64,000 nt of DNA from Candidatus Latescibacterota bacterium (GTDB taxonomy: Bacteria > Latescibacterota > UBA2968 > UBA8231): contig OZ241889.1 in NCBI GenBank assembly GCA_965203355.1, positions 2,272,001-2,336,000 on the forward strand. Reading direction: 5' to 3'. Both the position numbers and the translations under genes were made by a program. Shown one piece after another: positions 1-64,000 of the stretch; position 1 is the stretch's first letter, and each line of letters begins with the position of its first letter. The notes under the pieces were generated by a model. The model was not told where the DNA came from, made no database searches, and saw only the letters and a list, made by a program, of their open reading frames with translations.

Positions 1-1
1 C

Positions 2-1966
2 TTGGCCCGGCGCAGGCGAGGGGGCGAGCAGATCGTCTAACTCAGCGACAAAAGGCGAAGGCGCGAGCAGCTCGCTGCCCGATTGCTTGGGGTAGAAAAC
101 GCCGAGACCGCGCCGCGCCGCGCACACTGCGCGATAGAACAGCAAGTGCTCGGACGCGGTGGTGGAATCCTCGTCCAAGTTCAAGGCGCGGCGCTGGGTT
201 TCTTCGAGGAAAATGTCGGCTGGCGGCAAGCGGGGGAATTCGCCTTGCACCAACCCGCCGAGGAAGAGGTAATCGCAGGGTGCGCTGCCCGCGGCCGCGA
301 GGTCGGTCACTTGAATGCCTGCGTGCGTTGCCGCGGGAACGTGCGCTTGGGCGATGGCGTCGCGCAGCAGGTCGGCGAATTGGTTCAGGGAGCGGGGCTG
401 GAGGGCGGCGGCTGGGGCGCACAATTCGTCGAGCAGGTCCAAAAAGCGCGCCAAGGCCCGGCCGTCCTCTACCGTCCCATGCTCTACGCCCAAGGTGCCG
501 AGGGCGTGGAGGACCTGTTGGCGGAAGGAGGGCAGGTCCTGTCGGCGTTCCAAAGGCTGGAGTAGGTCAAAGAGCGCGGCTAGGCCCGTGCGTAAGGGCT
601 GGAGGGCGGCTAACTCGGCGATGAGGTCGGCGCGCCGCGTGGGGAACTCGTCGATTTCTTCAGCGGCTGGCGCGCCTTTTCGGCTTAGTTCGCCCGCTAA
701 GTAAGCGGAGTTTTCGTCGATGGCGGTGAGCCAGCTTTGGCGCCCGGTCAATGGTGGCACGTTGCGGGTCCACGCCGCAAAATCTGCGGCGCAAAGCTCG
801 TTGGTTTGGCCTTCAAATGGGTAGCGCAGCCGCACGAAGGGCAAACTGAGTAAGCGGAAGAGCGCGGCGCGGCTGTAGCGCTCTAACACCGCGTTGATGA
901 GCGCGAAAACGGCGTTCATCGCGGGTGCTGTGGCCAGCGGCCGTCCGCGGGCGAGGTAAAAAGGCAGGCCGTGGCGCGGCAGTACTTCGGCCACGAGTTC
1001 GGCATAGAGGTCGAGGTTGCGGAAGCCAATGCGGACCTGCCCTAGCTCGATTCCTTGCTCTTGCTGCAACTGGCAGATGCGGCGGGCCATGGCCGTTACT
1101 TCGCCGACTCGGTCCGGGCAGGCGACCCGTTCTACGGGCGCGTCCAGACTCGCGCGACTGTGGGTGAAGAGGCGACCGGCAAACGCGGCGGCTGGATGGG
1201 CGGCGGCGGTGCTGCGCTCGGCGCGGATGGCGCGGGTGCGGAGGAAGGCGTACAGCGGACGAGTGCGGGCAAAGAAACCGGGCCCCTCGGGGTCGTAATC
1301 GAGCAGCGCGATGGATTCTGGCACGAGGGCTAGCAGCTTTGCTAGCACGGGCCAAAAAGGCGCGGGCATTTCCACAAAGCCGCAGAGCACGAGCAGGCCG
1401 AGGTCCGGGAAGCGCTGGGCGAGCGTCGCGCGATCGAGATGGGCTTCTACAGCGGCAAAACGCGCGCGGCTCCCGCTCCAGCCAGCCGCGAGCCGATCCA
1501 AGTAGGCCGCATACAGGACTTGCAACTCGGCGCTGCGCTGAGTGGCCCCGCCCAGATCGCTCGGCTGGGTGCCGGTTTCCTCCAATCGGCGGAACAACTG
1601 AGTTAGCCCCCGGCTCAGCCGCTCGGGTCGCTGGCTGTAATAGGGTGCGCTGGCCGCGCAGGCGGCCAGGGCGTCTTCGACTAACAGCCGCTGTGCGCTC
1701 AGGGGCAGGGCCGGTCGCCGCTCGGGACAGCGGCTGTAGAGAATGTCGGTGAAACCGTTTAGGTCGAGGGCCAAATGCCCGGTGAACAGGCCGGCCCTAC
1801 TGGCGCGGATGAGTTGCCGCCGCATGAGCTGGGCTTGGAAGTGCGTGGGAAAGAGCCAGAGGAAGGACTCGCCCTCGCCCGCGTTGAGGTGCGTCAAGCA
1901 GCGCTCGTACGCGGGCGATATCTTGGCGGGATGGGCCGGGCCGTAGATGAGGGTTAGTTCGCCCAT
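2..1966 (-). CDS. AddB/RexB-like helicase-nuclease subunit B (inactive helicase domains); 3' end outside window
   Basis: Not in the ORF track because it has no stop in the window. My translation from ATG 1966 stays open to the edge: MGELTLIYGPAHPAK (degenerate Walker A)...DRVGEVTAMARRI...GLPFYLARGRPLA...YLFLGGLVQGEFP...LLFYRAVCAARRGLGVFYP...APSPFV, typical AddB motifs. Confidence 0.75.
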   Translation of the reverse strand, partial: MGELTLIYGPAHPAKISPAYERCLTHLNAGEGESFLWLFPTHFQAQLMRRQLIRASRAGLFTGHLALDLNGFTDILYSRCPERRPALPLSAQRLLVEDALAACAASAPYYSQRPERLSRGLTQLFRRLEETGTQPSDLGGATQRSAELQVLYAAYLDRLAAGWSGSRARFAAVEAHLDRATLAQRFPDLGLLVLCGFVEMPAPFWPVLAKLLALVPESIALLDYDPEGPGFFARTRPLYAFLRTRAIRAERSTAAAHPAAAFAGRLFTHSRASLDAPVERVACPDRVGEVTAMARRICQLQQEQGIELGQVRIGFRNLDLYAELVAEVLPRHGLPFYLARGRPLATAPAMNAVFALINAVLERYSRAALFRLLSLPFVRLRYPFEGQTNELCAADFAAWTRNVPPLTGRQSWLTAIDENSAYLAGELSRKGAPAAEEIDEFPTRRADLIAELAALQPLRTGLAALFDLLQPLERRQDLPSFRQQVLHALGTLGVEHGTVEDGRALARFLDLLDELCAPAAALQPRSLNQFADLLRDAIAQAHVPAATHAGIQVTDLAAAGSAPCDYLFLGGLVQGEFPRLPPADIFLEETQRRALNLDEDSTTASEHLLFYRAVCAARRGLGVFYPKQSGSELLAPSPFVAELDDLLAPSPAPGQ

Positions 1967-2101
1967 GATCAGTGTGTGGGCAACGTATCGCCGCAGAAAA
2001 ACACTGTCAAGGTGCGCTGCGGCCGTGCGTTGACATGGCACTGGGCCGGCCGCTTTTTATGCCGCGTGGTAAGCCCGCGCTTTTGCTGAGTGGAATTCGC
2101 G

Positions 2102-3109
2102 ATGAAAAAATGGATTGTTGCATTCTTTTTGTGGTGTAGTTGCGCCCCGCTGACCTCCCCAGCCGGAGGCCCAGATGAATGGCAGAACCCCGAGCCGCCG
2201 CCACCGCCAAGTGCGTTAGAACAATACTTAGAGATGCGCCAGCACTACGGCTCTGGTCCGCGGCCCGACTTTGTGGCCGTGGTGCCGTTTGTCGATGAGT
2301 CCGGGTTTCGCGAGGGCGTGTGGAACATCGAATACGAGCTGGCCAACCTGCTCAGCGCCGAGCTGGTGGCCGTGCGGAATTGGCAGATCGTCCCTTTTGA
2401 CGCCGTGGCCGAGTTGGCGCTGGAGTGGGGGTTTGCCAGCCACGAGCAAGCCCTGGCGATCGGCCGCAAGCTGGGGGCGGATTTTGTAATCGCGGGCCGG
2501 TTGGAAGACTACGACATGCGCCGCCTGTCGGTGGGGGATCCTTTGTTGGGAGGCTACAAATCCTATTCGGCGGTGGCGCAGATGCGTGTCGAGATCGCGC
2601 GCGTTGACGACGGCCGGGCGATCGGTCAGGCCGAGGCCCAGCGCGATCTCACCGACCGCGACGTAGGGCTCGACCTGCTGGGCAAGCCGCGCGAGCAGGA
2701 TTTGCAATTTGCCAACTTGAAAGAGTTAGAGTTCGGCTCGGAGGCGTTTGGTCAAACTTTGTTGGGGCAAGCGACGGTCGAGGCCGTAGGCGAGCTGGTC
2801 CACGAGGTGGCCGCTGCCTTTGAGCCGGAGGGCTTGGTGTTTGAAGGCGACGCGCCCGAGGTCATCGCCGTGTACAGCGAGGACATTTACGCCAATATCG
2901 GCAGCACCCACGGCGTGCGGCCGCGCTTGCGCTTTTTCGTCTATCCCGGCAACGAGCGGATTCAGGCCGAGGGGCTGGCTCCCGAAGAGTCGGTTGCCCT
3001 CGTCGAAGTCGCCGAAATCATCAGCACCCGGCTCGCCAGTTTGCGCGTGATCCGCACAACCGGGGTGATCAAGGCGGGCGACCGGCTCGAATTAGCCGAA
3101 GGAGAATAG
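2102..3109 (+). CDS. Lipoprotein with CsgG/HfaB/FlgT-like domain
   Basis: MKK-hydrophobic-CSC lipobox-like N-terminus; VAVVPFVDESG...ALAIGRKLGADFVIAGRLEDY resembles CsgG/TolB-N/FlgT folds; C-terminal IYANIGSTHGV...IKAGDRL resembles FlgT-C. Confidence 0.55.
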   Translation: MKKWIVAFFLWCSCAPLTSPAGGPDEWQNPEPPPPPSALEQYLEMRQHYGSGPRPDFVAVVPFVDESGFREGVWNIEYELANLLSAELVAVRNWQIVPFDAVAELALEWGFASHEQALAIGRKLGADFVIAGRLEDYDMRRLSVGDPLLGGYKSYSAVAQMRVEIARVDDGRAIGQAEAQRDLTDRDVGLDLLGKPREQDLQFANLKELEFGSEAFGQTLLGQATVEAVGELVHEVAAAFEPEGLVFEGDAPEVIAVYSEDIYANIGSTHGVRPRLRFFVYPGNERIQAEGLAPEESVALVEVAEIISTRLASLRVIRTTGVIKAGDRLELAEGE

Positions 3110-3111
3110 CG

Positions 3112-4149
3112 ATGCAGGGAGTGGTCAAATACCAGCGCGGCGACGGATTTGTCGAGTTGCGCGACCTAGCGGACGCGCCGCCCGGCCCCAAGCAGGTGAA
3201 GGTCGAGGTGCAGGCTGCCGGGATTTGCGGATCGGACCTACACGTGTACCGCGATACCATCAACTACGCCATCCAGACGCCGGTCGTCATGGGGCACGAG
3301 TTTAGCGGCGTGGTGGTGGAAAAGGGCGCGGAGGTCGGCGACCACGTCGAGGTGGGCGACCGCGTGACCGGCGAGCCGAGTATATACATCTGCGGCGACT
3401 GCGACTACTGCTTGAGAGAGCACTACAACCTCTGCCCCGAGCGAAAGGTCATGGGCTATTGGCACCACGGCTGCTTTGCGCCCTACTGCAATGCGACCTT
3501 CGTCCACAAGCTGCCCAAAGGCGTGGGGTTTGAAGCCGGTGCGCTGACTGAATTGTTGGCCTGCTGCGTACATTCGGTCATTGAGCAGGCCGGCGTGACG
3601 GCCGGCGATTTTGTCGCCATCACTGGGCCGGGGCCGGTGGGTTTGTTCTCGGCGCTGGTGGCGCTGGCCGCAGGGGGGACGGTGATCCTCTGCGGCACGG
3701 AGCGAGACGCCAAGCGGCTGCAACGGGCCGAGGAACTGGGCGTGCAACACACGGTCGATATTGCGGCCGGCGACCCGGTGGCGCGGGTGCGCGAGTTGAC
3801 CGGCGGCTATGGGGCCGATGTGGTGGTCGAGTGCGCGGGGGTGGCACCGGCCATGCGGTTGGCCTTGGAACTGGTGCGCAAGCGGGGCCGCTTTTCCCAA
3901 ATGGGGCTGCCGGGTGCGCCAGTGGAGATTGACTTTGAGAAGATCGCCTACAACGAGCTACAAGTCTCCGGCGGCATTGGTCAGCGGCGACCGGCTTGGC
4001 AGCGTGCGCTGCGGCTGATGGAGCAGGGCTTTATTCCCAGCGAAAAGCTGATCACCCACCACTTTGCCTTGAGCGAATGGCAGCGGGCCTTTGACCTGGC
4101 CGAAGAGCAGGCCGGGATCAAGCTGATGTTTATGCCGCAGGGGGGATGA
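3112..4149 (+). CDS. Zinc-dependent alcohol/polyol dehydrogenase (MDR family)
   Basis: GICGSDLH, GHEFSG, structural-Zn CGDCDYC...C and GPGPVG motifs. Confidence 0.92.
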   Translation: MQGVVKYQRGDGFVELRDLADAPPGPKQVKVEVQAAGICGSDLHVYRDTINYAIQTPVVMGHEFSGVVVEKGAEVGDHVEVGDRVTGEPSIYICGDCDYCLREHYNLCPERKVMGYWHHGCFAPYCNATFVHKLPKGVGFEAGALTELLACCVHSVIEQAGVTAGDFVAITGPGPVGLFSALVALAAGGTVILCGTERDAKRLQRAEELGVQHTVDIAAGDPVARVRELTGGYGADVVVECAGVAPAMRLALELVRKRGRFSQMGLPGAPVEIDFEKIAYNELQVSGGIGQRRPAWQRALRLMEQGFIPSEKLITHHFALSEWQRAFDLAEEQAGIKLMFMPQGG

Positions 4150-4417
4150 GGCCGGCGATTGCGCTGTGGACGTTGAATGCGCGACCGTGGATTGGCTGAG
4201 GTTTGGAACAAGCGTTAGAACCGATTGACAGCCCCACCGGGGCTTTGTACCTTGCAAAATCCGTTCCCCTAACGAAAGAAGGCCATCCCATGAAAAGCCA
4301 ACCAAGCCAACCGTAAGAGTATCCAGCTAGACGTACATCGCCGGGCTTCCGTTGTGGCCCGCACCCTGATGAAGATGCAGCCTAAGCCGGTCAAATGATT
4401 CGGAAGGTTTTGACGCT

Positions 4418-4450
4418 ACTTGACACCATGTCAAGTGTCTTTAAGTCGCC
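4418..4450. repeat. Palindrome ACTTGACA-cca-TGTCAAGT followed by GTCTTTAAGTCGCC; possible IS1595-type end
   Basis: 8-bp perfect inverted repeat seen directly, at the start of the AT-rich block near an IS1595 remnant. The IS-end call is from recalled similarity only. Confidence 0.35.
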
Positions 4451-4475
4451 CTAAATTCATGGAGATAACCCCGAA

Positions 4476-4754
4476 ATGTCTATCTTCGTTGTCGTTCTAA
4501 ACCAGGCTCCCTCCGAGCTCTTTACGAAGAGAATAAAGGAATTATATCCGCCTCCGCTTAGTTACAAATACGCAGACAATGTCTTTTTTCTTGAGGATAA
4601 TAATATACCTGAGACTATAGCCAATCGTCTTGGTATAAAAGTAGAAGACGAAAGTCAGAGGACAGCTACTGGGGCCGTATTTGGTCTCGATGGTTCGTAT
4701 TCGGGATATACTGCAAAGGCCCTTTGGGACTGGTTGCGGAGGGTAGAAAAATGA
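4476..4754 (+). CDS. Hypothetical protein, 92 aa (possible Cas2/VapD-like ferredoxin fold)
   Basis: GGAG RBS, AT-rich codon usage, C-terminal YSGYTAKALWDWL; stop overlaps the next start (ATGA). Confidence 0.65.
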   Translation: MSIFVVVLNQAPSELFTKRIKELYPPPLSYKYADNVFFLEDNNIPETIANRLGIKVEDESQRTATGAVFGLDGSYSGYTAKALWDWLRRVEK

Positions 4755-5029
4755 GTGGCCATCCACAGGAAGATCTTAGTAGTGATCCTCCTGAATCAGG
4801 ATCAGGAGGGAACGGAGGTCGTAGAGGTGGATTAAACCCTGAGCTTATTGATCATAGATTAGATCAGTTGGAACAAACAGCTAAGGAAAATAGGAAAGAT
4901 ATTACTGATATTAAAACTACCGTCACCAGAATAGAATCTGGAATGATAACCAAAAGCCAACTCATTCTCGTGCTTATATCAGCACTAGTTATTACGGCTA
5001 TAAATCTAATTGTCTGGATGGCGAAATAA
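4751..5029 (+). CDS. Hypothetical protein, 92 aa, coiled coil plus C-terminal TM helix (XhlA-like architecture)
   Basis: ATGA-coupled to the upstream ORF; Gly-rich N-terminus, heptad segment RLDQLEQ...ITDIKTTVTRIE, hydrophobic tail LILVLISALVITAINLIVW. Confidence 0.6.
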   Translation: MSGHPQEDLSSDPPESGSGGNGGRRGGLNPELIDHRLDQLEQTAKENRKDITDIKTTVTRIESGMITKSQLILVLISALVITAINLIVWMAK

Positions 5030-5072
5030 ACAGCCCCTAATAGCCCCAGCTACTCCTTCACCTATCAGAGAT

Positions 5073-5293
5073 CTATTTCGCTAGATCGGCGTACATCAGC
5101 CGCTTCCCAACCATCCCGGCGACCAGATTCTACATTTGGTTGATGGTGTCTTTGTCGTGCGAACGTTATGCCGTCGTGCGAACTCGCTCACATAGCGATG
5201 TAGGTGCTTCACAGAGAAGTGATGGAAGGTTCCGTAGTATCTCCGCTTCAGCCTTGACCAAAAGCTCTCTATGCCGTTTGTGTGGGCTTGGTC
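5073..5293 (-). pseudogene. IS1595-family transposase C-terminal remnant
   Basis: Minus-strand translation DQAHTNGIESFWSRLKRRYYGTFHHFSVKHLHRYVSEFARRHNVR, then a frameshift to KDTINQM*NLVAGMVGKRLMYADLAK*. Classic IS1595 C-terminus; internal TAG at 5130-5132. Confidence 0.88.
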
Positions 5294-5427
5294 AAGGCAT
5301 CGGTTTACGGTTGGTTACAGCGTTGACCTTATCGCAGCCGCCACAGCGCGGGCAAGACAAACCCGATTCATCCCAACGCTGTTGAGCAAACCAACCCTCA
5401 GCCGTTTTTTTATCAGGGAAGATTGTT

Positions 5428-8400
5428 TTGACGGATCTATTCTTTGAACAGCCGGTCTTAAACTCGCCTTACGAGCGTCCGAGCCGTCATTGGGAACTGG
5501 ACGAGACCGGGCAGCCGACCCAGCAGATCGTTGAACACCGCCGACCCGCCGAGTTCATCACGCCGATTCCGCAGCCGAAGAAGCGCCAAGGAGAAAAGCA
5601 GCAAGGGGCGCTAGTCTTTGACGAGGCCGCGCAAAAGCTCGAAACGGCCGATCAGCAATACGACCTGACGGCGGTCATCAACGGGGTTCGCGCGCAGGTT
5701 GACCGCTGGCGGGCGCTGCCAAACCCGCGCCAGTGGCAGGTGACCCCGGAGACCGCTCGCTTGCTCCAGCACTGGCGGCACCACCGCTTTAGTGGCATTC
5801 GGCCCTTCTTCTGCCAAGTCGAAGCGGCGGAGACCGCTATTTGGCTCACCGAGGTTGCGCCCAACACGCGATCGGGCCGGGCCTTTCTCGAGCATCTAAA
5901 GGACGCCAACCACAACGCCAACCCGGAACGGCCGCTGCCGCGGTTGGCCCTCAAGCTGGCGACCGGCACGGGCAAGACCACGGTCATGGCGATGTTGATT
6001 GCTTGGCAGACCGTCAATGCGGTGCGTCGGCCGCAAAGCCGCCGCTTCACGCGCGGTTTTTTGGTGGTCACGCCCGGCATCACCATCAAGGACCGCCTGC
6101 GCGTACTGCAGCCGAATGACCCGGATAGCTACTACCAGAGCCGCGAGTTGGTGCCCAGCGGCATGCTCCCGGAGCTGCAAAAGGCCAAGATCGTCATCGT
6201 CAACTATCACGCCTTCAAGCGGCGCGACCGCCTGGCGCTTTCCAAAGGCGGCCGTTTGTTGCTCGCGGGACGGGGCCAGACGCTGGCAACCTTGGAGACC
6301 GAGGGGCAAATGCTGCAACGGGTCATGCCCGAACTCATGGGCGCGAAGAACGTCTTGATCCTCAACGACGAGGCGCACCACTGCTACCGCGAAAAGCCGG
6401 GCGAGCCGGAAGAAGGGGCGCTCAAGGGCGATGACCGCAAGGAAGCCGAAAGGAATACGGCGGCGGCGCGGCTGTGGATGTCGGGGCTGGAAACCGTTGG
6501 CCGCAAGCTCGGCATCAACCGGGTGCTGGATCTTTCAGCGACGCCCTTTTTTTTGCGCGGGTCCGGGTATGCCGAAGGCGCGTTGTTCCCTTGGACGATG
6601 TGCGATTTCTCGCTCATGGACGCGATTGAATGCGGCATCGTCAAATTGCCCCGCGTGCCGGTGGCCGACAACATTCCCGGCGGCGACATGCCCAAGTTTC
6701 GCCGGCTCTGGGACCACATCCGCCCGGCCATGCCCAAGAAGGGGCGGGGCCAAGGCCAAGACCTCGATCCGCTCAGCCTGCCGGTGGAGTTGCAGACGGC
6801 GCTGGAAGCACTGTACGGACATTATCAGCAAACGTTTGAGTTGATGGAGCAGGCGGGCATGGACGTCCCGCCGTGTTTCATCGTGGTCTGCAATAACACC
6901 TCGACTTCCAAGCTGGTGTACGACTACATCGCTGGTTTCTGGCGCGAGAACGAGGATGGCTCGAAGAAGCTCGAGAACGGTCGCTTGGAACTGTTTCGCA
7001 ACTTTGACGAACAGGGCAACCAATACCCGCGCCCCCGCACACTGTTGATCGACAGCGAGCAATTAGAGTCCGGCGACGCGCTCGACAGCAATTTCCGCAA
7101 GATGGCCGCCGACGAGATCGATCGCTTTCGGCGCGAGATCATCGAGCGCACTGGGGACCGTCGTCAGGCCGACCACATCAGCGAGCAAGCGTTGCTCCGC
7201 GAGGTGATGAACACGGTGGGCAAACCGGGGCGGCTGGGGGATTCGATTCGCTGCGTGGTGTCGGTGTCGATGCTTACGGAAGGCTGGGATGCCAATACCG
7301 TTAGCCACGTGCTGGGCGTGCGCGCCTTTGGGACGCAACTGCTGTGCGAGCAGGTCGTTGGCCGCGCCCTGCGCCGTCAGTCCTACGATCTCAACGAAAA
7401 GGGCTTGTTTGACGTGGAATACGCGGATGTCTTGGGCATCCCGTTCGATTTTACGGCCAAGCCCGTTGTCGCTCCAGTCAAGCCACCGCGCAAGACCGTT
7501 CAGGTGCGGGCCGTGCAGCCTGAACGCGATGCGCTGGAGATATGTTTCCCCCGCGTGGCCGGGTATCGAGTGGAATTGCCGTCCGAGCGGCTCAGTGCCG
7601 AGTTCAACGAGGACTCGGTGCTGGAGCTGACGCCGCATCTGGTTGGCCCGTCCAGTACGAGGAATCAGGGGATTATCGGCGAGAGCGTGGACCTCAACTT
7701 GGTTCACACCAACAATCTGCGGCGCTCGACCGTACTCTTTCACCTGACCTCGCGGTTGCTCTATACTAAGTACCGCGATCCGGGCGACGCCCCCCAGCTC
7801 TATCTCTTCGGCCAGCTCAAGCGCATCGCCAAGCAGTGGCTCGATGGCTACCTCATCTGCAAGGGCGGCACCTATCCTGCCCAGCTTATGTATCAGGCGC
7901 TGGCGGATAGGGCCTGCGAGCGCATCTCGGCGGCCATCACGCGAAAGGGAATCGGCCAGCGCCCGGTCAAAGCCGTACTCGATCCGTACAATCCCGTTGG
8001 TTCGACAGCCGAGGTGAATTTCAACACGACCCAGACCAGCCTGTGGCAGACCGATGCCCGGCGTTGTCATCTCAACCACATCGTCCTCGACAGCGACTGG
8101 GAAGCCGAATTTTGCCGTGTCGCCGAATCCCATCCGCACGTCCAAGCCTACGTCAAGAACCACAACCTCGGTTTGGAGGTGCCCTACCGTTGCGGGTCGG
8201 AAACGCGGATGTACCGGCCGGATTTTATCGCAGCTATTGACGATGGTTGTGGCCGCGACGATTGGCTGCATCTGATCGTCGAGATCAAGGGCTATCGGGG
8301 GGAAGACGCCAAGGACAAGAAAACGACCATGGACACGTATTGGGTGCCTGGGGTGAATAATTACCGGGCCTACGGGCGCTGGGCTTTTGCCGAGTTGATT

Positions 8401-8499
8401 GACGTGTTTGAGATGGAAGCTGCGTTCAATCGGTTGGTTGAGCAGTTTAGGGCCGCGGCGATAGCTCGACAAAAGGGGCGCGCTAATGCTTTGGGATAG
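5428..8499 (+). CDS. Type III restriction-like Res subunit (SF2 helicase plus PD-(D/E)xK nuclease)
   Basis: LATGTGKT Walker A, LNDEAHH, LSATP, MLTEGWD, EQVVGRALRR; C-terminal YRPDF...VEIKG nuclease; Mod gene downstream. Confidence 0.92.
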   Translation: MTDLFFEQPVLNSPYERPSRHWELDETGQPTQQIVEHRRPAEFITPIPQPKKRQGEKQQGALVFDEAAQKLETADQQYDLTAVINGVRAQVDRWRALPNPRQWQVTPETARLLQHWRHHRFSGIRPFFCQVEAAETAIWLTEVAPNTRSGRAFLEHLKDANHNANPERPLPRLALKLATGTGKTTVMAMLIAWQTVNAVRRPQSRRFTRGFLVVTPGITIKDRLRVLQPNDPDSYYQSRELVPSGMLPELQKAKIVIVNYHAFKRRDRLALSKGGRLLLAGRGQTLATLETEGQMLQRVMPELMGAKNVLILNDEAHHCYREKPGEPEEGALKGDDRKEAERNTAAARLWMSGLETVGRKLGINRVLDLSATPFFLRGSGYAEGALFPWTMCDFSLMDAIECGIVKLPRVPVADNIPGGDMPKFRRLWDHIRPAMPKKGRGQGQDLDPLSLPVELQTALEALYGHYQQTFELMEQAGMDVPPCFIVVCNNTSTSKLVYDYIAGFWRENEDGSKKLENGRLELFRNFDEQGNQYPRPRTLLIDSEQLESGDALDSNFRKMAADEIDRFRREIIERTGDRRQADHISEQALLREVMNTVGKPGRLGDSIRCVVSVSMLTEGWDANTVSHVLGVRAFGTQLLCEQVVGRALRRQSYDLNEKGLFDVEYADVLGIPFDFTAKPVVAPVKPPRKTVQVRAVQPERDALEICFPRVAGYRVELPSERLSAEFNEDSVLELTPHLVGPSSTRNQGIIGESVDLNLVHTNNLRRSTVLFHLTSRLLYTKYRDPGDAPQLYLFGQLKRIAKQWLDGYLICKGGTYPAQLMYQALADRACERISAAITRKGIGQRPVKAVLDPYNPVGSTAEVNFNTTQTSLWQTDARRCHLNHIVLDSDWEAEFCRVAESHPHVQAYVKNHNLGLEVPYRCGSETRMYRPDFIAAIDDGCGRDDWLHLIVEIKGYRGEDAKDKKTTMDTYWVPGVNNYRAYGRWAFAELIDVFEMEAAFNRLVEQFRAAAIARQKGRANALG
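8421..8440 (+). repeat. 20-bp direct repeat TGCGTTCAATCGGTTGGTTG, copy 1 (in res 3' end)
   Basis: Identical to 10244-10263. Confidence 0.9.
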
Positions 8500-10234
8500 C
8501 GCGCACTTGTTGCAGCGACTTGAACTCGGCGAAGATAGCCGCTTTGAGTTTAAGGAAGCGGTGTTCGTTGACAATCGGGTTCGCGCTCCGCGTCGGGACG
8601 CTCTCGCCGACGAGTTGGCCGCTTTGGGCAACACCGTCGGCGGCACCTTGATCTTCAGCGTGTCCGACGCGGGCGCGGTGCGGCCGATGAGCCGCGCTCA
8701 GATGGATGCGTTGGAAATGTTCGTCAGCGAGATTTGTGCGGACAGCATCCATCCCCGGTTGGCCTACGTCACGCAGCGACTGGTGTTGGACGGTTCGTTT
8801 GTGTTGATCGTCGAGGTCGAACAGAGTGCGCTGGTCCACAAGAGTCCCGGGGGGTACTTTTCCCGCCAGGGTAGCACCAAGCGCGTGCTGTCGTCGGAGG
8901 CCTTAAAGCGTCTGTTTCAGCAGCGGGGGCGTTCTGGCCTGCTCGGCCCGGATGAAGCGATTGTTGCCCGTACCGGACTCAAGACGCTCGACGCGACCTT
9001 AGTGGATCGCTTCCTGAGTTCGCGTGCCACCGAGCCGTTGAGGATTCAGCTCGAGAAGCTGGGGTTGGTGCGAGAGGATGACCGGGGCGTACTGGGTGCA
9101 ACAGTCGCCGGGGTGCTGCTTTGCACTGAACACCCGGAGGCGTACCTAAGCGGCGCGATGATCGAAGCGGTTTGCTATCGCGGCACGGTGCGCGGCCGGG
9201 CGAGTCAGCACGACGCTGCCTCTATTACCGGCCCGCTGGATCAGCAGATCCGCGCTGCGGTCAACTTCGTCAGACGCAATACGTGGGTAGCGGCGCGCAA
9301 GGATCCCGGGCGAGTAGAGATTCCGCAATTTAGTCCGCGCGCCCTGTTTGAGGCCATCGTCAACGCGGTGGTACACCGCGACTACTCAATGGAGAACGCC
9401 AAGATCCGGCTCTTTGTTTTTGATGATCGCCTTGAGTTGTACTCACCGGGGGCCTTGCCTAACACGCTGACCATTGAGGCCATGCGGAATCGACAAGCCA
9501 CCCGCAACGAAACGCTCGTGTCGGTCCTCCGTCGGCTCGCGGTAGGGGATATGGCCGGTACTGGCGACCGGCAGTACTTCTTGGAAGAACGCGGCGAAGG
9601 GGTTTCGATTATCTACGAGCAGACCCAAGGGCTGACCGGACGCGACCCAGCATACGAACTGTTCGACGGTGCGGAACTGCGGCTGACCATTCCTGCTGCC
9701 CCCCCGCCGGTTCATGGCATTGAGGGGGAGGTGTTGGTGTCGGCCGCTGGTCGGCCGCTCGCCGGGGCAAAGGTCGTTGCGCTGTACCCCAACAAGACTT
9801 GGATGGAGGAGGAAACCGATGCGTTTGGGCGGGTCCATTTCGGGTTTCACTCGGAACTCCCCATCACCGTTTTCTGCGCGGCACCGGGCCATGCCGCCCA
9901 CGTGGAGCGGGATTGGCTCCCGCCGAAACCCCTTGACGTGCCGCTCGCACGGTTGCCGCTGGGCGGCTCAACGGTATTCACGGACGGGAGCGGACACTTG
10001 CCCGATTTGACCGGGCGGCTGAATCCGATCCTCGACGATCGCGATCGCATGTACCTGTACGCGACAAATGTCGCCATTGATGAAGGCAAGCAGCAGCCGG
10101 TTCACTTCAAATTGAACCAGCCCTTGCGGCTTACGGATGTCAACGGGTTTGAGTGGATCGTGCGGTTCGTTGAGATGATCGGAACGTCGGTGCTGTTGGA
10201 ATACGAAGCCGCGTCCGACAAAGCTCCGCGATGA
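8486..10234 (+). CDS. AlbA_2 (Schlafen-like) plus HATPase_c_4/RecG-C ATP-binding protein with extra C-terminal beta-sandwich domain
   Basis: GEDSRFEFKE, LAALGNTVGGTLIFSVSD, EAIVNAVVHRDY, LELYSPGALP, ERGEGV motifs; about 175-aa extension starting GEVLVSAAGRPLAGAKV. Confidence 0.85.
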   Translation: MLWDSAHLLQRLELGEDSRFEFKEAVFVDNRVRAPRRDALADELAALGNTVGGTLIFSVSDAGAVRPMSRAQMDALEMFVSEICADSIHPRLAYVTQRLVLDGSFVLIVEVEQSALVHKSPGGYFSRQGSTKRVLSSEALKRLFQQRGRSGLLGPDEAIVARTGLKTLDATLVDRFLSSRATEPLRIQLEKLGLVREDDRGVLGATVAGVLLCTEHPEAYLSGAMIEAVCYRGTVRGRASQHDAASITGPLDQQIRAAVNFVRRNTWVAARKDPGRVEIPQFSPRALFEAIVNAVVHRDYSMENAKIRLFVFDDRLELYSPGALPNTLTIEAMRNRQATRNETLVSVLRRLAVGDMAGTGDRQYFLEERGEGVSIIYEQTQGLTGRDPAYELFDGAELRLTIPAAPPPVHGIEGEVLVSAAGRPLAGAKVVALYPNKTWMEEETDAFGRVHFGFHSELPITVFCAAPGHAAHVERDWLPPKPLDVPLARLPLGGSTVFTDGSGHLPDLTGRLNPILDDRDRMYLYATNVAIDEGKQQPVHFKLNQPLRLTDVNGFEWIVRFVEMIGTSVLLEYEAASDKAPR

Positions 10235-10243
10235 GGATGCGAA

Positions 10244-10286
10244 TGCGTTCAATCGGTTGGTTGGGGGATTTCGGGCAATGGAGTAG
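10244..10286 (+). repeat. 20-bp direct repeat copy 2 plus alternative res 3' end (AFNRLVGGFRAME*)
   Basis: Exact 20-mer match to 8421-8440. Continues in the res frame as GCG TTC AAT CGG TTG GTT GGG GGA TTT CGG GCA ATG GAG TAG. Confidence 0.85.
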
Positions 10287-10332
10287 GGGAGTTGGAAAGC
10301 TATAATTGATTTAACTGACGAGGGAGGAAGCC

Positions 10333-10536
10333 ATGAAACTGAAAGTTGTGATTCACAAAGCGGAAGAAGGTGGATATTGGGCAGAAGTACCCGCTATCCC
10401 CGGCTGCGCCACACAAGGGGAATCCTTCGAAGATCTGCTGACCAACCTCTACGAGGCTGTCGAAGGTTGTCTGTCCGTCGAGGTGCGCGACATTCCTATA
10501 TCGGAGCAGGACAAGGTGATCGAAATCGCCGTATGA
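10333..10536 (+). CDS. hicB: HicB-family antitoxin (short)
   Basis: [21 protein letters not shown]...[10 protein letters not shown] signature; GGAGG RBS. Confidence 0.9.
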
Positions 10537-10688
10537 AGGTCGTTAGCGGCAAGCAGTTTTGTAAGCTGATCGAGTCGCGGGGGTGGCAGTTGAAGCGCAT
10601 CAACGGAAGCCACTATTGCCGTGAAGGGCGGGTGTTGAGCATTGATCGGGTTCGTGCCGAAGTGCTGATTAACCAAGAGCAACTTTAG
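10533..10688 (+). pseudogene. hicA: Truncated HicA toxin fused to unrelated sequence
   Basis: [27 protein letters not shown] is a HicA N-terminus, ATGA-coupled to hicB. The expected VPxH C-terminal half is missing. Confidence 0.75.
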
Positions 10689-10730
10689 CGAAAAGCCCTG
10701 TTGAACAGGACCAACGAGGACTCCGTATAA

Positions 10731-13697
10731 ATGGCGAAACGAAAATCGACTAAAACCGTTGAAACGTTGCGGCATCAAGACGCATCGCGGAAGAACATTC
10801 CCACGGCTGAGTATCAGGCGGTGATGGCCGACGACGACCGGAATCCGATTCAGGTTGCGTATGAGCGGCGCAATCGGGATCTCGATCCGCAGCTTGTTTG
10901 GCGCGGCAAGGACGAGCAGGACGGGTCGGATTTGGTGGTGCAAGCGCCGCCGCTGTTCATTCAGGAGAAGGTGCATCCGAAAGTGTTGATCGATGATTTG
11001 CGGCAGCGGAGCGGCGCGTCGAGCGCACAGACGGATTTGTTCGCGGATTTTAATGGGCTGCCGAGCGCGGACGCTCAGACCGAGTTTTACCAGCACGACG
11101 CGAACTGGTCGAATCGGATGATTCTCGGCGACAGCTTGCAGGTGATGGCGTCACTGGCCGAGCGCGAGGGTCTGCGCGGTAAGGTGCAGTGCATCTACAT
11201 TGACCCGCCGTATGGGATCAAGTTCAACTCGAACTTTCAGTGGTCCACCACCAGCCGCGACGTGCGCGATGGCAAGGCCGAGCACATTACCCGCGAGCCA
11301 GAGCAGGTGAAGGCGTTTCGGGATACGTGGCGCGATGGGATTCATTCGTATTTGACGTATTTGCGGGATCGGCTGACGGTGGCGCGGGATTTGTTGGCGG
11401 AGAGTGGGTCGGTTTTTGTGCAAATTGGCGACGAGAATGTGCATCGGGTGCGGGCGGTGATGGATGAGGTTTTTGGGGAGGAGAATTTTGTCTCGATGAT
11501 TTACTTCGCCACGACTAGTGGATTTTCTACATCGGAAATCAGCCGCGTTGGTGATTACTTGATTTGGTACGCAAAAAGCAAAAGTGAAACCAAATACCGA
11601 GAATTGTATGTTCCAAAAGGTAGTATCGGGAGCGGTGTTGAATCTTACAGGTTTTTGGCACTCTCTGACGGAACTCAGCGATCTATGACAAGAGAAGAGC
11701 GTGAAGGCCATACTGCTTTGCCTGAAGGCAGCAAGATTTTTCGACGCAGCGACTTACAGAGTAAAGGGACTGCATCTCAGGATACTCCTGTTCAGTATGA
11801 AGGTCGCATTTTCCGTCCTTTATCAAATAGTCACTGGAAAGCAAACTGGCCAGACGGAATGGAAAAACTCAAACTTTCTGGTCGCGTTACTATTGTCGGA
11901 AATCGACTTTGCTACATTCGTTACTCCAACGATTATCCAGTGCAGCAGCTTACCAACTCTTGGATGGATACAGGATTTGGTTATGCTGCAACGGATAAAC
12001 AATATGTTGTCCAAACGCACGAGAAAGTCATCCAACGCTGCATCCTAATGACCACCGACCCCGGCGACCTCGTCCTCGACCCCACCTGCGGCTCCGGCAC
12101 GACAGCCTATGTCGCCGAGCAGTGGGGCCGCCGCTGGATCACCATTGACACTTCCCGCGTGGCCCTCGCGCTGGCCCGCGCCCGCATCATGGGCGCCCGC
12201 TACCCTTGGTACATCCTCGCCGACAGCCGCGAAGGGCAGCGCAAAGAAGCCGCACTCGCCCGCCAAGTCCCCTCGGAAGCACCCACATACCACGACATTC
12301 GCCAAGGCTTCGTGTACGAGCGCGTCCCCCACATCACGCTCAAATCCATCGCCAACAACGCCGAAATCGACGTAATCTATGAAAAATTCCAAGCAACGCT
12401 GGAGCCGCTGCGGACGGAATTGAACGCCGCGCTCGGCACGTCCTACGAAGAATGGGAAATCCCCCGCGAGGCCAGCGACGCTTGGCCCGCAGCGGTCGGC
12501 AAAATGCACGCGGACTGGTGGGAACAGCGCATCGCCCGGCAAAAGGAAATCGACGCCTCCATCGCCGCCCAAGCCGACTGCGAATACCTCTACGACAAAC
12601 CCTACGAAGACAACAAAAAAGTCCGCGTGGCCGGCCCGTTTACGGTGGAAAGCCTGTCGCCGCACCGCTTCTTGGGCGTTGATGAAAACGACGAACTCAT
12701 CGACCATGTCGCCGAAAGCAAGTTGGGGTACGACGAAAAGCAGGACTTCGCTGCCATGATCCTCGACCACCTCAAAACCGCCGGCGTCCAACAGGCGCAC
12801 AAAGAAGACCGCATCGCCTTCGCCGGGATCAGACCTTGGCCCGGAGCGCGCGTCTGCGCCGAGGGAACCTACGTTGAAGGCAACGCCGACTCGGGTGCTG
12901 AAAAACGCGCTGGCATCTTCATCGGCCCGGAGTTCGGCACGGTCTCGCGCCCAGACCTCGTAGAAGCGGTGCGCGAGGCTGCCGACGCCGACTTTGATGT
13001 GCTGGTCGCCTGCGCCTTCAACTTTGACGCCCACGCCTCGGAGTTCAATCGGCTGGGCCGCGTTCCAGTTCTCAAGGCCCGCATGAACGCGGATCTCCAC
13101 ATGGCCGACGACCTCAAAAACACCGGCCAAGGCAACCTTTTTGTCATCTTCGGCGAACCGGATATTACAGTGGTCAGTGGTCCGTGGCTAGTGACCAGTG
13201 GGGGAGAAAAATGGGCAAACTATGAACAGGTTAAAGAGCTATCAGGACTTGGAAGTTTGGCAGAAATCAATCGAGCGGGCAAAGATGGTCTATCCACTCT
13301 CGCGCCGAAACTCGCTGCGATCCAGAAGCTGACGCCCGCGGATTTCCCCCTAACACTGACCACGGACGACTGGTCACAGGTCACTGTCCACGGCGTAGAC
13401 GTGTTCCATCCCAACACCGGTGAAATCCGCAGCAGCAGCACCGATGGCATTGCCTGCTGGTTTGTCGATACCGACTACAACGAAGAAAGTTTCTTCGTCC
13501 GCCACGCATACTTTCTCGGAGCCAGCGATCCGTACAAAGCACTGCGGACGACGCTCAAAGCCGAGATCAATCAAGGCGCTTGGGAAACCCTCCACAGCGA
13601 CACCTCCCGTCCTTTTGCCCCGCCCACGTCCGGCCGCATCGCCGTGAAGGTGATCAATCACTTGGGGGACGAGGTGATGAAGGTGTTTCGGGTGTGA
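10731..13697 (+). CDS. Type III-like Mod, N6-adenine DNA methyltransferase (beta class)
   Basis: IYIDPPYG catalytic motif precedes VLDPTCGSGTT SAM motif; AT-rich variable TRD about 11480-12030; C-terminus GRIAVKVINHLGDEVMKVF. Confidence 0.93.
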   Translation: MAKRKSTKTVETLRHQDASRKNIPTAEYQAVMADDDRNPIQVAYERRNRDLDPQLVWRGKDEQDGSDLVVQAPPLFIQEKVHPKVLIDDLRQRSGASSAQTDLFADFNGLPSADAQTEFYQHDANWSNRMILGDSLQVMASLAEREGLRGKVQCIYIDPPYGIKFNSNFQWSTTSRDVRDGKAEHITREPEQVKAFRDTWRDGIHSYLTYLRDRLTVARDLLAESGSVFVQIGDENVHRVRAVMDEVFGEENFVSMIYFATTSGFSTSEISRVGDYLIWYAKSKSETKYRELYVPKGSIGSGVESYRFLALSDGTQRSMTREEREGHTALPEGSKIFRRSDLQSKGTASQDTPVQYEGRIFRPLSNSHWKANWPDGMEKLKLSGRVTIVGNRLCYIRYSNDYPVQQLTNSWMDTGFGYAATDKQYVVQTHEKVIQRCILMTTDPGDLVLDPTCGSGTTAYVAEQWGRRWITIDTSRVALALARARIMGARYPWYILADSREGQRKEAALARQVPSEAPTYHDIRQGFVYERVPHITLKSIANNAEIDVIYEKFQATLEPLRTELNAALGTSYEEWEIPREASDAWPAAVGKMHADWWEQRIARQKEIDASIAAQADCEYLYDKPYEDNKKVRVAGPFTVESLSPHRFLGVDENDELIDHVAESKLGYDEKQDFAAMILDHLKTAGVQQAHKEDRIAFAGIRPWPGARVCAEGTYVEGNADSGAEKRAGIFIGPEFGTVSRPDLVEAVREAADADFDVLVACAFNFDAHASEFNRLGRVPVLKARMNADLHMADDLKNTGQGNLFVIFGEPDITVVSGPWLVTSGGEKWANYEQVKELSGLGSLAEINRAGKDGLSTLAPKLAAIQKLTPADFPLTLTTDDWSQVTVHGVDVFHPNTGEIRSSSTDGIACWFVDTDYNEESFFVRHAYFLGASDPYKALRTTLKAEINQGAWETLHSDTSRPFAPPTSGRIAVKVINHLGDEVMKVFRV
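13168..13393. mobile_element. IVS-like hairpin element: complementary heptamer-repeat arms around a four-helix-bundle gene remnant, in-frame inside mod
   Basis: Left arm CAGTGGT CAGTGGT CCGTGGC TAGTGAC CAGTGGG (13168-13202); right arm AACACTG ACCACGG ACGACTG GTCACAG GTCACTG TCCACGG (13352-13393), approximately its reverse complement. Confidence 0.7.
13222..13332 (+). pseudogene. Internally deleted four-helix-bundle protein (23S rRNA IVP/bAvd-like) mini-ORF, 36 aa, nested in +1 frame of mod
   Basis: MNRLKSYQDLEVWQKSIERAKMVYPLS-RRNSLRSRS*. SYxDLxVWQKS is the family N-terminal signature; GGAG RBS-like sequence upstream. Confidence 0.75.
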
Positions 13698-13733
13698 GGG
13701 CCTTATCACTCACTGATTACCGGGAATTCGAGC

Positions 13734-15446
13734 GTGAGTTTCAACACGGCTAATAGCACATTTCGCCAGTTGATGGCCAATGGGACGAGCTATCGCGTAC
13801 CATTGTTCCAACGCGACTACTCTTGGGGGGCTGACGAGTGGGATGACCTGTGGCAGGATCTTGTTGCGCTGTTCGGCGAGGATCCGGAACCGGCTCACTA
13901 CATGGGCTATCTCGTGCTGCAATCAGACGATAACAGATCGTTCGACATCATCGATGGACAGCAGCGCATGACCACGCTGAGTTTGTTGATGCTGGCGGCG
14001 GTGGCGCATCTGATGGACTTGGCCGTGCCGAATGATCCGAATGACCCGCAACATCGGCGCGCTGAGCAGTTGCGGAGCAATTACATCGGCTATTTGGATC
14101 CAGTCAGCCTAGTGCCGCGCTCCAAGCTGACGCTCAATCGGCACAATGATCGATTGTACCAGCATTACTTGGTTCCCTTGGAGCATTTGCCGCAAAAAGG
14201 ATTGAACGCATCGGAACGTCTTTTGGGCCGGGCGTTTGTTTGGTTTAAGGAGTGCATTGAGCAACGCTGCGGTGATGATGGGGAGTCGGTGGCGCGCTTT
14301 GTCGATGGCGTGGTGGATAAGCTCTTTTTCACCATCATTACCGTGACCGACGAATTGAATGCGTTCAAGGTGTTTGAGACGCTCAATGCGCGCGGTGTGC
14401 GTTTGTCTGCTACTGATTTGCTGAAAAATTACTTGTTCTCGGTTGTCTCGCGTGGTAATGCGCACGAATCCGAGATCAACGCCTTGGAAGAGCGTTGGGA
14501 AAATATCGTCGGGCTGTTGGGCAGCGAGAGCTTCCCCGAGTTTTTGCGCGTCTTCTGGAACAGCCGCAACAAACTGGTGCGCAAGGCGGATTTGTTCAAA
14601 ACCATGCGCAGTGCCATCAGCGATAGAGCGGGTGTGTTTCGGTTGGTCCGCCATATGGACCGACACGCACGGATATATGTGGCCCTGCGCGACCCGGAAG
14701 ACGATTCTTGGACCGCAGCCGAGCGCGAAAGCCTGGCCCAGTTGCGGATTTTCAACGTGCGTCAGCCATTGGCGTTATTGCTGGCGGCATTTGAACAATT
14801 TGCGGAACGCGACCGCGCTGACTTTGAACGTTTTTTGCAGGCTATCGCGGTAGTATCGTTTCGCTACAACGTGATTTGTGGTCGCCAAAGCAACGAGCTG
14901 GAAGTCGTGTATAACCAGATCGCCCGCGCGTTATCGGCCGGTGAAATTGACAGCGCACAAGAAGCCGTTGCAAGGCTGCGGCCGGTCTATCCCGGAGACG
15001 CGGAATTTAGGGCGGCGTTTGCAGATAAGGCACTGCAAACAACGAGTGCCCGCAACAAGAAAGTCGTGTGCTTTATACTATTCCGGCTCGAAGCAAAGCT
15101 ATCGGGACAGCGCTTTGAAGAAGCGAGCGCGAAATACAACATTGAGCACGTGTTGCCGGAGAATCCGCACGATGCTTGGCACGAGTTTGACGACCAGCAG
15201 CGCGAGGCATCTACCTACCTGCTAGGTAACATGACCCTTTTGACGACTGCGGACAATCGCGCGTTGGGCAATGCGAGATACGACGAAAAGCAATCGGTTT
15301 ATCAGCAGAGCGACTTTGCTATCACCCGTGCGCTGGCAGAACATTACGACACTTGGACTATGGAGAAGATTCGCAGCCGTCAAGCTTGGATGGCAAGACA
15401 GGCTACCGACATTTGGCGGATTGGTTTCCACTCGCCAACGCTTTGA
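13734..15446 (+). CDS. DUF262-DUF1524 (GmrSD-like) modification-dependent restriction nuclease
   Basis: VPLFQRDYSW, IIDGQQRMTT, FETLNARG, IEHVLP...LGNMTLL...N...N (HNH-like). Confidence 0.9.
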   Translation: MSFNTANSTFRQLMANGTSYRVPLFQRDYSWGADEWDDLWQDLVALFGEDPEPAHYMGYLVLQSDDNRSFDIIDGQQRMTTLSLLMLAAVAHLMDLAVPNDPNDPQHRRAEQLRSNYIGYLDPVSLVPRSKLTLNRHNDRLYQHYLVPLEHLPQKGLNASERLLGRAFVWFKECIEQRCGDDGESVARFVDGVVDKLFFTIITVTDELNAFKVFETLNARGVRLSATDLLKNYLFSVVSRGNAHESEINALEERWENIVGLLGSESFPEFLRVFWNSRNKLVRKADLFKTMRSAISDRAGVFRLVRHMDRHARIYVALRDPEDDSWTAAERESLAQLRIFNVRQPLALLLAAFEQFAERDRADFERFLQAIAVVSFRYNVICGRQSNELEVVYNQIARALSAGEIDSAQEAVARLRPVYPGDAEFRAAFADKALQTTSARNKKVVCFILFRLEAKLSGQRFEEASAKYNIEHVLPENPHDAWHEFDDQQREASTYLLGNMTLLTTADNRALGNARYDEKQSVYQQSDFAITRALAEHYDTWTMEKIRSRQAWMARQATDIWRIGFHSPTL

Positions 15447-15509
15447 CGCGACCGCGGCAGTCGCATTTAACCGCCGACGTACGAGCTCCCAACGCAGACA
15501 GAAATACAA

Positions 15510-15537
15510 TAGGGGCACCCACAAGGGGTGCCCCTAC
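15510..15537. repeat. GTAG-family REP-like palindrome; possible bidirectional terminator
   Basis: TAGGGGCACCC-acaag-GGGTGCCCCTA-c; reads GTAGGGGCACCCC... on the minus strand; between convergent genes. Confidence 0.7.
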
Positions 15538-15562
15538 GCTAGCGTCGCGTGTTTAACGCGCC

Positions 15563-17482
15563 CTACTTCTTGTCGTCGTCCACGACCTTGAAGTCCGCAT
15601 CTACTGCGCCCGCATCCCCGCCCCCTGGCGGCTGATCGGCGGCCCCTTCTGGTGCTGGCTCGCCTTGGGCCTGTTGGGCTTGGGCGTCCTTGTACATTTG
15701 CTCGGCCAGCTTGTGCGACGCCTGTTGCAGCGCGGTCGTGGCCTGCGCGATGGCCGCGTCGTCCGTGCCTTCGAGTGCTTCCTTGAGCGCGGCGATGGCG
15801 TCCTCAACGCCTTTCTTGTCGGCGTCGGTCAGCTTATCGCCGTGTTCGGCGAGCGATTTTTCCGTCGAGTAGATTAGCTGGTCGGCCTCGTTGCGGCGAT
15901 CGATGACCTCGCGTCGCTTTTTGTCTTCGTCGGCGTGGGTCTCGGCGTCCTTCTGCATGGAGTCGATTTCCTCTTGGCTCAAGCCCGAAGACGACTCAAT
16001 GCGGATGGATTGCTCCTTGTTGGTGCCCTTGTCCTTGGCCGCGACATTGAGGATGCCGTTGGCGTCGATGTCGAAAGTGACCTCGATCTGGGGCATGCCG
16101 CGCGGGGCCGAGGGGATGTCGTTGAGGTGGAAGCGGCCGAGCGTGCGGTTGTCGTTGGCAAACTCGCGCTCGCCTTGCAGCACGTGGACTTCCACCGAGG
16201 GCTGGTTGTCCGCGGCCGTGGAAAAGATCTGGCTCTTTTTGGTGGGGATGGTGGTGTTGCGGTCGATGAGCCGGGTCATCACCCCGCCCATAGTTTCGAT
16301 CCCCAGCGAGAGCGGCGTGACGTCGAGCAGCAAGATATCGTCGACGTCGCCAGCGAGCACGCCGGCTTGGATGGCCGCGCCCAAGGCTACCACCTCGTCC
16401 GGGTTGACGCCGCGATGCGGCTCCCGGCCGAAAAGCGCTTGGACCACGGCTTGGATTTTTGGGATGCGCGTCGAGCCACCGACCAGAATCACTTGGTCGA
16501 TTTCGCTGGGCTGTAGATCGGCATCGGCGAGGGCCTGCTGACACGGAGTCTTGGTGCGCTCTATCAGGTCGTCTACCAAGCGCTCGAACTGAGAGCGGGA
16601 CAGCGTGGCTTGCAAATGCTTAGGCCCGGTCTGATCGGCGGTGATAAACGGCAGGTTAATATCGGTCGAAGTGGAGGACGACAGCTCAATTTTGGCCTTT
16701 TCGGCGGCTTCCTTGAGCCGTTGCAAGGCCATTGGGTCTTGGCGCAGGTCAATGCCCTCTTGCTGTTTGAAATCCTCGGCGAGCCAGTCGATAATCTTCT
16801 GGTCAAAGTCGTCGCCGCCAAGGTGGGTGTCGCCGTTGGTGGATTTGACCTCGAAGACGCCTTCGCCCAGTTCGAGGATGGAAATGTCGAAGGTGCCGCC
16901 GCCGAGGTCGTACACGGCGATCTGCTCGTGGGTGCCGCCCTTGTCCAGGCCGTAGGCCAGCGCGGCCGCGGTCGGCTCGTTGACGATGCGCAAAACCTCC
17001 AAGCCGGCGATGGTGCCCGCGTCCTTGGTGGCTTGGCGCTGGGAGTCGTTGAAATAGGCCGGCACGGTGACGACCGCTTGTTTTACTTCTTCGCCCAGAT
17101 AGTCTTCGGCTGTCTGCTTCATCTTTTGCAAGATCATGGCCGAGATTTCCGGCGGCGTGTATTCCTTGCCGTCGATTTTGGCCACAGCCATGTCGCGGCT
17201 ACCGGCGGCCACTTCGTAGGGGACTTCGCTTATTTCGGTGGCGACCTCGTCGTAGCGGCGGCCCATGAAGCGCTTGATCGAATAGACTGTGTTTTGCGGG
17301 TTGGTGACGGCTTGGCGTTTGGCGGTCTGGCCGACAAGGCGCTCGCTGTCTTTGGTGAAGGCGACCATTGAGGGCGTGGTGCGGCCTCCTTCGGAATTGG
17401 CGATGACCTCTGCGTCTTGACCTTCGATGACGGCCACGCACGAGTTGGTGGTACCTAAGTCGATACCGATGACTTTAGCCAT
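15563..17482 (-). CDS. dnaK: Chaperone DnaK (Hsp70)
   Basis: [44 protein letters not shown]-terminus. Confidence 0.99.
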
Positions 17483-17656
17483 GTTTTTTCCTTTCGAGAA
17501 TTGAGAGGTTGGTTGGTGAAGTTGCTAGGGACCTTCAGGCGAGAATCACTACGCAATCGCGCTTGCTTTGGCGGTGATCATGCACTTTCATGGTGAGTCC
17601 CGTTTATCTATTCCCTTCATAATGAGCAAAGGAGTGTGTTCCAACAAAGCCTCGTC

Positions 17657-17690
17657 AAACTAAAGGAGACCGGAAACTAAAGGAGACCGG
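17657..17690. repeat. Perfect 17-bp tandem duplication AAACTAAAGGAGACCGG x2
   Basis: Read directly; coincides with the end of a gene remnant. Confidence 0.9.
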
Positions 17691-17764
17691 CCTTTCCGCA
17701 ACTCGTTCTGAACAAAATCGACATCGGAATCTATGCGAAAGACAAAGCAGCGTTGCTCCGGCAT
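17660..17764 (-). pseudogene. Short ORF or 5' gene remnant MPEQRCFVFRIDSDVDFVQNELRKGR...
   Basis: AAGGAG RBS and ATG at 17764; 34 codons ending inside the tandem duplication. Confidence 0.4.
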
Positions 17765-17849
17765 TAATGACTCTCCTTCTTATGATCGTTTGCTGGACGC
17801 CGTTGTTTGGTATCTCCAGCCTGTAGCGTCCAAGAGACCATTTTAGAGA

Positions 17850-17865
17850 AGCAAGTCTCGTGCCA
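17850..17865 (-). promoter_or_regulatory. Sigma-54 (-24/-12) promoter facing dnaK
   Basis: Minus strand TGGCACGAGACTTGCT matches TGGCACG-N4-TTGCW exactly. Confidence 0.8.
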
Positions 17866-17953
17866 CACGTCGCTTTATTGTGTAAAAATATATAACTTCT
17901 TGTTTATAAAAGAATAAGCGAATCAGCAGAAAATCTTATAACACAACACCAAG

Positions 17954-17987
17954 CGACAGGATGGCAGTAATTCGTGCTATCGTGTCA
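17954..17987. promoter_or_regulatory. Putative tandem enhancer (UAS) sites for a sigma-54 activator
   Basis: CGACA-GGA-TGGCA (17954-17966) and TGCTA-TCG-TGTCA (17975-17987), 21 bp apart, about 90-120 bp upstream of the -24 box across an AT-rich spacer. Confidence 0.5.
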
Positions 17988-18005
17988 TTAAATGAACGCG
18001 GCACA

Positions 18006-18034
18006 TTGACAGGGTGCTGCCATCCGGCTAGATT
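18006..18034 (+). promoter_or_regulatory. Sigma-70 promoter of uvrB
   Basis: TTGACA-17 bp-TAGATT, followed by AAGGAG RBS. Confidence 0.65.
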
Positions 18035-18055
18035 GGCCGCTAGCAAGGAGAAAGC

Positions 18056-20053
<1,998 letters not shown>

Positions 20054-20119
20054 CCTGCGGCGAGGTCCATTTTAGATTGATCCGGTCTTGCAGCAACATC
20101 AATATAGTAGGAGCCCATT

Positions 20120-20869
20120 ATGTCAAATGGCCGTGATGTGATCGTCGACGTCCGGGACGTCAAGATGGTTTACAATGCCAAAAACCGCGATGAATCGACC
20201 CATGTCCACGCGCTACGCGGTTTGACCGTACAAGTGTACGAAAATGAGTTTTTTGCCATTATGGGGCCTTCTGGATCGGGGAAAAGCACGCTTTTCAACA
20301 TGATCGGTGCCCTACAGACGCCCACCGGCGGCGAGGTGCTCATTGAGGGCGTCAATCTGGCTGCGCTCAACGTGCAACAGCTAGCGGCGGTGCGCTGCTT
20401 TGAGCTGGGGTACATTTTCCAGACCTACAATCTCTTGCCGGTGATGAGCGCGCTGATGAACGTGTCGCTGCCCACCGTGTTTGCCGGTATGACCACGGCT
20501 GAAGGCGAGAGGCGGGCCATGGAGTGTTTGAAGATCGTCGGCCTAGGCGATAGGGCGCATCACATCCCCGCCGAGCTGTCGGGTGGTCAACAGCAGCGCG
20601 TTGCCATTGCCCGCGCCTTTGTCAACAAGCCGCGCATCATCCTCGCCGACGAGCCGACCGGCAACCTCGACAGCAATACCGGTCAGGAGATCATCGACTA
20701 CATGAAAAGCCTACAACAGGAGATGGGGACGACGATCATTACCGTGACCCACGACGACAAAATGCTCGCTGCCGCGGATCGCATGGCTTGGATCCGCGAT
20801 GGGCGGCTAGAGCGGGTGGCCAACCGCGAAGACATCGACATCCACATGGGCAGTATCCGAGAGCATTAA
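20120..20869 (+). CDS. ABC transporter ATP-binding protein (LolD/MacB type), no adjacent permease
   Basis: [37 protein letters not shown]. Confidence 0.92.
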
Positions 20870-20894
20870 GCGGCCCCCGTCCAAGACGGAATCG

Positions 20895-20935
20895 AAAAAG
20901 CGCCCGATGCTTCTGTCAGCATCGGGCGCTTTTTT
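20895..20935. terminator. Bidirectional intrinsic terminator
   Basis: AAAAAGCGCCCGATGCT-loop-AGCATCGGGCGCTTTTTT between convergent genes. Confidence 0.85.
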
Positions 20936-20981
20936 GCGTTTACTTAGCGCAGACGAGGCCCATGCCGAGGGCGGGAAAGAG

Positions 20982-21890
20982 CTACTCGCTAGATTGCCGC
21001 TTCCGCAAGCCCTCTTGGAGAAAGACCTCGCGGTTGGGAAAGGTGCCGGGCAGGGTAAAGCCGCCGTCAACGGCGATGAGTTGGCCGGTCATATAGGGGA
21101 TCTGGGTGAAGGCGTAGGCGGCGCAGGCGATGTCCTCGGGGCGTCCGATGCGGCGAATGGGTTGGGAACCCCCTGCGGCCATCAAACCATAGATCTCGGC
21201 TACGGTAAATTCGCGGCCCGATTGCGGATCTTCCACGCCCGAGGGGCGGCTCGTCAGCGGTGTATCGACGACGCCAGGACGCAAGGCGTTGACCGTGATA
21301 TTGTGCGGCCCGCCGTCGAAGGCGGCACCCGCGACCACGTGATTGAGGCCCGCTTTGCTGACGCCGTAGGGAATGCGGGTGCTCTCGGGGGCCATGTCCG
21401 AGATGGAGGTAATCAAGAGGATGCTGCGGTGGAGGGGATTGGCTTCTTGCGCGGCTTGTTCCACCATGTGCTTGAGGGCGCGTTGGGCCAGCCGGTAGGC
21501 CCCCATGAGATTGAGGCTGAGGACGCGGTCCATCTCCTTATTAAGGTGTTCAACCGGGGTGTCGCTGAAGCGATAGCGGATGAGTTGGCCTTGTTCGTCG
21601 GCGACGTAGTTGGCCACGCCGCTGTTGCTGATCGCCACGTCGAGGCGACCAAAGTGCGCGAAGGTGCGATCCACTAGGTCGAAAGGAGCTTCTGGCTGTG
21701 CGAGATCGGCACCGAGGACTATGACTTCGGCACCGTGCTCGGTGCGAATGGCCTCGGCGATCTGGGCGGCGCGTTCCTCGCCGGCGTTGTAATGGACCAC
21801 CACGTCGTAGCCGTGGGCGGCGAATTGGCGGACGATGGCCGCGCCAATCCCACTCGACGAGCCTGTGACGACGCAAACCGGGCGCGACAA
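20982..21890 (-). CDS. SDR-family oxidoreductase
   Basis: TGSSSGIG, NSG, YGVSK, VDGG motifs. Confidence 0.9.
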   Translation of the reverse strand: MSRPVCVVTGSSSGIGAAIVRQFAAHGYDVVVHYNAGEERAAQIAEAIRTEHGAEVIVLGADLAQPEAPFDLVDRTFAHFGRLDVAISNSGVANYVADEQGQLIRYRFSDTPVEHLNKEMDRVLSLNLMGAYRLAQRALKHMVEQAAQEANPLHRSILLITSISDMAPESTRIPYGVSKAGLNHVVAGAAFDGGPHNITVNALRPGVVDTPLTSRPSGVEDPQSGREFTVAEIYGLMAAGGSQPIRRIGRPEDIACAAYAFTQIPYMTGQLIAVDGGFTLPGTFPNREVFLQEGLRKRQSSE

Positions 21891-21894
21891 AAGC

Positions 21895-22878
21895 CTAACC
21901 TCGCTGGGAGAGGACGGTCTCGACGATGCGCTCTTGGCTGGGGATGGTCGGCAGCTCGAGGGTGGGGCTGAAGGGAATGGGCACGTCGGCCGCGCCGATG
22001 CGCAAGACCGGTGCGTCGAGCCAATCGAATGCCTCGGCGTTGAGGATGGAAGCGAGCTCGGCCGTGGCTCCGTAGCGCTCGACGCCTTCGTCGATCACGA
22101 CCGCGTAACCGGTTTTGCGCACCGAGGCAAGCAGGGTCTCTTTGTCTAGCGGCACGAGGGTCCGCGGATCCACGACCTCGGCTTCCAGACCTTGGGCGGC
22201 AAGCTCTGCGGCGGCCGCTAGGGCGACGCCGACCATGCTGGAGGTGGCGACGAGGGTCAGGTCGGTGCCGGCGCGCTTGATCTCGGCTTCGCCAAAGGGA
22301 ATGAGGAAGTCGTCTTCTTCGGGCACGGAGCCGGAGTCGTTGTACATCATTTTGTCTTCGAAGAACAGCACGGGATTGTCGTCGCGGATCGCGGTCTTGA
22401 GCAGGCCCTTGGCGTCGCGCGGCGTCGCCGGGATGGCGACTTTGAGCCCGGGAATGTGAGCGAAAAGCGCGTGCAAGCTCTGCGAGTGCTGCGCAGCCGA
22501 AGACCGCCCGGCTCCCATCGACAGCCGGATCGTCAGCGGAACCTTGCACTGGCCGCCCGACATGTAGCGGATTTTAGCGGCCTGATTGACGATTTGGTCC
22601 ATGGTCAACAGCGAAAAGTCGCCGAACATCAGCTCGCACAGCGGGCGCATGCCGGTCATGGCGGCCCCGACGCCCAGCCCGATGTAGCCCGCCTCGGCAA
22701 TGGGGGTGTCGATGACGCGCTCCGCGCCGAATTCTTCGAAGAGGCCCTCGCAGCATTTGAAGATGCCGCCGGAGGATCCCACGTCCTCGCCCATGACAAA
22801 AACGGTCTCATCGCGGCGCATCTCCTCGGCCGTGGCTAGGCCGATTGCCTCTCTAAACAACATGTCCCGATCAGGCAT
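21895..22878 (-). CDS. 2-oxoacid/acetoin dehydrogenase E1 beta subunit
   Basis: GEDV, DTPIAE, AAQHSQS, EVVDPRTLVPLD; start overlaps the alpha-subunit stop. Confidence 0.92.
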   Translation of the reverse strand: MPDRDMLFREAIGLATAEEMRRDETVFVMGEDVGSSGGIFKCCEGLFEEFGAERVIDTPIAEAGYIGLGVGAAMTGMRPLCELMFGDFSLLTMDQIVNQAAKIRYMSGGQCKVPLTIRLSMGAGRSSAAQHSQSLHALFAHIPGLKVAIPATPRDAKGLLKTAIRDDNPVLFFEDKMMYNDSGSVPEEDDFLIPFGEAEIKRAGTDLTLVATSSMVGVALAAAAELAAQGLEAEVVDPRTLVPLDKETLLASVRKTGYAVVIDEGVERYGATAELASILNAEAFDWLDAPVLRIGAADVPIPFSPTLELPTIPSQERIVETVLSQRG

Positions 22879-23881
22879 ATATATCCTCAAAAGCTTGTTC
22901 TGGCGGCGGAAAGTCGGTGTTTTTGCCGAATTCTATGGCGTCTAGGACCTCGCGCTCTACTTGCTCGTACAGCGCGTCGAGTTCGGCCTGTTTGGCGACC
23001 CGGTTGGCGACCATGTACTGGCCCAATAGGCGAATGGGGTCCTTGTTCTCAGACCACCAGCCGACTTCGTCGCGGGTGCGATAGGTCTGGGCATCGCCGA
23101 CGTGGTGTCCGTGGTAGCGGTAGGTTTTGGCTTCGATTAGGCTCGGGCCGCCGCCTTGGCGTGCCTTGTTCACCGCTGTGGTCACCGTTTCGTACATCTC
23201 CAGCACATCGGCTCCATCGGCGATGATGCCTTCGAGGCCAAGGCCCTTGGCGCGGTCGGCGATGTCGGTGACGCCGGTGACGCTCTGGTAAGGGGTGTGC
23301 TCGCCGTACTGGTTGTTCTCGCAGATGTAGATGACCGGCAAGTCCCAGACCACGGCCATGTTGATGGTTTCGAGCATGATGCCTTGGTTGGCCGCGCCAT
23401 CGCCGAAGAAGCAGACGCCTACTTGATCGGAGCCGCGCAGCTTGGCCGAGAGGCCAGCCCCAGTGCAGATGCCGAAGCCGCCGCCGACAATGCCGTTGGC
23501 CCCGAGGATGCCCAAGGACATATCGGCGATGTGCATAGACCCGCCCTTGCCGCGGCAGTAGCCGGCTTCCTTGCCCATGATCTCGGCCATCATGCGGTCG
23601 AGTTGGCCCCCTTTGGCCAGACAGTGCCCGTGGCCGCGGTGCGTGCTGGTGATGTAGTCGTCGTCGCGCAGGGCCGCGCAAGCACCGACGGCCACGCCTT
23701 CCTCGCCGATGTAGAGGTGCGCCAAGCCGGGCATTAGGCCGCGGGTATAGACGTCCCAGACGTGTTCTTCAAAGAGGCGTATCTCCGACATCTTGCGGTA
23801 CATAAACCATAGTTTGTCGGGCGTGGCCCGGAGCTTGGTTCTCTTTGCTTTAGGTTTTTTGCGGGTAATTTTCTTTGCCAT
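22871..23881 (-). CDS. 2-oxoacid/acetoin dehydrogenase E1 alpha subunit
   Basis: HLYIGEE, STHRGHGH, GKGGSMH, GDGA...ENNQY TPP motif, TYRYHGH. Confidence 0.93.
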   Translation of the reverse strand: MAKKITRKKPKAKRTKLRATPDKLWFMYRKMSEIRLFEEHVWDVYTRGLMPGLAHLYIGEEGVAVGACAALRDDDYITSTHRGHGHCLAKGGQLDRMMAEIMGKEAGYCRGKGGSMHIADMSLGILGANGIVGGGFGICTGAGLSAKLRGSDQVGVCFFGDGAANQGIMLETINMAVVWDLPVIYICENNQYGEHTPYQSVTGVTDIADRAKGLGLEGIIADGADVLEMYETVTTAVNKARQGGGPSLIEAKTYRYHGHHVGDAQTYRTRDEVGWWSENKDPIRLLGQYMVANRVAKQAELDALYEQVEREVLDAIEFGKNTDFPPPEQAFEDIYA

Positions 23882-23945
23882 GTACTCGATCTCCGGCCGT
23901 GTTTCGTCGGGCAAAAAATAAGTGAGGTGGATCCGCCATCGTCAA

Positions 23946-23994
23946 GCGCGAAAAAGCCGGGAAACCCGTGTGGGGCGCCCCGGCTTTTTCGCGC
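23946..23994. terminator. Long hairpin/terminator downstream of ferredoxin
   Basis: 16-bp perfect arms GCGCGAAAAAGCCGGG / CCCGGCTTTTTCGCGC. Confidence 0.7.
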
Positions 23995-24008
23995 AAAGGA
24001 CCGGCGTC

Positions 24009-24323
24009 CTAGCTGGTTTTTTCGAATTCGGCTGCGTGTTCCTGCTTCCACTGTGCCCATTCTGCGGGGTCGTTGTGCAGTTCAAAGTACTTGGTGTTGA
24101 TCTCGACAAAGCGGTCTTGATCATCGGGCATGTCCTCTTCGGCGAAGATTGCCTCAACCGGGCACTCCGGCTCGCAGGCGCCGCAATCAATGCACTCGTC
24201 CGGGTCGATGTAGAGCATGGGTTCGCCTTCGCCATCGATTGGATGAATGCAGTCCACAGGGCAGACCTCGACGCAGGCCTTGTCTTTGACGTCAATGCAG
24301 GTTTCGGTGATGTAGTAAGCCAT
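24009..24323 (-). CDS. 7Fe (FdxA-type) ferredoxin
   Basis: CIDVKDKACVEVCPVDCI and CIDCGACEPECP. Confidence 0.93.
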   Translation of the reverse strand: MAYYITETCIDVKDKACVEVCPVDCIHPIDGEGEPMLYIDPDECIDCGACEPECPVEAIFAEEDMPDDQDRFVEINTKYFELHNDPAEWAQWKQEHAAEFEKTS

Positions 24324-24379
24324 GGGCTCCTCCCAATAAGGTGCTATTTATCGCAAAAATACGGGCCTGTTTGCCTCTG

Positions 24380-24958
24380 TCAAGCGGCGAGATTGCCCAA
24401 TAGAGTTGCTGCGTCAGCGTCGGTTTGGCAGCGTATTCTCAGATTGAGGCGGGACCCGGGGGCGGGGTCGCGCTCGGCCGTGTACTCGGCACCGGCGAAA
24501 AGCTGGGTGAGCACCGGATCAAGAGCGGCCCGCAGGGCGTTTTCGCCGGCTCGGTCGTTGGTGGCGTTGAGGCGGTCGTTGGCCACTATGAGCATGTCGC
24601 CACTGCGAAACTTGACTTTGCCTGCTAGGCTGGGCTCTTCTTCAAGGCGTTGGCAGGCGGTCAGCGCCGCTTTGAAGATGCTGGCGAGCCGCTTAGTCAG
24701 GTCGCCAGCGGCGGGTTGTTTGCGCGAGTAGAGCAAGCCCATCTCGGCGCTGTGGTTGTCGAGGCTGTAGTTGGCTTCGTGGCCGACAAGTAGGGTCAGC
24801 GGTCCTTCGTCTAGATGGCTGTAGTCGGCCACGTCGATGAGGACTTCGTCTGGGGTTGTCGGAATCCAAGTGTTGAAAATGCGAAAAGCCTCTTGGGCCG
24901 AGAGGGACGCGGGATCTTCGAGGTAGAATTTGACGTTGACGCGCTGTAGGGCTTCCAT
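24380..24958 (-). CDS. Conserved hypothetical protein co-transcribed with sulfite reductase
   Basis: Host-like codon usage, 6-bp gap after the reductase, motif LIDVADYSH...GP...LVGHEANYSLD. Confidence 0.7.
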   Translation of the reverse strand: MEALQRVNVKFYLEDPASLSAQEAFRIFNTWIPTTPDEVLIDVADYSHLDEGPLTLLVGHEANYSLDNHSAEMGLLYSRKQPAAGDLTKRLASIFKAALTACQRLEEEPSLAGKVKFRSGDMLIVANDRLNATNDRAGENALRAALDPVLTQLFAGAEYTAERDPAPGSRLNLRIRCQTDADAATLLGNLAA

Positions 24959-24964
24959 AAAAAC

Positions 24965-27211
<2,247 letters not shown>

Positions 27212-27443
27212 GCCTAAAACCGCCTCTTAGGTGACTGTCCTATCCAAGTGAACCTTATAACATTAGGGATTTGCAAAAGACTGTCAAGATGAGTCGTCCG
27301 CTAGTTTTGCTACCGGTACAATGGCTTTGGCGATGTTCATTGGGACGGATCGCGCAAGAAATGTGGTTGTGCTCGGGGTGTTTGACAAGCCGTGGAGGTC
27401 GCGATATTATGGGCGATTCACCGGCAAAAGAGGAGATGGTTCC

Positions 27444-27770
27444 ATGCGTGAAGAACGGCGTTATCCCGCGCTCAGCAAGGCCATGCAGGCGCGGTTGCTG
27501 TGGTGCTTTATCGGCGGCGGCTTGATGAAGTTCGTCCAAGTCTATACGGCGGCGCGCTACATGACCTTGACGGGGGAACATCCGCTCGAACGCTGGAAGT
27601 TTTTGCCCGGGGGTATGGCCGTGCTGACCGCGCTTTGCTTCCCGCTGTGGCTGTCGAGTTTGCCCAAGATGCTCGGCGGGTTAGTGCCCGCGTGCGAACT
27701 CTATACGCGCACCACCGTTTTCCTCACGGGCTGGGGCCTTCGCAGTGCCTTTGACTTCCTCGCGGGCTGA
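27444..27770 (+). pseudogene. Probable fragment of an Nramp-like membrane transporter
   Basis: LLWCFIGGGLMKFVQVYTAARYMTLTGEHPLERW resembles an internal Nramp/APC segment; far too short for a full transporter. Confidence 0.45.
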
Positions 27771-27776
27771 AGCGAT

Positions 27777-28913
27777 TTGCGCGTCTCCGACGACATCTGG
27801 ACGCAGGTCGAAGCCGTATTGCACAGCGGCTTCCGGCTGGCCTTGGCGACCACGGGCGGCGGCAGCCAACTCATTAGCTGGCTCTTGAATCACCCTGGGG
27901 CCTCGCGGGCGATCGTCGAAGCCCAAGTGCCCTATAGCGAGCCAGCGCTAGCGGCGTATTTGGCCGCGGCCGGGCCGCATCCGGCAGACGAGCAAACGGC
28001 GCGGGATATGGCCGGGCGAGCCTTTGTGCGGGCTACTTCCTTTGCTGAGCCGGGGCCGGGTTGCCTTGGCGTGGGCTGTAGTGCGGCTTTAGCGACGGAT
28101 AGGCCGCGGCGTGGCGAGGACCGGGGTTGTATCGCGCTGCGTTTGCAGTGCGCCTATCGCTTTTACACGCTGCATTTTGAGAAGGGCGCCGCCGACCGCT
28201 TGGAGCAAGAGGCGGTCTTGAGCCGCTTGGCTTTGGAGGCCATAGTGGAGGCCTGCGGCGGCCCGGTCGCCGGTGTGTCGCTGCCCGACTACGCGCATCT
28301 CGTGCGGCGCGTGCTGTCGTTGGACGATCCGCTGGGCTTGCTGTTTGCGGGCGAGTTGGACGTCGTTGAAATGCGTTCGGATGGGGTGATTGTGCCCGAG
28401 GTCGAGCGCGGGCAGCGCCTGCTTTTGTCCGGGGCCTTCAATCCGCTGCACGAGGGACACGAGCGGCTTGCGGCGGCGGCCGGACAGCTCAGTGGCCGTC
28501 ATCCGATCTTGGAATTATCGGTCGAAAATGTCGATAAACCGCCTCTGCAAAGGAGCGAGCTCGAGCGGCGTTTGGCGCAAATGCGCGGTCGCTACCCGGT
28601 GGTGGTAACGCGAGCACCCACTTTTTTGCAGAAGGCTCGGCTCTTTGGCGGTTGTCATTTCGCGCTGGGGTACGATACGGCCGTACGGCTTTTGCAGGGC
28701 CAATATTATGATGAAGGGGAGCGGGGCGTGGCCGCGGCCTTGGCGGAATTCGCCGCTGGGGACTGTCGCTTTTGGGTCGCTGGCCGGGTGGATGGCGATG
28801 CGTATCGCACCTTAGCGGCGATAGAGGTGCCCGCCGAGTACGCCGATCTTTTTGCGACGGTGCCCTTTAGAATGGATATCAGCTCTACGGAACTCCGCGC
28901 TCGGAAGGCCTAG
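27777..28913 (+). CDS. CinA-like plus nucleotidyltransferase (NMNAT/cytidylyltransferase-like) fusion
   Basis: N-terminal TGGG...PGASR...VPYS; C-terminal GAFNPLHEGH (HxGH), NVDKP, GYDT, DISSTELR. Confidence 0.75.
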   Translation: MRVSDDIWTQVEAVLHSGFRLALATTGGGSQLISWLLNHPGASRAIVEAQVPYSEPALAAYLAAAGPHPADEQTARDMAGRAFVRATSFAEPGPGCLGVGCSAALATDRPRRGEDRGCIALRLQCAYRFYTLHFEKGAADRLEQEAVLSRLALEAIVEACGGPVAGVSLPDYAHLVRRVLSLDDPLGLLFAGELDVVEMRSDGVIVPEVERGQRLLLSGAFNPLHEGHERLAAAAGQLSGRHPILELSVENVDKPPLQRSELERRLAQMRGRYPVVVTRAPTFLQKARLFGGCHFALGYDTAVRLLQGQYYDEGERGVAAALAEFAAGDCRFWVAGRVDGDAYRTLAAIEVPAEYADLFATVPFRMDISSTELRARKA

Positions 28914-28917
28914 GACG

Positions 28918-29217
28918 ATGCCCGAAGAAGAATGGGAAGAGCCTGATGCAGTGGAAGTGCCCATCGACGGTACGCTGGACTTGCACACCTTCCAGCCGCG
29001 CGATCTCAAAGCACTATTGCCCGACTATTTGGCTGCCTGTCGCCAAGCGGGCATTTTGCAGGTGCGCGTCATTCACGGCAAGGGCACGGGCCAGTTGCGG
29101 CGCTCGGTCCACGCTATTTTGGCCCGCTTACCCGAAGTGGAGACATTTCGCTTGGCTGGAGAAGGGGGCGGCGGTTGGGGAGCCACCTTGGTCTGGTTGG
29201 CGCCGCTCGACGTTTGA
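28918..29217 (+). CDS. Smr/MutS2 C-terminal domain protein
   Basis: LDLHTF, VRVIHGKGTG, GGWGAT motifs. Confidence 0.9.
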   Translation: MPEEEWEEPDAVEVPIDGTLDLHTFQPRDLKALLPDYLAACRQAGILQVRVIHGKGTGQLRRSVHAILARLPEVETFRLAGEGGGGWGATLVWLAPLDV

Positions 29218-29298
29218 CTATTAAGAGTGTTTCCAGCCGATCTTGCCTTGGCGGATGAAGGCTACGTCTCGCAGCGTTTCGTCCAGGTGGTAGTGGTC

Positions 29299-29354
29299 TT
29301 GACTATCCAATACGCTATATTCATAATATGTAACAACCTGTAGTAAATGTTATA
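29299..29354 (+). promoter_or_regulatory. Sigma-70 promoter and possible operator of the envelope operon
   Basis: TTGACT-17 bp-CATAAT, followed by imperfect inverted repeat TGTAACA-N12-TGTTATA. Confidence 0.55.
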
Positions 29355-29425
29355 GTTTCAAAGCGATTACAGCCTCCAGTATACCATTCAGAATCTCGGC
29401 CGCTATCAAGGTGTCGGTCCTCCCC

Positions 29426-31444
29426 ATGGCATATCGTCCTACCAGCCTCCTTTTTAACCTGCTACAGTCGTTGCAGATAGTCCCTTCTTTGCCAATCCTC
29501 CTCTTGCTGCTGTCCGTGTGCTCAACTAGCGCACAGGATGTTTTTACAGTCGGTGGCGACGAACGTCCTTGGCCCAATTCTGGCACAACACCTGGAGGTG
29601 TGATCGATTTTGTAGAGCAACTGGGAACTATCGAGGAAACCAACGGCGAAAAAGTGTTCGCTGATGACCTAGATTCCCGGCAAAATTGGATCATGCCGCT
29701 GCGCTTGCGCTCGGATTTCAACATTTCGCTCGGCGTTCTCGAGCGGGGAGGTACTATAGATATCCCGGGGCTGGATGCCAGCCAGAAAAATCCAGAACAA
29801 TTGGCGGGCATGCTCAATGGCGACCACCGAGTGGCTTTTGACCGCAAGTTCGTGGCCGGCCGCATCGTGCGCAACAACGGCGTCACCATTCGCATTGACC
29901 TTGGGGCGCGCTTCGGAGTGGACCGAATCGCGTTCTATCCGAGAATGACGGCGTCGTTTCCCTTTGAGAACGAATTCATGCGCGGATATGAGTTGTTCCT
30001 CAACGATGGCTTGCCGCAAAATCTCTTTGCCAGTGGTCAGCCCATTTTCACCTCGCCAGTGCGGCGCGACCCAGACAACCGCGAGGCCAGAGTGGACGCA
30101 CAGATCAATCCCCAGTTTGTCCGCTTTTTGCAACTCAAGTCGATTTCCACCCTCGGATTTGAAATTGACGAGATAGAGGTGTACGGCCGGGGGTTCGTCC
30201 CGGTGGCCAGCTATGTGTCCAATGTGCTAGATATGGGCGGGGAGGTGGTCTGGGGTCGAATTGCTTGGAGCGAAGTAGCCGCAGGCAATAGCGCGGATTC
30301 CAATATAGAAGTCCGCGTCCGCAGCGGGCAGGATACGACGCCCGATGTCTTTTTTCGCAATGCCAATGTAGGAGGCCGGCAACCCGAATATGTGCCGACC
30401 GACAGCGAGGGTAAGGAGCTGACGGAGGAGACCTTTGAAGAACTGGCGAAAAACCAGCGAGGGCCGATCAAATCCGACACTGACAACGGCTGGGTCCAGT
30501 GGCAAGTGGTAGATAATGGCACCCCGCTGACTGTGCCGGCACCCCGGCGCTACTTCCAGTTCCGCATTGATTTCACCAATCTGAGCTTGGATGCCAGCCG
30601 TGCTGTCGCCGACTTGGGTTTCCAGTTCGCACAGCCCCCGGTTGACCGCATCGTCGCCGAAGTGGGGCCACCGCTAGCCGAGGTCGGTAAACAGACGACT
30701 TTTACGTACTTTGCCCGCATCGCCAATACTACGGGTCGGCCGGGATTTACGCGCTTTGAAATTGAAACTCCGGCCCGCATCGCGGCTATCCATTCGATAG
30801 AAATCCAAGATAGAGCGGGCAATCGCCTAGATGGAGCCGAGTTCAGCGGCGATCTGGCCGGGGTGTCTTTACCCTTGCGCGTCGGGTCGTTCTCCATAGA
30901 GGCGGTGGAGAACGACCATTTTGCCCTGAATGTACCCCGGATCAACGCCGATGGCACCCTGTTGAAAATTGTCTTTGATGCGGCCGTGTTTCGCTATGGT
31001 ACGCGTTTTCAGGGACGGGCCTTTGCCGATGCCAGCGTACAAGTGCCGTTACAGACCGAGGGCGGAGATGCTTCAGCCAAACAGGATACTGACGGGTTGC
31101 TGGTGCGGATTTCCGTGGGCTCGCAGGTGGCTGGTCCGCTGGCAATCCAGCCGCGGATTTTCACCCCCAACGGAGATGGGGCTAATGACCTGGCAGAAAT
31201 AAGCTATGCGGTTCTGCACCTGCTCGAACCATCGCCGAGCGAAGTAAATGTCTATGACTTGGCTGGTGGCCGGGTGCGACAGCTCAACTCTGCCGAGGTA
31301 CAAAACGGCCGCATTCAGCTACAGTGGGACGGTCGTGGCGATGACCATCGCCTAGTGCCGCCGGGTATCTACTTAGCGGTGGTGGAAATCCGCTCCGATC
31401 TAGAGACCGAGCGGCGTACAAACAGTGTGGCCGTGGTGTATTAA
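29426..31444 (+). CDS. Secreted protein with discoidin/galactose-binding-like domain and C-terminal FlgD-Ig ('PNGDGxND') domain; paralog 1
   Basis: Signal peptide ...LLLLSVCSTSA|QDV; IDLG...F...I.F.PR, EIEVYGRGF, FTPNGDGAND, VYDLAG, WDGR...VPPGIY, ends VVY. Start codon uncertain. Confidence 0.75.
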   Translation: MAYRPTSLLFNLLQSLQIVPSLPILLLLLSVCSTSAQDVFTVGGDERPWPNSGTTPGGVIDFVEQLGTIEETNGEKVFADDLDSRQNWIMPLRLRSDFNISLGVLERGGTIDIPGLDASQKNPEQLAGMLNGDHRVAFDRKFVAGRIVRNNGVTIRIDLGARFGVDRIAFYPRMTASFPFENEFMRGYELFLNDGLPQNLFASGQPIFTSPVRRDPDNREARVDAQINPQFVRFLQLKSISTLGFEIDEIEVYGRGFVPVASYVSNVLDMGGEVVWGRIAWSEVAAGNSADSNIEVRVRSGQDTTPDVFFRNANVGGRQPEYVPTDSEGKELTEETFEELAKNQRGPIKSDTDNGWVQWQVVDNGTPLTVPAPRRYFQFRIDFTNLSLDASRAVADLGFQFAQPPVDRIVAEVGPPLAEVGKQTTFTYFARIANTTGRPGFTRFEIETPARIAAIHSIEIQDRAGNRLDGAEFSGDLAGVSLPLRVGSFSIEAVENDHFALNVPRINADGTLLKIVFDAAVFRYGTRFQGRAFADASVQVPLQTEGGDASAKQDTDGLLVRISVGSQVAGPLAIQPRIFTPNGDGANDLAEISYAVLHLLEPSPSEVNVYDLAGGRVRQLNSAEVQNGRIQLQWDGRGDDHRLVPPGIYLAVVEIRSDLETERRTNSVAVVY

Positions 31445-31462
31445 ATTGCTAGCCAAGCAAGG

Positions 31463-34138
31463 ATGGAGATTTTGAGCAAGTGCTATCTGCTTGCCGTCGG
31501 TGCTGTTGTGTACTCGCTAGGCTGGAGTGCGCCCGCGCCGGTTGGGGCCCAAGCGTACGGCTCGCGCATGGGTAGAGTGAAGCAGGGCGGAGAGGTGAAT
31601 TTTTCTCCGCAGGGACCGGGGGTATTATTCGATGCACTGGACCCGGCGGTACGCAAATGGTACGTCCCCCAAGAACTGTATGAGGAATACCAGTGGAGAC
31701 AGTGGGAGTACTCTAACTACGCCCGCGATTTCTATCAGCGCTATGTGGACACCGCGTTGGAGGGCGATTACTTCTACGATTTCTTCGGAAACCTAGTCAC
31801 CCGGGGCTGGTTGATCTACGATTGGCAGCAAGATCGCCCCCAGCAATTCGGTAGCAGTATCCTCAAGACCAACAGGTTCAACCAATGGTTCAACCGAGTA
31901 GCCGTTTCTGCGGACCACAAGGGACAATACTATTATAGTATCACGATTGGCGATGAGATTCGCACTACCTTGACACCGATGACTTTTTCTAAACCCACAT
32001 TCAACGGAATTCAGTGGGACTTTGCCGCCGATAAGTACCAGGCTACTCTCCTGCTGGCTCGGCCTAGTCGGCCGGCAGTGGCCACTTCTCTGGATATCCC
32101 GGATCAGAAGACTAGTGTCACCAACTTGCTCGGTGGACGGGGCCTAGTCCAAGTGGGAGACTTCGTCCAAGTGGGGGCGACCTACGTGACCGCCTTCCAA
32201 GGCCAGACGCTGTTCGACGATTTCACTGGCAACCCTTTCGCGGGCGGGGCGCTGACCACCGACCAGAATGCGCTGCCCATCTCCCGCATCATTATCCGCC
32301 TGTCGGACGACTCGCCCGCAGATGGGGTGGGTGGAGCGGCCCTGTTTGACGACGAAATCATCATCGAGGATGTGGACGGCAACGTTTTCAGAGGCAGTGC
32401 CATAGGATTCGAGCCCATACGCGAGGGGGGATTCCAACGGGTGGGGTTTTTAGCCGCGGATGGGGACGAGCGCATCACGCTCACCTACGACTTTACTGAC
32501 CCTTTGTACATAGGCCCCGATCCTACGATTATTGAGAGAATATCTTTTGAATTGGTGATCTCCAACGACTACAAGGTAGAAATCACGTCAGACCGACAGA
32601 CCAACCGGGACTCACAGCCGGTCTTTTTGCTGATCGAACGGGCCCAGAACAATATCCGCGACAACTCCAACCAACGCCTGTTGCAATTCGACTATGGTCT
32701 GCCTACGGCCAATACCATCCTCGGCTTTACCTTAGAGGCCAACAAGATCAGAGGTTTTGACCTGTACTGGGAGTACGATCTCAACAGTCAATACCGCCAG
32801 TATCCCAATCTCAACCTCAAGGATCATCGCAAGGCGGTTGACTACGCTCAAGCATGGATGTTCAATCTGTCCAAGGCGTCCTATCCTTGGTTCGCCTTTC
32901 TCGAAGGGTATAGCATGGACGCGGGCTATTCTACCCGCACCTTCCTCGCGGGTACTCGGGGACAGGACGAAATCGATTACGAAGACGAAATATCCTATAT
33001 CTACGAGTTCGTCGAGGACAACGATGACCAAGACCGCCGACCGGACTGGAACCGCTTTGGTATGCTGTCGGACAATGCGGTCTTTCCGGGCTTTGACGAG
33101 AACAATGATTTCGTCTCGGATTTCAATCAGAACGATACGGAGGATCGCCAGAACTTCATTCCCGATTACGAAGAGCCCTTCCTGCGCTATCACTCGGATA
33201 GGCCCGAATATCTCTTCGGCGTTGACATGAACAACAATGGCTGGATCGACCGCTTCGAAAACGACGAAGAACCCGATTATCCCTATGGGCGGGATCACCG
33301 CGGCTACAATGTGTACGCGGGAACCCACATCGGGCCCGAGGCCCGGCTGACCGTCGGGCGTTTGCGCGAAGAATTGCTGGCGGGAGATCGCAAAAACGAA
33401 TCCACGTACCTGCTCTTCACCTACGAAAGGGATTTTGCCCAGTTGGGCCGTTTGCGGGTATTCGACCACTTCAAGCTGGTCGAGGACGACATTCCCAACA
33501 ATCTCTTTCAGTGGGTGCAGCCATCTGATTCCCGCGGCACCCAACAGCGCGTTTTCGACTTGCTGCCGGCGCGCGATACTTGGATCAACACGTCCTATGT
33601 ACAGTTCGATTTCGCGTGCCTAGGGAATCTGAATGTAATCAACAAGTTCAAGACTGAAATCTACAACCAGCGCCGGGATCAGCGCGACTTGCGCGACACG
33701 GCCAGCTTTGTCGGTCTCATCAACAAAGTCGATTACACTTTCTCAGTGGGAAACATCGAGCTTGAGCCGCGCTTTAAGAGCGAATTTTTGCGCGAACACC
33801 CGGTGCGCAAACGCGACCCAGCGCGCCGCGAGTTGACCGAGACGTTTTTTCTTCTTGCCCGCATTCCCCTGCTCTCTCATACGCTCATCGAGTTAGGACT
33901 AGAATTGTCTCGATTTGAGCAGTTCCGCGACGACGAGGGGGTCCCGGTCCATCGCGACTTAGAGCCAGATTCCTTCAGTCGCATCGTCGCGATGCAATTT
34001 AATAACTCCTCGGATTACTTGGGCTACAGGCTCCATCTACAGACGGGATTTCGCCTACAGAAGCTGACGTTTGAAAATCTGCCCTCTAGCACGACCAGCA
34101 AGATATTCATGACGGCCTATGCCGGGCTGGAACGCTAG
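31463..34138 (+). CDS. Putative outer-membrane beta-barrel protein with Asp-rich Ca-binding loops
   Basis: Signal peptide; many aromatic amphipathic beta-strands; DNDDQD, DENNDF, DMNNNG motifs; ends IFMTAYAGLER. Confidence 0.6.
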   Translation: MEILSKCYLLAVGAVVYSLGWSAPAPVGAQAYGSRMGRVKQGGEVNFSPQGPGVLFDALDPAVRKWYVPQELYEEYQWRQWEYSNYARDFYQRYVDTALEGDYFYDFFGNLVTRGWLIYDWQQDRPQQFGSSILKTNRFNQWFNRVAVSADHKGQYYYSITIGDEIRTTLTPMTFSKPTFNGIQWDFAADKYQATLLLARPSRPAVATSLDIPDQKTSVTNLLGGRGLVQVGDFVQVGATYVTAFQGQTLFDDFTGNPFAGGALTTDQNALPISRIIIRLSDDSPADGVGGAALFDDEIIIEDVDGNVFRGSAIGFEPIREGGFQRVGFLAADGDERITLTYDFTDPLYIGPDPTIIERISFELVISNDYKVEITSDRQTNRDSQPVFLLIERAQNNIRDNSNQRLLQFDYGLPTANTILGFTLEANKIRGFDLYWEYDLNSQYRQYPNLNLKDHRKAVDYAQAWMFNLSKASYPWFAFLEGYSMDAGYSTRTFLAGTRGQDEIDYEDEISYIYEFVEDNDDQDRRPDWNRFGMLSDNAVFPGFDENNDFVSDFNQNDTEDRQNFIPDYEEPFLRYHSDRPEYLFGVDMNNNGWIDRFENDEEPDYPYGRDHRGYNVYAGTHIGPEARLTVGRLREELLAGDRKNESTYLLFTYERDFAQLGRLRVFDHFKLVEDDIPNNLFQWVQPSDSRGTQQRVFDLLPARDTWINTSYVQFDFACLGNLNVINKFKTEIYNQRRDQRDLRDTASFVGLINKVDYTFSVGNIELEPRFKSEFLREHPVRKRDPARRELTETFFLLARIPLLSHTLIELGLELSRFEQFRDDEGVPVHRDLEPDSFSRIVAMQFNNSSDYLGYRLHLQTGFRLQKLTFENLPSSTTSKIFMTAYAGLER

Positions 34139-34278
34139 GCGGCTTGACCTTCGCAAGGCAGTGATACAACCCGGCGATCTGTTAGCTGAAAGGAGGAAAA
34201 AGAAACAGGCGTCGTTTCAGCCCCGATTGGGGTAGCAAGATACACCATGCTCCACTAACTATAAAGAGAGGCATTGCA

Positions 34279-35154
34279 ATGAAGAGAATCAATGAAGTGG
34301 CAATCACGTTACTGGTCTCGGCCCTTATGGTCGGCGCGGCTTTTGGCCATCAGGGGGAGATGAAGTTCATGTTCCAGTTCCCGGATCACCTGACGCCCGT
34401 GCTCGATGGCGATATGTCGGACTGGGACATTGTCGGCGATGTGTACAAAACCAAAGCCGAAACCATGTTCAACCAGTTCGGTGCGCCCATGGATCTAAGC
34501 GATTTCAACGCTTGGCTCGCTTGGGGCTACAACGTCAACGACGGCAAGGCCTATTTTGCCGCTTGGGTTGCCGACGATTTCATCAACAACACCGAGAAGT
34601 GGTCGACGACCACAGATTGGGACCACTCCGGCGGCATCTTTCGCGGCTTTGACCAAGGGGATGATTTCGAGACCCGCTGGGCCAGTGCCCAAGCCCAACG
34701 CTACGATCTAGCCGGCCCAATTTTCAGCTCGTCCGGTTATTATACCCGGATTATTGATGGCTCCAAATCTTGGGCAGGCCAGTCCCCTTACGTGGAGTGG
34801 GCCGGTAAGTTCCTTCGCGGCGACGTCAACACCCAAGAGCCCGCTGAAATGTTCGGCGAGTACACCATTGTGCCCTTTGACGATATCCATCCCGACGGCC
34901 CCGACCAGAGTGTTAGGCACAATTGGGTGGAAGGCACAATTGTCGGTATAGAGGTCAACTGGGGGGACAAGGATGCCGATCCTGGCTCCTACGACGATGC
35001 CTATTGGTCCGGTTTCGGTGGCATAGGTGCTTCCAGAGACGCCGATCAGTTCGGAGACTATTTGTTGGCACCCATCGAAGAGGGGTTGCCCGAAGCCAGA
35101 TCTACGGCAGTCGAGAACAACACTTGGGGGCAGATCAAGTCCACATTCAAATAA
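34279..35154 (+). CDS. Secreted DOMON/CBM9-like protein with C-terminal 'TAVE..TWGxIK' tail
   Basis: Signal peptide (AFG|H), PVLDGDMSDW, Asp/Trp/Gly-rich, ends STAVENNTWGQIKSTFK; AGAGG RBS. Confidence 0.7.
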   Translation: MKRINEVAITLLVSALMVGAAFGHQGEMKFMFQFPDHLTPVLDGDMSDWDIVGDVYKTKAETMFNQFGAPMDLSDFNAWLAWGYNVNDGKAYFAAWVADDFINNTEKWSTTTDWDHSGGIFRGFDQGDDFETRWASAQAQRYDLAGPIFSSSGYYTRIIDGSKSWAGQSPYVEWAGKFLRGDVNTQEPAEMFGEYTIVPFDDIHPDGPDQSVRHNWVEGTIVGIEVNWGDKDADPGSYDDAYWSGFGGIGASRDADQFGDYLLAPIEEGLPEARSTAVENNTWGQIKSTFK

Positions 35155-35197
35155 AGCCGATTCGACAGCCTGTTATAGACGTCGCAGGATGTTTTCA

Positions 35198-35237
35198 GGC
35201 GGGGTTTACAGGGGACTGTAAATCCCGCCGTTCTCTT
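35198..35237 (+). terminator. Intra-operon hairpin (partial terminator or mRNA stabiliser)
   Basis: GGCGGGGTTTACAG-ggga-CTGTAAATCCCGCC then GTTCTCTT. Confidence 0.65.
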
Positions 35238-35266
35238 GGTTGGCGACCAAGCAAAGGAGGCACTGG

Positions 35267-37117
35267 GTGCGACAGGTACTGATTATAGTCCTGACCGTGT
35301 TGGGGATGGGAGCGGGCTATTGGGCCGAGGCGCGCCAATTTTACCAACTGGGGGGCCGTGTTGGAAATCCTTGGCGTGAAAGCGGCACCCTGACTTTCAC
35401 CGACGTGGCAAAAGTGCCGGGTGCCATCCGCCCGTTCAATGCCGAAAGCGGCGAGAATCTGATTGCCTCAATGGGTGAGCGAAATGGCGACATTACCAGT
35501 TTAGTAAGCATTTATACCCTGCCGGCGAATTGGCTAGACGACCGCGTACTGATAGTAGATGGCGATTCGAATACAGCGTTTGTGCATCCGCCGCGCATCA
35601 ATTTCTTTCGCGGCCCCGGATTCTTCTATACCACGCCGCTGTTCTTCGATCTGGGGGCACCATTCCCCATTGAAGAGATCCGCTTTGCTCCCCGCGCCGA
35701 TCACCCAGGGCATAAGATCCGCCAGTTTAGGCTTTATATCAACGATGGCCGGGAAAAGAGCAAAGACGAAAAAGGAAATCTCATCTGGACCTTGGTTCGC
35801 GACGAGCAAGACAACTTGAGCCCGGCGGTCGAACTGGATATCGAACCCCAGATAGCACGCCACGTCTATCTCCACCCCTTGGAGGTAGGTGAGACTTGGG
35901 AAGTGGCTGAGTTCGAAGTGTACGGTCAGGGGTTTGTCCCCCAAGCCTCATTTTTGTCCGACCCGATTGATCTGGGACGAGCATCCAGTCTGGGACGCAT
36001 CTGGTGGAGTGGCCAACTCGATTTAGGAGCGAAAATAGTCGTTCAGAGCCGCAGCGGCAGTGATGATCAGCCCGAGGTTTACTGGCGCAAGACCGGAGTG
36101 GGTGGAGAGGAAGTGCCATTCGGGGTCAATGGTCGGCCCATGAGCCGCCAAGAGTATGAAGCCATGCCCCAGAACGTACAGGGGAGCATTACCGAGGATC
36201 TGGAAAACTGGAGCGTATGGCACACGTATGAGTATGCGGACGGGCTTGCCGGCACTCAGATTCTTTCTCCCAGCCCCCGGCAGTATATGCAGTTACACAT
36301 CGCCTTTTTTTCCGCCATATTGGCGGGGGGACAGGTTGACTCACTGTTCTTTGAATTTTCCCAACCCCCGGTAGTCTCCGCGGTGATTGGCGAAATCTCC
36401 CCTCCTTTTGTAGAGGCGGCTGACCCGGTTCAGTTCACCTATGCGGTGCGAACCCGCTTGGAGGCAGAACAATCGGGTTTTAATGTTCTCGAGGTGCGCA
36501 CGCGCGCTCGTCTAGAGGCCGTCCACGAGGTGCGCATCAACCGCGAAGTAGTCGATTTTACCCTGAGTTTCGATTCGGCCAATCCCCACCAGTTCGCCGT
36601 CCAATTTGATCGCATTGACCAAGACCAGACCCTGCTAGAAGTGGATTTTGACGCCCGAGTATTCAACTATGGAACGACCTTCAGCGGCGCGGTGTCGGAT
36701 GCGGACAGCGACGCAGTACCCCAGAGCGTGATTCCCGGAGATGCTACGAGCGAGTTGCTGAGCGACGCCTTGAACGTCCGCACCCCGCTCAAGGGTAATC
36801 TGCTCAGCACCGTGCAGGTAACTCCCAATCCGTTTTCACCCAATGGAGATAGCGTCAACGATCAAGTGCAGTTTTCCTATACATTACTGCGCCTAACCGA
36901 TGTCGTGCCCCTTAAGACGGAAATCTACACGCCAGCGGGAAACCGCGTTCGCACCTTGGGCCGCGAGGAGGGGCGTAGTGCGATCTATCAAACTGCTTGG
37001 GACGGGCGGGATGACCAAGGTGAGTTAGTAGCTCCAGGATTGTATATTTACCGCGTCGTGGTAGAAGCAGGCAGCGGTCAGGAGGAGCGGCTGGGACCTA
37101 TCGCTTTGGTGTACTAA
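35267..37117 (+). CDS. Secreted FlgD-Ig-tailed protein; paralog 2
   Basis: AGGAGG RBS and GTG; signal peptide (AEA|RQF); FDLG...IRFAPR, EFEVYGQGF, FSPNGDSVND, WDGR...VAPGLY, ends LVY. Confidence 0.75.
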   Translation: MRQVLIIVLTVLGMGAGYWAEARQFYQLGGRVGNPWRESGTLTFTDVAKVPGAIRPFNAESGENLIASMGERNGDITSLVSIYTLPANWLDDRVLIVDGDSNTAFVHPPRINFFRGPGFFYTTPLFFDLGAPFPIEEIRFAPRADHPGHKIRQFRLYINDGREKSKDEKGNLIWTLVRDEQDNLSPAVELDIEPQIARHVYLHPLEVGETWEVAEFEVYGQGFVPQASFLSDPIDLGRASSLGRIWWSGQLDLGAKIVVQSRSGSDDQPEVYWRKTGVGGEEVPFGVNGRPMSRQEYEAMPQNVQGSITEDLENWSVWHTYEYADGLAGTQILSPSPRQYMQLHIAFFSAILAGGQVDSLFFEFSQPPVVSAVIGEISPPFVEAADPVQFTYAVRTRLEAEQSGFNVLEVRTRARLEAVHEVRINREVVDFTLSFDSANPHQFAVQFDRIDQDQTLLEVDFDARVFNYGTTFSGAVSDADSDAVPQSVIPGDATSELLSDALNVRTPLKGNLLSTVQVTPNPFSPNGDSVNDQVQFSYTLLRLTDVVPLKTEIYTPAGNRVRTLGREEGRSAIYQTAWDGRDDQGELVAPGLYIYRVVVEAGSGQEERLGPIALVY

Positions 37118-37126
37118 ATAGAAGAC

Positions 37127-38866
37127 ATGAGCAACAGAAAACCATGGATTTGGCAAGAATGCAAGTGGGTACTCATGTGGAGTCTCGCGGCGTGTTCTCC
37201 AGGGGCAGAGGTCGTCCTCGAACCGGATGTGGTGGCGCGCATTGATTCCACGTCTATCTCGGTTGCCGAAATGCGCGATTTTGTCGTCCAGATGCCCCAG
37301 TCCTTGCGCCTGCCGGGACCGGGCGACCCCGTGCGCCAGCACTATCTGCGCAGCCTGCTGGGCAAGTACCTGCTCGTACTGGAGGCCAAAGAGCGGGGAT
37401 TGGATACGGCCCAAGTGGTACAGACTAAAGTGATGCACTACTGGCGCCAGCACTTGGGCGACACCTATCGCCAGCTCGTACTGATACCCAACGTGCAGGT
37501 TTCCGAGGAGGAAATACGCGCCTTTTTCGCCCAAAGTGCCCTAGACCGCAAGCGCCAGCTAGCAGGCATTCTGGTGGAAGAAGACAGCACCGCCCAGCAA
37601 ATCTATGCGCAACTCGCAGCGGGCCGGGATTTTGCCCAACTAGCCGCCGAATACACCATAGACGAACGGTCGGCTTCCCAAGGAGGCGTACTGGGATTTA
37701 CCGATCTGGAGCAGGCCCGCAGGTTGCAGATTCCAGACGAGTTGTTTCGCAGCCTGCCGAACGGACAGCTATCCCCGATCCTGACCATGGGCTCGCGCTA
37801 CCAGATCGTGCGTTTCCTCCAGGACCAGCCCGTTCCACTAGCAGAGAAACGACAGCAGATTCGCGATATACTCTACGAACGCAAGCGACTAGAGCAGGAA
37901 GTCGCGGAAATTGCGGTCCTCACCCGCAAGTTGGACGTGCAGCTAGTGCCAAAGGGCTTAGCGCTTCTACTGAATAAAGCGGCACTCCACACCCGGGTGC
38001 GGCGCGCCGATCTGACCGTCGAGGAGGTGGAGCAGCCCCTCTTTGTCTATAAGGGAGGGCATATCTCGCTGGGAGATTACCTCAATGCTCTGTGGAAGGA
38101 TATGCGGGCCTTGTCCGGCTGGGGCCTACGGGACAGTGCCGAGGTGGTTGGTGCCGCGAGGGAACTGGTTTTGATACCGGCTTTGTTGGCAGAGGCGGCG
38201 CAGCGGGCTGGGTTGGCAGAGACGGCGGATGGACAACAGCGATTAGCGGAAATACGCATAGAATTCATGATCAAACAGTTACGCCAAGAAAGGGTCATTG
38301 ATCGATCCGAGGCGAGCCGGGAGGAAGCGAGGGATTTTTACGAGAACAATGAGGAATTGTTCAAAGAACCGACCCAATACATTGTCGTTGAAGTGCTGGT
38401 CAAGACCAAATCAGAAGCTACTGGTTTGTTGCGCGCCCTCGAACAAGGGGCGACCCTCGGAGCGCTCGCGCAAAAGTACACCATCCGCCCAGGTATGCGG
38501 GAAGAAGACGGCTTGATGCATCTAGGCGAGTACGAGCGTTTGACCCAACCGCAGCTCTTCAAAGCAGTAAAGGTGGCCGAGCTCGACAAAATCACCGGCC
38601 CGGTGCCCGTTGAAGACGGGTACAGCATTTTCAAAGTTCTCAACCGTCAGGGGGGAGGTCTAGTCCCCTTTTTTCAAGCCGAGAAAAAGGCCCGGGCCTT
38701 GGTGCGCGGACAGAAGCGAGAGCAACTTTTTGAAGAGCTGATTGACGACCTACTGGACAAGCACAAAGAGCGGATCGCCGTATCTGACAGCGCGTTGGCG
38801 GCGGCTCTGCCCGATACGTTCCTGCAGTACCATACATGGGAAGCCCCAACCAAGGGCGATGATTAG
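37127..38866 (+). CDS. SurA/PrsA-like lipoprotein with two PpiC (parvulin) domains
   Basis: LAAC lipobox; VVARID...ISVAE; FAQLAAEYTID...GGVLG and LAQKYTIR...GLMHL rotamase segments. Confidence 0.8.
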   Translation: MSNRKPWIWQECKWVLMWSLAACSPGAEVVLEPDVVARIDSTSISVAEMRDFVVQMPQSLRLPGPGDPVRQHYLRSLLGKYLLVLEAKERGLDTAQVVQTKVMHYWRQHLGDTYRQLVLIPNVQVSEEEIRAFFAQSALDRKRQLAGILVEEDSTAQQIYAQLAAGRDFAQLAAEYTIDERSASQGGVLGFTDLEQARRLQIPDELFRSLPNGQLSPILTMGSRYQIVRFLQDQPVPLAEKRQQIRDILYERKRLEQEVAEIAVLTRKLDVQLVPKGLALLLNKAALHTRVRRADLTVEEVEQPLFVYKGGHISLGDYLNALWKDMRALSGWGLRDSAEVVGAARELVLIPALLAEAAQRAGLAETADGQQRLAEIRIEFMIKQLRQERVIDRSEASREEARDFYENNEELFKEPTQYIVVEVLVKTKSEATGLLRALEQGATLGALAQKYTIRPGMREEDGLMHLGEYERLTQPQLFKAVKVAELDKITGPVPVEDGYSIFKVLNRQGGGLVPFFQAEKKARALVRGQKREQLFEELIDDLLDKHKERIAVSDSALAAALPDTFLQYHTWEAPTKGDD

Positions 38867-38888
38867 TAAATGGATAGGACAATAAGGT

Positions 38889-41573
38889 ATGGAACAGTAT
38901 TCGATGATTTCGGAGCCGATCGCGAGGCGAGCGGGTCTTTTGTCCACGGTGCTTTATTTTGTAGCCCTTTTGCTCCTTGTGGCTCTAAACGGGGTATGGG
39001 CCCAGTCGAGGGGTTACAGTCTGGGTGCGGACCGGGTGACGGTGCGGACCCAGGCGCATTGGCAGGCTTGGGGTTTTCCGCGGGATATGGTGACGATAAT
39101 GCCATCTGGCTCGGTGCAGTCCAGATTCATACAAGTACCGCACAACGCCATGTTGAATGCGGCCGACTTTAGCTATCCCATTGATGGCAGTTTGCGCGAT
39201 CAATACGCCAATTCGTTTCAAGGCGCAAACAACGCGCTGCTGGCACACGGCGGTATCAAAAGGGCTGGTTCAAATCCGCCGCTAGCCGAGCGAGCCATTG
39301 ACGCCGATCCGACTACCGCTTGGGAGCCGGATCCGGCCGATCCGCTGCGGGACTGGGTGTTGGAGATTGATCTTGGCCGCTTGGTGTCGGCTACCAAGGT
39401 CGTTGTACGCTTTGCCGAAGAAGGGGATCCGTTTCTGCAATTCAGGGTGCATTCGGCCGGGGGGCAAAATCCCTTCGGCACGGCCGACCGCAGCGGTGCC
39501 TTGGACTACACCCTAGTCGGCAGTACCACCCAGCCCAATCGCACCCAGCGAGTCTTTGAGTTCGACCTCGCACCACTGGGCACCTATACAGAAGAGTGGA
39601 CCGGCCGCATTGTGCAGTACCTGCGCATCGCGGTCACGGCCACTAATGGCGCGCGGGCGCAACAGATCGCTGCCGAGGATTATCAGGCGTTGGCAGCAGA
39701 GAACCGAGGTGCTGTGGAATACGTCTGGAAAATCGCCGGCGAAGAGCGGCTAGTACTGGCCGAGCGTTACGACCAGTTGCCACTCGAGCAGCAGGGCGGG
39801 ATGCGCTATTACCGCCGTGAACGGCCTCAACTCGCCGAGGTTGAGGTTTGGACTGTGGGCGAGAATATTGCCTTGGGGATCGTAGAGCGCGGCGGCAGTT
39901 TACGCGACGTCAATCCCAACTCTTCGCCCGAACTGGCCGTTGATGGCAACATGCGCACCGAGTGGCAGAGCATGGTTTACTTTCCCACCGGGGAGACCGC
40001 CGAGTGGGGTCTGTTGAACGTGGATTTGGGCTCCCACTTTATGGTCCATGCCGTGCGCATCATCACCCGCGTTGGAGGACGAAACCTGATTGGTTATCTA
40101 TTGCGCGGTTCGGACGGCTCGCTGGCACCCGATGGCAGTTTAATTTGGGAGGAATTGAGTGGTGAGACGCGGCAGCTAAACCAGAATACGCGGTTGTTTG
40201 AGGATCGCTTTGCGCCGCGCCTTGTGCGTTTTCTCGAATTCCGCAACCTAGATATTGCCCGCCGCACTAGGGCCCATGAAGGGCATCGGATACTGAGCAC
40301 GGTGCCTGAAATCCAAGTCTTCGCCAATGGGTACCTACCGATTCTCGAGATGACTTCCGACCTTATCGATCTGGGGAGTTCCAAGACGCTGACTACCATC
40401 GAATGGGAAGCTAACACCCCTTCGGGCACAGCAGTGGAAATCCGCACCCGGACGGGAAACGATCTGCGCGAAGTACAGCGCTATTTCAAAAAAGACGGTA
40501 CGGAAGTAGCTAACAAAGAAGAATACGAGGCTCTGCCGTCCTTCTTCAGAGGCGAGATCCTGACCGAGTTCTTGCCGGGACCGGGTTGGAGCAACTGGAG
40601 TCAAGCCTACGTCAAATCGGGCGAAGTCATACGTTCCCCCAATCCCCGGCGTTATATGATGATCCAGACGAGACTACTCAGCGAAGACGCGGTCGCCGCC
40701 GCCAGCCTACAGTCGATCCAAGTCCATTTCACAGCACCGCTGGTAGAGTACATTGCCGGGGAAATAGAGCCCAAGCGGAATGTCCCCCTCGGCGAACTCA
40801 CCGATTTTGACCTCTTCATCCGTCCCTCCTTCACGGCTCAGAGTCCGGGATTCGACCGCATCCGTCTCATAGTGCCTTCGCAAGCGAATATCGAACTGCG
40901 CCAAGTGAGTTTGGGAGACGAAAGCGAATTTGTCGCTGGCAACGAGGAAATATTTGCCGAAGTGGCAAAAGACCGTTTTGAGAATGGAGCGGGGGCGGCG
41001 TTGGAATGGACCAAGGTGGCAAGTGATACCCTGCAACTCGGCTTGCCAAGGGTGCTGCGGCAAGGCCATGCGGATATTGTGCGGATATCTTTTTCGTCGC
41101 GTGTTTTCCTGAGCGGCGCCACTTTTGCAGCCGAGGTTGGGCACTCAGCGCAAGCGGGTAACTGGCAGAGGGTGGATCCAGCGGACCCGGTAGGAGACGA
41201 ATTGGCCGCGGGTGAGGGGTTGACAGTATTGACGACCGCCCGCCGCGGGCCGCTCGGAACCATTGAGGTAGAGCCCGGCACTTTTACCCCCAATGGCGAT
41301 GGCGTCAACGACGCGGCTGTCTTTTCGTTTTCCGTGCTCAAAGTCAATGTAGCCCGGCAAGTAGCGGTGGATTTCTACGACTTGGCAGGCAGGCAGGTGA
41401 GGCGTCTTGCTGAGCAGCGCCATATAGCAAACGGGCGGTATCGTCTGGCTTGGGACGGACGAGATGAAGAGGGAACTTTAGTTTCCCCGGGCCTTTACCT
41501 CGCTCGTATTGAGGTGGCCGACGACGCGAGGGATGCCAACTTGGCTGTCCGCCTAGTGGGGGTGGCGTATTGA
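38889..41573 (+). CDS. Secreted protein with two discoidin-like domains and FlgD-Ig tail; paralog 3
   Basis: Signal peptide (VWA|QS); AIDADPTTAW...EIDLG and AVDGNMRTEW...VDLG; FTPNGDGVND, FYDLAG, WDGR...VSPGLY, ends VAY. Confidence 0.75.
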   Translation: MEQYSMISEPIARRAGLLSTVLYFVALLLLVALNGVWAQSRGYSLGADRVTVRTQAHWQAWGFPRDMVTIMPSGSVQSRFIQVPHNAMLNAADFSYPIDGSLRDQYANSFQGANNALLAHGGIKRAGSNPPLAERAIDADPTTAWEPDPADPLRDWVLEIDLGRLVSATKVVVRFAEEGDPFLQFRVHSAGGQNPFGTADRSGALDYTLVGSTTQPNRTQRVFEFDLAPLGTYTEEWTGRIVQYLRIAVTATNGARAQQIAAEDYQALAAENRGAVEYVWKIAGEERLVLAERYDQLPLEQQGGMRYYRRERPQLAEVEVWTVGENIALGIVERGGSLRDVNPNSSPELAVDGNMRTEWQSMVYFPTGETAEWGLLNVDLGSHFMVHAVRIITRVGGRNLIGYLLRGSDGSLAPDGSLIWEELSGETRQLNQNTRLFEDRFAPRLVRFLEFRNLDIARRTRAHEGHRILSTVPEIQVFANGYLPILEMTSDLIDLGSSKTLTTIEWEANTPSGTAVEIRTRTGNDLREVQRYFKKDGTEVANKEEYEALPSFFRGEILTEFLPGPGWSNWSQAYVKSGEVIRSPNPRRYMMIQTRLLSEDAVAAASLQSIQVHFTAPLVEYIAGEIEPKRNVPLGELTDFDLFIRPSFTAQSPGFDRIRLIVPSQANIELRQVSLGDESEFVAGNEEIFAEVAKDRFENGAGAALEWTKVASDTLQLGLPRVLRQGHADIVRISFSSRVFLSGATFAAEVGHSAQAGNWQRVDPADPVGDELAAGEGLTVLTTARRGPLGTIEVEPGTFTPNGDGVNDAAVFSFSVLKVNVARQVAVDFYDLAGRQVRRLAEQRHIANGRYRLAWDGRDEEGTLVSPGLYLARIEVADDARDANLAVRLVGVAY

Positions 41574-41761
41574 CTTTTGCGATGCGTCGGTGGCCGCACA
41601 GCGACCGCGTTTGTTCCTCTTAATTGGACTGTGCTTATGACAGGGGGACCTGCTCGACTTTTAACCGGAGACAGCGATGTGAGCGAGCCGACTCCGATTG
41701 TCCAAGATGCCTTGATTCCGAGCCGCGTTATCAAGAGCGGCCCAGACACTGAGTAAACGCC

Positions 41762-42334
41762 GTGTCCAATTACTACGACTATGGGCCGTTGGTCTTGTTG
41801 CAGCGTCCGATTGCTCTCATTGGCTTCCTCGGCGTTGACCCACACGGCTTGGGCCGCGACTTGGCCGCCTTGAGCGGCTTACCGCTCATCGAAGTAGATC
41901 GCTGGATCGAACACGAGGCCGGGCAGTCTTTGGTGTCCCTCGTGCAGACGCAGGGCATAGAAGCGCTACGCCAATTAGAAGACCGCCTTCTCACCCGAGC
42001 ACTGGCCACTCGTCCACTTGGGATCATCGTCTTGGGCGATGGAGTGCTGATCAACGAGGCCAACCTCCAGCAGGTACGAGCCAAAGCGACGTTGGTATAT
42101 CTCAAATTGTCGCTGGCCAGCACCTATTGGCAGTTGCGCTGCCAAGCCCCAGGGACCCATCCGCTATTGCTGCAACCGCCCGAAAGTACGGCGGAACTCC
42201 GGCCGCTGTTGGCCGAGCGCCAAGGCGGCTTTGACCAAGCTCAGGTAACATTGGACCTGGACGAGATGACGCCGGCGGCGGCGCTGCGCCACTTGTTGGA
42301 TAAGCTGCCCGAGTGGGGGCCGGGCCGCCCTTAA
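41762..42334 (+). CDS. Shikimate kinase-like protein with degenerate P-loop
   Basis: IALIGFLG, D.WIEHEAGQS, G.EALRQLE, LGDG, VYL and ER...F match AroK layout, but GKS/T is absent. Confidence 0.65.
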   Translation: MSNYYDYGPLVLLQRPIALIGFLGVDPHGLGRDLAALSGLPLIEVDRWIEHEAGQSLVSLVQTQGIEALRQLEDRLLTRALATRPLGIIVLGDGVLINEANLQQVRAKATLVYLKLSLASTYWQLRCQAPGTHPLLLQPPESTAELRPLLAERQGGFDQAQVTLDLDEMTPAAALRHLLDKLPEWGPGRP

Positions 42335-42415
42335 TGTAGGATTGCCCTACCCGGTCTCTAGCGGTACTTTTTTAGCCGAACTCGCCTTTGTTTTTATCCT
42401 CTCAGGAGATTGCTC

Positions 42416-43897
42416 ATGTTAGACCCTCAGTACCTGCTCGGCGACGAAGAGATGCAGCAGTTCATAGCCGAGGGGTATCTCACGCTCAAATCCTCGCTGC
42501 CGGCCTCCCTCCACCAAGACATCTACCAACGCACCGAAGAGGTCTTTGCCAAGGAGGGCAATCCCGGCAACAACATTCTGCCCCGCCTCCCGGCATTGCA
42601 GCAGGTCTTTGACGATCCGGTCGTGCGCGGTGCTCTCACTTCGGTGGTGGGGCCGGATTATATCATGCACGCCCACCGCCACTGCCACCTGAATCGAGCG
42701 GATAGCGAGGGCGGTGGCTGGCACAAGGACAGCTATTGGGGCTATAACAAGGTGCGCTATCACCGCAATCGCTGGGTGATGATTTTCTACTACCCGCAAG
42801 ACGTCACCTTGGAAAACGGCCCCACCGCGGTCATGCCCGGTACGCACTACTACAACGGCCGCGCCGACAACGAGCAAGACGAGTGCCACCTGCCCGTTCT
42901 CGGCGCGGCGGGCACCTGCACCTTGGTGCATTTTGACCTGTGGCACCGGGCCATGCCCAACCGCTCGGCGACCAACCGCTATATGATGAAATTCCAGTTT
43001 ACCCGCCTCCGCGAGCCGAGCCGGCCCAGTTGGAACATCCAAGCCCCGGGCTGGCCAGCCAACGGGTCCGCGCCCTCTACCAAGCATCGCGTCGTGTGGT
43101 CGCGCATATGGGATTGGCACGCGGGCGGCCAAAGTCGCGCCGAGGTCAGCGGGCAAATTGAGCAACTGATCGGATCCCTCAACGGAACATTGGAACAACG
43201 CTTGGCAGCGACCGATGCCCTCAGTGCGTTTGGGGAAAAGGCCGTTCCGGCGCTAGAGGCGTTACTCGGTGCGCTGGGCGACGAAGCCGAGCCGGTGCGT
43301 CTCAATGCGGCGTATGCACTGGGTGCGGTGGGGAAGGCTGCCGTAGGCCCGTTGATTGCAGCCCTCGGCGATGAGCGCGAGCCGGTGCGTCTCAATGCGG
43401 CGTATGCGCTGGGTGCGGTGGGGGAAGAAGCGGTGGACGCCTTGGTTGCGGCCCTGGGCGATGAGCGGGCCCACGTGCGGGGTTTTGCGGCGTATGCGCT
43501 GGGCGACATGGGGGCGCGGGCAGGTGCTGTGGCTGCGGCCGCCTTGGGCGCGTTGCTCGACGACCCGGCCGCCTGGGTGCGGCGCAACGTGGCCGAGGCC
43601 CTTGGGACTATTGCACTGAATCCGGCCGCCTCGGTGCCGGCGTTGGCTGTGCTGCTGGCGGACGCGGACGAGCAGGTGCGCTTTAACGCCGCGTACGCGT
43701 TGGCCCACTTTGGTCCGGCGGCCGCCGCGGCCATAGATGCGTTGGCCGCGGCCCTCAGCGACGAGAATCGCTACGTCCAAGGGCACTGCACGGCCGCCTT
43801 GCAACAGATTGGTACGCCCGAAGCCCAAGGCGTATTGCTGCACCACTTGACCACGGCGCGCTGGTGTCCCATAACGACCAAGGAAACTACGTTCTGA
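42416..43897 (+). CDS. PhyH-family Fe(II)/2OG dioxygenase fused to HEAT (PBS-lyase) repeats
   Basis: WHKD, GPTAVMPGTH, LWHR facial-triad motifs; repeated VRLNAAYALG units; AGGAG RBS. Confidence 0.88.
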   Translation: MLDPQYLLGDEEMQQFIAEGYLTLKSSLPASLHQDIYQRTEEVFAKEGNPGNNILPRLPALQQVFDDPVVRGALTSVVGPDYIMHAHRHCHLNRADSEGGGWHKDSYWGYNKVRYHRNRWVMIFYYPQDVTLENGPTAVMPGTHYYNGRADNEQDECHLPVLGAAGTCTLVHFDLWHRAMPNRSATNRYMMKFQFTRLREPSRPSWNIQAPGWPANGSAPSTKHRVVWSRIWDWHAGGQSRAEVSGQIEQLIGSLNGTLEQRLAATDALSAFGEKAVPALEALLGALGDEAEPVRLNAAYALGAVGKAAVGPLIAALGDEREPVRLNAAYALGAVGEEAVDALVAALGDERAHVRGFAAYALGDMGARAGAVAAAALGALLDDPAAWVRRNVAEALGTIALNPAASVPALAVLLADADEQVRFNAAYALAHFGPAAAAAIDALAAALSDENRYVQGHCTAALQQIGTPEAQGVLLHHLTTARWCPITTKETTF

Positions 43898-45147
43898 GCG
43901 AATTGCGTGTGAGGGCTGGCGTTCATCAATACATCGAAAAGCACCAAGAGGCATTGCTCGGCTGTGCGCAGGCGCTGGTCCGCGTGGATACGGTCAATCC
44001 GCCGGGGCGGAATTACCGCGCGATGACCGACGCACTCTTGGCGCACTGTCAGGGCTTGGACTTAGAGGCCAAGGTCCACGGCGTCCCAGACCAAGAAGTG
44101 CGCCGGGTGCTCGGCTCGGACGAGTTTCCGCGCTACAACCTGATTGCCCGGTGGGACGCTGGCCGACCGCAGACGGTGCATTTCAATGCCCACTACGACG
44201 TGGTGCCCGGCGCCGGGCCGTGGAAATTCGGCGACCCATTCGAGCCAGGGCTGTCTGGCGATGCACTCTACGGCCGCGGCTCCGGGGACATGAAAGGGGC
44301 CATCGCCGCGTTGCTCATGGCCGTGGAGGCACTCCGGGAAACCGGGGCTGAGCCGGCTTTTAACATCGAGTGTTCGTTCACCGCCGACGAGGAGACCGGC
44401 GGCCAATTGGGCGCCGGGTGGATCGTAAAAGAGGGGCTGGTGAACGCCGATTTTGCCGTGGTTTGCGAGGGGGCGGCCGGGACGCAAGTCGGCTGCGGCC
44501 ACAACGGCGTACTCTGGTTGGATGTCGAACTGACGGGCAAGGCCGCCCACGCTGCTAGCCCTGAACAGGGGGTCAACGCCTTTGAAGCCATGGCGAGCGT
44601 AGTGCAGAAGTTGCAAACCTACAAACGGAAACTAAATGCGACCCAGCGCTGCTATGTGGATTTTGACGGTCGGTCGCGCCATCCCACGCTCAACATCGGC
44701 GGAACGTTCTCGGGCGGAGAAGGCGATAAGATCAACACCGTACCGGCCCGCGCCCGCTTTTCGCTGGACCGCCGCTTAGTGCCCGGCGAACAGCTCGCGG
44801 CTGTCGAGCGTGCGTTGCGACGCGCTATAGAGCAGGCCGCTGAGCCACCCTGCCGAGTGGTAGCACCTTTGCAAATCGAACCTTGCGTCGTCGAGGCCGG
44901 GCACGCGCTGCCCCAAGCCTTTGCCCAAGCCGTGCAGGCCGTGCGCCGCCGCACCGCTAGTTACCGACTCAGTTCTGGTTTTACAGACCTGCACTACTTT
45001 GCGGTGGACGGCGGCCTGCCTGGCATTGGCTATGGCGTAAAGGGCGAGCGCATTCACGGGGTGGATGAGCGGGTGCGGGTGCGCGACTTGGTGTTGACGG
45101 CGCGCACGTACGCCGAGTTCATGCTGCGCGGCTTGGAGGCCCATTGA
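43864..45147 (+). CDS. M20 (ArgE/DapE-family) metallo-deacylase
   Basis: NAHYDVVP, GRGSGDMKG, DEETGG, GKAAHA, IHGVDE. Start uncertain. Confidence 0.9.
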   Translation: MSHNDQGNYVLSELRVRAGVHQYIEKHQEALLGCAQALVRVDTVNPPGRNYRAMTDALLAHCQGLDLEAKVHGVPDQEVRRVLGSDEFPRYNLIARWDAGRPQTVHFNAHYDVVPGAGPWKFGDPFEPGLSGDALYGRGSGDMKGAIAALLMAVEALRETGAEPAFNIECSFTADEETGGQLGAGWIVKEGLVNADFAVVCEGAAGTQVGCGHNGVLWLDVELTGKAAHAASPEQGVNAFEAMASVVQKLQTYKRKLNATQRCYVDFDGRSRHPTLNIGGTFSGGEGDKINTVPARARFSLDRRLVPGEQLAAVERALRRAIEQAAEPPCRVVAPLQIEPCVVEAGHALPQAFAQAVQAVRRRTASYRLSSGFTDLHYFAVDGGLPGIGYGVKGERIHGVDERVRVRDLVLTARTYAEFMLRGLEAH

Positions 45148-45884
45148 GCGAAAACGTGCGACGCTTCTTGTGGATGGCGTACGACCGCTTGGGCGGTATG
45201 GTGGGCTACAATTTGCTGTGGAGCGCGTTGAGTCTGCCTTGGATAGCCGGGGCTTACATGCTGTTGCAAGTAGGGTTTGGGTTGGGTGGCCTGGGGCTGG
45301 TGGGCGCGGCCGTCTTAGCCAGTACCCTGCTGTGGAGCGCACCGGCCACGGCCCTGCTTTTCGCCGCTGGGGCGGCTTGGGCGCGGGGTGGGGACTTTGG
45401 GCTACGGGCGTTCTGGACGGCTGGCCGCACGCTTTTTTGGCGTGCGCTCGCGCTGGGGTTGCTGATGGTCGCTGCGGTCGCGCTGGTGCTGGCCAACGTG
45501 GTTTTTTATCAGCAGATCGGCGGCTGGCTGGGGGTGTTTTTGGGTGGGCTGATGGTCTGGTTTCTGCTGCTGCTGGGGCTGGTGGCGGTGTATGTTTTTC
45601 CAGTGCTAGTCACCCAAGAGGGGTCGGTGTGGTCCACGGTGCGCTACAGCTTTCTCTTGTCGGTCGATAATGTAAAACGCTCGCTGGTTTTTCTGCTGGC
45701 CTCAGGCTTGGCGCTGGGGATTGGCGTTGCTTCTGGATTGGGGTTGTTCTGCGGCGGTTTGGCGGCTTGGGCTTTGTGGATTAGCATTGGTTTTCGTGCG
45801 CTCTTGCCCAAGTACACGGGCCGGCCGCTGCCCCGCGAAGCCCCGCGCCGATTGCGCGAACTGATCCGTCCTTGGGAGGCTTGA
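45144..45884 (+). CDS. Integral membrane protein (DUF624/YesL-like)
   Basis: About six hydrophobic segments; overlaps the upstream stop. Confidence 0.6.
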   Translation: MSENVRRFLWMAYDRLGGMVGYNLLWSALSLPWIAGAYMLLQVGFGLGGLGLVGAAVLASTLLWSAPATALLFAAGAAWARGGDFGLRAFWTAGRTLFWRALALGLLMVAAVALVLANVVFYQQIGGWLGVFLGGLMVWFLLLLGLVAVYVFPVLVTQEGSVWSTVRYSFLLSVDNVKRSLVFLLASGLALGIGVASGLGLFCGGLAAWALWISIGFRALLPKYTGRPLPREAPRRLRELIRPWEA

Positions 45885-45887
45885 GCA

Positions 45888-47450
45888 TTGGATTTACCCA
45901 AACTGGTAACGGGCCGAGAAATGGCCGAGGTCGATCAGCGCACCATCGCTGAGGCGGGTATATCGAGCGTCGAACTCATTGAGCGGGCGGGTGCCGAAGT
46001 GGTTGCGGCTATTGCGGCGCGCTGGGACGGCTTGGCTGGTTTGCAGGCTGTAGTCCTGTGCGGCAAGGGCAACAACGGCGGCGACGGGTTTGCCGTGGCC
46101 CGGCTCTTGCGCGCTGGCGGTGGGTCGGTGCGCGTCTTTCTCGCGGCCGACCGCGCTGCCGTGCAGGGGGCGGCGGCCGAGCACTTGCGGCGTTGCGAAC
46201 GGGCGGGCGGAGCCGTTGAAGTGCTCGGCGAGGACCTGGCCCCGCTCGCCGCCGCCCTGCACACCGCCGACTTGGCGATAGACGCGCTTTTGGGCACCGG
46301 GTTGCGCGGGGCACCTCGTCCGGCTATGGCGCGCGTTATCGAGTGCATGGCCCATTGCGAACGGCCGGTAGTGGCCGTGGATATTCCCTCGGGGGTCGAG
46401 GCCGACACTGGGCAGGTACACGGCGCGGCCGTGCAAGCGGTGCTGACCGTGACCTTCGGTTTGGTCAAAGTCGGACAGCTATTCTACCCCGGCCGGTCCC
46501 ATTGCGGTGCGCTGCATCTGGCCAACATCGGCTTCCCCGAGTCCATTCTGCGCACGGCGACGGCCCAAGCTCTGTTGCTTTCCGCCGAGGGGTTGGAGCC
46601 GCTCGTACCGCGCCGCCGTGGCGATGAGCACAAGGGAAGTTGCGGGACGGTGGCCGTGGTTGCGGGTTCGGTGGGGATGACTGGGGCGGCCGCGCTGACG
46701 GCGGATGCCGCGCTCAGGAGCGGAGCCGGTCGCGTCCATTTAGGAGTGCCTGCGAGTCTCAACGACGTGCTCGAAGTCAAGCTCTCGGAGGTGATGACCC
46801 GTCCGTTGCCCGAAGTGCGCAAGCGACGCTGTTTGTCGCTGCGGGCCTTGGGCGAGGTGCGCGCTATGTTGACGCGGGCCGATGTCTTGGCTTTGGGGCC
46901 GGGTTTGGGGCGCTATCGAGAGACCGAGGAGTTGGTGCGGCGGCTGGTGTTGCAAACCGAGTTGCCCCTCGTTTTGGATGCGGACGGGCTTAGTGCATTC
47001 GCCGGTCGAGCCGAGATGCTAAAGGGCCGTGCGGCCCCACTGGTTCTCACGCCCCACGTGGGCGAGTTCGCCCGCTTGAGCGGATTGGACAAGCAGCGGA
47101 TTGCCGCTGCGCCGCTGGCGGTGGCTGGCGACTTTGCTGGCGACTTTGGCGCGACGCTCGTGTTGAAGGGCGCGCCGACTGTCGTGGCGTTGCGCGATGG
47201 GCGGGTGGCGGTCAACTCCACGGGTAATGCGGGCATGGCCACGGCTGGGTCGGGCGACGTGCTGACCGGAATCATCGCCGGGCTGATGGCCCAAGGGCTA
47301 GCCCCGGAAGCGGCGGCTTGCCTTGGGGTCTATGTCCACGGTCGGGCTGGGGATCGGGCGGCTGAGCGGCTGGGGGAATGGGGGACGCGGGCAGGCGATA
47401 TAGCCGACGAAATCGCCTTGGCCCTGGTGGATGCGGCGCGGTCTGCTTGA
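45888..47450 (+). CDS. nnr: Bifunctional NAD(P)H-hydrate epimerase/dehydratase
   Basis: GKGNNGGDG, DALLGTG, DIPSG, HKG...AGS, GPGLG, LDADGL, TPH.GE, GSGDVLTG. Confidence 0.95.
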   Translation: MDLPKLVTGREMAEVDQRTIAEAGISSVELIERAGAEVVAAIAARWDGLAGLQAVVLCGKGNNGGDGFAVARLLRAGGGSVRVFLAADRAAVQGAAAEHLRRCERAGGAVEVLGEDLAPLAAALHTADLAIDALLGTGLRGAPRPAMARVIECMAHCERPVVAVDIPSGVEADTGQVHGAAVQAVLTVTFGLVKVGQLFYPGRSHCGALHLANIGFPESILRTATAQALLLSAEGLEPLVPRRRGDEHKGSCGTVAVVAGSVGMTGAAALTADAALRSGAGRVHLGVPASLNDVLEVKLSEVMTRPLPEVRKRRCLSLRALGEVRAMLTRADVLALGPGLGRYRETEELVRRLVLQTELPLVLDADGLSAFAGRAEMLKGRAAPLVLTPHVGEFARLSGLDKQRIAAAPLAVAGDFAGDFGATLVLKGAPTVVALRDGRVAVNSTGNAGMATAGSGDVLTGIIAGLMAQGLAPEAAACLGVYVHGRAGDRAAERLGEWGTRAGDIADEIALALVDAARSA

Positions 47451-47544
47451 CATGTTTGAAGCGATGCTTTAATCTGAAAATGGACGCGGTGCCGGTGTGG
47501 GTGCTGCTTGGTTTTTGCCCATTTTAATGTACAGAGTTTGCGCT

Positions 47545-48039
47545 ATGGCCGACGTCAAAGACGCCATTGAAGAAATGATCGAAGAGTCCTACTTGCTGGG
47601 GCTTTCGGAAGAGGAAATTCTCGCCGATTTTAGTCGCTTTATCGACACCTGTTATACCGTTATTCAGGACAATGTGAAAAGCCGCGAAGCGCTCAGCCGC
47701 TTGGCCGAGAATTTGGCGCGTGAGAAGACCAGCACTCGCCTCGCCGACCAATCGGCTGAGCTGGGCAAGGTCGCGGCCAGGGATGCCCAGCGGGCCTGCG
47801 CTGAAAAAGCGGCACGCCGCAAGCGCATGGTCCTAAAGGCCATTGCCGACTACGATCCCAAGCTAGTCCGCCTCATCAACAAGCAGCGCTTTCAGGTAGA
47901 TTTCCAAGAAGAAGTGGTGCGTTCCAGGTTCAAGGTCAGTCAGAGCCACGATTGGGAGCGCTACGGTCAACTCTTGTTCAAGGTTGGCTATACCACTGTG
48001 ATCGCGCTCTTTTTGCTCCTCATATACTTAAGGCTTTAA
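47545..48039 (+). CDS. Hypothetical helical protein with C-terminal TM anchor
   Basis: Open frame with plausible codon usage; hydrophobic tail VGYTTVIALFLLLIYL. Confidence 0.6.
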   Translation: MADVKDAIEEMIEESYLLGLSEEEILADFSRFIDTCYTVIQDNVKSREALSRLAENLAREKTSTRLADQSAELGKVAARDAQRACAEKAARRKRMVLKAIADYDPKLVRLINKQRFQVDFQEEVVRSRFKVSQSHDWERYGQLLFKVGYTTVIALFLLLIYLRL

Positions 48040-48152
48040 CCGCTTGCGTCTGGCCGACAGGGATGGGTTTTAGCCGACTGGTTTTGTACTGTGCAGGCCC
48101 AGTGTAAATCTGTAGCCTAAACTTGCCTTTATCGAGGTCCTTCAAATTCGCA

Positions 48153-48743
48153 ATGACTACGGATTTACTGCCCGATTTCATCCGCGAGTACTACGAAATC
48201 CACGAGTGGAAACACGCCTGCGCGATACTGAACGAAGACTTCCCCGAAGAGTGGAACGACATCATTTCGGTCTTGCAGGAGTTTCGTCTAAGAAAAAGCT
48301 GGATAGTGAAACCCGGTGGCGGGAAATCTGCGATTTCGTCTTTTATTGATAATTACCTATATGAAAGAGACTGGGAAGAAAAGGAATTCTCGACGAGGGT
48401 CGTAGTGGACGAAGATATCCGCGACACACCAACGCACAAAATAGACTGTTTCCGCAATCGAGTTGCTCTCGAAATAGAATGGAATAACAAGGACCCATTC
48501 TACGACCGGGACTTGAACAACTTCAGACTGCTTTTTGATCTTCGGGCGATCAGCGTTGGCGTCATCATAACCCGGTGCGATGGACTTCAAGACCTCTTCA
48601 ATGCCCTCAACAAAGGGCTGTCTTACGGGGCATCAACAACGCACATGAGCAAGTTACTTCCGCGAATCGAAGGAGGCGGAGGGGGTGGCTGTCCCATCTT
48701 GGCGTTTGGTATCTCGAAAAAGCTGTATGTAGAGGATGAGTAA
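48153..48743 (+). CDS. BglII/BstYI-like restriction endonuclease
   Basis: THKIDC...VALEIEWNNKDPFYDRDL PD-(D/E)xK-like core; abuts the MT-A70 gene. Confidence 0.85.
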   Translation: MTTDLLPDFIREYYEIHEWKHACAILNEDFPEEWNDIISVLQEFRLRKSWIVKPGGGKSAISSFIDNYLYERDWEEKEFSTRVVVDEDIRDTPTHKIDCFRNRVALEIEWNNKDPFYDRDLNNFRLLFDLRAISVGVIITRCDGLQDLFNALNKGLSYGASTTHMSKLLPRIEGGGGGGCPILAFGISKKLYVEDE

Positions 48744-49391
48744 ATGACCGCAGCGACCGATTTGCTCGACGCGGTCGGCGGGCAGAGGTTTTCGACCATT
48801 CTCGCCGATCCGCCGTGGCAGTTCCACAATAGAACCGGCAAGATGGCACCGGAACACCGGCGTTTGTCTCGATATGCGACGATGGCCTTGCAGGACATTG
48901 AGAGCTTGCCTGTCGAATCAATTGCGACGGAAACCGCGCATCTATACTTGTGGATACCCAATGCGCTGTTGGCCCACGGACTGCAAGTGATGGATAGCTG
49001 GGGATTCAACTACAAGACGAACATCATCTGGTACAAGGTGAGAAAGGATGGCGGGCCGGACCGGCGTGGCGTGGGATTCTACTTTCGCAATGTGACGGAA
49101 ATTATCCTATTCGGCATCCGAGGCCAGAACGCCAGAACGCTACAGCCCGGGCGTAGCCAAGAAAACATCATCGTCTCGCAAAAGCGAGAACACAGCAGGA
49201 AGCCAGACGAGCAGTACGAGTTGATCGAGGCATGCAGTCCGGGTCCCTTCATTGAGTTGTTTGCACGGGGGCCGCGAAAAGGCTGGTTCGGATGGGGTGA
49301 TCAGGCCGACGAGTACGATCCGGGCTGGGCTACGTACTCGAACCACTCGCAGACCGCTGCCGCACCCACTGCGCAGCTTCCCCTGCTTTGA
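48744..49391 (+). CDS. MT-A70-family (METTL3/Ime4-like) adenine methyltransferase
   Basis: ILADPPW, LYLW, WGF.YKT...W.K, HSRKP, IELFAR, WGDQ. Confidence 0.92.
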   Translation: MTAATDLLDAVGGQRFSTILADPPWQFHNRTGKMAPEHRRLSRYATMALQDIESLPVESIATETAHLYLWIPNALLAHGLQVMDSWGFNYKTNIIWYKVRKDGGPDRRGVGFYFRNVTEIILFGIRGQNARTLQPGRSQENIIVSQKREHSRKPDEQYELIEACSPGPFIELFARGPRKGWFGWGDQADEYDPGWATYSNHSQTAAAPTAQLPLL

Positions 49392-49422
49392 TCCGACCAC
49401 ATTTCGCATTCGCTAAAACCCC

Positions 49423-52400
49423 ATGCCTAAACGCACAGACCTTCAAAAAATAATGCTCATCGGCTCTGGCCCGATCGTCATTGGCCAGGCCTGCGAGTTT
49501 GATTATTCGGGTACGCAAGCCTGTAAGGCACTGGCCGAAGAAGGCTACGAAATCGTCTTGGTCAATAGCAATCCGGCCACGATTATGACCGATCCCGAAG
49601 TGGCCCACCGCACGTATATCGAGCCGATCACGCCGGAGATTTGCACGCGGATCATCGCCGAGGAAAAGCCACAGGCCCTTCTGCCAACGCTCGGCGGCCA
49701 AACCGCGCTCAACGCGGCCGTGGCGTTGGCCGAAAGCGGCGTCCTCGCCGAGCACAACGTCGAGATGATTGGCGCATCGCTCGACGCGATCAAGATGGCC
49801 GAAGACCGCGCGCTCTTCAAAGCGGCCATGGACCGGGCCGGGCTGGCCATGCCGCGCGGAGCTTTCGTCCACAGCCTCGAAGAAGCGCAAAAGCACCAAG
49901 CCGAGTTGGGCTACCCGACGATCATCCGCCCTGCTTTTACGCTGGGCGGCTCTGGCGGCGGCGTGGCGCACGACGCCGAGGAATTTGCGCGGATCGTGCG
50001 TCATGGCCTCGACCTAAGCCCGATCGACGAGGTGCTGATCGAGGAGTCAGTACTCGGTTGGAAAGAGTTTGAGCTGGAGGTCATGCGCGATCACCGCGAC
50101 AACGTGGTCATCATTTGCTCGATAGAAAACTTCGACCCCATGGGCGTCCACACCGGCGACAGCATCACGGTCGCGCCGGCCCAGACCTTGTCCGACAAAG
50201 AATATCAGGACCTGCGCGACGCCGCCATCCGCATCATGCGCGAGATCGGCGTAGATACCGGCGGGTCCAATATCCAGTTTGCGGTCAATCCCACCGACGG
50301 CCGCATGGTCGTAATCGAGATGAACCCCCGGGTCTCGCGCTCCTCGGCACTGGCGTCCAAAGCCACGGGCTTTCCCATTGCCAAGATCGCCGCCAAACTG
50401 GCCGTGGGCTACAGTCTGGACGAAATCCCCAACGACATTACCCGCGAGACCCCGGCCTCCTTTGAGCCGACCATCGACTACGTGGTGACCAAGATTCCGC
50501 GCTTTACCTTTGAGAAATTTCCCAGTACGCCAGATGCGCTCGATACCCAGATGCGCTCGGTCGGCGAGACCATGGCCATTGGCCGGACCTTTAAGGAATC
50601 GCTGCAAAAGGGCCTGCGCTCGCTAGAAGTGGGCCGCGCGGGTTTTGGGGCCGACGGCAAGGATTTCAGCGCGGCCAAGGTGGCCGACGAGGAACTGCGC
50701 GAAAAATTGCTGCGTCCCAACTCTCAGCGCATGTTCTACCTCAAGCTGGCCATCGCCAAAGGCTATACCCACGATGAACTCTATGGTCTGACGGGCATTG
50801 ACCCGTGGTTCCTCGATCAGCTCTACCAGCTTGCTGAACTCGAACAACAGCTCATGCGGGAAGATGTGCTCGCCGATGGTGCCTTGTTGCGCCGCGCCAA
50901 GGAATGGGGATTTAGCGACCGCCAGCTAGCGCATCTCAAGGGCTGCGACGAGATCGACGTCCGTCGGCGGCGCCGCGAGTTGGATATTCGCCCGGTGTAC
51001 AAAACAGTTGATACCTGCGCCGCTGAGTTCGAGGCCCACACGCCGTACCACTACTCGACGTACGACCGCGAAGACGAAGTGCAGTGCTCGACGCGCAAGA
51101 AAATCGCCATCCTCGGTGGCGGGCCGAACCGCATCGGCCAAGGGATCGAGTTTGATTACTGCTGCGTCCACGCGTGCTTCGCGCTGCGCGAGATCGGCTA
51201 TGAGACCATTATGGTCAACTCCAATCCCGAAACGGTCAGCACGGATTACGACACGGCTGACAAGCTCTACTTTGAGCCGCTGACGAGCGAAGACGTGTTA
51301 CACATCGTCGAGCGCGAAGCACCAGACGGCGTCATCGTGCAATTCGGCGGGCAGACTCCGCTGAACTTGGCCGTCGAATTAGAACGCGAGGGCGTGCCCA
51401 TCATTGGCACCTCGCCCCGCAGCATTGACCTGGCCGAGGATCGCCAGCGCTTCGGTCAGTTGTTGAACGAACTGGGCATCCGCCAGCCGGCCAATGGCAT
51501 GGCCGCTAGTTGTGCAGAGGCCTGCGCGATTGCCGCGCAGATTGGCTTTCCGGTTTTGGTGCGGCCCTCGTACGTGCTGGGCGGACGAGCCATGGTCATC
51601 GCCTACGATGTCGGGAGCCTCGAAACCTACATGAACGAAGCCATTGAGGTTTCGCCGGCGCGCCCTGTGCTCATCGATCGCTACCTGCAAGGCGCGGAGG
51701 AATTCGACGTGGATGCCGTGGCCGACGGGACGGACGTGGTCGTCGGCGGGATCATGCAGCACATTGAACACGCTGGCGTGCATTCGGGCGACAGTGCCTG
51801 CGCCTTGCCGCCCTACGACACGCCGGCCAAGCACATCGAAACCATGCGCGAACACACCCACGCGCTGGCGCGTGCCCTTGACGTGGTTGGCCTGATGAAC
51901 GTGCAATACGCCGTCTATCAAGGCGAAGTCTATGCGATTGAGGTAAATCCCCGGGCGTCGCGCACCGTGCCGTTTGTCAGCAAGGCCATTGGCCGTCCGC
52001 TGGCCAAGATCGCCGCGCTGGCCATGGTGGGGGTGAGCTTGCGCGAGCAGGGTTTCACCGCCGAGGTCGCGCATCGGCACATAGCGGTCAAGGAGGCCGT
52101 GTTGCCCTTTATAAAATTCCCTGGGGCCGATAGCCTGCTGGGGCCGGAGATGAAGTCCACGGGCGAAGTTATGGGCATTGGCCGCGATTTTGGCACGGCC
52201 TTCCTCAAGGCGCAAATGGGGGCGGGGTCGCTGCTGCCGTCGTGCGGCCGGGTCTTTATCAGCGTGGCCGACTGCGATAAAGAGGATGTCTTGCCGATTG
52301 CGCGTCGGTTGTGTGCGGCCGGCTTTGAGCTGGTGGCTACGCAGGGCACGCGCGACTTCCTCGGCAAGCACGGCATCGCGGCGGAGCGGGTACGCAAAAT

Positions 52401-52641
52401 CCACGAAGGCAGTCCACACATCGAAGATGCGATTCGCAGCCGCCAGATCGATCTGATCATCAATACTCCGCTCGACGAACCTTCTTACTACGACGATTTT
52501 GCGGTGCGTCGAGCCGCGGTCGTAACCGGCGTGCCCTATACGACGACGATGGCTGGGGCGCGGGCCGCGGCCGCGGGCATCGAAGCGCTGCAACGCGCCG
52601 AATTGGGCGTGCAAGCTCTACAGGATTACCATCGGAGCTAG
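49423..52641 (+). CDS. carB: Carbamoyl-phosphate synthase large subunit
   Basis: [23 protein letters not shown], two ATP-grasp domains, C-terminal MGS domain. Confidence 0.99.
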
Positions 52642-52651
52642 GAGACAGCCC

Positions 52652-55273
52652 GTGCGGACCGCGCCCTTGGTGCTGTTGCTGGTTAGTTGTCTGGCGATTT
52701 CGGCCTGCGTCTATTTCAATACATTTTACAACGCCAAAAAATCCTTCCGCGCAGCCGAGAAAGAACGGCGCAAACACGAAGAGGCCTACGCCGACTGGGC
52801 CTTTGACCGGGCTGGCCCCGAATTGCAACGCCAGCGCTCGCCGCAGGCCGACCAACTCTACGACAAAGCGGTGCGCAAGGCGTCCAAAGTGCTCGACGAA
52901 TACAAGGAGAGCGACTGGGTCGACGACGCCATGTTCCTGATTGGCCGAGCGTATTACTGGCGCGGCCAATACCTCAATGCCCAAGAGTCGTTCCGCGACT
53001 TGGAAACCTTTTTCCCGTCCAGTCCGTACTTCGATCAAGCCCGCTACTGGCGCGCCCGCTGCCTAGCGGAACAGCGGGTTGACGACCAAGCGCAGTCGCT
53101 CTACCGAGTGCTGTTTGACGAGGCCGAGGAAAAAATAGCCGTTCAAGCGGGCCTACACTTAGCCGAGATGGCGCACGACCGCGAGGACTACATCGCCGCC
53201 ATGCGAGAATATCGGGCGACGTTAGCAGCCTTTCCCAAGAGCGCGGTGCGTGCCCAGTTGTGGTTGCGTTTGGGCGAGGCGCTGATGGCTTTGGGGGACC
53301 CGGCCCGCTTGGATGAAGCGCTAGCGGCTTTTGACGAAGTGCTAAAGGCCAATCCAAGCGACGAGCAAAAGTACCGCGCCCGGCTCAACAGCGGACGCGC
53401 CCTCTACGCCATGGGGGCGGAAGACGAGGCGCTGGATACATACGTCAGCCTGCTCGACGAGGGCGGCTTTCGCCGCTTTGAGGGGCGCACCCGGCTGCTA
53501 ATCGGCGAGTGGTATCAGGGCCGCCGCTTGCTCGGCGAGGCCCTATCTGAGTACGAGCAGGTGCGCAACGACTTCCCCCAAACGCCCTCGGCGGCTATGG
53601 CCCTGTATCGCATTGGCCTGCTGCATCTACAGGAATACGGGGATACCGAGTTGGGGCGCGAGTACCTGGAGGAGAGTAGCCGAGAGAGTCCAGGAGCGCA
53701 GGGCGTGCTTTTGGCCCAAGAGATGATGGGACACATGCGCCGGCTGGAGCAGGTCCAGCGCCAGATCCATCGCGCCGATTCGCTCTACGCCGACTCGCTA
53801 GGCGCGGTGCAGGGGCCGCTGTTGTGGCTGGCCGCAGCGGAGCCGGCCGACACAGTGGTAGTGGCGCGGAGTTTGGCGGTGCTGAACGACCTATTCAGCG
53901 CGTGTGAACTCTATCGCGACGACATCGGCCAGGCCGATTCGGCGCGCGCGTACTACGAGGAAGTACTCCGCCGCTTCCCAGACAGCGACCAATTGCCCCG
54001 CGCCGTGTACAGCCTCGCTTGGATCGAGTTGCAAATGCGCGGCGACGAAGAGGCTGCTAGGCCCCATTTGCTGCGGCTGATTGAGGAGTTTCCCACCTCG
54101 GCGCATGCCAACGAAGCCCGCCGCTTGCTGGGGCAAAAACTCGAGGCCACAGCCGAAGAGCTAGCGGCCCGTGCGTTTGCGCGGATCGAGACACTGCGCC
54201 TAGCGCAACCCGAGGCGACCGAGGTGTACATCCCCCTGTTGGACAGTTTGAGCCATGCGTTCGCCGGTACGCCGAGTGGGGGGCAAGCGGCGTTCTTGGC
54301 GGCCCATACCTACGAGAATGTCGTTGGAGATACGGGCGCAGCCGAATTGCGCTATCAGTTGTTGCGCGAAGAGTTCGCCGAGACGCGGTTTGGCAAGCTG
54401 GCCCAGCAGCGGTGGGAAATGCGCGAGGAAAAGCTCATCGACAAGCTGGAGCGCGGCCTGAAGGCGGTCGGCGGCCAGCTCGGCCTAGGGGAGCGGATTG
54501 CATTGCTCGCTTTGGAACCAGACACGCTCGACACGGTGGCGTTGGCGCGTAAATACATCGGCTTTGCCGAGCGCGCCCAGCGGCGCGGGGATGTTGCGCT
54601 GGCCCGCGATTTTTACGAGCGCAGCATCAACCAGCAGGTCGCCAACCCGCGCGCCCTGTATCAACTGGGCAATGTTAGCTGGGCGGAAGGCTATTTCAAC
54701 GACGCCATTGCGTTCTACCGCCAGGCCCTATCCTTTGACAAGAGTAATCTCAACCTCTACTACCGACTCTGGCGCGCCTTTACCGAACAGGGCGTAGAGG
54801 ACTCGGCCAACTACTATCTGCGGGAGGTTGCACGACGCGACCGCAACAGCGCGCAGATTCGCTTTTTGCTGGATCAGTACCCGGATTTTCAGGGGGGCCA
54901 AGACCGCGAGGACTTGGACGTGGAAGCGATGATCGAGCTCGACTTGTCGATTCCGCCAGACGAGTTGGGGTGGAAGGAGGGCGACTGGGCGCTGAGCGAT
55001 TGGCCGCTGGTTCGGCAGGTGGTGCGGCCGGTCTATCCGGCGGCGGCTGAGGATTCGGCTGAGGTATTGCTCGACGTGCTGATCGACCGCGAGGGACGGC
55101 CCGAGCAAGTGGAGGTCTTTCGCGGGGAACCTCCTTTTGTCGAGCGGGCGGTGGATGCGGCGTATGGCTATAGCTTCTATCCGGCGGTGGGCCGCAATGG
55201 CGAAGCGATCAAGTCGTGGGTCGAGTTGACTGTGCCGTTTGGCTTGCCACAAGGCGAAGGGAAAGAGCCGTGA
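52652..55273 (+). CDS. TPR lipoprotein with C-terminal TonB-C-like domain
   Basis: ISAC lipobox followed by VYFNTFYNAKK; many TPRs; C-terminal PVYP...VLIDREGRP...AVDAA...F.PA...G..IKSWV..VPF. Confidence 0.75.
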   Translation: MRTAPLVLLLVSCLAISACVYFNTFYNAKKSFRAAEKERRKHEEAYADWAFDRAGPELQRQRSPQADQLYDKAVRKASKVLDEYKESDWVDDAMFLIGRAYYWRGQYLNAQESFRDLETFFPSSPYFDQARYWRARCLAEQRVDDQAQSLYRVLFDEAEEKIAVQAGLHLAEMAHDREDYIAAMREYRATLAAFPKSAVRAQLWLRLGEALMALGDPARLDEALAAFDEVLKANPSDEQKYRARLNSGRALYAMGAEDEALDTYVSLLDEGGFRRFEGRTRLLIGEWYQGRRLLGEALSEYEQVRNDFPQTPSAAMALYRIGLLHLQEYGDTELGREYLEESSRESPGAQGVLLAQEMMGHMRRLEQVQRQIHRADSLYADSLGAVQGPLLWLAAAEPADTVVVARSLAVLNDLFSACELYRDDIGQADSARAYYEEVLRRFPDSDQLPRAVYSLAWIELQMRGDEEAARPHLLRLIEEFPTSAHANEARRLLGQKLEATAEELAARAFARIETLRLAQPEATEVYIPLLDSLSHAFAGTPSGGQAAFLAAHTYENVVGDTGAAELRYQLLREEFAETRFGKLAQQRWEMREEKLIDKLERGLKAVGGQLGLGERIALLALEPDTLDTVALARKYIGFAERAQRRGDVALARDFYERSINQQVANPRALYQLGNVSWAEGYFNDAIAFYRQALSFDKSNLNLYYRLWRAFTEQGVEDSANYYLREVARRDRNSAQIRFLLDQYPDFQGGQDREDLDVEAMIELDLSIPPDELGWKEGDWALSDWPLVRQVVRPVYPAAAEDSAEVLLDVLIDREGRPEQVEVFRGEPPFVERAVDAAYGYSFYPAVGRNGEAIKSWVELTVPFGLPQGEGKEP

Positions 55274-56082
55274 TCGACGAGCAAGCGCGTCTGTTGAGCA
55301 ACCGCGAAGTGGCCGCGGACTTCTATTTGGCGCGTCTTAACGCGCCCTACATTGCCGCGCGGATTGAGCCGGGTCAGTTTGTCAACATTCAGGTCGGCGC
55401 GGGAATGGCTCCCTTGTTGCGCGTCCCTCTGAGCGTTAGCGGCGTCGACCGCGAGGCCGGTATCATCGAGGTATTGTACGAAAAGGTCGGACCGAAGACT
55501 CGAGCGCTGAGCCAGTTCGGGCCGGATGCGGTCTGGCCCACGCTCGGCCCGTTGGGCAAGGGGTTCGCGCCGCCGCCCAAGGGTGCGCGTGTCGTGCTGG
55601 TTGGGGGCGGCATTGGTGTGCCGCCGCTGTTGTACTGGGGGTTGAAACTGAGGCAGCGTGCGTACCAAACTGCGTTGTTGGTTGGAGCGCGGGCGGCGGA
55701 CAAGCACTTGCCCAGCGAGTTGCTGACATCGGCGGCGGACCGAGTGCGCCGCGCCACCGACGACGGCAGCCTTGGACACGCGGGCTTGGTCACCGATCTG
55801 TTGCAAGACGCGCTCGCTGAAAAGGGGCCGTGCGCGGTTTATTGCTGTGGTCCGCACGGGATGATGCAGGCCGTGGCTGCTATATGTCTAGCGGCCCAAG
55901 TTCCGTGTCAGGTTTCGCTCGAAGAGTACATGGCTTGCGGCATCGGCATCTGCGTGGGCTGCGCCGTTGAGTTGGCGACGGCCCAAGGCGACGCGGATTA
56001 CGGTCGCTACGCCCGCATCTGCGTGGATGGGCCGGCATTTGACGTGCGGCAGATAAAATGGAGCAGCGCATGGCCGACCTGA
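55270..56082 (+). CDS. pyrK: Dihydroorotate dehydrogenase electron-transfer subunit
   Basis: PGQFV, GPLGKGF, GGGIG, CGP, MACGIGICVGC...CVDGP. Confidence 0.93.
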   Translation: MIDEQARLLSNREVAADFYLARLNAPYIAARIEPGQFVNIQVGAGMAPLLRVPLSVSGVDREAGIIEVLYEKVGPKTRALSQFGPDAVWPTLGPLGKGFAPPPKGARVVLVGGGIGVPPLLYWGLKLRQRAYQTALLVGARAADKHLPSELLTSAADRVRRATDDGSLGHAGLVTDLLQDALAEKGPCAVYCCGPHGMMQAVAAICLAAQVPCQVSLEEYMACGIGICVGCAVELATAQGDADYGRYARICVDGPAFDVRQIKWSSAWPT

Positions 56083-56981
56083 GCATAGACTTTGCTGGCG
56101 TGCCACTGCGCAACCCGGTGCTGCTCGCTTCGGGCACCTGCAACTACGGTCAGGAGCTTTTGCCGCTGACTGATTTTGCGCGCTTGGGTGGGCTGGTCAC
56201 CAAGACCATTACGCCGCAGCCTCGGGGCGGCAATCCTCCCCAGCGCATCGTCGAGACGCCAGCCGGAATGCTCAATTCCATTGGCTTGCAAAACCCCGGG
56301 CTGGAGGCTTTCATCGCGCAGCAATGGCCTTTGCTGGCCGATTTGGACGCGCAGGTCGTGGTAAATATCGCCGGATTCGCGGTCGAGGAGTTCGGACAGA
56401 TGGCGGCGAGTCTCGAAGCGTTGCCAGGCATTGCTGCGCTCGAAGTCAATATATCCTGCCCTAATGTCGAAGCCGGAGGCGACAATTTCGCCACGCGACC
56501 CCAAACCGCGGCCGCCGCCCTTGCCGCGGTCCGCGGCCGCACTCAGCGCCCGGTCATCGCCAAGCTGACGCCCAATGTCACAGATATTGCCGAAGTGGCC
56601 CGGGCCGTGGTGGATGCGGGAGCGGATGCGATCTCCCTGATCAATACGCTGGTTGGCATGGCCATTGACGTGGAGCGGCGGCGGCCGGTCTTGGGCGGTA
56701 TCACAGGCGGTTTGTCCGGCCCGGCGATCAAGCCCGTAGCCCTCGCCATGGTGTGGAAGGTGGCCCAAGCCGTCTCCGTGCCTATCATGGGCATCGGCGG
56801 CATCACCACCGCGCGCGACGCGCTAGAATTCATGGTCGCTGGTGCTTCGGCCGTTCAAGTCGGCACGGCCAGTTTTGCCAATCCCAACGCCGGCGTCGCG
56901 ATCGTCGAGGACCTCCACGCCTATTGCGACGAGCGCGGCATGGACCGCATTGCTTCGCTCGTGGGCAGCTTGCGCGATTAG
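56070..56981 (+). CDS. pyrD: Dihydroorotate dehydrogenase (class 1B) catalytic subunit
   Basis: NPVLLASGT, MLNSIGLQNPG, NISCPN, KLTPN, GGLSGPAIKP. Confidence 0.96.
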   Translation: MADLSIDFAGVPLRNPVLLASGTCNYGQELLPLTDFARLGGLVTKTITPQPRGGNPPQRIVETPAGMLNSIGLQNPGLEAFIAQQWPLLADLDAQVVVNIAGFAVEEFGQMAASLEALPGIAALEVNISCPNVEAGGDNFATRPQTAAAALAAVRGRTQRPVIAKLTPNVTDIAEVARAVVDAGADAISLINTLVGMAIDVERRRPVLGGITGGLSGPAIKPVALAMVWKVAQAVSVPIMGIGGITTARDALEFMVAGASAVQVGTASFANPNAGVAIVEDLHAYCDERGMDRIASLVGSLRD

Positions 56982-57023
56982 CTATCCTTGTTTTTTTAAG
57001 GCATAATTTTAGATTTACAAGGT

Positions 57024-58214
57024 ATGATTCCGCGCCGGACCCATAAAATCGTGGCTAACGCCTTGGACCGACAAGCGGCGGTCGCCCTAATTGGGCCGCG
57101 TCAGGCTGGCAAGACCACGCTCGCTTACGAGATCGCAAAGCAGACGGACGCGCTGTACCTCGATCTCGAATCAAGCGTTGATCGGGCGAAACTCGCCGAT
57201 GCGCGGCTTTTTCTCGCCGAGTACGAAGACCGGTTGGTTGTTCTCGACGAGATCCATCGTGCGCCCGGGCTGTTCCCCGAACTTCGCGGCATGATCGACC
57301 AAGGCCGGAGACGCGGAAAGCGGACCGGCCGTTTTCTGCTCCTCGGATCGGCGTCCGTAGAACTGCTCAGACAGTCGGGGGAGAGTTTGGCCGGCCGGAT
57401 TGAGTACGTGCCGCTCGCTCCGTTTGATGTGCTGGACGTGTCGCCGGAGATGGCGTCCGCGACCAAACTATGGGTGCGCGGCGGGTTTCCCGACAGTCTG
57501 CTGGCGGCGAGCGACGGCGCTAGCCTAATTTTCCGCCGCAACTTGATTCGCACCTACTTGGAACGGGACGTATCCGAGTTTAGCGGACGGCGCATACCGG
57601 CCGAGACGCTGGAGCGGCTGTGGACCATGCTCGCGCATAGCCAGGGTGCATTGCTGAACGCATCAAAGCTAGCCGCTAGCTTGATGATCAGTAGCCCAAC
57701 GGTGGCCGGTTATATTGATTTGCTGGTCGATCTGTTGCTGGTGCGCCGCCTGCGACCATTCTACGCCAACACGAGTAAGCGCCTCGTTAAGTCTCCCAAA
57801 ATTTACATCCGAGATAGTGGTCTGGTCCACGCGCTACTCGGCCTTGACAGCCACAACGCGCTCATTGGCCATCCGGTCGCTGGCGCTAGCTGGGAAGGGT
57901 TTGTCATCGAGAACTTGTTGGCCGCGGCCCCAGCCGGGACTGCTGCACACTTCTACCGCACTCAAGCCGGGGCCGAGATCGACTTGGTACTGGAGTTGCC
58001 GGGCGAAAGCGCACCTTGGGCTGTCGAAGTCAAACTGGGGTTGGTGCCCAGCATGGGCCGCGGGTTTTACAACGCCTGCGAGGATGTCGCACCGCAGCGA
58101 GCCTTTGTCGTGTACTCGGGCGATGAGCACTATCCATTGTCAACAGGTGTCGAAGCGATTGGCCTGCGGGCGATGGCCAAGCTACTCTACGAGCAAACGC
58201 GCGGTCTGGCTTAA
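57024..58214 (+). CDS. AAA_14 plus DUF4143 ATPase
   Basis: GPRQAGKT, LDEIH, LLGS, RGGFP, KSPKIYIRDSG, EIDLV...EVK. Confidence 0.9.
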   Translation: MIPRRTHKIVANALDRQAAVALIGPRQAGKTTLAYEIAKQTDALYLDLESSVDRAKLADARLFLAEYEDRLVVLDEIHRAPGLFPELRGMIDQGRRRGKRTGRFLLLGSASVELLRQSGESLAGRIEYVPLAPFDVLDVSPEMASATKLWVRGGFPDSLLAASDGASLIFRRNLIRTYLERDVSEFSGRRIPAETLERLWTMLAHSQGALLNASKLAASLMISSPTVAGYIDLLVDLLLVRRLRPFYANTSKRLVKSPKIYIRDSGLVHALLGLDSHNALIGHPVAGASWEGFVIENLLAAAPAGTAAHFYRTQAGAEIDLVLELPGESAPWAVEVKLGLVPSMGRGFYNACEDVAPQRAFVVYSGDEHYPLSTGVEAIGLRAMAKLLYEQTRGLA

Positions 58215-58236
58215 ATCCGCATCCCGCCCTTTGTGC

Positions 58237-58860
58237 CTACCGCATCGGCACGAAACGCACGGGTAGGAGTTGGCGCTGGCTGAGGCCGGCCGCGCTGCGC
58301 TCGACCAAGACTAAGTGCTGGCGTTGGGAGCCTAGCGGCAGAATGAAGCGGCCCTTAGACGCTAGTTGTTCGGTCAGAGCGGGTGGGATGGTCGCCGGGG
58401 CAGCCGAGCATACAATGGCGTCAAAAGGCGCGGCCTCGGGCCAGCCCATGCGGCCGTCGCCGACGCGGAGAGCGACATGGCCATAGCCTGTGTCGGTGAG
58501 CACGAGACGGGCTTGGGTGGCCAGTTCGGAAAAGAATTCAATACTATAGACTTGGTCGGCCAGTTCGGCGAGCAGGGCCGTTTGGTACCCAGAGCCGGTG
58601 CCAATCTCCAAGACCCGTTCTCGGCCCTGCAAGCCGAGTGCCGCGAGCATGTAGGCCACTACGTATGGCTGCGATATGGTTTGGTCTGCGCCGATGGCCA
58701 GCGGGTGGTCGGCATAGGCGTGGGGGCGCAGGGTCGCCGGGACGTAGCAATGCCTTGGGACGCGCGCGAATGCCGCGAGTACGCGCGAGTCGCCAATGCC
58801 GCGCTGGCTGAGTTGTTCGCGCACCATAGCGCGGCGTTGGTCGGCATAGGAAGCCATCAC
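58237..58860 (-). CDS. pcm: Protein-L-isoaspartate O-methyltransferase
   Basis: QTISQP, VLEIGTGSGYQ, GDG..GWPEAAPFD, VRFVP. Confidence 0.95.
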   Translation of the reverse strand: MMASYADQRRAMVREQLSQRGIGDSRVLAAFARVPRHCYVPATLRPHAYADHPLAIGADQTISQPYVVAYMLAALGLQGRERVLEIGTGSGYQTALLAELADQVYSIEFFSELATQARLVLTDTGYGHVALRVGDGRMGWPEAAPFDAIVCSAAPATIPPALTEQLASKGRFILPLGSQRQHLVLVERSAAGLSQRQLLPVRFVPMR

Positions 58861-59750
58861 GTATGCTGGAGGAGGGCTAAGGCCGCATCTATGGCGGCCG
58901 CAGTGGGGATGGCAGCGATGTCAGCAACGGGTGCTTGCAGGACTTGGCTGCGCTTGCCGCACGGGGCCCACAGCCGGGGGTCCGTGGGGCCAAACAGCGT
59001 CAGGGTTGGGGTGCCGACGGCCGCGGCTATGTGCCCAGGGCCGGAGTCGTTGCCGATGAAGAGCGCGGCTTTGGCGAGCAGGCCGGCGAGGGAGCGCAGG
59101 TCTGGGGGGTGGAGCGTGGGGAGGTCGCCGATGGTGAGTTGTCGTTCGCGTTCGACCGGGCCGTACAGGAGCGCGGTATGCCAGCCTCTTTTTTGCAATG
59201 CACTGGCGAGGGCGTGGAAATTCGCCACGGGCCAGCACTTGGCTGGCGCGCCACTGCCTAAGTGGATGACGACTTCGGGCGCAGCGGCGAGCGCATCTAC
59301 ATAGCCGTAGTCGCCGGGCCGCAGCGCGATGTGTGGAACGCGGTCGCTGGCGGGCAGCCCCCAGGGCCGCAAGGGGCTTAGCAAGTGATCGACAATGTGC
59401 CCACGAAAATCGGCCGGGGGCCGCGGGTCCCACAGCAGCACGGGGCCGGCGACGGCTCGGCGCAGTTGCGGGCCGAAGTGTTGGGCATCCACCGCATAGG
59501 CTAGCACGCGCTGCGTAGCGGCGAAGAGCTGGTGGGTGGCCGGGGGAAGCGGCCCAGCGCGGTGCAGGGGAATCAAGCGCGGGTCTTCGCTGTCGAGGAT
59601 GGAGGCCGTTGGGCCGAGTGCTAGGGTTGCCGGACGGCCGATAAAGCGCAAGTCAGCGGTGGGAAAGGCCCGGCGCACAGCATGGATGGCGGGTAGGGTG
59701 AGGACAAAGTCGCCGATGGCCCCGCCGCGAAATATGATTATCTCGCTCAA
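58857..59750 (-). CDS. Glycosyltransferase family 9 (heptosyltransferase-like)
   Basis: GAIGDFVL, HLGSG...KCWP, GNDSGPGHIAAA, LFGPTDP. Confidence 0.88.
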   Translation of the reverse strand: MSEIIIFRGGAIGDFVLTLPAIHAVRRAFPTADLRFIGRPATLALGPTASILDSEDPRLIPLHRAGPLPPATHQLFAATQRVLAYAVDAQHFGPQLRRAVAGPVLLWDPRPPADFRGHIVDHLLSPLRPWGLPASDRVPHIALRPGDYGYVDALAAAPEVVIHLGSGAPAKCWPVANFHALASALQKRGWHTALLYGPVERERQLTIGDLPTLHPPDLRSLAGLLAKAALFIGNDSGPGHIAAAVGTPTLTLFGPTDPRLWAPCGKRSQVLQAPVADIAAIPTAAAIDAALALLQHT

Positions 59751-59849
59751 TTTTGCCGCTCTGTTGTAGGCGTCTCTTGCCCGCTAGGAAATTTTTGCAT
59801 AATTTTTACAATTCTGTTTACGCGACAACTATCTGAAGGAGTTGGCCTT

Positions 59850-60467
59850 ATGGGGGCCTTGATTGGCAAGAAATTGGGCATGACGCAGGTGTACAACGAC
59901 CGCGAGGAGCTCACGCCGGTGACGATCGTCGCGGCCGGGCCCTGCCCGGTGGTACAAGTGCGAACCAAAGAGAACAATGGGTACTCGGCGTTGCAGCTCG
60001 CATTCGACGAAGTGCCAGAGCGCAAGCTGACCAAGCCGCAGAAGGGCCATCTGGACAAGGCCGGCGTGAGCGGGCACCGCGTTCTGCGCGAATTTCGCGG
60101 CGAAGAGGGTGCGTTTGAGGTCGGCCAAGTCTTGGATGTGAGCCAGTTTGAGGTCGGCCACCGAGTCAAAGTGACGGGCAAATCCAAGGGCAAGGGGTTT
60201 GCTGGGGTGGTCAAGCGCCACGGTTTCCGCGGCAAGAACGCCAGCCACGGCACGCCCAATACCGTGCGCCACGGAGGCTCCATCGGCCAGGGCACGACGC
60301 CGGGTAAGGTGTGGAAGGGCAAGAAAATGCCCGGCCAGATGGGCAATAAGCGAGTCTCCACCAAGGGGTTGACCGTCGAACGGATCGACGCCGATCGCAA
60401 CTTGCTGTTCCTCAAAGGAGCGGTGCCAGGCGGGGCCAACGGCTACGTCCTGATACAGACCATTTAA
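59850..60467 (+). CDS. rplC: 50S ribosomal protein L3 (stand-alone)
   Basis: GKKLGMTQ, GYSALQL, SKGKGFAGVVKRHGF, GSIG...PGKVWKGKKMPGQMG, KGAVPG; AAGGAG RBS. Confidence 0.96.
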   Translation: MGALIGKKLGMTQVYNDREELTPVTIVAAGPCPVVQVRTKENNGYSALQLAFDEVPERKLTKPQKGHLDKAGVSGHRVLREFRGEEGAFEVGQVLDVSQFEVGHRVKVTGKSKGKGFAGVVKRHGFRGKNASHGTPNTVRHGGSIGQGTTPGKVWKGKKMPGQMGNKRVSTKGLTVERIDADRNLLFLKGAVPGGANGYVLIQTI

Positions 60468-60523
60468 GCCCTCTGTCTTAAGAGCGTTTGCGAGGCGGTG
60501 CCCGGTGTGGCATCGCCTCTTTT

Positions 60524-60871
60524 TTATCCTGGGGGCCACTGCATAGGGCGGCCGCCGAGCAGGTGGACGTGGAGGTGAGCGACCGTTTGCCCGCCGTCGG
60601 CACCGGCATTGACGACCAAGCGGTAGCCGGTTGCGGCTAGGCCCTGCTCGGCGGCGATCTGACTGGCTTTGAGCAGCAGGTGACCGAGCAGGGGGCGGTG
60701 TTCGGATACGGCGTGTTGTACGCCGGCGACGACTTCCTTGGGGATGACGAGGATGTGCGTCGGGGCTTGGGGTTGGATGTCGCGGAAAGCCAGACAGGCA
60801 TCGTCCTCATAGACGATGTCGGCGGGAATTTCGCGGCGGATGATCTTGCTAAAAATGGTTTCCGCACTCAT
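60524..60871 (-). CDS. hinT: HIT-family nucleotide-binding protein
   Basis: [33 protein letters not shown]...WPPG. Confidence 0.93.
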
Positions 60872-60953
60872 CGGCCTTTCTCACATGGCTTAGGGACGTG
60901 GTTGGGGCGGATTATAGGCGCGGCGGCTGGAGGCGTCAAGGCGGGCGCTAACT

Positions 60954-61664
60954 ATGGATCTGAGCATCGTCATACCCGCGTACAACGAAGAGAAGCGAAT
61001 TCTCATCGCTCTGGAACAGACGCTCGCGTTGCTACAGCAGCGGCCGTGGTCCTGTGAATTGCTGGTCGTGGATGACGGCAGCACGGACCGCACGGTCGCC
61101 TGCATTGCCGAGTACGCCCGCCCGCATCCGCAAATCCGCTGTGTGCAAAACGACCGCAACCGAGGCAAGGGCTATTCCGTGCAGCACGGCGTGGCCGAGG
61201 CCCGGGGCCGGTACATCGGCTTTATGGACGGGGACTACAAGACCGACATCGCCGCGCTCGATCAGGTGATGCCCTTATTGGCAGCCGGGTGGGACGGCGT
61301 GATCGGCGACCGGACGCTGTGCGCGACCGAATTCGTCGTCGTGCGTCGGCGCTACCGGCAGTGGGGAAGCGAGGCGTTTGGCTGGCTCTTGCGCACGCTG
61401 ATGGGCTTGGGCGAGTTCGACGACACTCAGTGCGGATTTAAGTTTTTTCAGGCCGCGGTAGTGCGCGACCTCTGCGCACGGCAGCAAATCGCCGGGTTTA
61501 TGTTCGACGTGGAACTGCTACTACTGGCGCACCAATCGGGCTACCGCATTGCAAAGATCCCCGTGAAGTGGCGCTTTGACCCAGATAGCCGCTTTAATCC
61601 GGTGATCGGGACGCTGGCCAATCTCAAGGATTTGGCGCGGATCCACTGGGTGCATCGCCGCTGA
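60954..61664 (+). CDS. GT2 glycosyltransferase (dolichyl-phosphate glucosyltransferase-like)
   Basis: SIVIPAYNE, VDDGSTD, NRGKG, DGD, DTQCGFK, FDVELL. Confidence 0.9.
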   Translation: MDLSIVIPAYNEEKRILIALEQTLALLQQRPWSCELLVVDDGSTDRTVACIAEYARPHPQIRCVQNDRNRGKGYSVQHGVAEARGRYIGFMDGDYKTDIAALDQVMPLLAAGWDGVIGDRTLCATEFVVVRRRYRQWGSEAFGWLLRTLMGLGEFDDTQCGFKFFQAAVVRDLCARQQIAGFMFDVELLLLAHQSGYRIAKIPVKWRFDPDSRFNPVIGTLANLKDLARIHWVHRR

Positions 61665-61667
61665 GGG

Positions 61668-61771
61668 ATTAGTGGTCAGTGGTCAGTGGTCAGTGGTCAG
61701 TGGTCAGTAACATCCTCTCGTAGGGTGTGGTGCGGAGACTGGCCACCGGCCACCGGCCACTGACCACTAAT
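61668..61771. repeat. Heptamer tandem-repeat hairpin: (TCAGTGG)n, 29-nt loop, (CCACYGR)n
   Basis: TTAGTGG+(TCAGTGG)x4+TCAGT at 61669-61708; ACTGG CCACCGG CCACCGG CCACTGA CCACTAA at 61738-61770; fills the gap between convergent genes. Confidence 0.9.
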
Positions 61772-64000
61772 TTAGCTGTCGTCGATCTCGCGGATCAAAG
61801 CGGCTAAGCGCCCTAGGCATACGGTGAGAAAAATCTCTTGGGCAACGGGCGACTCTTGCCGCACCGGGCTGTTGATGAAGCGGCCAATGGCGATGAGGAT
61901 TACGTACACCGAGAGCACATCGTATGCTTGGTCCCTAGTGGCAGAGAGTCCGTCGCGCACGGTGCGCACGACCTGCCGCATGGCCTCCACCAGTGCCTCG
62001 CCCTCTTCCTCTTCATAAGCGACGACCACCTCTTGGCACCGGGTCTTTAACTGCGTGCGAAACTCGGCGTTGACGCAGCGCGCTCGTCCCAAGGAGTCGG
62101 TTGCTCGGCGCAGCAGGCGGGTGATAGCGGCGACGCGGTCGGTATCCTCGCGCGAGAGCAAGCGGTAGAACTGGTCGCCAGCGCCTAATGCACGGCAGAC
62201 CCCGTTGAGTAGCTGCAAGCGCACGGCTAGGGAGGGGAAGTCGGGCAGATGGCCTAGCGCAGGTCTGACGATGCGGCGATCTTGGCACTCGCCGAGGACA
62301 TCGACCAGCGTCGGGAAGGTCAAGGGGTCAAAATCGCTGCCAAAGTGCCAGAAGAGCAACTCGTGGACTTCGTCCCCACGAATGCTGGCTAGGCCGCGGA
62401 TAGCGCTGATGCGCACCCGAGGATCGGCGTCGCTTAGCGCCTCGACTAGCGGATCGATGCTCGTAGAGGATCCAAGGCGGCCTAGGGCCTCGGCGGCTTC
62501 GCTGCGGATGTCCGAAGCCCCGTCGAGTAACTCGCGCACCAAGGGTTCGGTCGCGTTTTCCGACCGGCTTTCGCCCAAGGCGCGGGCGGCCGCACGGCGC
62601 ACCCGGGGGCTGGCGTCGGCTAGGGCTTGGACCAATTGCTCGATGGCGAGGGGGTTGCCCGAACGGCCTAGGGCCTCGGCGGCGCGGGCGCGGGTTTTCT
62701 CGGCCGTGGCTAGGCTGAAAATGGTGGTGTTGTAGGCGTAGCTGAGGACGTTGCCGCGCAGCATCCGCGAGAGCAGGCTACGCGATGTCGCACTCCGGGC
62801 GTCCTTGACGGTGCGGAGGATGAACAAGGGCACTAGCCGGATCGAGGCGCTGAGAGCAAAGATGACCTGCAAATCGCCCATGGGCACGCCAAACACGGTA
62901 AAGCGCAAGCCCTCTAATTGGGCGACGAGCAGGCCGCCCAACAAGGGGCCGAGCGCACCCATTAGATTGACCGTCACCGACCAAGTGGCCAAGTACATCG
63001 TGCGTTTTTCGCCTTGGGGCAACAGGCCGTAGAGCAGCGGGTTGATGCCTACGCCGATCCCGGAGAATAGAATTCCGCTGAGGACCAAGGCCACCGGTAC
63101 TAAGCGGTAATCCCCTGGCTGATTAAAGGCCCAGATAAAAGGCAGGAACACGGCCGGTGTCATCAGGATTTGCAGGACGGGCCTGGCCCCGAAGCGGTCG
63201 ATAAGCCCGGCCCAAGCCCGATAGCCGACGATGCTGGTCAGCATGAACAGGGCGTTGAAAATCGAGATCTCGGTGTAGGAGATCTGGAGGCGGTCGAGCA
63301 TGAAAACGCTGTAGAGCGGCCCGGCCAGCCCAATGCCAAAGGTCCATAGGCCAAAAAAGAGCACGGCGCGGCGGAAGTTGGCGTCGTAGAAGGGCTGCAC
63401 AAGGTCGCGCAAGCGCGTGCTTTGTTCGTCGCTGGCGGTCGTCTGTTGGGGAAAAGGGGCGCGGAGTAGGTTTAGATAGCCCAAGAATCCAAAGAGCGAC
63501 CCGACGGCAAAGACCCAGACAAAGCCGCCGCTGTCGGGGAAAAAGTCGAGGAATTGGCCAATCGCGAAACCAGCAATCATGGCCACTATGGTGCTGACTA
63601 TGGTCTGGCGGCTGGCAAAGCGCGCCCGGATATTTTCCGGCACCGCGTTGGCGATCCAAGTGCTGTAAAAGGGCGAGATCGCATAGCCGCTGAACAAACT
63701 GAGGCTGACCATCGCCACTAGGGCCGCGAGTCGGTATGGTTCCGGGACGAGGAGGGGGATGATCAGCGGCAGCCCGCGGAAGACGATTTCCACGTACCCA
63801 CCGAAGACGACAAAGCGCTTCTTGTCGCGGACGTGTGCGCTCAGTAGGGGCGCGAGCAGTTGGGTCAGGGCTAAGAAATACGCGGCGGAAGTAAAGAGGG
63901 CGATAAAGGCCCCGTCGGCCCCTAAGTACAGCGCAAAGCCCGTAAAGGCCGCCGTCCCCAACCCACAAGCTTGCCCCCAAGCGCCCCACAAGCCGCTGGC
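61772..64000 (-). CDS. MFS transporter fused to C-terminal HEAT repeats; 5' end outside window
   Basis: About 12 TM segments with GLIDRFGAR MFS motif, then RAAEALG/VRRAAARALG HEAT units; frame open to the window edge. Confidence 0.88.
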   Translation of the reverse strand, partial: ASGLWGAWGQACGLGTAAFTGFALYLGADGAFIALFTSAAYFLALTQLLAPLLSAHVRDKKRFVVFGGYVEIVFRGLPLIIPLLVPEPYRLAALVAMVSLSLFSGYAISPFYSTWIANAVPENIRARFASRQTIVSTIVAMIAGFAIGQFLDFFPDSGGFVWVFAVGSLFGFLGYLNLLRAPFPQQTTASDEQSTRLRDLVQPFYDANFRRAVLFFGLWTFGIGLAGPLYSVFMLDRLQISYTEISIFNALFMLTSIVGYRAWAGLIDRFGARPVLQILMTPAVFLPFIWAFNQPGDYRLVPVALVLSGILFSGIGVGINPLLYGLLPQGEKRTMYLATWSVTVNLMGALGPLLGGLLVAQLEGLRFTVFGVPMGDLQVIFALSASIRLVPLFILRTVKDARSATSRSLLSRMLRGNVLSYAYNTTIFSLATAEKTRARAAEALGRSGNPLAIEQLVQALADASPRVRRAAARALGESRSENATEPLVRELLDGASDIRSEAAEALGRLGSSTSIDPLVEALSDADPRVRISAIRGLASIRGDEVHELLFWHFGSDFDPLTFPTLVDVLGECQDRRIVRPALGHLPDFPSLAVRLQLLNGVCRALGAGDQFYRLLSREDTDRVAAITRLLRRATDSLGRARCVNAEFRTQLKTRCQEVVVAYEEEEGEALVEAMRQVVRTVRDGLSATRDQAYDVLSVYVILIAIGRFINSPVRQESPVAQEIFLTVCLGRLAALIREIDDS

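Follow-up and report, generated by a model that had tools for sequence, protein, structure and literature searches.

IVP/S23p proteins form a very large family that is known mainly from rRNA intervening sequences (IVSs) and as relatives of Avd, and to our knowledge the function of the family is unknown. [quoted passage not shown] The 23S rRNA IVSs with an S23p/IVP ORF from Coxiella, Leptospira, and Xanthomonas share with the element described here stem-forming terminal inverted repeats, heptameric repeats, a Shine-Dalgarno-like site and a PF05635-family ORF in the loop, a proneness of this ORF to decay, and a patchy distribution suggesting horizontal spread (PMC4990558). Our element differs from them in that its host is a protein gene, the host frame stays open, and the arms double as codons; excision by RNase III would here cost the host message.

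A second point of comparison is provided by the Rickettsia palindromic elements and other intragenic MITEs, which are likewise palindromic selfish elements that are in frame, translated, and found at fold-compatible sites (PMC10969869). Those elements are about 150 bp long and hold no gene in another frame, whereas the IVP cassette is 471 nt long and encodes a conserved 122-aa protein in its +1 frame. The cassette further differs in replacing a host hairpin, in having hosts that are overwhelmingly DNA methyltransferases, and in its edges, at which no target-site duplication was seen. Judged by sequence, the insert resembles this class in being palindromic, in frame, and set in an uninterrupted host frame; many near-identical copies per genome were not found in the genomes with a filled Mod that were searched.

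bAvd, the accessory protein of diversity-generating retroelements (PF22296, NF033474), belongs to the same four-helix-bundle superfamily, and the embedded proteins match it weakly, falling outside the accessory Avd family (PF22296, 19.5–33.2 bits against 40; NF033474, 23.8–27.6 bits against 80). A small gene lying in another frame within a large gene is known from comS inside srfA, and out-of-frame nesting is what the IVP cassette shares with it; the IVP gene differs in having come with a mobile hairpin cassette that recurs at several sites and in several host families. Our literature search, with subscription journals and supplementary files outside its reach, found no description of IVP cassettes nested in methyltransferase genes.

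A hairpin-bounded insert in a type III Mod gene

The window (the whole 64,000-nucleotide stretch analysed) carries, on the forward (+) strand like all features given below, a gene at 10731–13697 for a 988-aa type III Mod-like adenine DNA methyltransferase, recognized from its ORF, a PF01555 match (E 8e-32), and PADLOC MTase_III (PDLC03632, 1384 bits). The Res subunit of the same restriction system is encoded at 5428–8499 (PF04851 ResIII, E 4.4e-09); the PF19778 RE_endonuc match in this ORF (E 2.7e-04, 21.2 bits) falls under the 23.4-bit cut-off. With a methyltransferase domain, a Mod profile, and a Res gene at the locus, the product of 10731–13697 appears to be a type III Mod subunit. A PDB sequence-profile search with the Mod C-terminal region gave no match, and Foldseek with the predicted model returned weak restriction-endonuclease-like matches (best E 5e-3), with no match reaching 1e-3.

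Positions 13167–13379 of this gene comprise 71 Mod-frame codons between FGEPDI and VTVHGVDVF, delimited by homolog lengths and by DNA alignment to full-length copies. This stretch is very probably the decayed, translated remnant of a hairpin-bounded IVP cassette lying in frame within Mod. The cassette would consist of two heptamer-repeat arms, a ribosome-binding site, and a PF05635/TIGR02436 four-helix-bundle gene of about 122 aa, and its site is likely a surface β-hairpin in the C-terminal domain of type III Mod. Its location inside the Mod ORF sets it apart from the rRNA-type IVSs, which are found in helix 25 or 45 of 23S rRNA.

The left arm (13168–13202) is made of five CAGTGGT-like heptamers (CAGTGGT CAGTGGT CCGTGGC TAGTGAC CAGTGGG) and encodes the Mod-frame peptide TVVSGPWLVTSG; the right arm (13352–13393) is made of six ACCACTG-like heptamers (AACACTG ACCACGG ACGACTG GTCACAG GTCACTG TCCACGG) and encodes TLTTDDWSQVTV. 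Both were recognized from repeats, stem pairing, dN/dS, and predicted strands, and inverted repeats of 19–24 nt with 78–84% complementarity join 13168–13200 to 13354–13393. A Shine-Dalgarno-like GGGGGAG of the cassette gene at 13200–13206, which includes GGAG at 13203–13206, pairs in the fold with an anti-Shine-Dalgarno stretch, TTTCCCCC, at 13343–13350, and this pairing is conserved in the family. The IVP gene remnant occupies 13222–13332 in the +1 frame, with an ATG at 13222 and a TGA at 13330–13332; it is 36 aa long (44 aa if counted from GTG 13198) and retains codons 1–26 and approximately the last 10, as indicated by ORFs, alignment, and partial matches to NF008911 and PF05635. The preliminary description had reported the five left and six right heptamers, the GGAG, the 36-aa ORF, and an open Mod frame, and all of these are present as stated, the Mod ORF crossing the whole element without a stop. 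An Rfam search over 13050–13500 gave a sub-threshold group II intron fragment only, on the opposite strand (E 0.55), which was taken as chance.

With two mismatches or fewer, the heptamer CAGTGGTCAGTGGT has 10 matches in the window where 0.22 would be expected (none of 100 shuffles had as many), and all except one lie inside the insert element or a second hairpin at 61668–61772. This second hairpin, identified from repeats, fold, and flanking ORFs, belongs to the same heptamer family, is gene-free, lies between convergent genes, and folds at −72.7 kcal/mol (z −7.9). The tandem heptamer tract at 13168–13187 (2.9 copies) could be thought to toggle Mod on and off by slippage of the copy number. 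Switching driven by repeats is known from type III mod genes, and gain or loss of a heptamer would switch Mod, as 7 is not divisible by 3. Such phase variation is nevertheless highly improbable here: just two heptamer units are perfect, no copies were found whose lengths differ by 7 nt (the three broken ones are off by a single nucleotide), and contigs of four runs showed no indel in the tract.

Empty, full-length, and shortened forms of the site

Both anchors were located in 78 of 80 genome loci of species-level Mod homologs, and the distance between them is 11 residues in 59 loci, 14–17 in 13, and 148–157 in six. The empty-site form reads FGEPDI-DILDAEDSQIQ-VKVNGVDVF, and in the filled allele these 11 host hairpin residues are replaced by the insert. 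The alignment delimits a 71-codon insert where most relatives have 11 residues, in agreement with the earlier estimate of 71 against about 10 between EPDI and VTVHGVDVF, and at this exact position some relatives have an empty site and others a full-length IVP gene.

All six large inserts in the genome loci contain a full-length PF05635 ORF in the +1 frame (E 5e-37 to 7e-41, 126–139 bits) that covers profile positions 1–105 or 1–106 of 106; the two scanned against NCBIfam matched TIGR02436 and lay above the cut-off of NF008911. An intact PF05635/TIGR02436 gene of about 122 aa (IVP) was likewise present in the +1 frame in 29 of 32 distinct metagenomic copies. PADLOC assigned no family to the embedded IVP.

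Alignment to the 471-nt copies revealed that the window copy is the full-length cassette minus a single 258-nt (86-codon) internal gap, aligned on both sides and with both frames kept; its approximate junction, at 13298–13306, was placed by this alignment and by a peptide comparison with copy P0003. Loss of these 86 internal codons destroyed the IVP gene and left Mod intact, much as the preliminary description had proposed. Taken by itself, the mini-ORF is a fragment rather than a full PF05635/TIGR02436 member protein: it matches PF05635 at E 0.056 and 14.1 bits (44-aa ORF, profile positions 1–21, cut-off 33.8) and NF008911 at E 0.0078 and 16.7 bits (positions 1–25, cut-off 137). The profile search suggested earlier thus returned partial, sub-threshold matches, and with these matches weak, the IVP identity of the ORF follows from its positional homology to the full-length copies, whose ORFs it matches in site, frame, start codon, and C-terminal RSLRSR before the stop. 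On this ground, it appears to descend from a member of the PF05635/TIGR02436 family.

The low scores of the mini-ORF, under every family threshold, are what could be said for a native variable Mod loop whose IVP likeness and repeats arose by chance, with no element involved. Against this stand the enrichment of the heptamer over chance, the same heptamer family in the flanks of free IVP genes, and the full-length PF05635 genes that relatives hold at the same position. The full-length genes and the DNA alignment refute the chance reading, and its probability is practically nil.

Inserts of 70, 71, 74, 78, 81, 95, 124/125, and 153 aa exist alongside those of 157 aa. The shortened inserts look like independent in-frame deletions, and we counted them as evidence that the window insert is a decayed cassette. 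In copy P0002, the flanks are 92–95% identical to the window and the deletion endpoints differ, and a contig 95.6% identical to the window has the same short insert, ungapped, which speaks for the stability of this form. Codon changes between this contig and the window over the remnant span are too few to weigh, with at least three synonymous and at least three non-synonymous in the Mod frame and at least one synonymous and at least four non-synonymous in the IVP-remnant frame.

Selection on two reading frames and on the stem

None of the 32 aligned copies has a stop in the Mod frame (the +2 frame has a median of 8), and the host frame is stop-free in 53 of 54 distinct embedded copies; the corresponding frame of 18 distinct free copies holds 1–11 stops (median 3). 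The Mod frame is intact in 48 of 51 loci with both anchors, and the remaining three have a 1-nt indel, which falls in a homopolymer run in both of those aligned (two of the three). Inside the cassette, dN/dS, which is only indicative in overlapping frames, was 0.17 for the IVP frame versus 1.78 for the Mod frame. Mod-frame values were 0.26 in the left arm, 0.19 in the right arm, and, within the IVP gene, 0.67 for the initial part versus 3.4 for the middle; the IVP N-terminus gave 0.20 in its own frame. The 105 codons of Mod downstream of the insert are strongly conserved. Purifying selection acts on the cassette gene (+1 frame) of intact relatives and on the arm codons in the Mod frame, and the Mod frame is kept stop-free across the cassette.

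Mod would be translated straight through the remnant, giving a protein with an extra 71-residue module. Among the options raised in the preliminary description (a domesticated insertion, a dual-coding segment, or an RNA stem that is processed or bypassed), a translated dual-coding insert is favoured and RNA removal or bypass is disfavoured. If the insert were cut out of the mRNA or if ribosomes passed over it, Mod would be like the empty-site form. T4 gene 60 is a precedent for ribosomal bypass, and the stem would juxtapose the insert edges. However, removal or bypass has no need for 71–157 stop-free codons, yet these are kept in all but one of the embedded copies, every shortened form is in frame, and the arms evolve as Mod-frame coding sequence. 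Skipping would also not restore the 11 host hairpin residues, because the filled form replaced them. We regard removal or bypass as barely credible. The interruption of the host frame that goes with programmed translational bypass was found in none of the 32 aligned copies and in one of the 54 embedded ones.

AlphaFold gave the 71-residue insert of the window a pLDDT of 89–97 and predicted the arms as strands extending the Mod hairpin (left-arm pLDDT >90); together with the purifying selection on the arms in the Mod frame, this supports the suggestion that the arms encode flanking β-strands of Mod. In the model of a full-length copy, the insert ends have a pLDDT of 84–94 and the middle (residues 225–296) one of 32–46, and the portion deleted in the window would be the portion predicted to be disordered. 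The high pLDDT of the insert may partly reflect conservation imposed by the overlapping IVP gene.

These models could also be read as exaptation, in which the insert ends (about 47 N-terminal and about 25–30 C-terminal Mod-frame residues) now form a working Mod module, such as a small DNA-contacting helical domain carried by an extended hairpin, to which the window deletion trims the insert. In line with this, both models give the ends a pLDDT of 84–97 and a disordered middle, at least eight different shortened lengths all retain both ends, and the Mod-frame dN/dS is 0.19–0.26 in the arms and lower in the initial part of the IVP gene than in its middle. We also counted in its favour LSGLGSLAEINR in the insert, which we take to resemble a helix-hairpin-helix motif. 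On the other hand, the Mod-frame insert peptides had no Pfam match at E up to 10, 72 of the 78 homologs with both anchors have no insert, the overlapping IVP N-terminus itself enforces conservation in the first part, and retention of the ends is expected of any tolerated in-frame deletion if the arms are hairpin strands. Exaptation is, in our judgement, unlikely.

The predicted fold of 13150–13410 pairs the arms and has an energy of −93.5 kcal/mol; shuffled sequences give −80.96 ± 4.9 (z −2.56), and 1 of 200 folded as well. The window fold beats its shuffles only modestly, and the bulges in its stem may make it a poor RNase III substrate. Over 32 copies, the family stem has 26 pairs with 95.7% of cells paired, versus 35–62% with the partners slid, and two-sided changes occur in 24 cells versus 13.1 ± 2.9 in shuffles (0 of 500 reach 24), by controls that leave the relatedness of the copies in place. 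At pair 21:495, 14 copies have AU and 10 have GC; at pair 27:489, 15 have CG and nine have UA. G-U pairs are frequent. In alignment A2, columns 55–59 pair with columns 453–457, the anti-Shine-Dalgarno helix, in 96.9% of cells. The arms therefore pair in the folding prediction, as anticipated, with pairing conserved across the family, and the insert has what appear to be IVS-type terminal inverted repeats forming a stem that encloses an ORF. In intact copies, the arms would form this stem in the sense transcript and would also hide the ribosome-binding site of the IVP gene, so that most IVP would be made while the stem is opened by ribosomes translating Mod.

Within the mod mRNA, the same stem could be cut by RNase III, as happens in 23S rRNA IVSs, such that cleavage frees the cassette RNA and lowers Mod and the Mod:Res ratio, and the window stem persists for regulation. 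The conserved pairing includes G-U pairs, workable only in sense-strand RNA, the window stem outlived the loss of its gene, and the Coxiella IVS offers a parallel (PMC4990558). Without re-ligation, cleavage would leave no intact mod message, but both the Mod frame and the 105 downstream codons are strongly conserved; moreover, bulges interrupt the embedded stems, and coding constraint in the Mod frame accounts equally for the arm sequence. RNA processing is a doubtful possibility, though one to be taken seriously.

Distribution and meaning of the cassettes

Returning to the translated cassette remnant, alleles with the insert are scattered over the Mod tree (AU p 0.001). This tree incongruence and the replaced host hairpin suggest that the whole hairpin region passes between Mod alleles by recombinational replacement rather than by fresh insertion each time; no conversion tracts were resolved. 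The filled hairpin region would move between alleles by recombination in the highly conserved flanks, and its imprecise loss would be selected against because it would break the methyltransferase that guards the cell from its own restriction enzyme. The IVP protein tree (86 rows × 121 columns) is poorly resolved, its starred branches forcing only one change, and its resolution is too low to judge a single versus multiple origin of the Mod-embedded IVPs.

The same kind of cassette also occurs in other methyltransferase genes. A profile of the host-frame "shadow" peptide found 657 protein clusters at 50% identity, and 34 of the 37 long hosts with a Pfam domain are DNA methyltransferases or fused restriction-modification enzymes. 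The view of a small mobile element able to enter protein genes is upheld as far as its recurrence in many methyltransferase genes is concerned, but its spread looks more like recombination than repeated insertion. The 18 free copies have housekeeping neighbours (for example, iPGM, Rrf2, MoxR/DUF58, ArgC-like, PheS, RecA, and QueC), among which no association with restriction genes was seen. In three of five genomes with a filled Mod, the embedded IVP is the sole PF05635 match.

We tentatively entertain, at somewhat less than even probability, that IVP cassettes are a distinct class of gene-carrying hairpins in methyltransferase coding sequence (type III Mod, Eco57I/MmeI-like, and DUF1156). The frame relation would be fixed, with the host frame equal to the IVP frame minus 1, and residence would be paid for by a harmless or useful host-frame peptide. 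IVP would be expressed only during translation of the host gene, by melting of the stem that hides its ribosome site, and deletion of the cassettes would be held in check by the cost to the cell of a broken restriction-system methyltransferase. The target of the IVP protein itself may be the restriction system or incoming nucleic acid.

For annotation, these loci call for caution, as the cassette gene is masked by a longer ORF and the host protein bears a non-homologous segment. IVP cassettes also reside inside protein-coding genes, where one DNA stretch would hold three layers of information (host frame, cassette gene, and RNA stem), a natural case of long dual coding in bacteria. The methyltransferase-heavy set of hosts provides a concrete, testable link between the IVP family and restriction systems.

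The host gene and its hairpin element

The element at 13168–13393 lies in a 988-aa Mod ORF (10731–13697, + strand) with a PF01555 N6/N4 DNA methylase domain (E 8e-32) and a score of 1384 bits against PDLC03632, the type III methyltransferase model of PADLOC. Upstream, in the same orientation, lie a ResIII-domain ORF (5428–8499; a RE_endonuc match is also present, below cut-off), an AlbA_2/HATPase_c_4 protein (8486–10234), and a HicB/HicA-like pair (10333–10688; HicA matched weakly, below cut-off), while a GmrSD-type protein, HEC-06/Orf5 in PADLOC (13734–15446, +), follows downstream. This gene content places the element within mod of a type III restriction locus with extra defence-type cargo. 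In the order across 5428–15446 (res, AlbA_2/HATPase_c_4, hicB/hicA-like pair, mod, GmrSD-type gene), unrelated genes of defence or toxin-antitoxin type separate res from mod and also follow mod.

The C-terminal 105 residues of Mod (13380–13694) recur at 80–94% identity in 80 species-level genomes (L001–L080) from more than 12 phyla, among them Latescibacterota, Acidobacteriota, Pseudomonadota, Planctomycetota, Chloroflexota, Cyanobacteriota, Bacillota, and Spirochaetota; such sequence identity implies that one restriction system has been horizontally transferred very frequently. In a model of the Mod C-terminal region, residues ~700–790 (~12800–13100) gave weak Foldseek matches to the restriction-endonuclease-type domains AspBHI, MspJI, and BamHI (best E 5e-3), which hints at a nuclease-like fold within Mod. 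Elsewhere in the window, an exact 17-nt tandem duplication, AAACTAAAGGAGACCGG, occurs in two copies (17657–17690) just upstream of a dnaK-like gene (15563–17482, - strand), and a coding repeat at 43288–43503 (90-nt period, 2–2.3 copies, 79–85% identity) looks like a repeated protein module.

Each feature ascribed to the element in the preliminary description was seen as claimed: the heptamers, the GGAG, a 36-aa +1-frame ORF (13222–13332), and an open Mod frame. Its arms are inverted repeats of 19–24 nt with 78–84% complementarity, and they paired with one another in the minimum-energy structure, as anticipated (-93.5 kcal/mol; z -2.56 versus shuffles). The 64-kb window has 10 matches to the double heptamer, where 0.22 are expected; all of those outside the element, except one at 30497, fall in a second hairpin at 61668–61772. 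This hairpin, built of five perfect AGTGGTC units, an imperfect complement, and a 30-nt loop, and lacking an ORF (-72.7 kcal/mol, z -7.9), shares its heptamer family with the Mod insert and sits between convergent genes (60954–61664, +, and 61772–63991, -). It may represent a cassette that has lost its gene entirely, or else a terminator made from these heptamers.

An IVP gene nested in the Mod frame

Species-representative genomes were scanned with the 105 residues that follow the element as sole query, a search therefore blind to the insert; the top 80 of 575 relatives were retained. In 78 of these loci both FGEPD[IV] and V.V.GVDVF could be located, and these two anchors delimit the insert as proposed. 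Between them lie 71 residues in the window, but 11 in 59 loci (typically DILDAEDSQIQ), 14–17 in 13, and 148–157 in 6; the short form is also present in the two loci truncated by contig ends. Window Mod most likely bears a 71-residue extra module. A protein search with a query containing the insert recovered it in 120 of 120 top matches, as expected from that bias, mostly at 157 aa; further lengths were 168, 153, 125 (at least 14 proteins), 124, 95, 81, 78, 74, and 70 aa.

Each of the six large inserts carries in its +1 frame an ORF that matches PF05635 from end to end (E 5e-37 to 7e-41), so that relatives with an empty site and relatives with a full-length IVP at this position both exist. Two of these ORFs, scanned against NCBIfam, matched TIGR02436, as well as NF008911 above cut-off. 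Stops are absent from the large inserts in the Mod frame but numerous in the +2 frame. The window DNA aligned with 471-nt inserts over the first ~135 nt and the last ~78 nt, and is short by 258 nt, or 86 codons; both frames therefore survive, bearing out the proposed loss of the middle of the gene. Only IVP residues 1–26 and the C-terminal RSLRSR-stop are retained. Taken alone, the 36-aa remnant scored below the family thresholds in the HMM search, and its IVP identity instead follows from positional homology to the full-length copies. The same short insert recurs, without gaps, in a contig with 95.6% identity to the window, showing that the deletion is a real, inherited one; the same sequencing runs also contain empty-site mod genes from other organisms. 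The element is real, and the original reading of it was essentially right; in the window it is a fossil, a dead cassette gene whose arms were kept.

Selection was evaluated on 32 distinct inserts of exactly 471 nt, aligned without gaps, with 9 other distinct filled inserts of different length excluded. An intact 122-aa IVP ORF with a conserved ATG start is present in 29; of the other three, one reads ATA at the start position, and a near-identical pair is cut short by a premature stop. Over the IVP region, dN/dS was 0.17 in the IVP frame against 1.78 in the Mod frame, and in the arms the Mod-frame value was 0.26 (left) and 0.19 (right), with variability highest at Mod third positions; in overlapping frames such ratios are only indicative. 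By this measure the arms evolve as real Mod codons, and the interior as IVP coding sequence that Mod only reads through.

RNAalifold also paired the arms with each other, and the Shine-Dalgarno-like GGGAG with a CUUCC just before the right arm. Standard pairs filled 95.7% of 832 cells (26 stem pairs in 32 inserts), compared with 35–62% when partners were slid by 1–3 columns, and G-U pairs were common. Changes on both sides numbered 24 cells versus 13.1 ± 2.9 in shuffles, none of 500 shuffles reaching 24. The covariation is clearest at 21:495 (AU 14, GC 10) and 27:489 (CG 15, UA 9), where each partner is a synonymous third position of a Mod codon. The G-U pairs fit an RNA stem on the sense transcript better than a DNA cruciform; since these controls leave relatedness in, the data support such a stem rather than prove it.

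Structure predictions from a 101-sequence alignment gave the 71-residue insert, within the last 349 residues of window Mod, a pLDDT of 89–97, with the arm peptides lengthening the flanking strands and three short helices packed between. In a full-length copy the insert ends were predicted at 84–94 and the 70-residue middle at 32–46, so in these models the window deletion took out essentially the disordered middle. The ordered model could be taken as exaptation of the insert by Mod. We keep this only as a rival, as the Mod-frame insert peptides have no Pfam match and their conservation is partly forced by the overlapping IVP N-terminus.

Spread of the cassette among alleles, hosts, and free copies

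On a Mod tree built from the flanks only (98 rows, 29 filled, insert columns excluded), the filled state requires at least 15 changes, 5 of them forced by well-supported branches. A single filled clade was rejected by the AU test (lnL difference 226, p 0.001) on a 54-row subset of 28 filled and 26 empty rows, which left out 43 empty rows and one duplicate. Window Mod groups with empty-site genes of Latescibacterota genomes (clade support 97–98), and its DNA is 86–90% identical to that of the relative L001 up to both insert edges and 79–87% identical to the filled genes compared. Two database proteins belong to its narrow lineage: P0003, a full-length filled form (flanks 89–91% identical), and P0002, a second shortened form with other endpoints (92–95%). 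Because the filled form replaces 11 host residues instead of splitting them, we infer that recombination within the strongly conserved flanks carries the filled hairpin region from one allele to another; the analysis resolved no conversion tract. In three of five genomes with a filled Mod, the Mod copy is the sole PF05635 match, indicating that the cassette travels with the gene.

A metagenome scan with one embedded IVP protein yielded 80 loci: 48 that retain both Mod anchors with the Mod frame open, 3 with both anchors and a 1-nt indel (in a homopolymer run in the two that were aligned), 4 with one anchor, 5 within other long ORFs (three Eco57I/MmeI-like enzymes of ~1500 aa and two DUF1156 proteins), and 20 free between genes. 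The free copies adjoin ordinary housekeeping genes and are also bordered by heptamer arms, several of CAGTGGT type. Whatever the host, its frame equals the IVP frame minus one. This host frame contains no stop in 53 of 54 distinct embedded copies, as against 1–11 (median 3) in 18 distinct free copies, showing that selection maintains the open host frame; with a median of 7 stops, embedded and free copies do not differ in the remaining alternate frame, so the frame used is the one needing fewest changes.

The intergenic locus L089 (G002:C3:527301-530411) holds a second shrunken IVP gene (50-aa open frame, profile positions 2–38) with TGACGAC-type heptamer arms; internal decay with arms kept is thus not peculiar to the Mod copy. 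In a second Mod family (GQPDV...VTVHGFDYY) the cassette occupies the homologous hairpin, with sometimes quite different heptamers, e.g., GAGTTTT. Two of its loci (L159 and L160, 1715–4234) join a Mod with a DUF559/MTES_1575 endonuclease-like domain (residues 287–393) and an IVP cassette in one open frame. The IVP at another locus (L154, 659–1015) groups with those of this family and keeps a Mod-type arm and flank on its right side, yet lies outside any Mod frame and may represent a fragment that was moved or rearranged.

Searching 1.84 billion representatives with a profile of the shadow peptide, the host-frame translation of the cassette, gave 657 clusters at E ≤1e-3 and 294 at ≤1e-10. Pfam scans of the 56 longest of 150 listed clusters, leaving 94 shorter ones aside, assigned 23 hosts to the Eco57I/MmeI/N6_Mtase type, 9 to N6_N4_Mtase (one with an EcoP15I C-terminal domain), 2 to DUF1156, 2 to histidine kinases, and 1 to STAND NTPases, with no Pfam match for 19. 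The methyltransferase enrichment is striking, albeit in a census biased by a profile drawn from methyltransferase host sequences. Three proteins (P0186, P0210, and P0241) carry the shadow peptide within two hybrid histidine kinases and one STAND NTPase/PBP protein; judged by these protein sequences, hosts are therefore not only methyltransferases.

Relation to known elements

As described in PMC4990558, rRNA intervening sequences with an S23p ORF combine heptameric repeats and a terminal stem with a Shine-Dalgarno site and an ORF in decay, an anatomy like that of the Mod cassette, from which they differ in location and in the read-through host frame. In-frame palindromic elements are known in protein genes of Rickettsia (PMC10969869); unlike the cassette, those carry no gene in another frame. 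No paper on IVP genes nested in protein-coding genes was found in the literature, supplements and subscription journals lying outside the scope. The cassette family seems to represent an undescribed IVS-like variant, specialised in methyltransferase genes.

Follow-up and report, generated by a model that had tools for sequence, protein, structure and literature searches.

A conserved envelope module that recurs within Latescibacterota genomes and may build a glycan-binding surface protein array

Type-B cargo proteins of the T9SS (e.g. SprB with SprF, and PG1035 with PorP) combine a Sec signal with an Ig domain carrying a PNGDGxND motif (CHU_C), and the PorP/SprF barrels with which they are paired are approximately 300 aa long. 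According to two papers, such cargo binds PorP-like barrels that are often encoded beside it (PMC9143113; PMC12618676). SusC/SusD/SusE/SusF systems occur as many diverged copies with a large conserved outer-membrane part and variable CBM-like beta-sandwich proteins. SlpA of Deinococcus radiodurans is described as a homotrimer of 30-stranded barrels in which Asp metal sites hold lumen insertions; a scaffold role, perhaps with anchoring of the S-layer, was proposed for it (PMC9388160). Latescibacterota, which are placed together with Bacteroidota in the FCB group, were predicted to be saccharolytic in a 2015 genome analysis, in which uptake across the outer membrane of this phylum was taken to depend on non-specific porins alone (PMC4454575).

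Here we describe a six-gene region of the window (the whole 64-kb stretch of DNA analysed) and show that it represents a 'type I' copy of a conserved envelope module that Latescibacterota carry repeatedly. The six open reading frames listed in an earlier note on this DNA were all found on one strand, between 29411 and 41573:

29411-31444, + strand: A1, 677 aa (ORF, Pfam and paralog alignment)
31463-34138, + strand: B, 891 aa (ORF; without family match)
34279-35154, + strand: C, 291 aa (ORF; predicted CBM9 fold)
35240-37117, + strand: A2, 625 aa (ORF; A1 paralog)
37127-38866, + strand: D, 579 aa (ORF; two-parvulin lipoprotein)
38889-41573, + strand: A3, 894 aa (ORF; A1/A2 paralog)

An alternative A1 start (ATG 29426), which is kept in relatives, would give a 672-aa protein. 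Export signals had been claimed for all six products; the claim stood for A1, C, A2 and A3, the only proteins in which an N-terminal hydrophobic stretch was called by hydropathy scan, and for B and D it rests on N-terminal signals judged by eye, outside the scan calls. Our best reading, to which we assign a probability of roughly 0.4, is that the module builds a glycan-binding surface protein array or complex anchored on B, a large outer-membrane protein dedicated to the module, with all six products presumably exported by Sec. A literature search returned no published description of the module or of its two core families, in line with the earlier statement that no such system had been described.

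Synteny was surveyed in 59 related loci, 47 of which are well flanked (at least 7-8 kb of flank). All six families (A1, A2, A3, B, C and D) lie within 9.5 kb in 45/47 well-flanked loci, in three gene orders, and A1 is directly upstream of B in 55/56 loci, which bears out the proposal that the genes form a set; because many loci are close kin (L002-L015 are 91-96% identical in B), these counts are not independent events. Up to four separate modules occur per Latescibacterota chromosome, and the four modules of chromosome OZ220690.1 come from four B clades. Identities between module types are 51-54% for B, 31-36% for A1-A3, 27-30% for C, and 25-29% for D, B being the most conserved part of the module. 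A distant B-like clade seems further expanded: in 13 of 120 listed clusters the longest contig has one and the same length, 5,870,491. The diverged modules, alike in their core and different in their periphery, would serve different ligands.

Similarity among A1, A2 and A3 is far beyond chance (BLASTP; A1/A2, 35% identity, E 5e-83; A1/A3, 27% identity, E 1e-43; A2/A3, 27% identity, E 3e-46), and the three proteins are true paralogs. When the three are aligned, every motif of the ordered set previously listed for them falls on invariant positions, namely DLG 163-165, E254/V257/G261, S270/D274/G276, R304/G306, P376/P378/R379/Y381, E417/P420, F584/P586-D589/N592-D593, W639-R642/V649/P651-G652/Y654 and Y677. 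In a quick ML tree of A proteins from the window and 15 hand-selected loci out of the 59, A1, A2, and A3 each formed one group (SH-aLRT 94, 86, and 100, respectively), and each group split in parallel into type I/II/III subclades. What had been proposed as three non-identical subunits thus appears as three distinct, anciently separated types; they would be non-interchangeable, each with one or more discoidin/CBM32-like lectin domains and further beta domains.

The layout of A1 is a signal peptide, a discoidin-like domain, a beta-rich middle and a C-terminal Ig domain; in A3 the discoidin-like domain is duplicated (aa ~118-229 and ~327-443; internal match E 1e-5). Discoidin-family matches at E<=1e-3 were obtained for 14/32 A orthologs, nine of them above cut-off, and A3 orthologs exceed the cut-off for F5_F8_type_C or F5_F8_type_C_2. 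Among the window proteins, Pfam scans detected a sub-threshold discoidin match in A3 (25.6 vs 28.2) and none in A1 or A2. The discoidin matches of the A proteins, the duplicated domain of A3 and the CBM9 fold predicted for C speak for a lectin character of the array. The C-terminal domains are located as follows:

31151-31441, + strand: A1 C-terminal Ig domain, type-B-like (aa 581-677), ends VVY
36821-37114, + strand: A2 C-terminal Ig domain (aa 528-625), ends LVY
41277-41570, + strand: A3 C-terminal Ig domain (aa 797-894), ends VAY

When the ~90-aa C-termini of the window paralogs were scanned (Pfam cut-off 27 for both models), FlgD_ig scored 31.1, 28.4, and 27.1 bits and CHU_C 32.3, 24.5, and 22.8 bits; FlgD_ig attained its cut-off in 3/3 window paralogs and 23/32 orthologs, and CHU_C in window A1 and 21/32 orthologs. 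The A1 profile matched the FlgD Ig domain (E 1.7e-8) and, weakly, CBM32 (E 0.056) in the PDB. Tyr is the last residue in 157/158 complete A proteins and PN[GN]D is present in 149/158. TIGR04131, the curated type-B model, was passed by 0/35 A proteins (best 28.8 vs cut-off 35), and one A1 ortholog passes the NCBIfam type-A model instead. The type-B (CHU) likeness previously suggested holds at the level of the T9SS-CTD/FlgD-Ig superfamily and of type-B-like features, and fails at the curated type-B model; by its sequence the domain is best called a type-B-like T9SS sorting domain with a Tyr end.

The module resembles type-B systems in that the A proteins bear a Sec signal and a PNGDGxND Ig domain, the A1 gene adjoins that of a candidate dedicated outer-membrane-type protein, and a second, type-A CTD class is found on ordinary enzymes. 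Eight flanking non-A proteins of related loci were scanned (six metallophosphatases and two LVIVD proteins); their CTDs are of the FlgD_ig/Por_Secre_tail type, contain a (Y/F)PNP(F/S)N motif and end in Arg; both of those tested against NCBIfam passed the TIGR04183 type-A cut-off of 23 (31.6 and 27.2). Two CTD classes therefore coexist in the lineage, as in Bacteroidota, and the presence of type-A cargo in related genomes means that a general T9SS-like exporter may be needed, which would weaken the earlier picture of a self-contained module. Unlike type-B systems, the module has three fixed paralogous cargo types, all with the invariant terminal Tyr and below the TIGR04131 cut-off, and also includes a foldase and a CBM9-fold protein; the partner B (~890 aa) is unrelated to PorP/SprF. 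Under the surface-array reading, A1-A3 would reach the surface via the type-B-like Ig domain and would then stay non-covalently on B through that domain, like type-B cargo on PorP/SprF; we infer this from the domain class, the strict A1-B adjacency, and co-inheritance.

B is a beta protein, secreted as judged by eye, that is Cys-poor and rich in aromatic residues and Asp (14% aromatic, 0.2% Cys, no TM helix), with at least 1203 homologues in 786 clusters at 50% identity. It has no Pfam or NCBIfam match even at E 10, its profiles matched no solved structure in the PDB (SlpA chains included), and no PorP/SprF, SusC, Plug, usher, TonB-dependent receptor or TonB-box signature was detected at E<=10, so that the PorP/SprF or SusCD parallel drawn earlier is not borne out by the sequence of B. 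Amphipathic beta segments number 23 vs 12.5 +/- 3 in shuffles, a count that cannot separate a barrel from a sandwich since enrichment is equally high in soluble A1; a coevolution attempt gave a non-specific signal. For the B homologue P0026, the nearest named Atlas cluster is the TonB-receptor-like barrel family DUF6029 (0.89, a lead only). Two acidic features can be placed on B:

33005-33298, + strand: acidic loop region (aa 515-612)
33224-33259, + strand: EF-hand-like loop DMNNNGWIDRFE (aa 588-599)

The Ca-binding-like loops noted previously were recovered as Asp/Asn-rich loops, including this canonical EF-hand-like loop. Across 66 relatives, D588 and D596 of the loop never vary, and conservation at N590, N592, and E599 is 90% or higher. 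A transitive sequence link weakly connects the B superfamily to the SlpA beta-barrel family (PF21620, SlpA_C). Sub-threshold SlpA_C matches (16-30 bits) occur in 9/43 distant B relatives, span only ~75-100 of the model's 656 positions, and all fall below cut-off in our own scans; precomputed PF21620 assignments are present on 41 of 120 listed relatives of P0200, a protein 32% identical to B (E 1.1e-54). As described for SlpA (PMC9388160), B has acidic metal-site-like insertions, whereas B itself has no PF21620 match at E 10 and the match of its relatives is short. We consider B a candidate large outer-membrane beta-barrel; in the proposed array it would be the slowly evolving core, stabilised by its Ca loops.

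The SlpA barrel is the sole family link of the B superfamily and, taken with the scaffold/S-layer-anchor proposal in that report (PMC9388160), the invariant acidic loops of B, the multi-domain beta architecture of the A proteins and the apparently high expression of C, it could instead point to an envelope coat, with B as an abundant SlpA-like scaffold, A1-A3 and C as the surface layer and D as an assembly foldase. Such a coat is distinctly unlikely in our view: B gave no Pfam match to an SLH domain or coiled coil, a single coat is hard to reconcile with four or more diverged modules per genome, and the hairpin and leader described below single out C as the abundant product and not A or B.

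A polytopic DUF6785/DUF6784 inner-membrane protein (10-15 hydrophobic segments) accompanies sister modules, lying within ~5 kb of type II/III modules in 23/47 well-flanked loci and in two gene orders. Its proximity would suit a capture-and-import machine analogous to the SusC/D/E/F complex, in which A1-A3 and C bind a polymer, B forms the outer-membrane conduit and, in sister modules, the DUF6785/DUF6784 protein moves the product over the inner membrane. Import would also be consistent with several diverged modules per genome that share a conserved core and differ in their periphery, with the seemingly still greater expansion of the distant B-like clade, with lectin- and CBM9-type domains, and with the non-specific porins that alone were assumed in the 2015 analysis (PMC4454575). 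We nevertheless find it unlikely, as B lacks the Plug, TonB-dependent receptor and TonB-box signatures, no gene for an inner-membrane protein is linked to the module in the window itself, DUF6785 has no PDB or NCBIfam match and is a term not found in the literature, and neither glycoside hydrolases nor sugar-catabolic genes are consistently linked in the window or related loci. The module further differs from Sus systems in having no SusD-like TPR lipoprotein, in that A and C are not lipoproteins, and in that no linked regulators were seen beside modules in the window or related loci.

C consists of a signal peptide, His24, a CBM9-fold beta sandwich, a Pro-rich linker and a conserved tail, its last residues being TWGQIKSTFK:

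34348-34350, + strand: His24, mature N-terminal residue of C, directly after a signal-peptidase-like site
35104-35151, + strand: C tail TAVE..TWGxIKSxF (aa 276-291), conserved, disordered

The earlier note took C for cargo and saw no recognisable catalytic motif in it. Its AlphaFold2 model (pLDDT 80.6, pTM 0.78; tail pLDDT <50) predicts a CBM9 fold: the best Foldseek match is CBM9 7nwn (E 6.8e-9), CBM9 matches extend up to 2.5e-7 at probability 1.00, and TM-scores against CBM9 structures, normalised by target, are 0.66-0.74 (0.74 for 1i82_A). Pfam CBM9_1 has no match in window C and matches weakly in 2/28 relatives; the Atlas clusters nearest to the C homologue P0277 hold CBM9_1 in 13%, 37%, and 94% of members. 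Compared with the CBM9 modules whose fold the model matches (Thermotoga Xyn10A CBM9-2, 1i82; Caldicellulosiruptor, 7nwn; the wider DOMON superfamily), C is 14-15% identical, free-standing, ~100 residues longer, and distinguished by a near-invariant N-terminal His and the conserved disordered tail. C, probably in excess, may join the array or be released, possibly via this flexible tail.

The His stands right after a small-x-small site in 105/110 unique C relatives (of the five exceptions, three are truncated, one has Gln and one has His behind Thr at -1), and 28 diverse members show no variation at H116, D113, Q140 and other positions, with Y142 kept in at least 90%. The copper sites of LPMO, CopC, and YcnI proteins are characterised by an N-terminal His. 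Ranking after CBM9 among the Foldseek matches are the haem b subunits NxrC (E 3.4e-3) and ethylbenzene dehydrogenase gamma (E 3.6e-3) and, further down, the cellobiose dehydrogenase cytochrome domain (E 0.018). These features could speak for surface cofactor chemistry, with C as a metal or haem protein that uses a histidine-brace-like Cu site (N-terminal His and His116), or haem b as in DOMON-type subunits, for redox on the bound polymer or for metal acquisition. That is very unlikely, in that C has no Pfam match to the LPMO, CopC or YcnI families even at E 10, the structures closest to its fold are ordinary CBM9 modules that bind sugars, and pLDDT near His24 is just ~69; 'histidine brace' together with CBM9 was not found in the literature.

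Four non-coding elements accompany the genes:

29299-29327, + strand: sigma-70-like promoter match TTGACT-17-CATAAT upstream of A1, weak
29329-29354, + strand: candidate operator, an inverted repeat (TGTAACA-N12-TGTTATA) 3' of the promoter-like site and 5' of A1
34188-34196, + strand: SD-like element GAAAGGAGG, 83-91 nt 5' of the C start, no start codon behind it
35198-35229, + strand: perfect 14-bp GC-rich hairpin directly 3' of C

The SD-like element, a candidate 5' mRNA stabiliser, is the sole copy within the window, and AAAGGAGG lies 67-103 nt 5' of C in 35/58 unique C upstream regions (~0.008 expected per 160 nt). The hairpin (dG -41.2 kcal/mol over a 96-nt stretch, z -4.5), a candidate attenuator or 3' stabiliser, has a sequence that is single in the window and varies between module types; hairpins of <= -18 kcal/mol follow C in 96% of 56 unique loci, and A1, B, A2, and D in 5-10%. 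Together, the two elements suggest that C is probably made separately and highly expressed.

A similar arrangement distinguishes major from minor pilin genes, and ushers are about the size of B. The hairpin after C alone, the leader element before it, and the conserved C-terminal peptides of C and A proteins, with a terminal or near-terminal aromatic residue, could accordingly be read as fibre assembly of the chaperone-usher kind, with C as major subunit, B as platform, D as chaperone and A1-A3 as minor or tip adhesins. We regard this as highly improbable, considering that usher, PapD-like and pilin family matches are absent (Pfam), that the model of C is a complete CBM9 sandwich and not a partial Ig fold that depends on a donor strand, and that D is a parvulin foldase.

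D carries two parvulin domains above Pfam cut-offs (Rotamase_2 64.6, Rotamase 57.9, Rotamase_3 47.7 bits) and a lipobox, LAAC, identified by eye; a lipobox-like motif is present in 36/48 D orthologs. It missed all NCBIfam equivalog cut-offs (e.g. SurA, 20.6 vs 394), and its best PDB matches are PrsA 6vj6 (E 1.9e-7) and PEB4/Cbf2 3rfw (E 2.1e-6). The two halves resemble each other (E 1e-4), indicating a tandem of two PrsA/PEB4-like chaperone-parvulin units. The SurA-like label first given to D can thus be refined to a PrsA/PEB4/SurA-class foldase. D shares parvulin domains with PrsA, PEB4 (Cbf2), HP0175, and SurA, and a lipoprotein anchor with PrsA, but differs from this class in its tandem build and its dedication to one gene module. 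A parallel is the PPIase lipoprotein that binds SprA, the translocon of the T9SS. In the surface-array reading D, whose family is clear, would fold or escort presumed beta-rich partners in the periplasm.

A single promoter for all six genes, as the earlier note had it, was not upheld: promoter-like consensus matches in the window are no more frequent than in shuffles (5 found vs 7.4 expected), the match upstream of A1 shows no conservation in the aligned upstream regions of seven relatives, and C has its own signals. The inverted repeat next to it is single in the window and was matched in 0/100 shuffles; among the 59 loci, it recurs only in the closest relative, L002.

The six genes of the module are encoded on one strand of the window and are separated by intergenic gaps of 18, 140, 85, 9, and 22 nt, in the order listed:

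29411-31444, + strand, A1, secreted protein, first of three paralogs (677 aa)
31463-34138, + strand, B, candidate barrel without family (891 aa)
34279-35154, + strand, C, TWGxIK-tailed protein (291 aa)
35240-37117, + strand, A2, second paralog (625 aa)
37127-38866, + strand, D, two-parvulin lipoprotein (579 aa)
38889-41573, + strand, A3, third paralog (894 aa)

The cluster is flanked by unrelated housekeeping genes (upstream a nitrite/sulfite reductase on the opposite strand and a 378-aa protein without family; downstream a shikimate kinase, a PhyH-HEAT protein, and an M20 peptidase), and its G+C content (0.55-0.59) is slightly lower than that of the flanks (0.60-0.64). Neither Rfam families nor tRNA genes were found in the window.

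A search with B returned at least 1203 homologues, and the 120 listed are all 50-96% identical to B, devoid of Pfam domains, and annotated as hypothetical, with lengths of about 640-930 aa (859-932 aa for all except one); clustering at 50% identity divides the family into at least 786 groups. Scanning a single genome for each species gave at least 889 confirmed B-like stretches, the best 80 of which yielded 59 loci (L001-L059), nearly all from MAGs labelled Latescibacterota or 'Gemmatimonadetes', with single records labelled Handelsmanbacteria and Planctomycetota. ORFs of these loci were searched using the window proteins and profiles made from the hits. The earlier note had proposed a module of these six genes, and their co-occurrence in other genomes bears this out: all six families are found together within 9.5 kb in 45 of the 47 well-flanked loci (at least 7 kb to the left and 8 kb to the right of B), L028 and L029 being the two that depart from this. 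B is immediately preceded by A1 in 55 of 56 loci, and in 58 of 59 the A, B, and C genes are all on the same strand. Three gene orders were distinguished, namely (i) type I, that of the window (A1-B-C-A2-D-A3), (ii) type II (C-A2-A3-A1-B-D), and (iii) type III (D, C-A1-B-A2-A3). It is important to note that these synteny counts do not amount to 45 independent events because many loci come from close relatives; what is independent is the three gene orders and the five B clades. Among the 59 loci, chromosome OZ220690.1 carries four, from four B clades, and several other chromosomes carry two or three.

A quick maximum-likelihood tree of 44 A proteins (the window and 15 loci selected by the analyst) recovered A1, A2, and A3 as one group each (SH-aLRT 94, 86, and 100, respectively), with type I, II, and III subclades running parallel inside each group. 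The triplication of A therefore predates duplication of the module, which has been inherited as a unit. Identity between module types is 51-54% for B, 31-36% for A1-A3, 27-30% for C, and 25-29% for D, making B the slowest-evolving component. The best-supported reading of the module is a barrel-anchored lectin array, in which three fixed subunits (A1-A3) would attach through their type-B-like C-terminal domains to a conserved outer-membrane protein dedicated to them (B), with an abundant CBM9-fold protein (C) joining the array and a dedicated foldase (D) assisting.

That A1, A2, and A3 are paralogs sharing an ordered motif set, as the earlier note had it, was confirmed by BLASTP (A1/A2, E 5e-83, 35% identity; A1/A3, 1e-43, 27%; A2/A3, 3e-46, 27%) and by a three-way alignment in which all of the motifs listed there are invariant columns. 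A3 carries an extra N-terminal copy of a discoidin-like domain (internal duplication, E 1e-5), and a discoidin-family match at E<=1e-3 was obtained for 14 of 32 A orthologs. The last ~90 residues reach the cut-off of 27 bits for FlgD_ig (Pfam PF13860) in A1 (31.1), A2 (28.4), and A3 (27.1), as do 23 of the 32 orthologs, and the best PDB match of the A1 profile is the FlgD Ig domain 3osv (E 1.7e-8), followed by weak matches to CBM32 (E 0.056) and PorU (E 0.23). For CHU_C (Pfam PF13585, type IX secretion signal domain; cut-off 27), A1 scores above the threshold at 32.3, A2 (24.5) and A3 (22.8) score below it, and 21/32 orthologs reach 27 bits. The NCBIfam model for T9SS type B, TIGR04131 (cut-off 35), gave 20.3 for A1 and 16.5 for A3, did not list A2, and listed 10 of the 32 orthologs at E<=1e-4 with a best score of 28.8, so that none of them attained the cut-off. 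The resemblance of the PNGDGxND tail to the type-B sorting domain stops short of membership, with all 35 A proteins below the TIGR04131 cut-off. The tail itself is highly conserved, with PN[GN]D within the last 110 residues of 149 of 158 A proteins with a complete 3' end, and Tyr as the terminal residue in all but one (157/158; Phe in the other).

A profile of the A sorting domain also detected, at weaker scores, 12 flanking ORFs that are not A proteins. The eight that were scanned (six metallophosphatases and two LVIVD proteins) all match FlgD_ig, seven match Por_Secre_tail, and their C-terminal sorting domains (CTDs) carry (Y/F)PNP(F/S)N and a terminal Arg; two such proteins run against NCBIfam scored 31.6 and 27.2, above the type-A sorting-domain cut-off of 23. 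Since these non-A proteins have type-A CTDs and the PNGDGxND/Tyr class is confined to the A family, the lineage holds both classes, which is the same type A/B split of CTDs as in Bacteroidota. The flanking enzymes of related loci that pass the type-A cut-off lend indirect support to a putative T9SS core in the genome. No SprA/Sov, PorV, PorU, or GldK-N genes were found within the 64-kb window, and literature searches joining Latescibacteria (or Latescibacter* names) with type IX secretion found no paper; broader searches returned nothing like this module, going by the hit lists. Type I modules of more distant relatives have two proteins encoded directly upstream, one with LVIVD repeats and one resembling purple acid phosphatase, each with a classical T9SS type-A sorting domain and an Arg end (L020:2337-6653, L025:2599-6779, L022:4936-6903, and L024:5176-7056). 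Separately, the A1 ortholog at L057:7673-9841 has NHL/beta-propeller repeats inserted ahead of its C-terminal domain, which shows that the A scaffold can accommodate swapped domains.

Type-B cargo proteins of Bacteroidota attach to PorP-like barrels, whose genes are often found alongside (PMC9143113; PMC12618676). The module differs in that Pfam finds no PorP/SprF-family barrel among its proteins (B and C at E<=10). If the type-B-like reading is true, the pairing of a sorting domain with a dedicated barrel would reach beyond Bacteroidota, with a wholly different barrel.

The likely, though unproven, candidate for that outer-membrane beta-barrel is B. It has no match in Pfam (E<=10) or NCBIfam (E<=0.1), and no B profile matched a solved structure by sequence search. 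Its composition is 14% aromatic, 9% Asp, and 0.2% Cys, it lacks TM helices, and residues 588-599 form a canonical EF-hand-like loop inside an acidic stretch conserved across 66 relatives. Unlike a SusC-like TonB-dependent transporter, B has neither Plug nor TonB-dependent receptor barrel domains at these same thresholds. In the Atlas, the neighbours of the B homologue P0026, used in place of window B, are all unnamed, and the closest named cluster (0.89) is the TonB-receptor-like barrel family DUF6029, which we take as a lead only. Two further approaches were discarded: the count of amphipathic beta segments (23 in B vs 12.5 +/- 3 in shuffles), as the soluble A1 is equally enriched, and coevolution (mean-field DCA, 351 sequences, Neff 197), which was non-specific (1239 parallel vs 1315 antiparallel ladders at z>5), the top pairs being gap artefacts.

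A coat or scaffold role for the module may also apply. SlpA is a trimer whose 30-stranded barrels hold Asp metal sites in their lumen insertions (PMC9388160), and 9 of 43 distant B relatives gave sub-threshold SlpA_C matches (16-30 bits; cut-off 35); B differs from SlpA/OmpM-type connectors, which combine an SlpA_C barrel with an N-terminal SLH domain and a coiled coil, in having neither an SlpA_C nor an SLH match, and NCBIfam returned nothing for the 43 relatives. One distant B-like protein, P0200, is 32% identical to B (E 1.1e-54), and the two clades align over 830 columns, which is not independent evidence because the B alignment used contains P0200. Precomputed PF21620 (SlpA_C) assignments occur on 41 of the 120 P0200 relatives listed and only in that clade. 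The clade (P0200, P0321-P0439), whose proteins have about 980 aa and 32% identity to B, seems to have undergone massive expansion, and 13 of the 120 listed clusters appear to come from one genome.

C also lacks any Pfam (E<=10) or NCBIfam family and any PDB sequence match. AlphaFold2 models it as a beta sandwich (pLDDT 80.6, pTM 0.78) whose tail, residues 273-291, is disordered. Foldseek matched this model to CBM9 structures 7nwn (E 6.8e-9), 7nwo (2.2e-8), and 1i82_A (2.5e-7; TM 0.74 normalised by target), to a putative carbohydrate-binding protein of Bacteroides, and to haem b DOMON-type subunits (NxrC, ethylbenzene dehydrogenase gamma, and the CDH cytochrome domain). On the strength of the predicted model, C has the CBM9 beta-sandwich fold. 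The family CBM9_1 (Pfam PF06452) is absent from window C at E<=10 and weakly matched in 2 of 28 relatives (best E 0.0029); Atlas neighbours of the C homologue P0277 carry it in 13%, 37%, and 94% of their members. A chaperone-usher-like fibre is an unlikely account of the module, given this CBM9 match for C and the lack of usher or PapD-like Pfam matches in all six module proteins.

Residues invariant in 28 diverse C members are His24, D43, W49, Y92, D99, D113, H116, Q140, P170, E194, D230, D232, and D260. In 105 of 110 unique C-family sequences, a hydrophobic core is followed by a small-x-small site and then His24, the cleavage site being set by this small-x-small rule rather than by a trained predictor; of the five exceptions, three are truncated, one has Gln, and one has Thr at -1. 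An N-terminal mature His is a hallmark of histidine-brace copper sites, and C, by the rule-based site, likewise has His as its first mature residue, as do the histidine-brace copper proteins LPMO, CopC, and YcnI. This suggests a candidate histidine-brace site, with His116 as the putative second His, or a haem site, and the module may owe part of its function to cofactor chemistry by C. With no Pfam match at E<=10, C lies outside these known copper-protein families; our literature searches found no paper joining 'histidine brace' with CBM9, and the listed papers that pair histidine brace with DOMON describe nothing like the module, going by their entries. Were a metal or haem bound at the N-terminal His, the CBM9 fold would gain a new cofactor site. 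The C-terminal tail, TAVE..(T/S/G)WGx(I/V/L)K..F, is kept in 55/58 C proteins and is nearly confined to the C family in the loci; a use as a general sorting tag found no support in this sample, in which WGxIK occurs near the end of just 2 of 2576 non-C ORFs (>=100 aa), one of which is a truncated second C.

The description of D as a two-parvulin SurA-like lipoprotein was upheld for its two parvulin domains and lipobox (LAAC); D falls short of the SurA equivalog model PRK10770 (NCBIfam), scoring 20.6 against a cut-off of 394. Rotamase_2 (64.6 bits), Rotamase (57.9), and Rotamase_3 (47.7) all exceed their Pfam cut-offs, the first two with two matched stretches each, and the halves of D resemble one another (E 1e-4). 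Among solved structures, D comes closest to PrsA (E 1.9e-7) and PEB4/Cbf2 (E 2.1e-6).

Two elements flank C in the window:

34188-34196, + strand, SD-like element GAAAGGAGG 5' of C, single copy in the window
35198-35229, + strand, perfect 14-bp hairpin 3' of C (z -4.5 for the 96-nt stretch)

Within 90 nt past the C stop, 96% of 56 unique loci have a strong hairpin (<=-18 kcal/mol); the same class follows A1 in 5%, B in 10%, A2 in 8%, D in 10%, A3 in 27%, and DUF6785 in 4%. Its sequence varies between module types, a T-run follows it in types II and III, and its single copy in the window speaks against a repeated element. The SD-like element GAAAGGAGG lies 83-91 nt ahead of the C start, and the 12 nt that follow it contain no start codon. 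In 35 of the 58 unique regions preceding C, AAAGGAGG sits 67-103 nt before the gene (about 0.008 expected per 160 nt). Within type I the 5' element is just partly conserved; across L001-L059, all module types have C flanked by a far 5' SD-like element and a strong 3' hairpin. We take the 5' element to resemble the STAB-SD mRNA stabiliser of B. thuringiensis cry3A. Judged from sequence, the two elements together suggest a separately stabilised, highly expressed C mRNA, which would offer a clean case of differential expression within a cluster in a lineage without genetics.

The proposal of a single promoter for the six genes is doubtful. Consensus matches such as the promoter-like site at 29299 are commonplace (5 in the window vs 7.4 expected in shuffles), no promoter conservation is visible upstream of A1 in relatives, and the cluster is probably not a simple one-promoter operon because C has its own expression signals. 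No terminator was found 3' of A3 in the window (folding z +1.5). Just 5' of A1, an inverted repeat (29329-29354, TGTAACA-N12-TGTTATA), unique in the window and otherwise present only in the closest relative, L002, is a possible operator.

Sister modules have additional components. Type II and III modules are accompanied, in 23 of the 47 well-flanked loci, by the gene for a polytopic protein of ~660 aa with DUF6785 and DUF6784 (Pfam) and 10-15 hydrophobic segments, and a PMT_2 (GT-C) glycosyltransferase fused to TPR repeats adjoins B in a few (6 ORFs):

L046:17299-19281, DUF6785/DUF6784 protein
L048:17310-19304, DUF6785/DUF6784 protein
L050:17818-19803, DUF6785/DUF6784 protein
L032:17166-19154, DUF6785/DUF6784 protein (and 19 further loci)
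L027:6465-8663, PMT_2-TPR protein directly after B
L028:9965-12199, PMT_2-TPR protein directly after B
L029:12570-14753, PMT_2-TPR protein directly after B
L057:12558-14732, PMT_2-TPR protein directly after B

The window encodes neither protein. The DUF6785/DUF6784 protein had no PDB or NCBIfam match, and no paper on DUF6785 was found. The position of PMT_2-TPR next to B hints at glycosylated module proteins in those lineages.

The module may instead import substrate through B towards the DUF6785 protein. Joined to the lectin array, import and cofactor chemistry would make the module a phylum-specific, self-contained counterpart of polysaccharide utilisation with parts unrelated to SusC/SusD. 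In that joint form, B would be a new giant outer-membrane barrel family with two tasks, anchoring three lectin subunits by type-B-like sorting domains and importing what they capture towards DUF6785/DUF6784, itself a new family of inner-membrane transporters, and the abundant C would represent a novel type of cofactor protein whose invariant N-terminal His (histidine-brace copper or haem) attacks or senses the polymer. We consider this full combination, the roles of B and C included, quite improbable, and the barrel-anchored lectin array remains our preferred reading. The Latescibacterota belong to the FCB group and are widespread and uncultured. With up to four modules per chromosome among the loci kept and at least 786 unannotated B clusters without a solved relative, the module represents a major unannotated piece of the phylum's envelope; for the handling of polymers at the cell surface, a genome analysis presumed non-specific porins (PMC4454575).

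Several further features of the window were recorded. A probable defence island at 5428-15446 comprises a ResIII helicase-like protein, a Schlafen AlbA_2/HATPase_c_4 protein, an N6_N4 DNA methylase, and a GmrSD endonuclease, and G+C in this area falls to 0.53 at 4-6 kb and 10-12 kb. At 48123-49391, a BglII-like restriction endonuclease adjoins an MT-A70 methylase in a region of lower G+C (0.55). Two HEAT-repeat fusions, both unusual, join HEAT to a PhyH dioxygenase (42410-43897) and to an MFS transporter (61772-63991), and an 873-aa protein at 52652-55273, with no link to the module, combines many TPR repeats with a C-terminal TonB_C domain.
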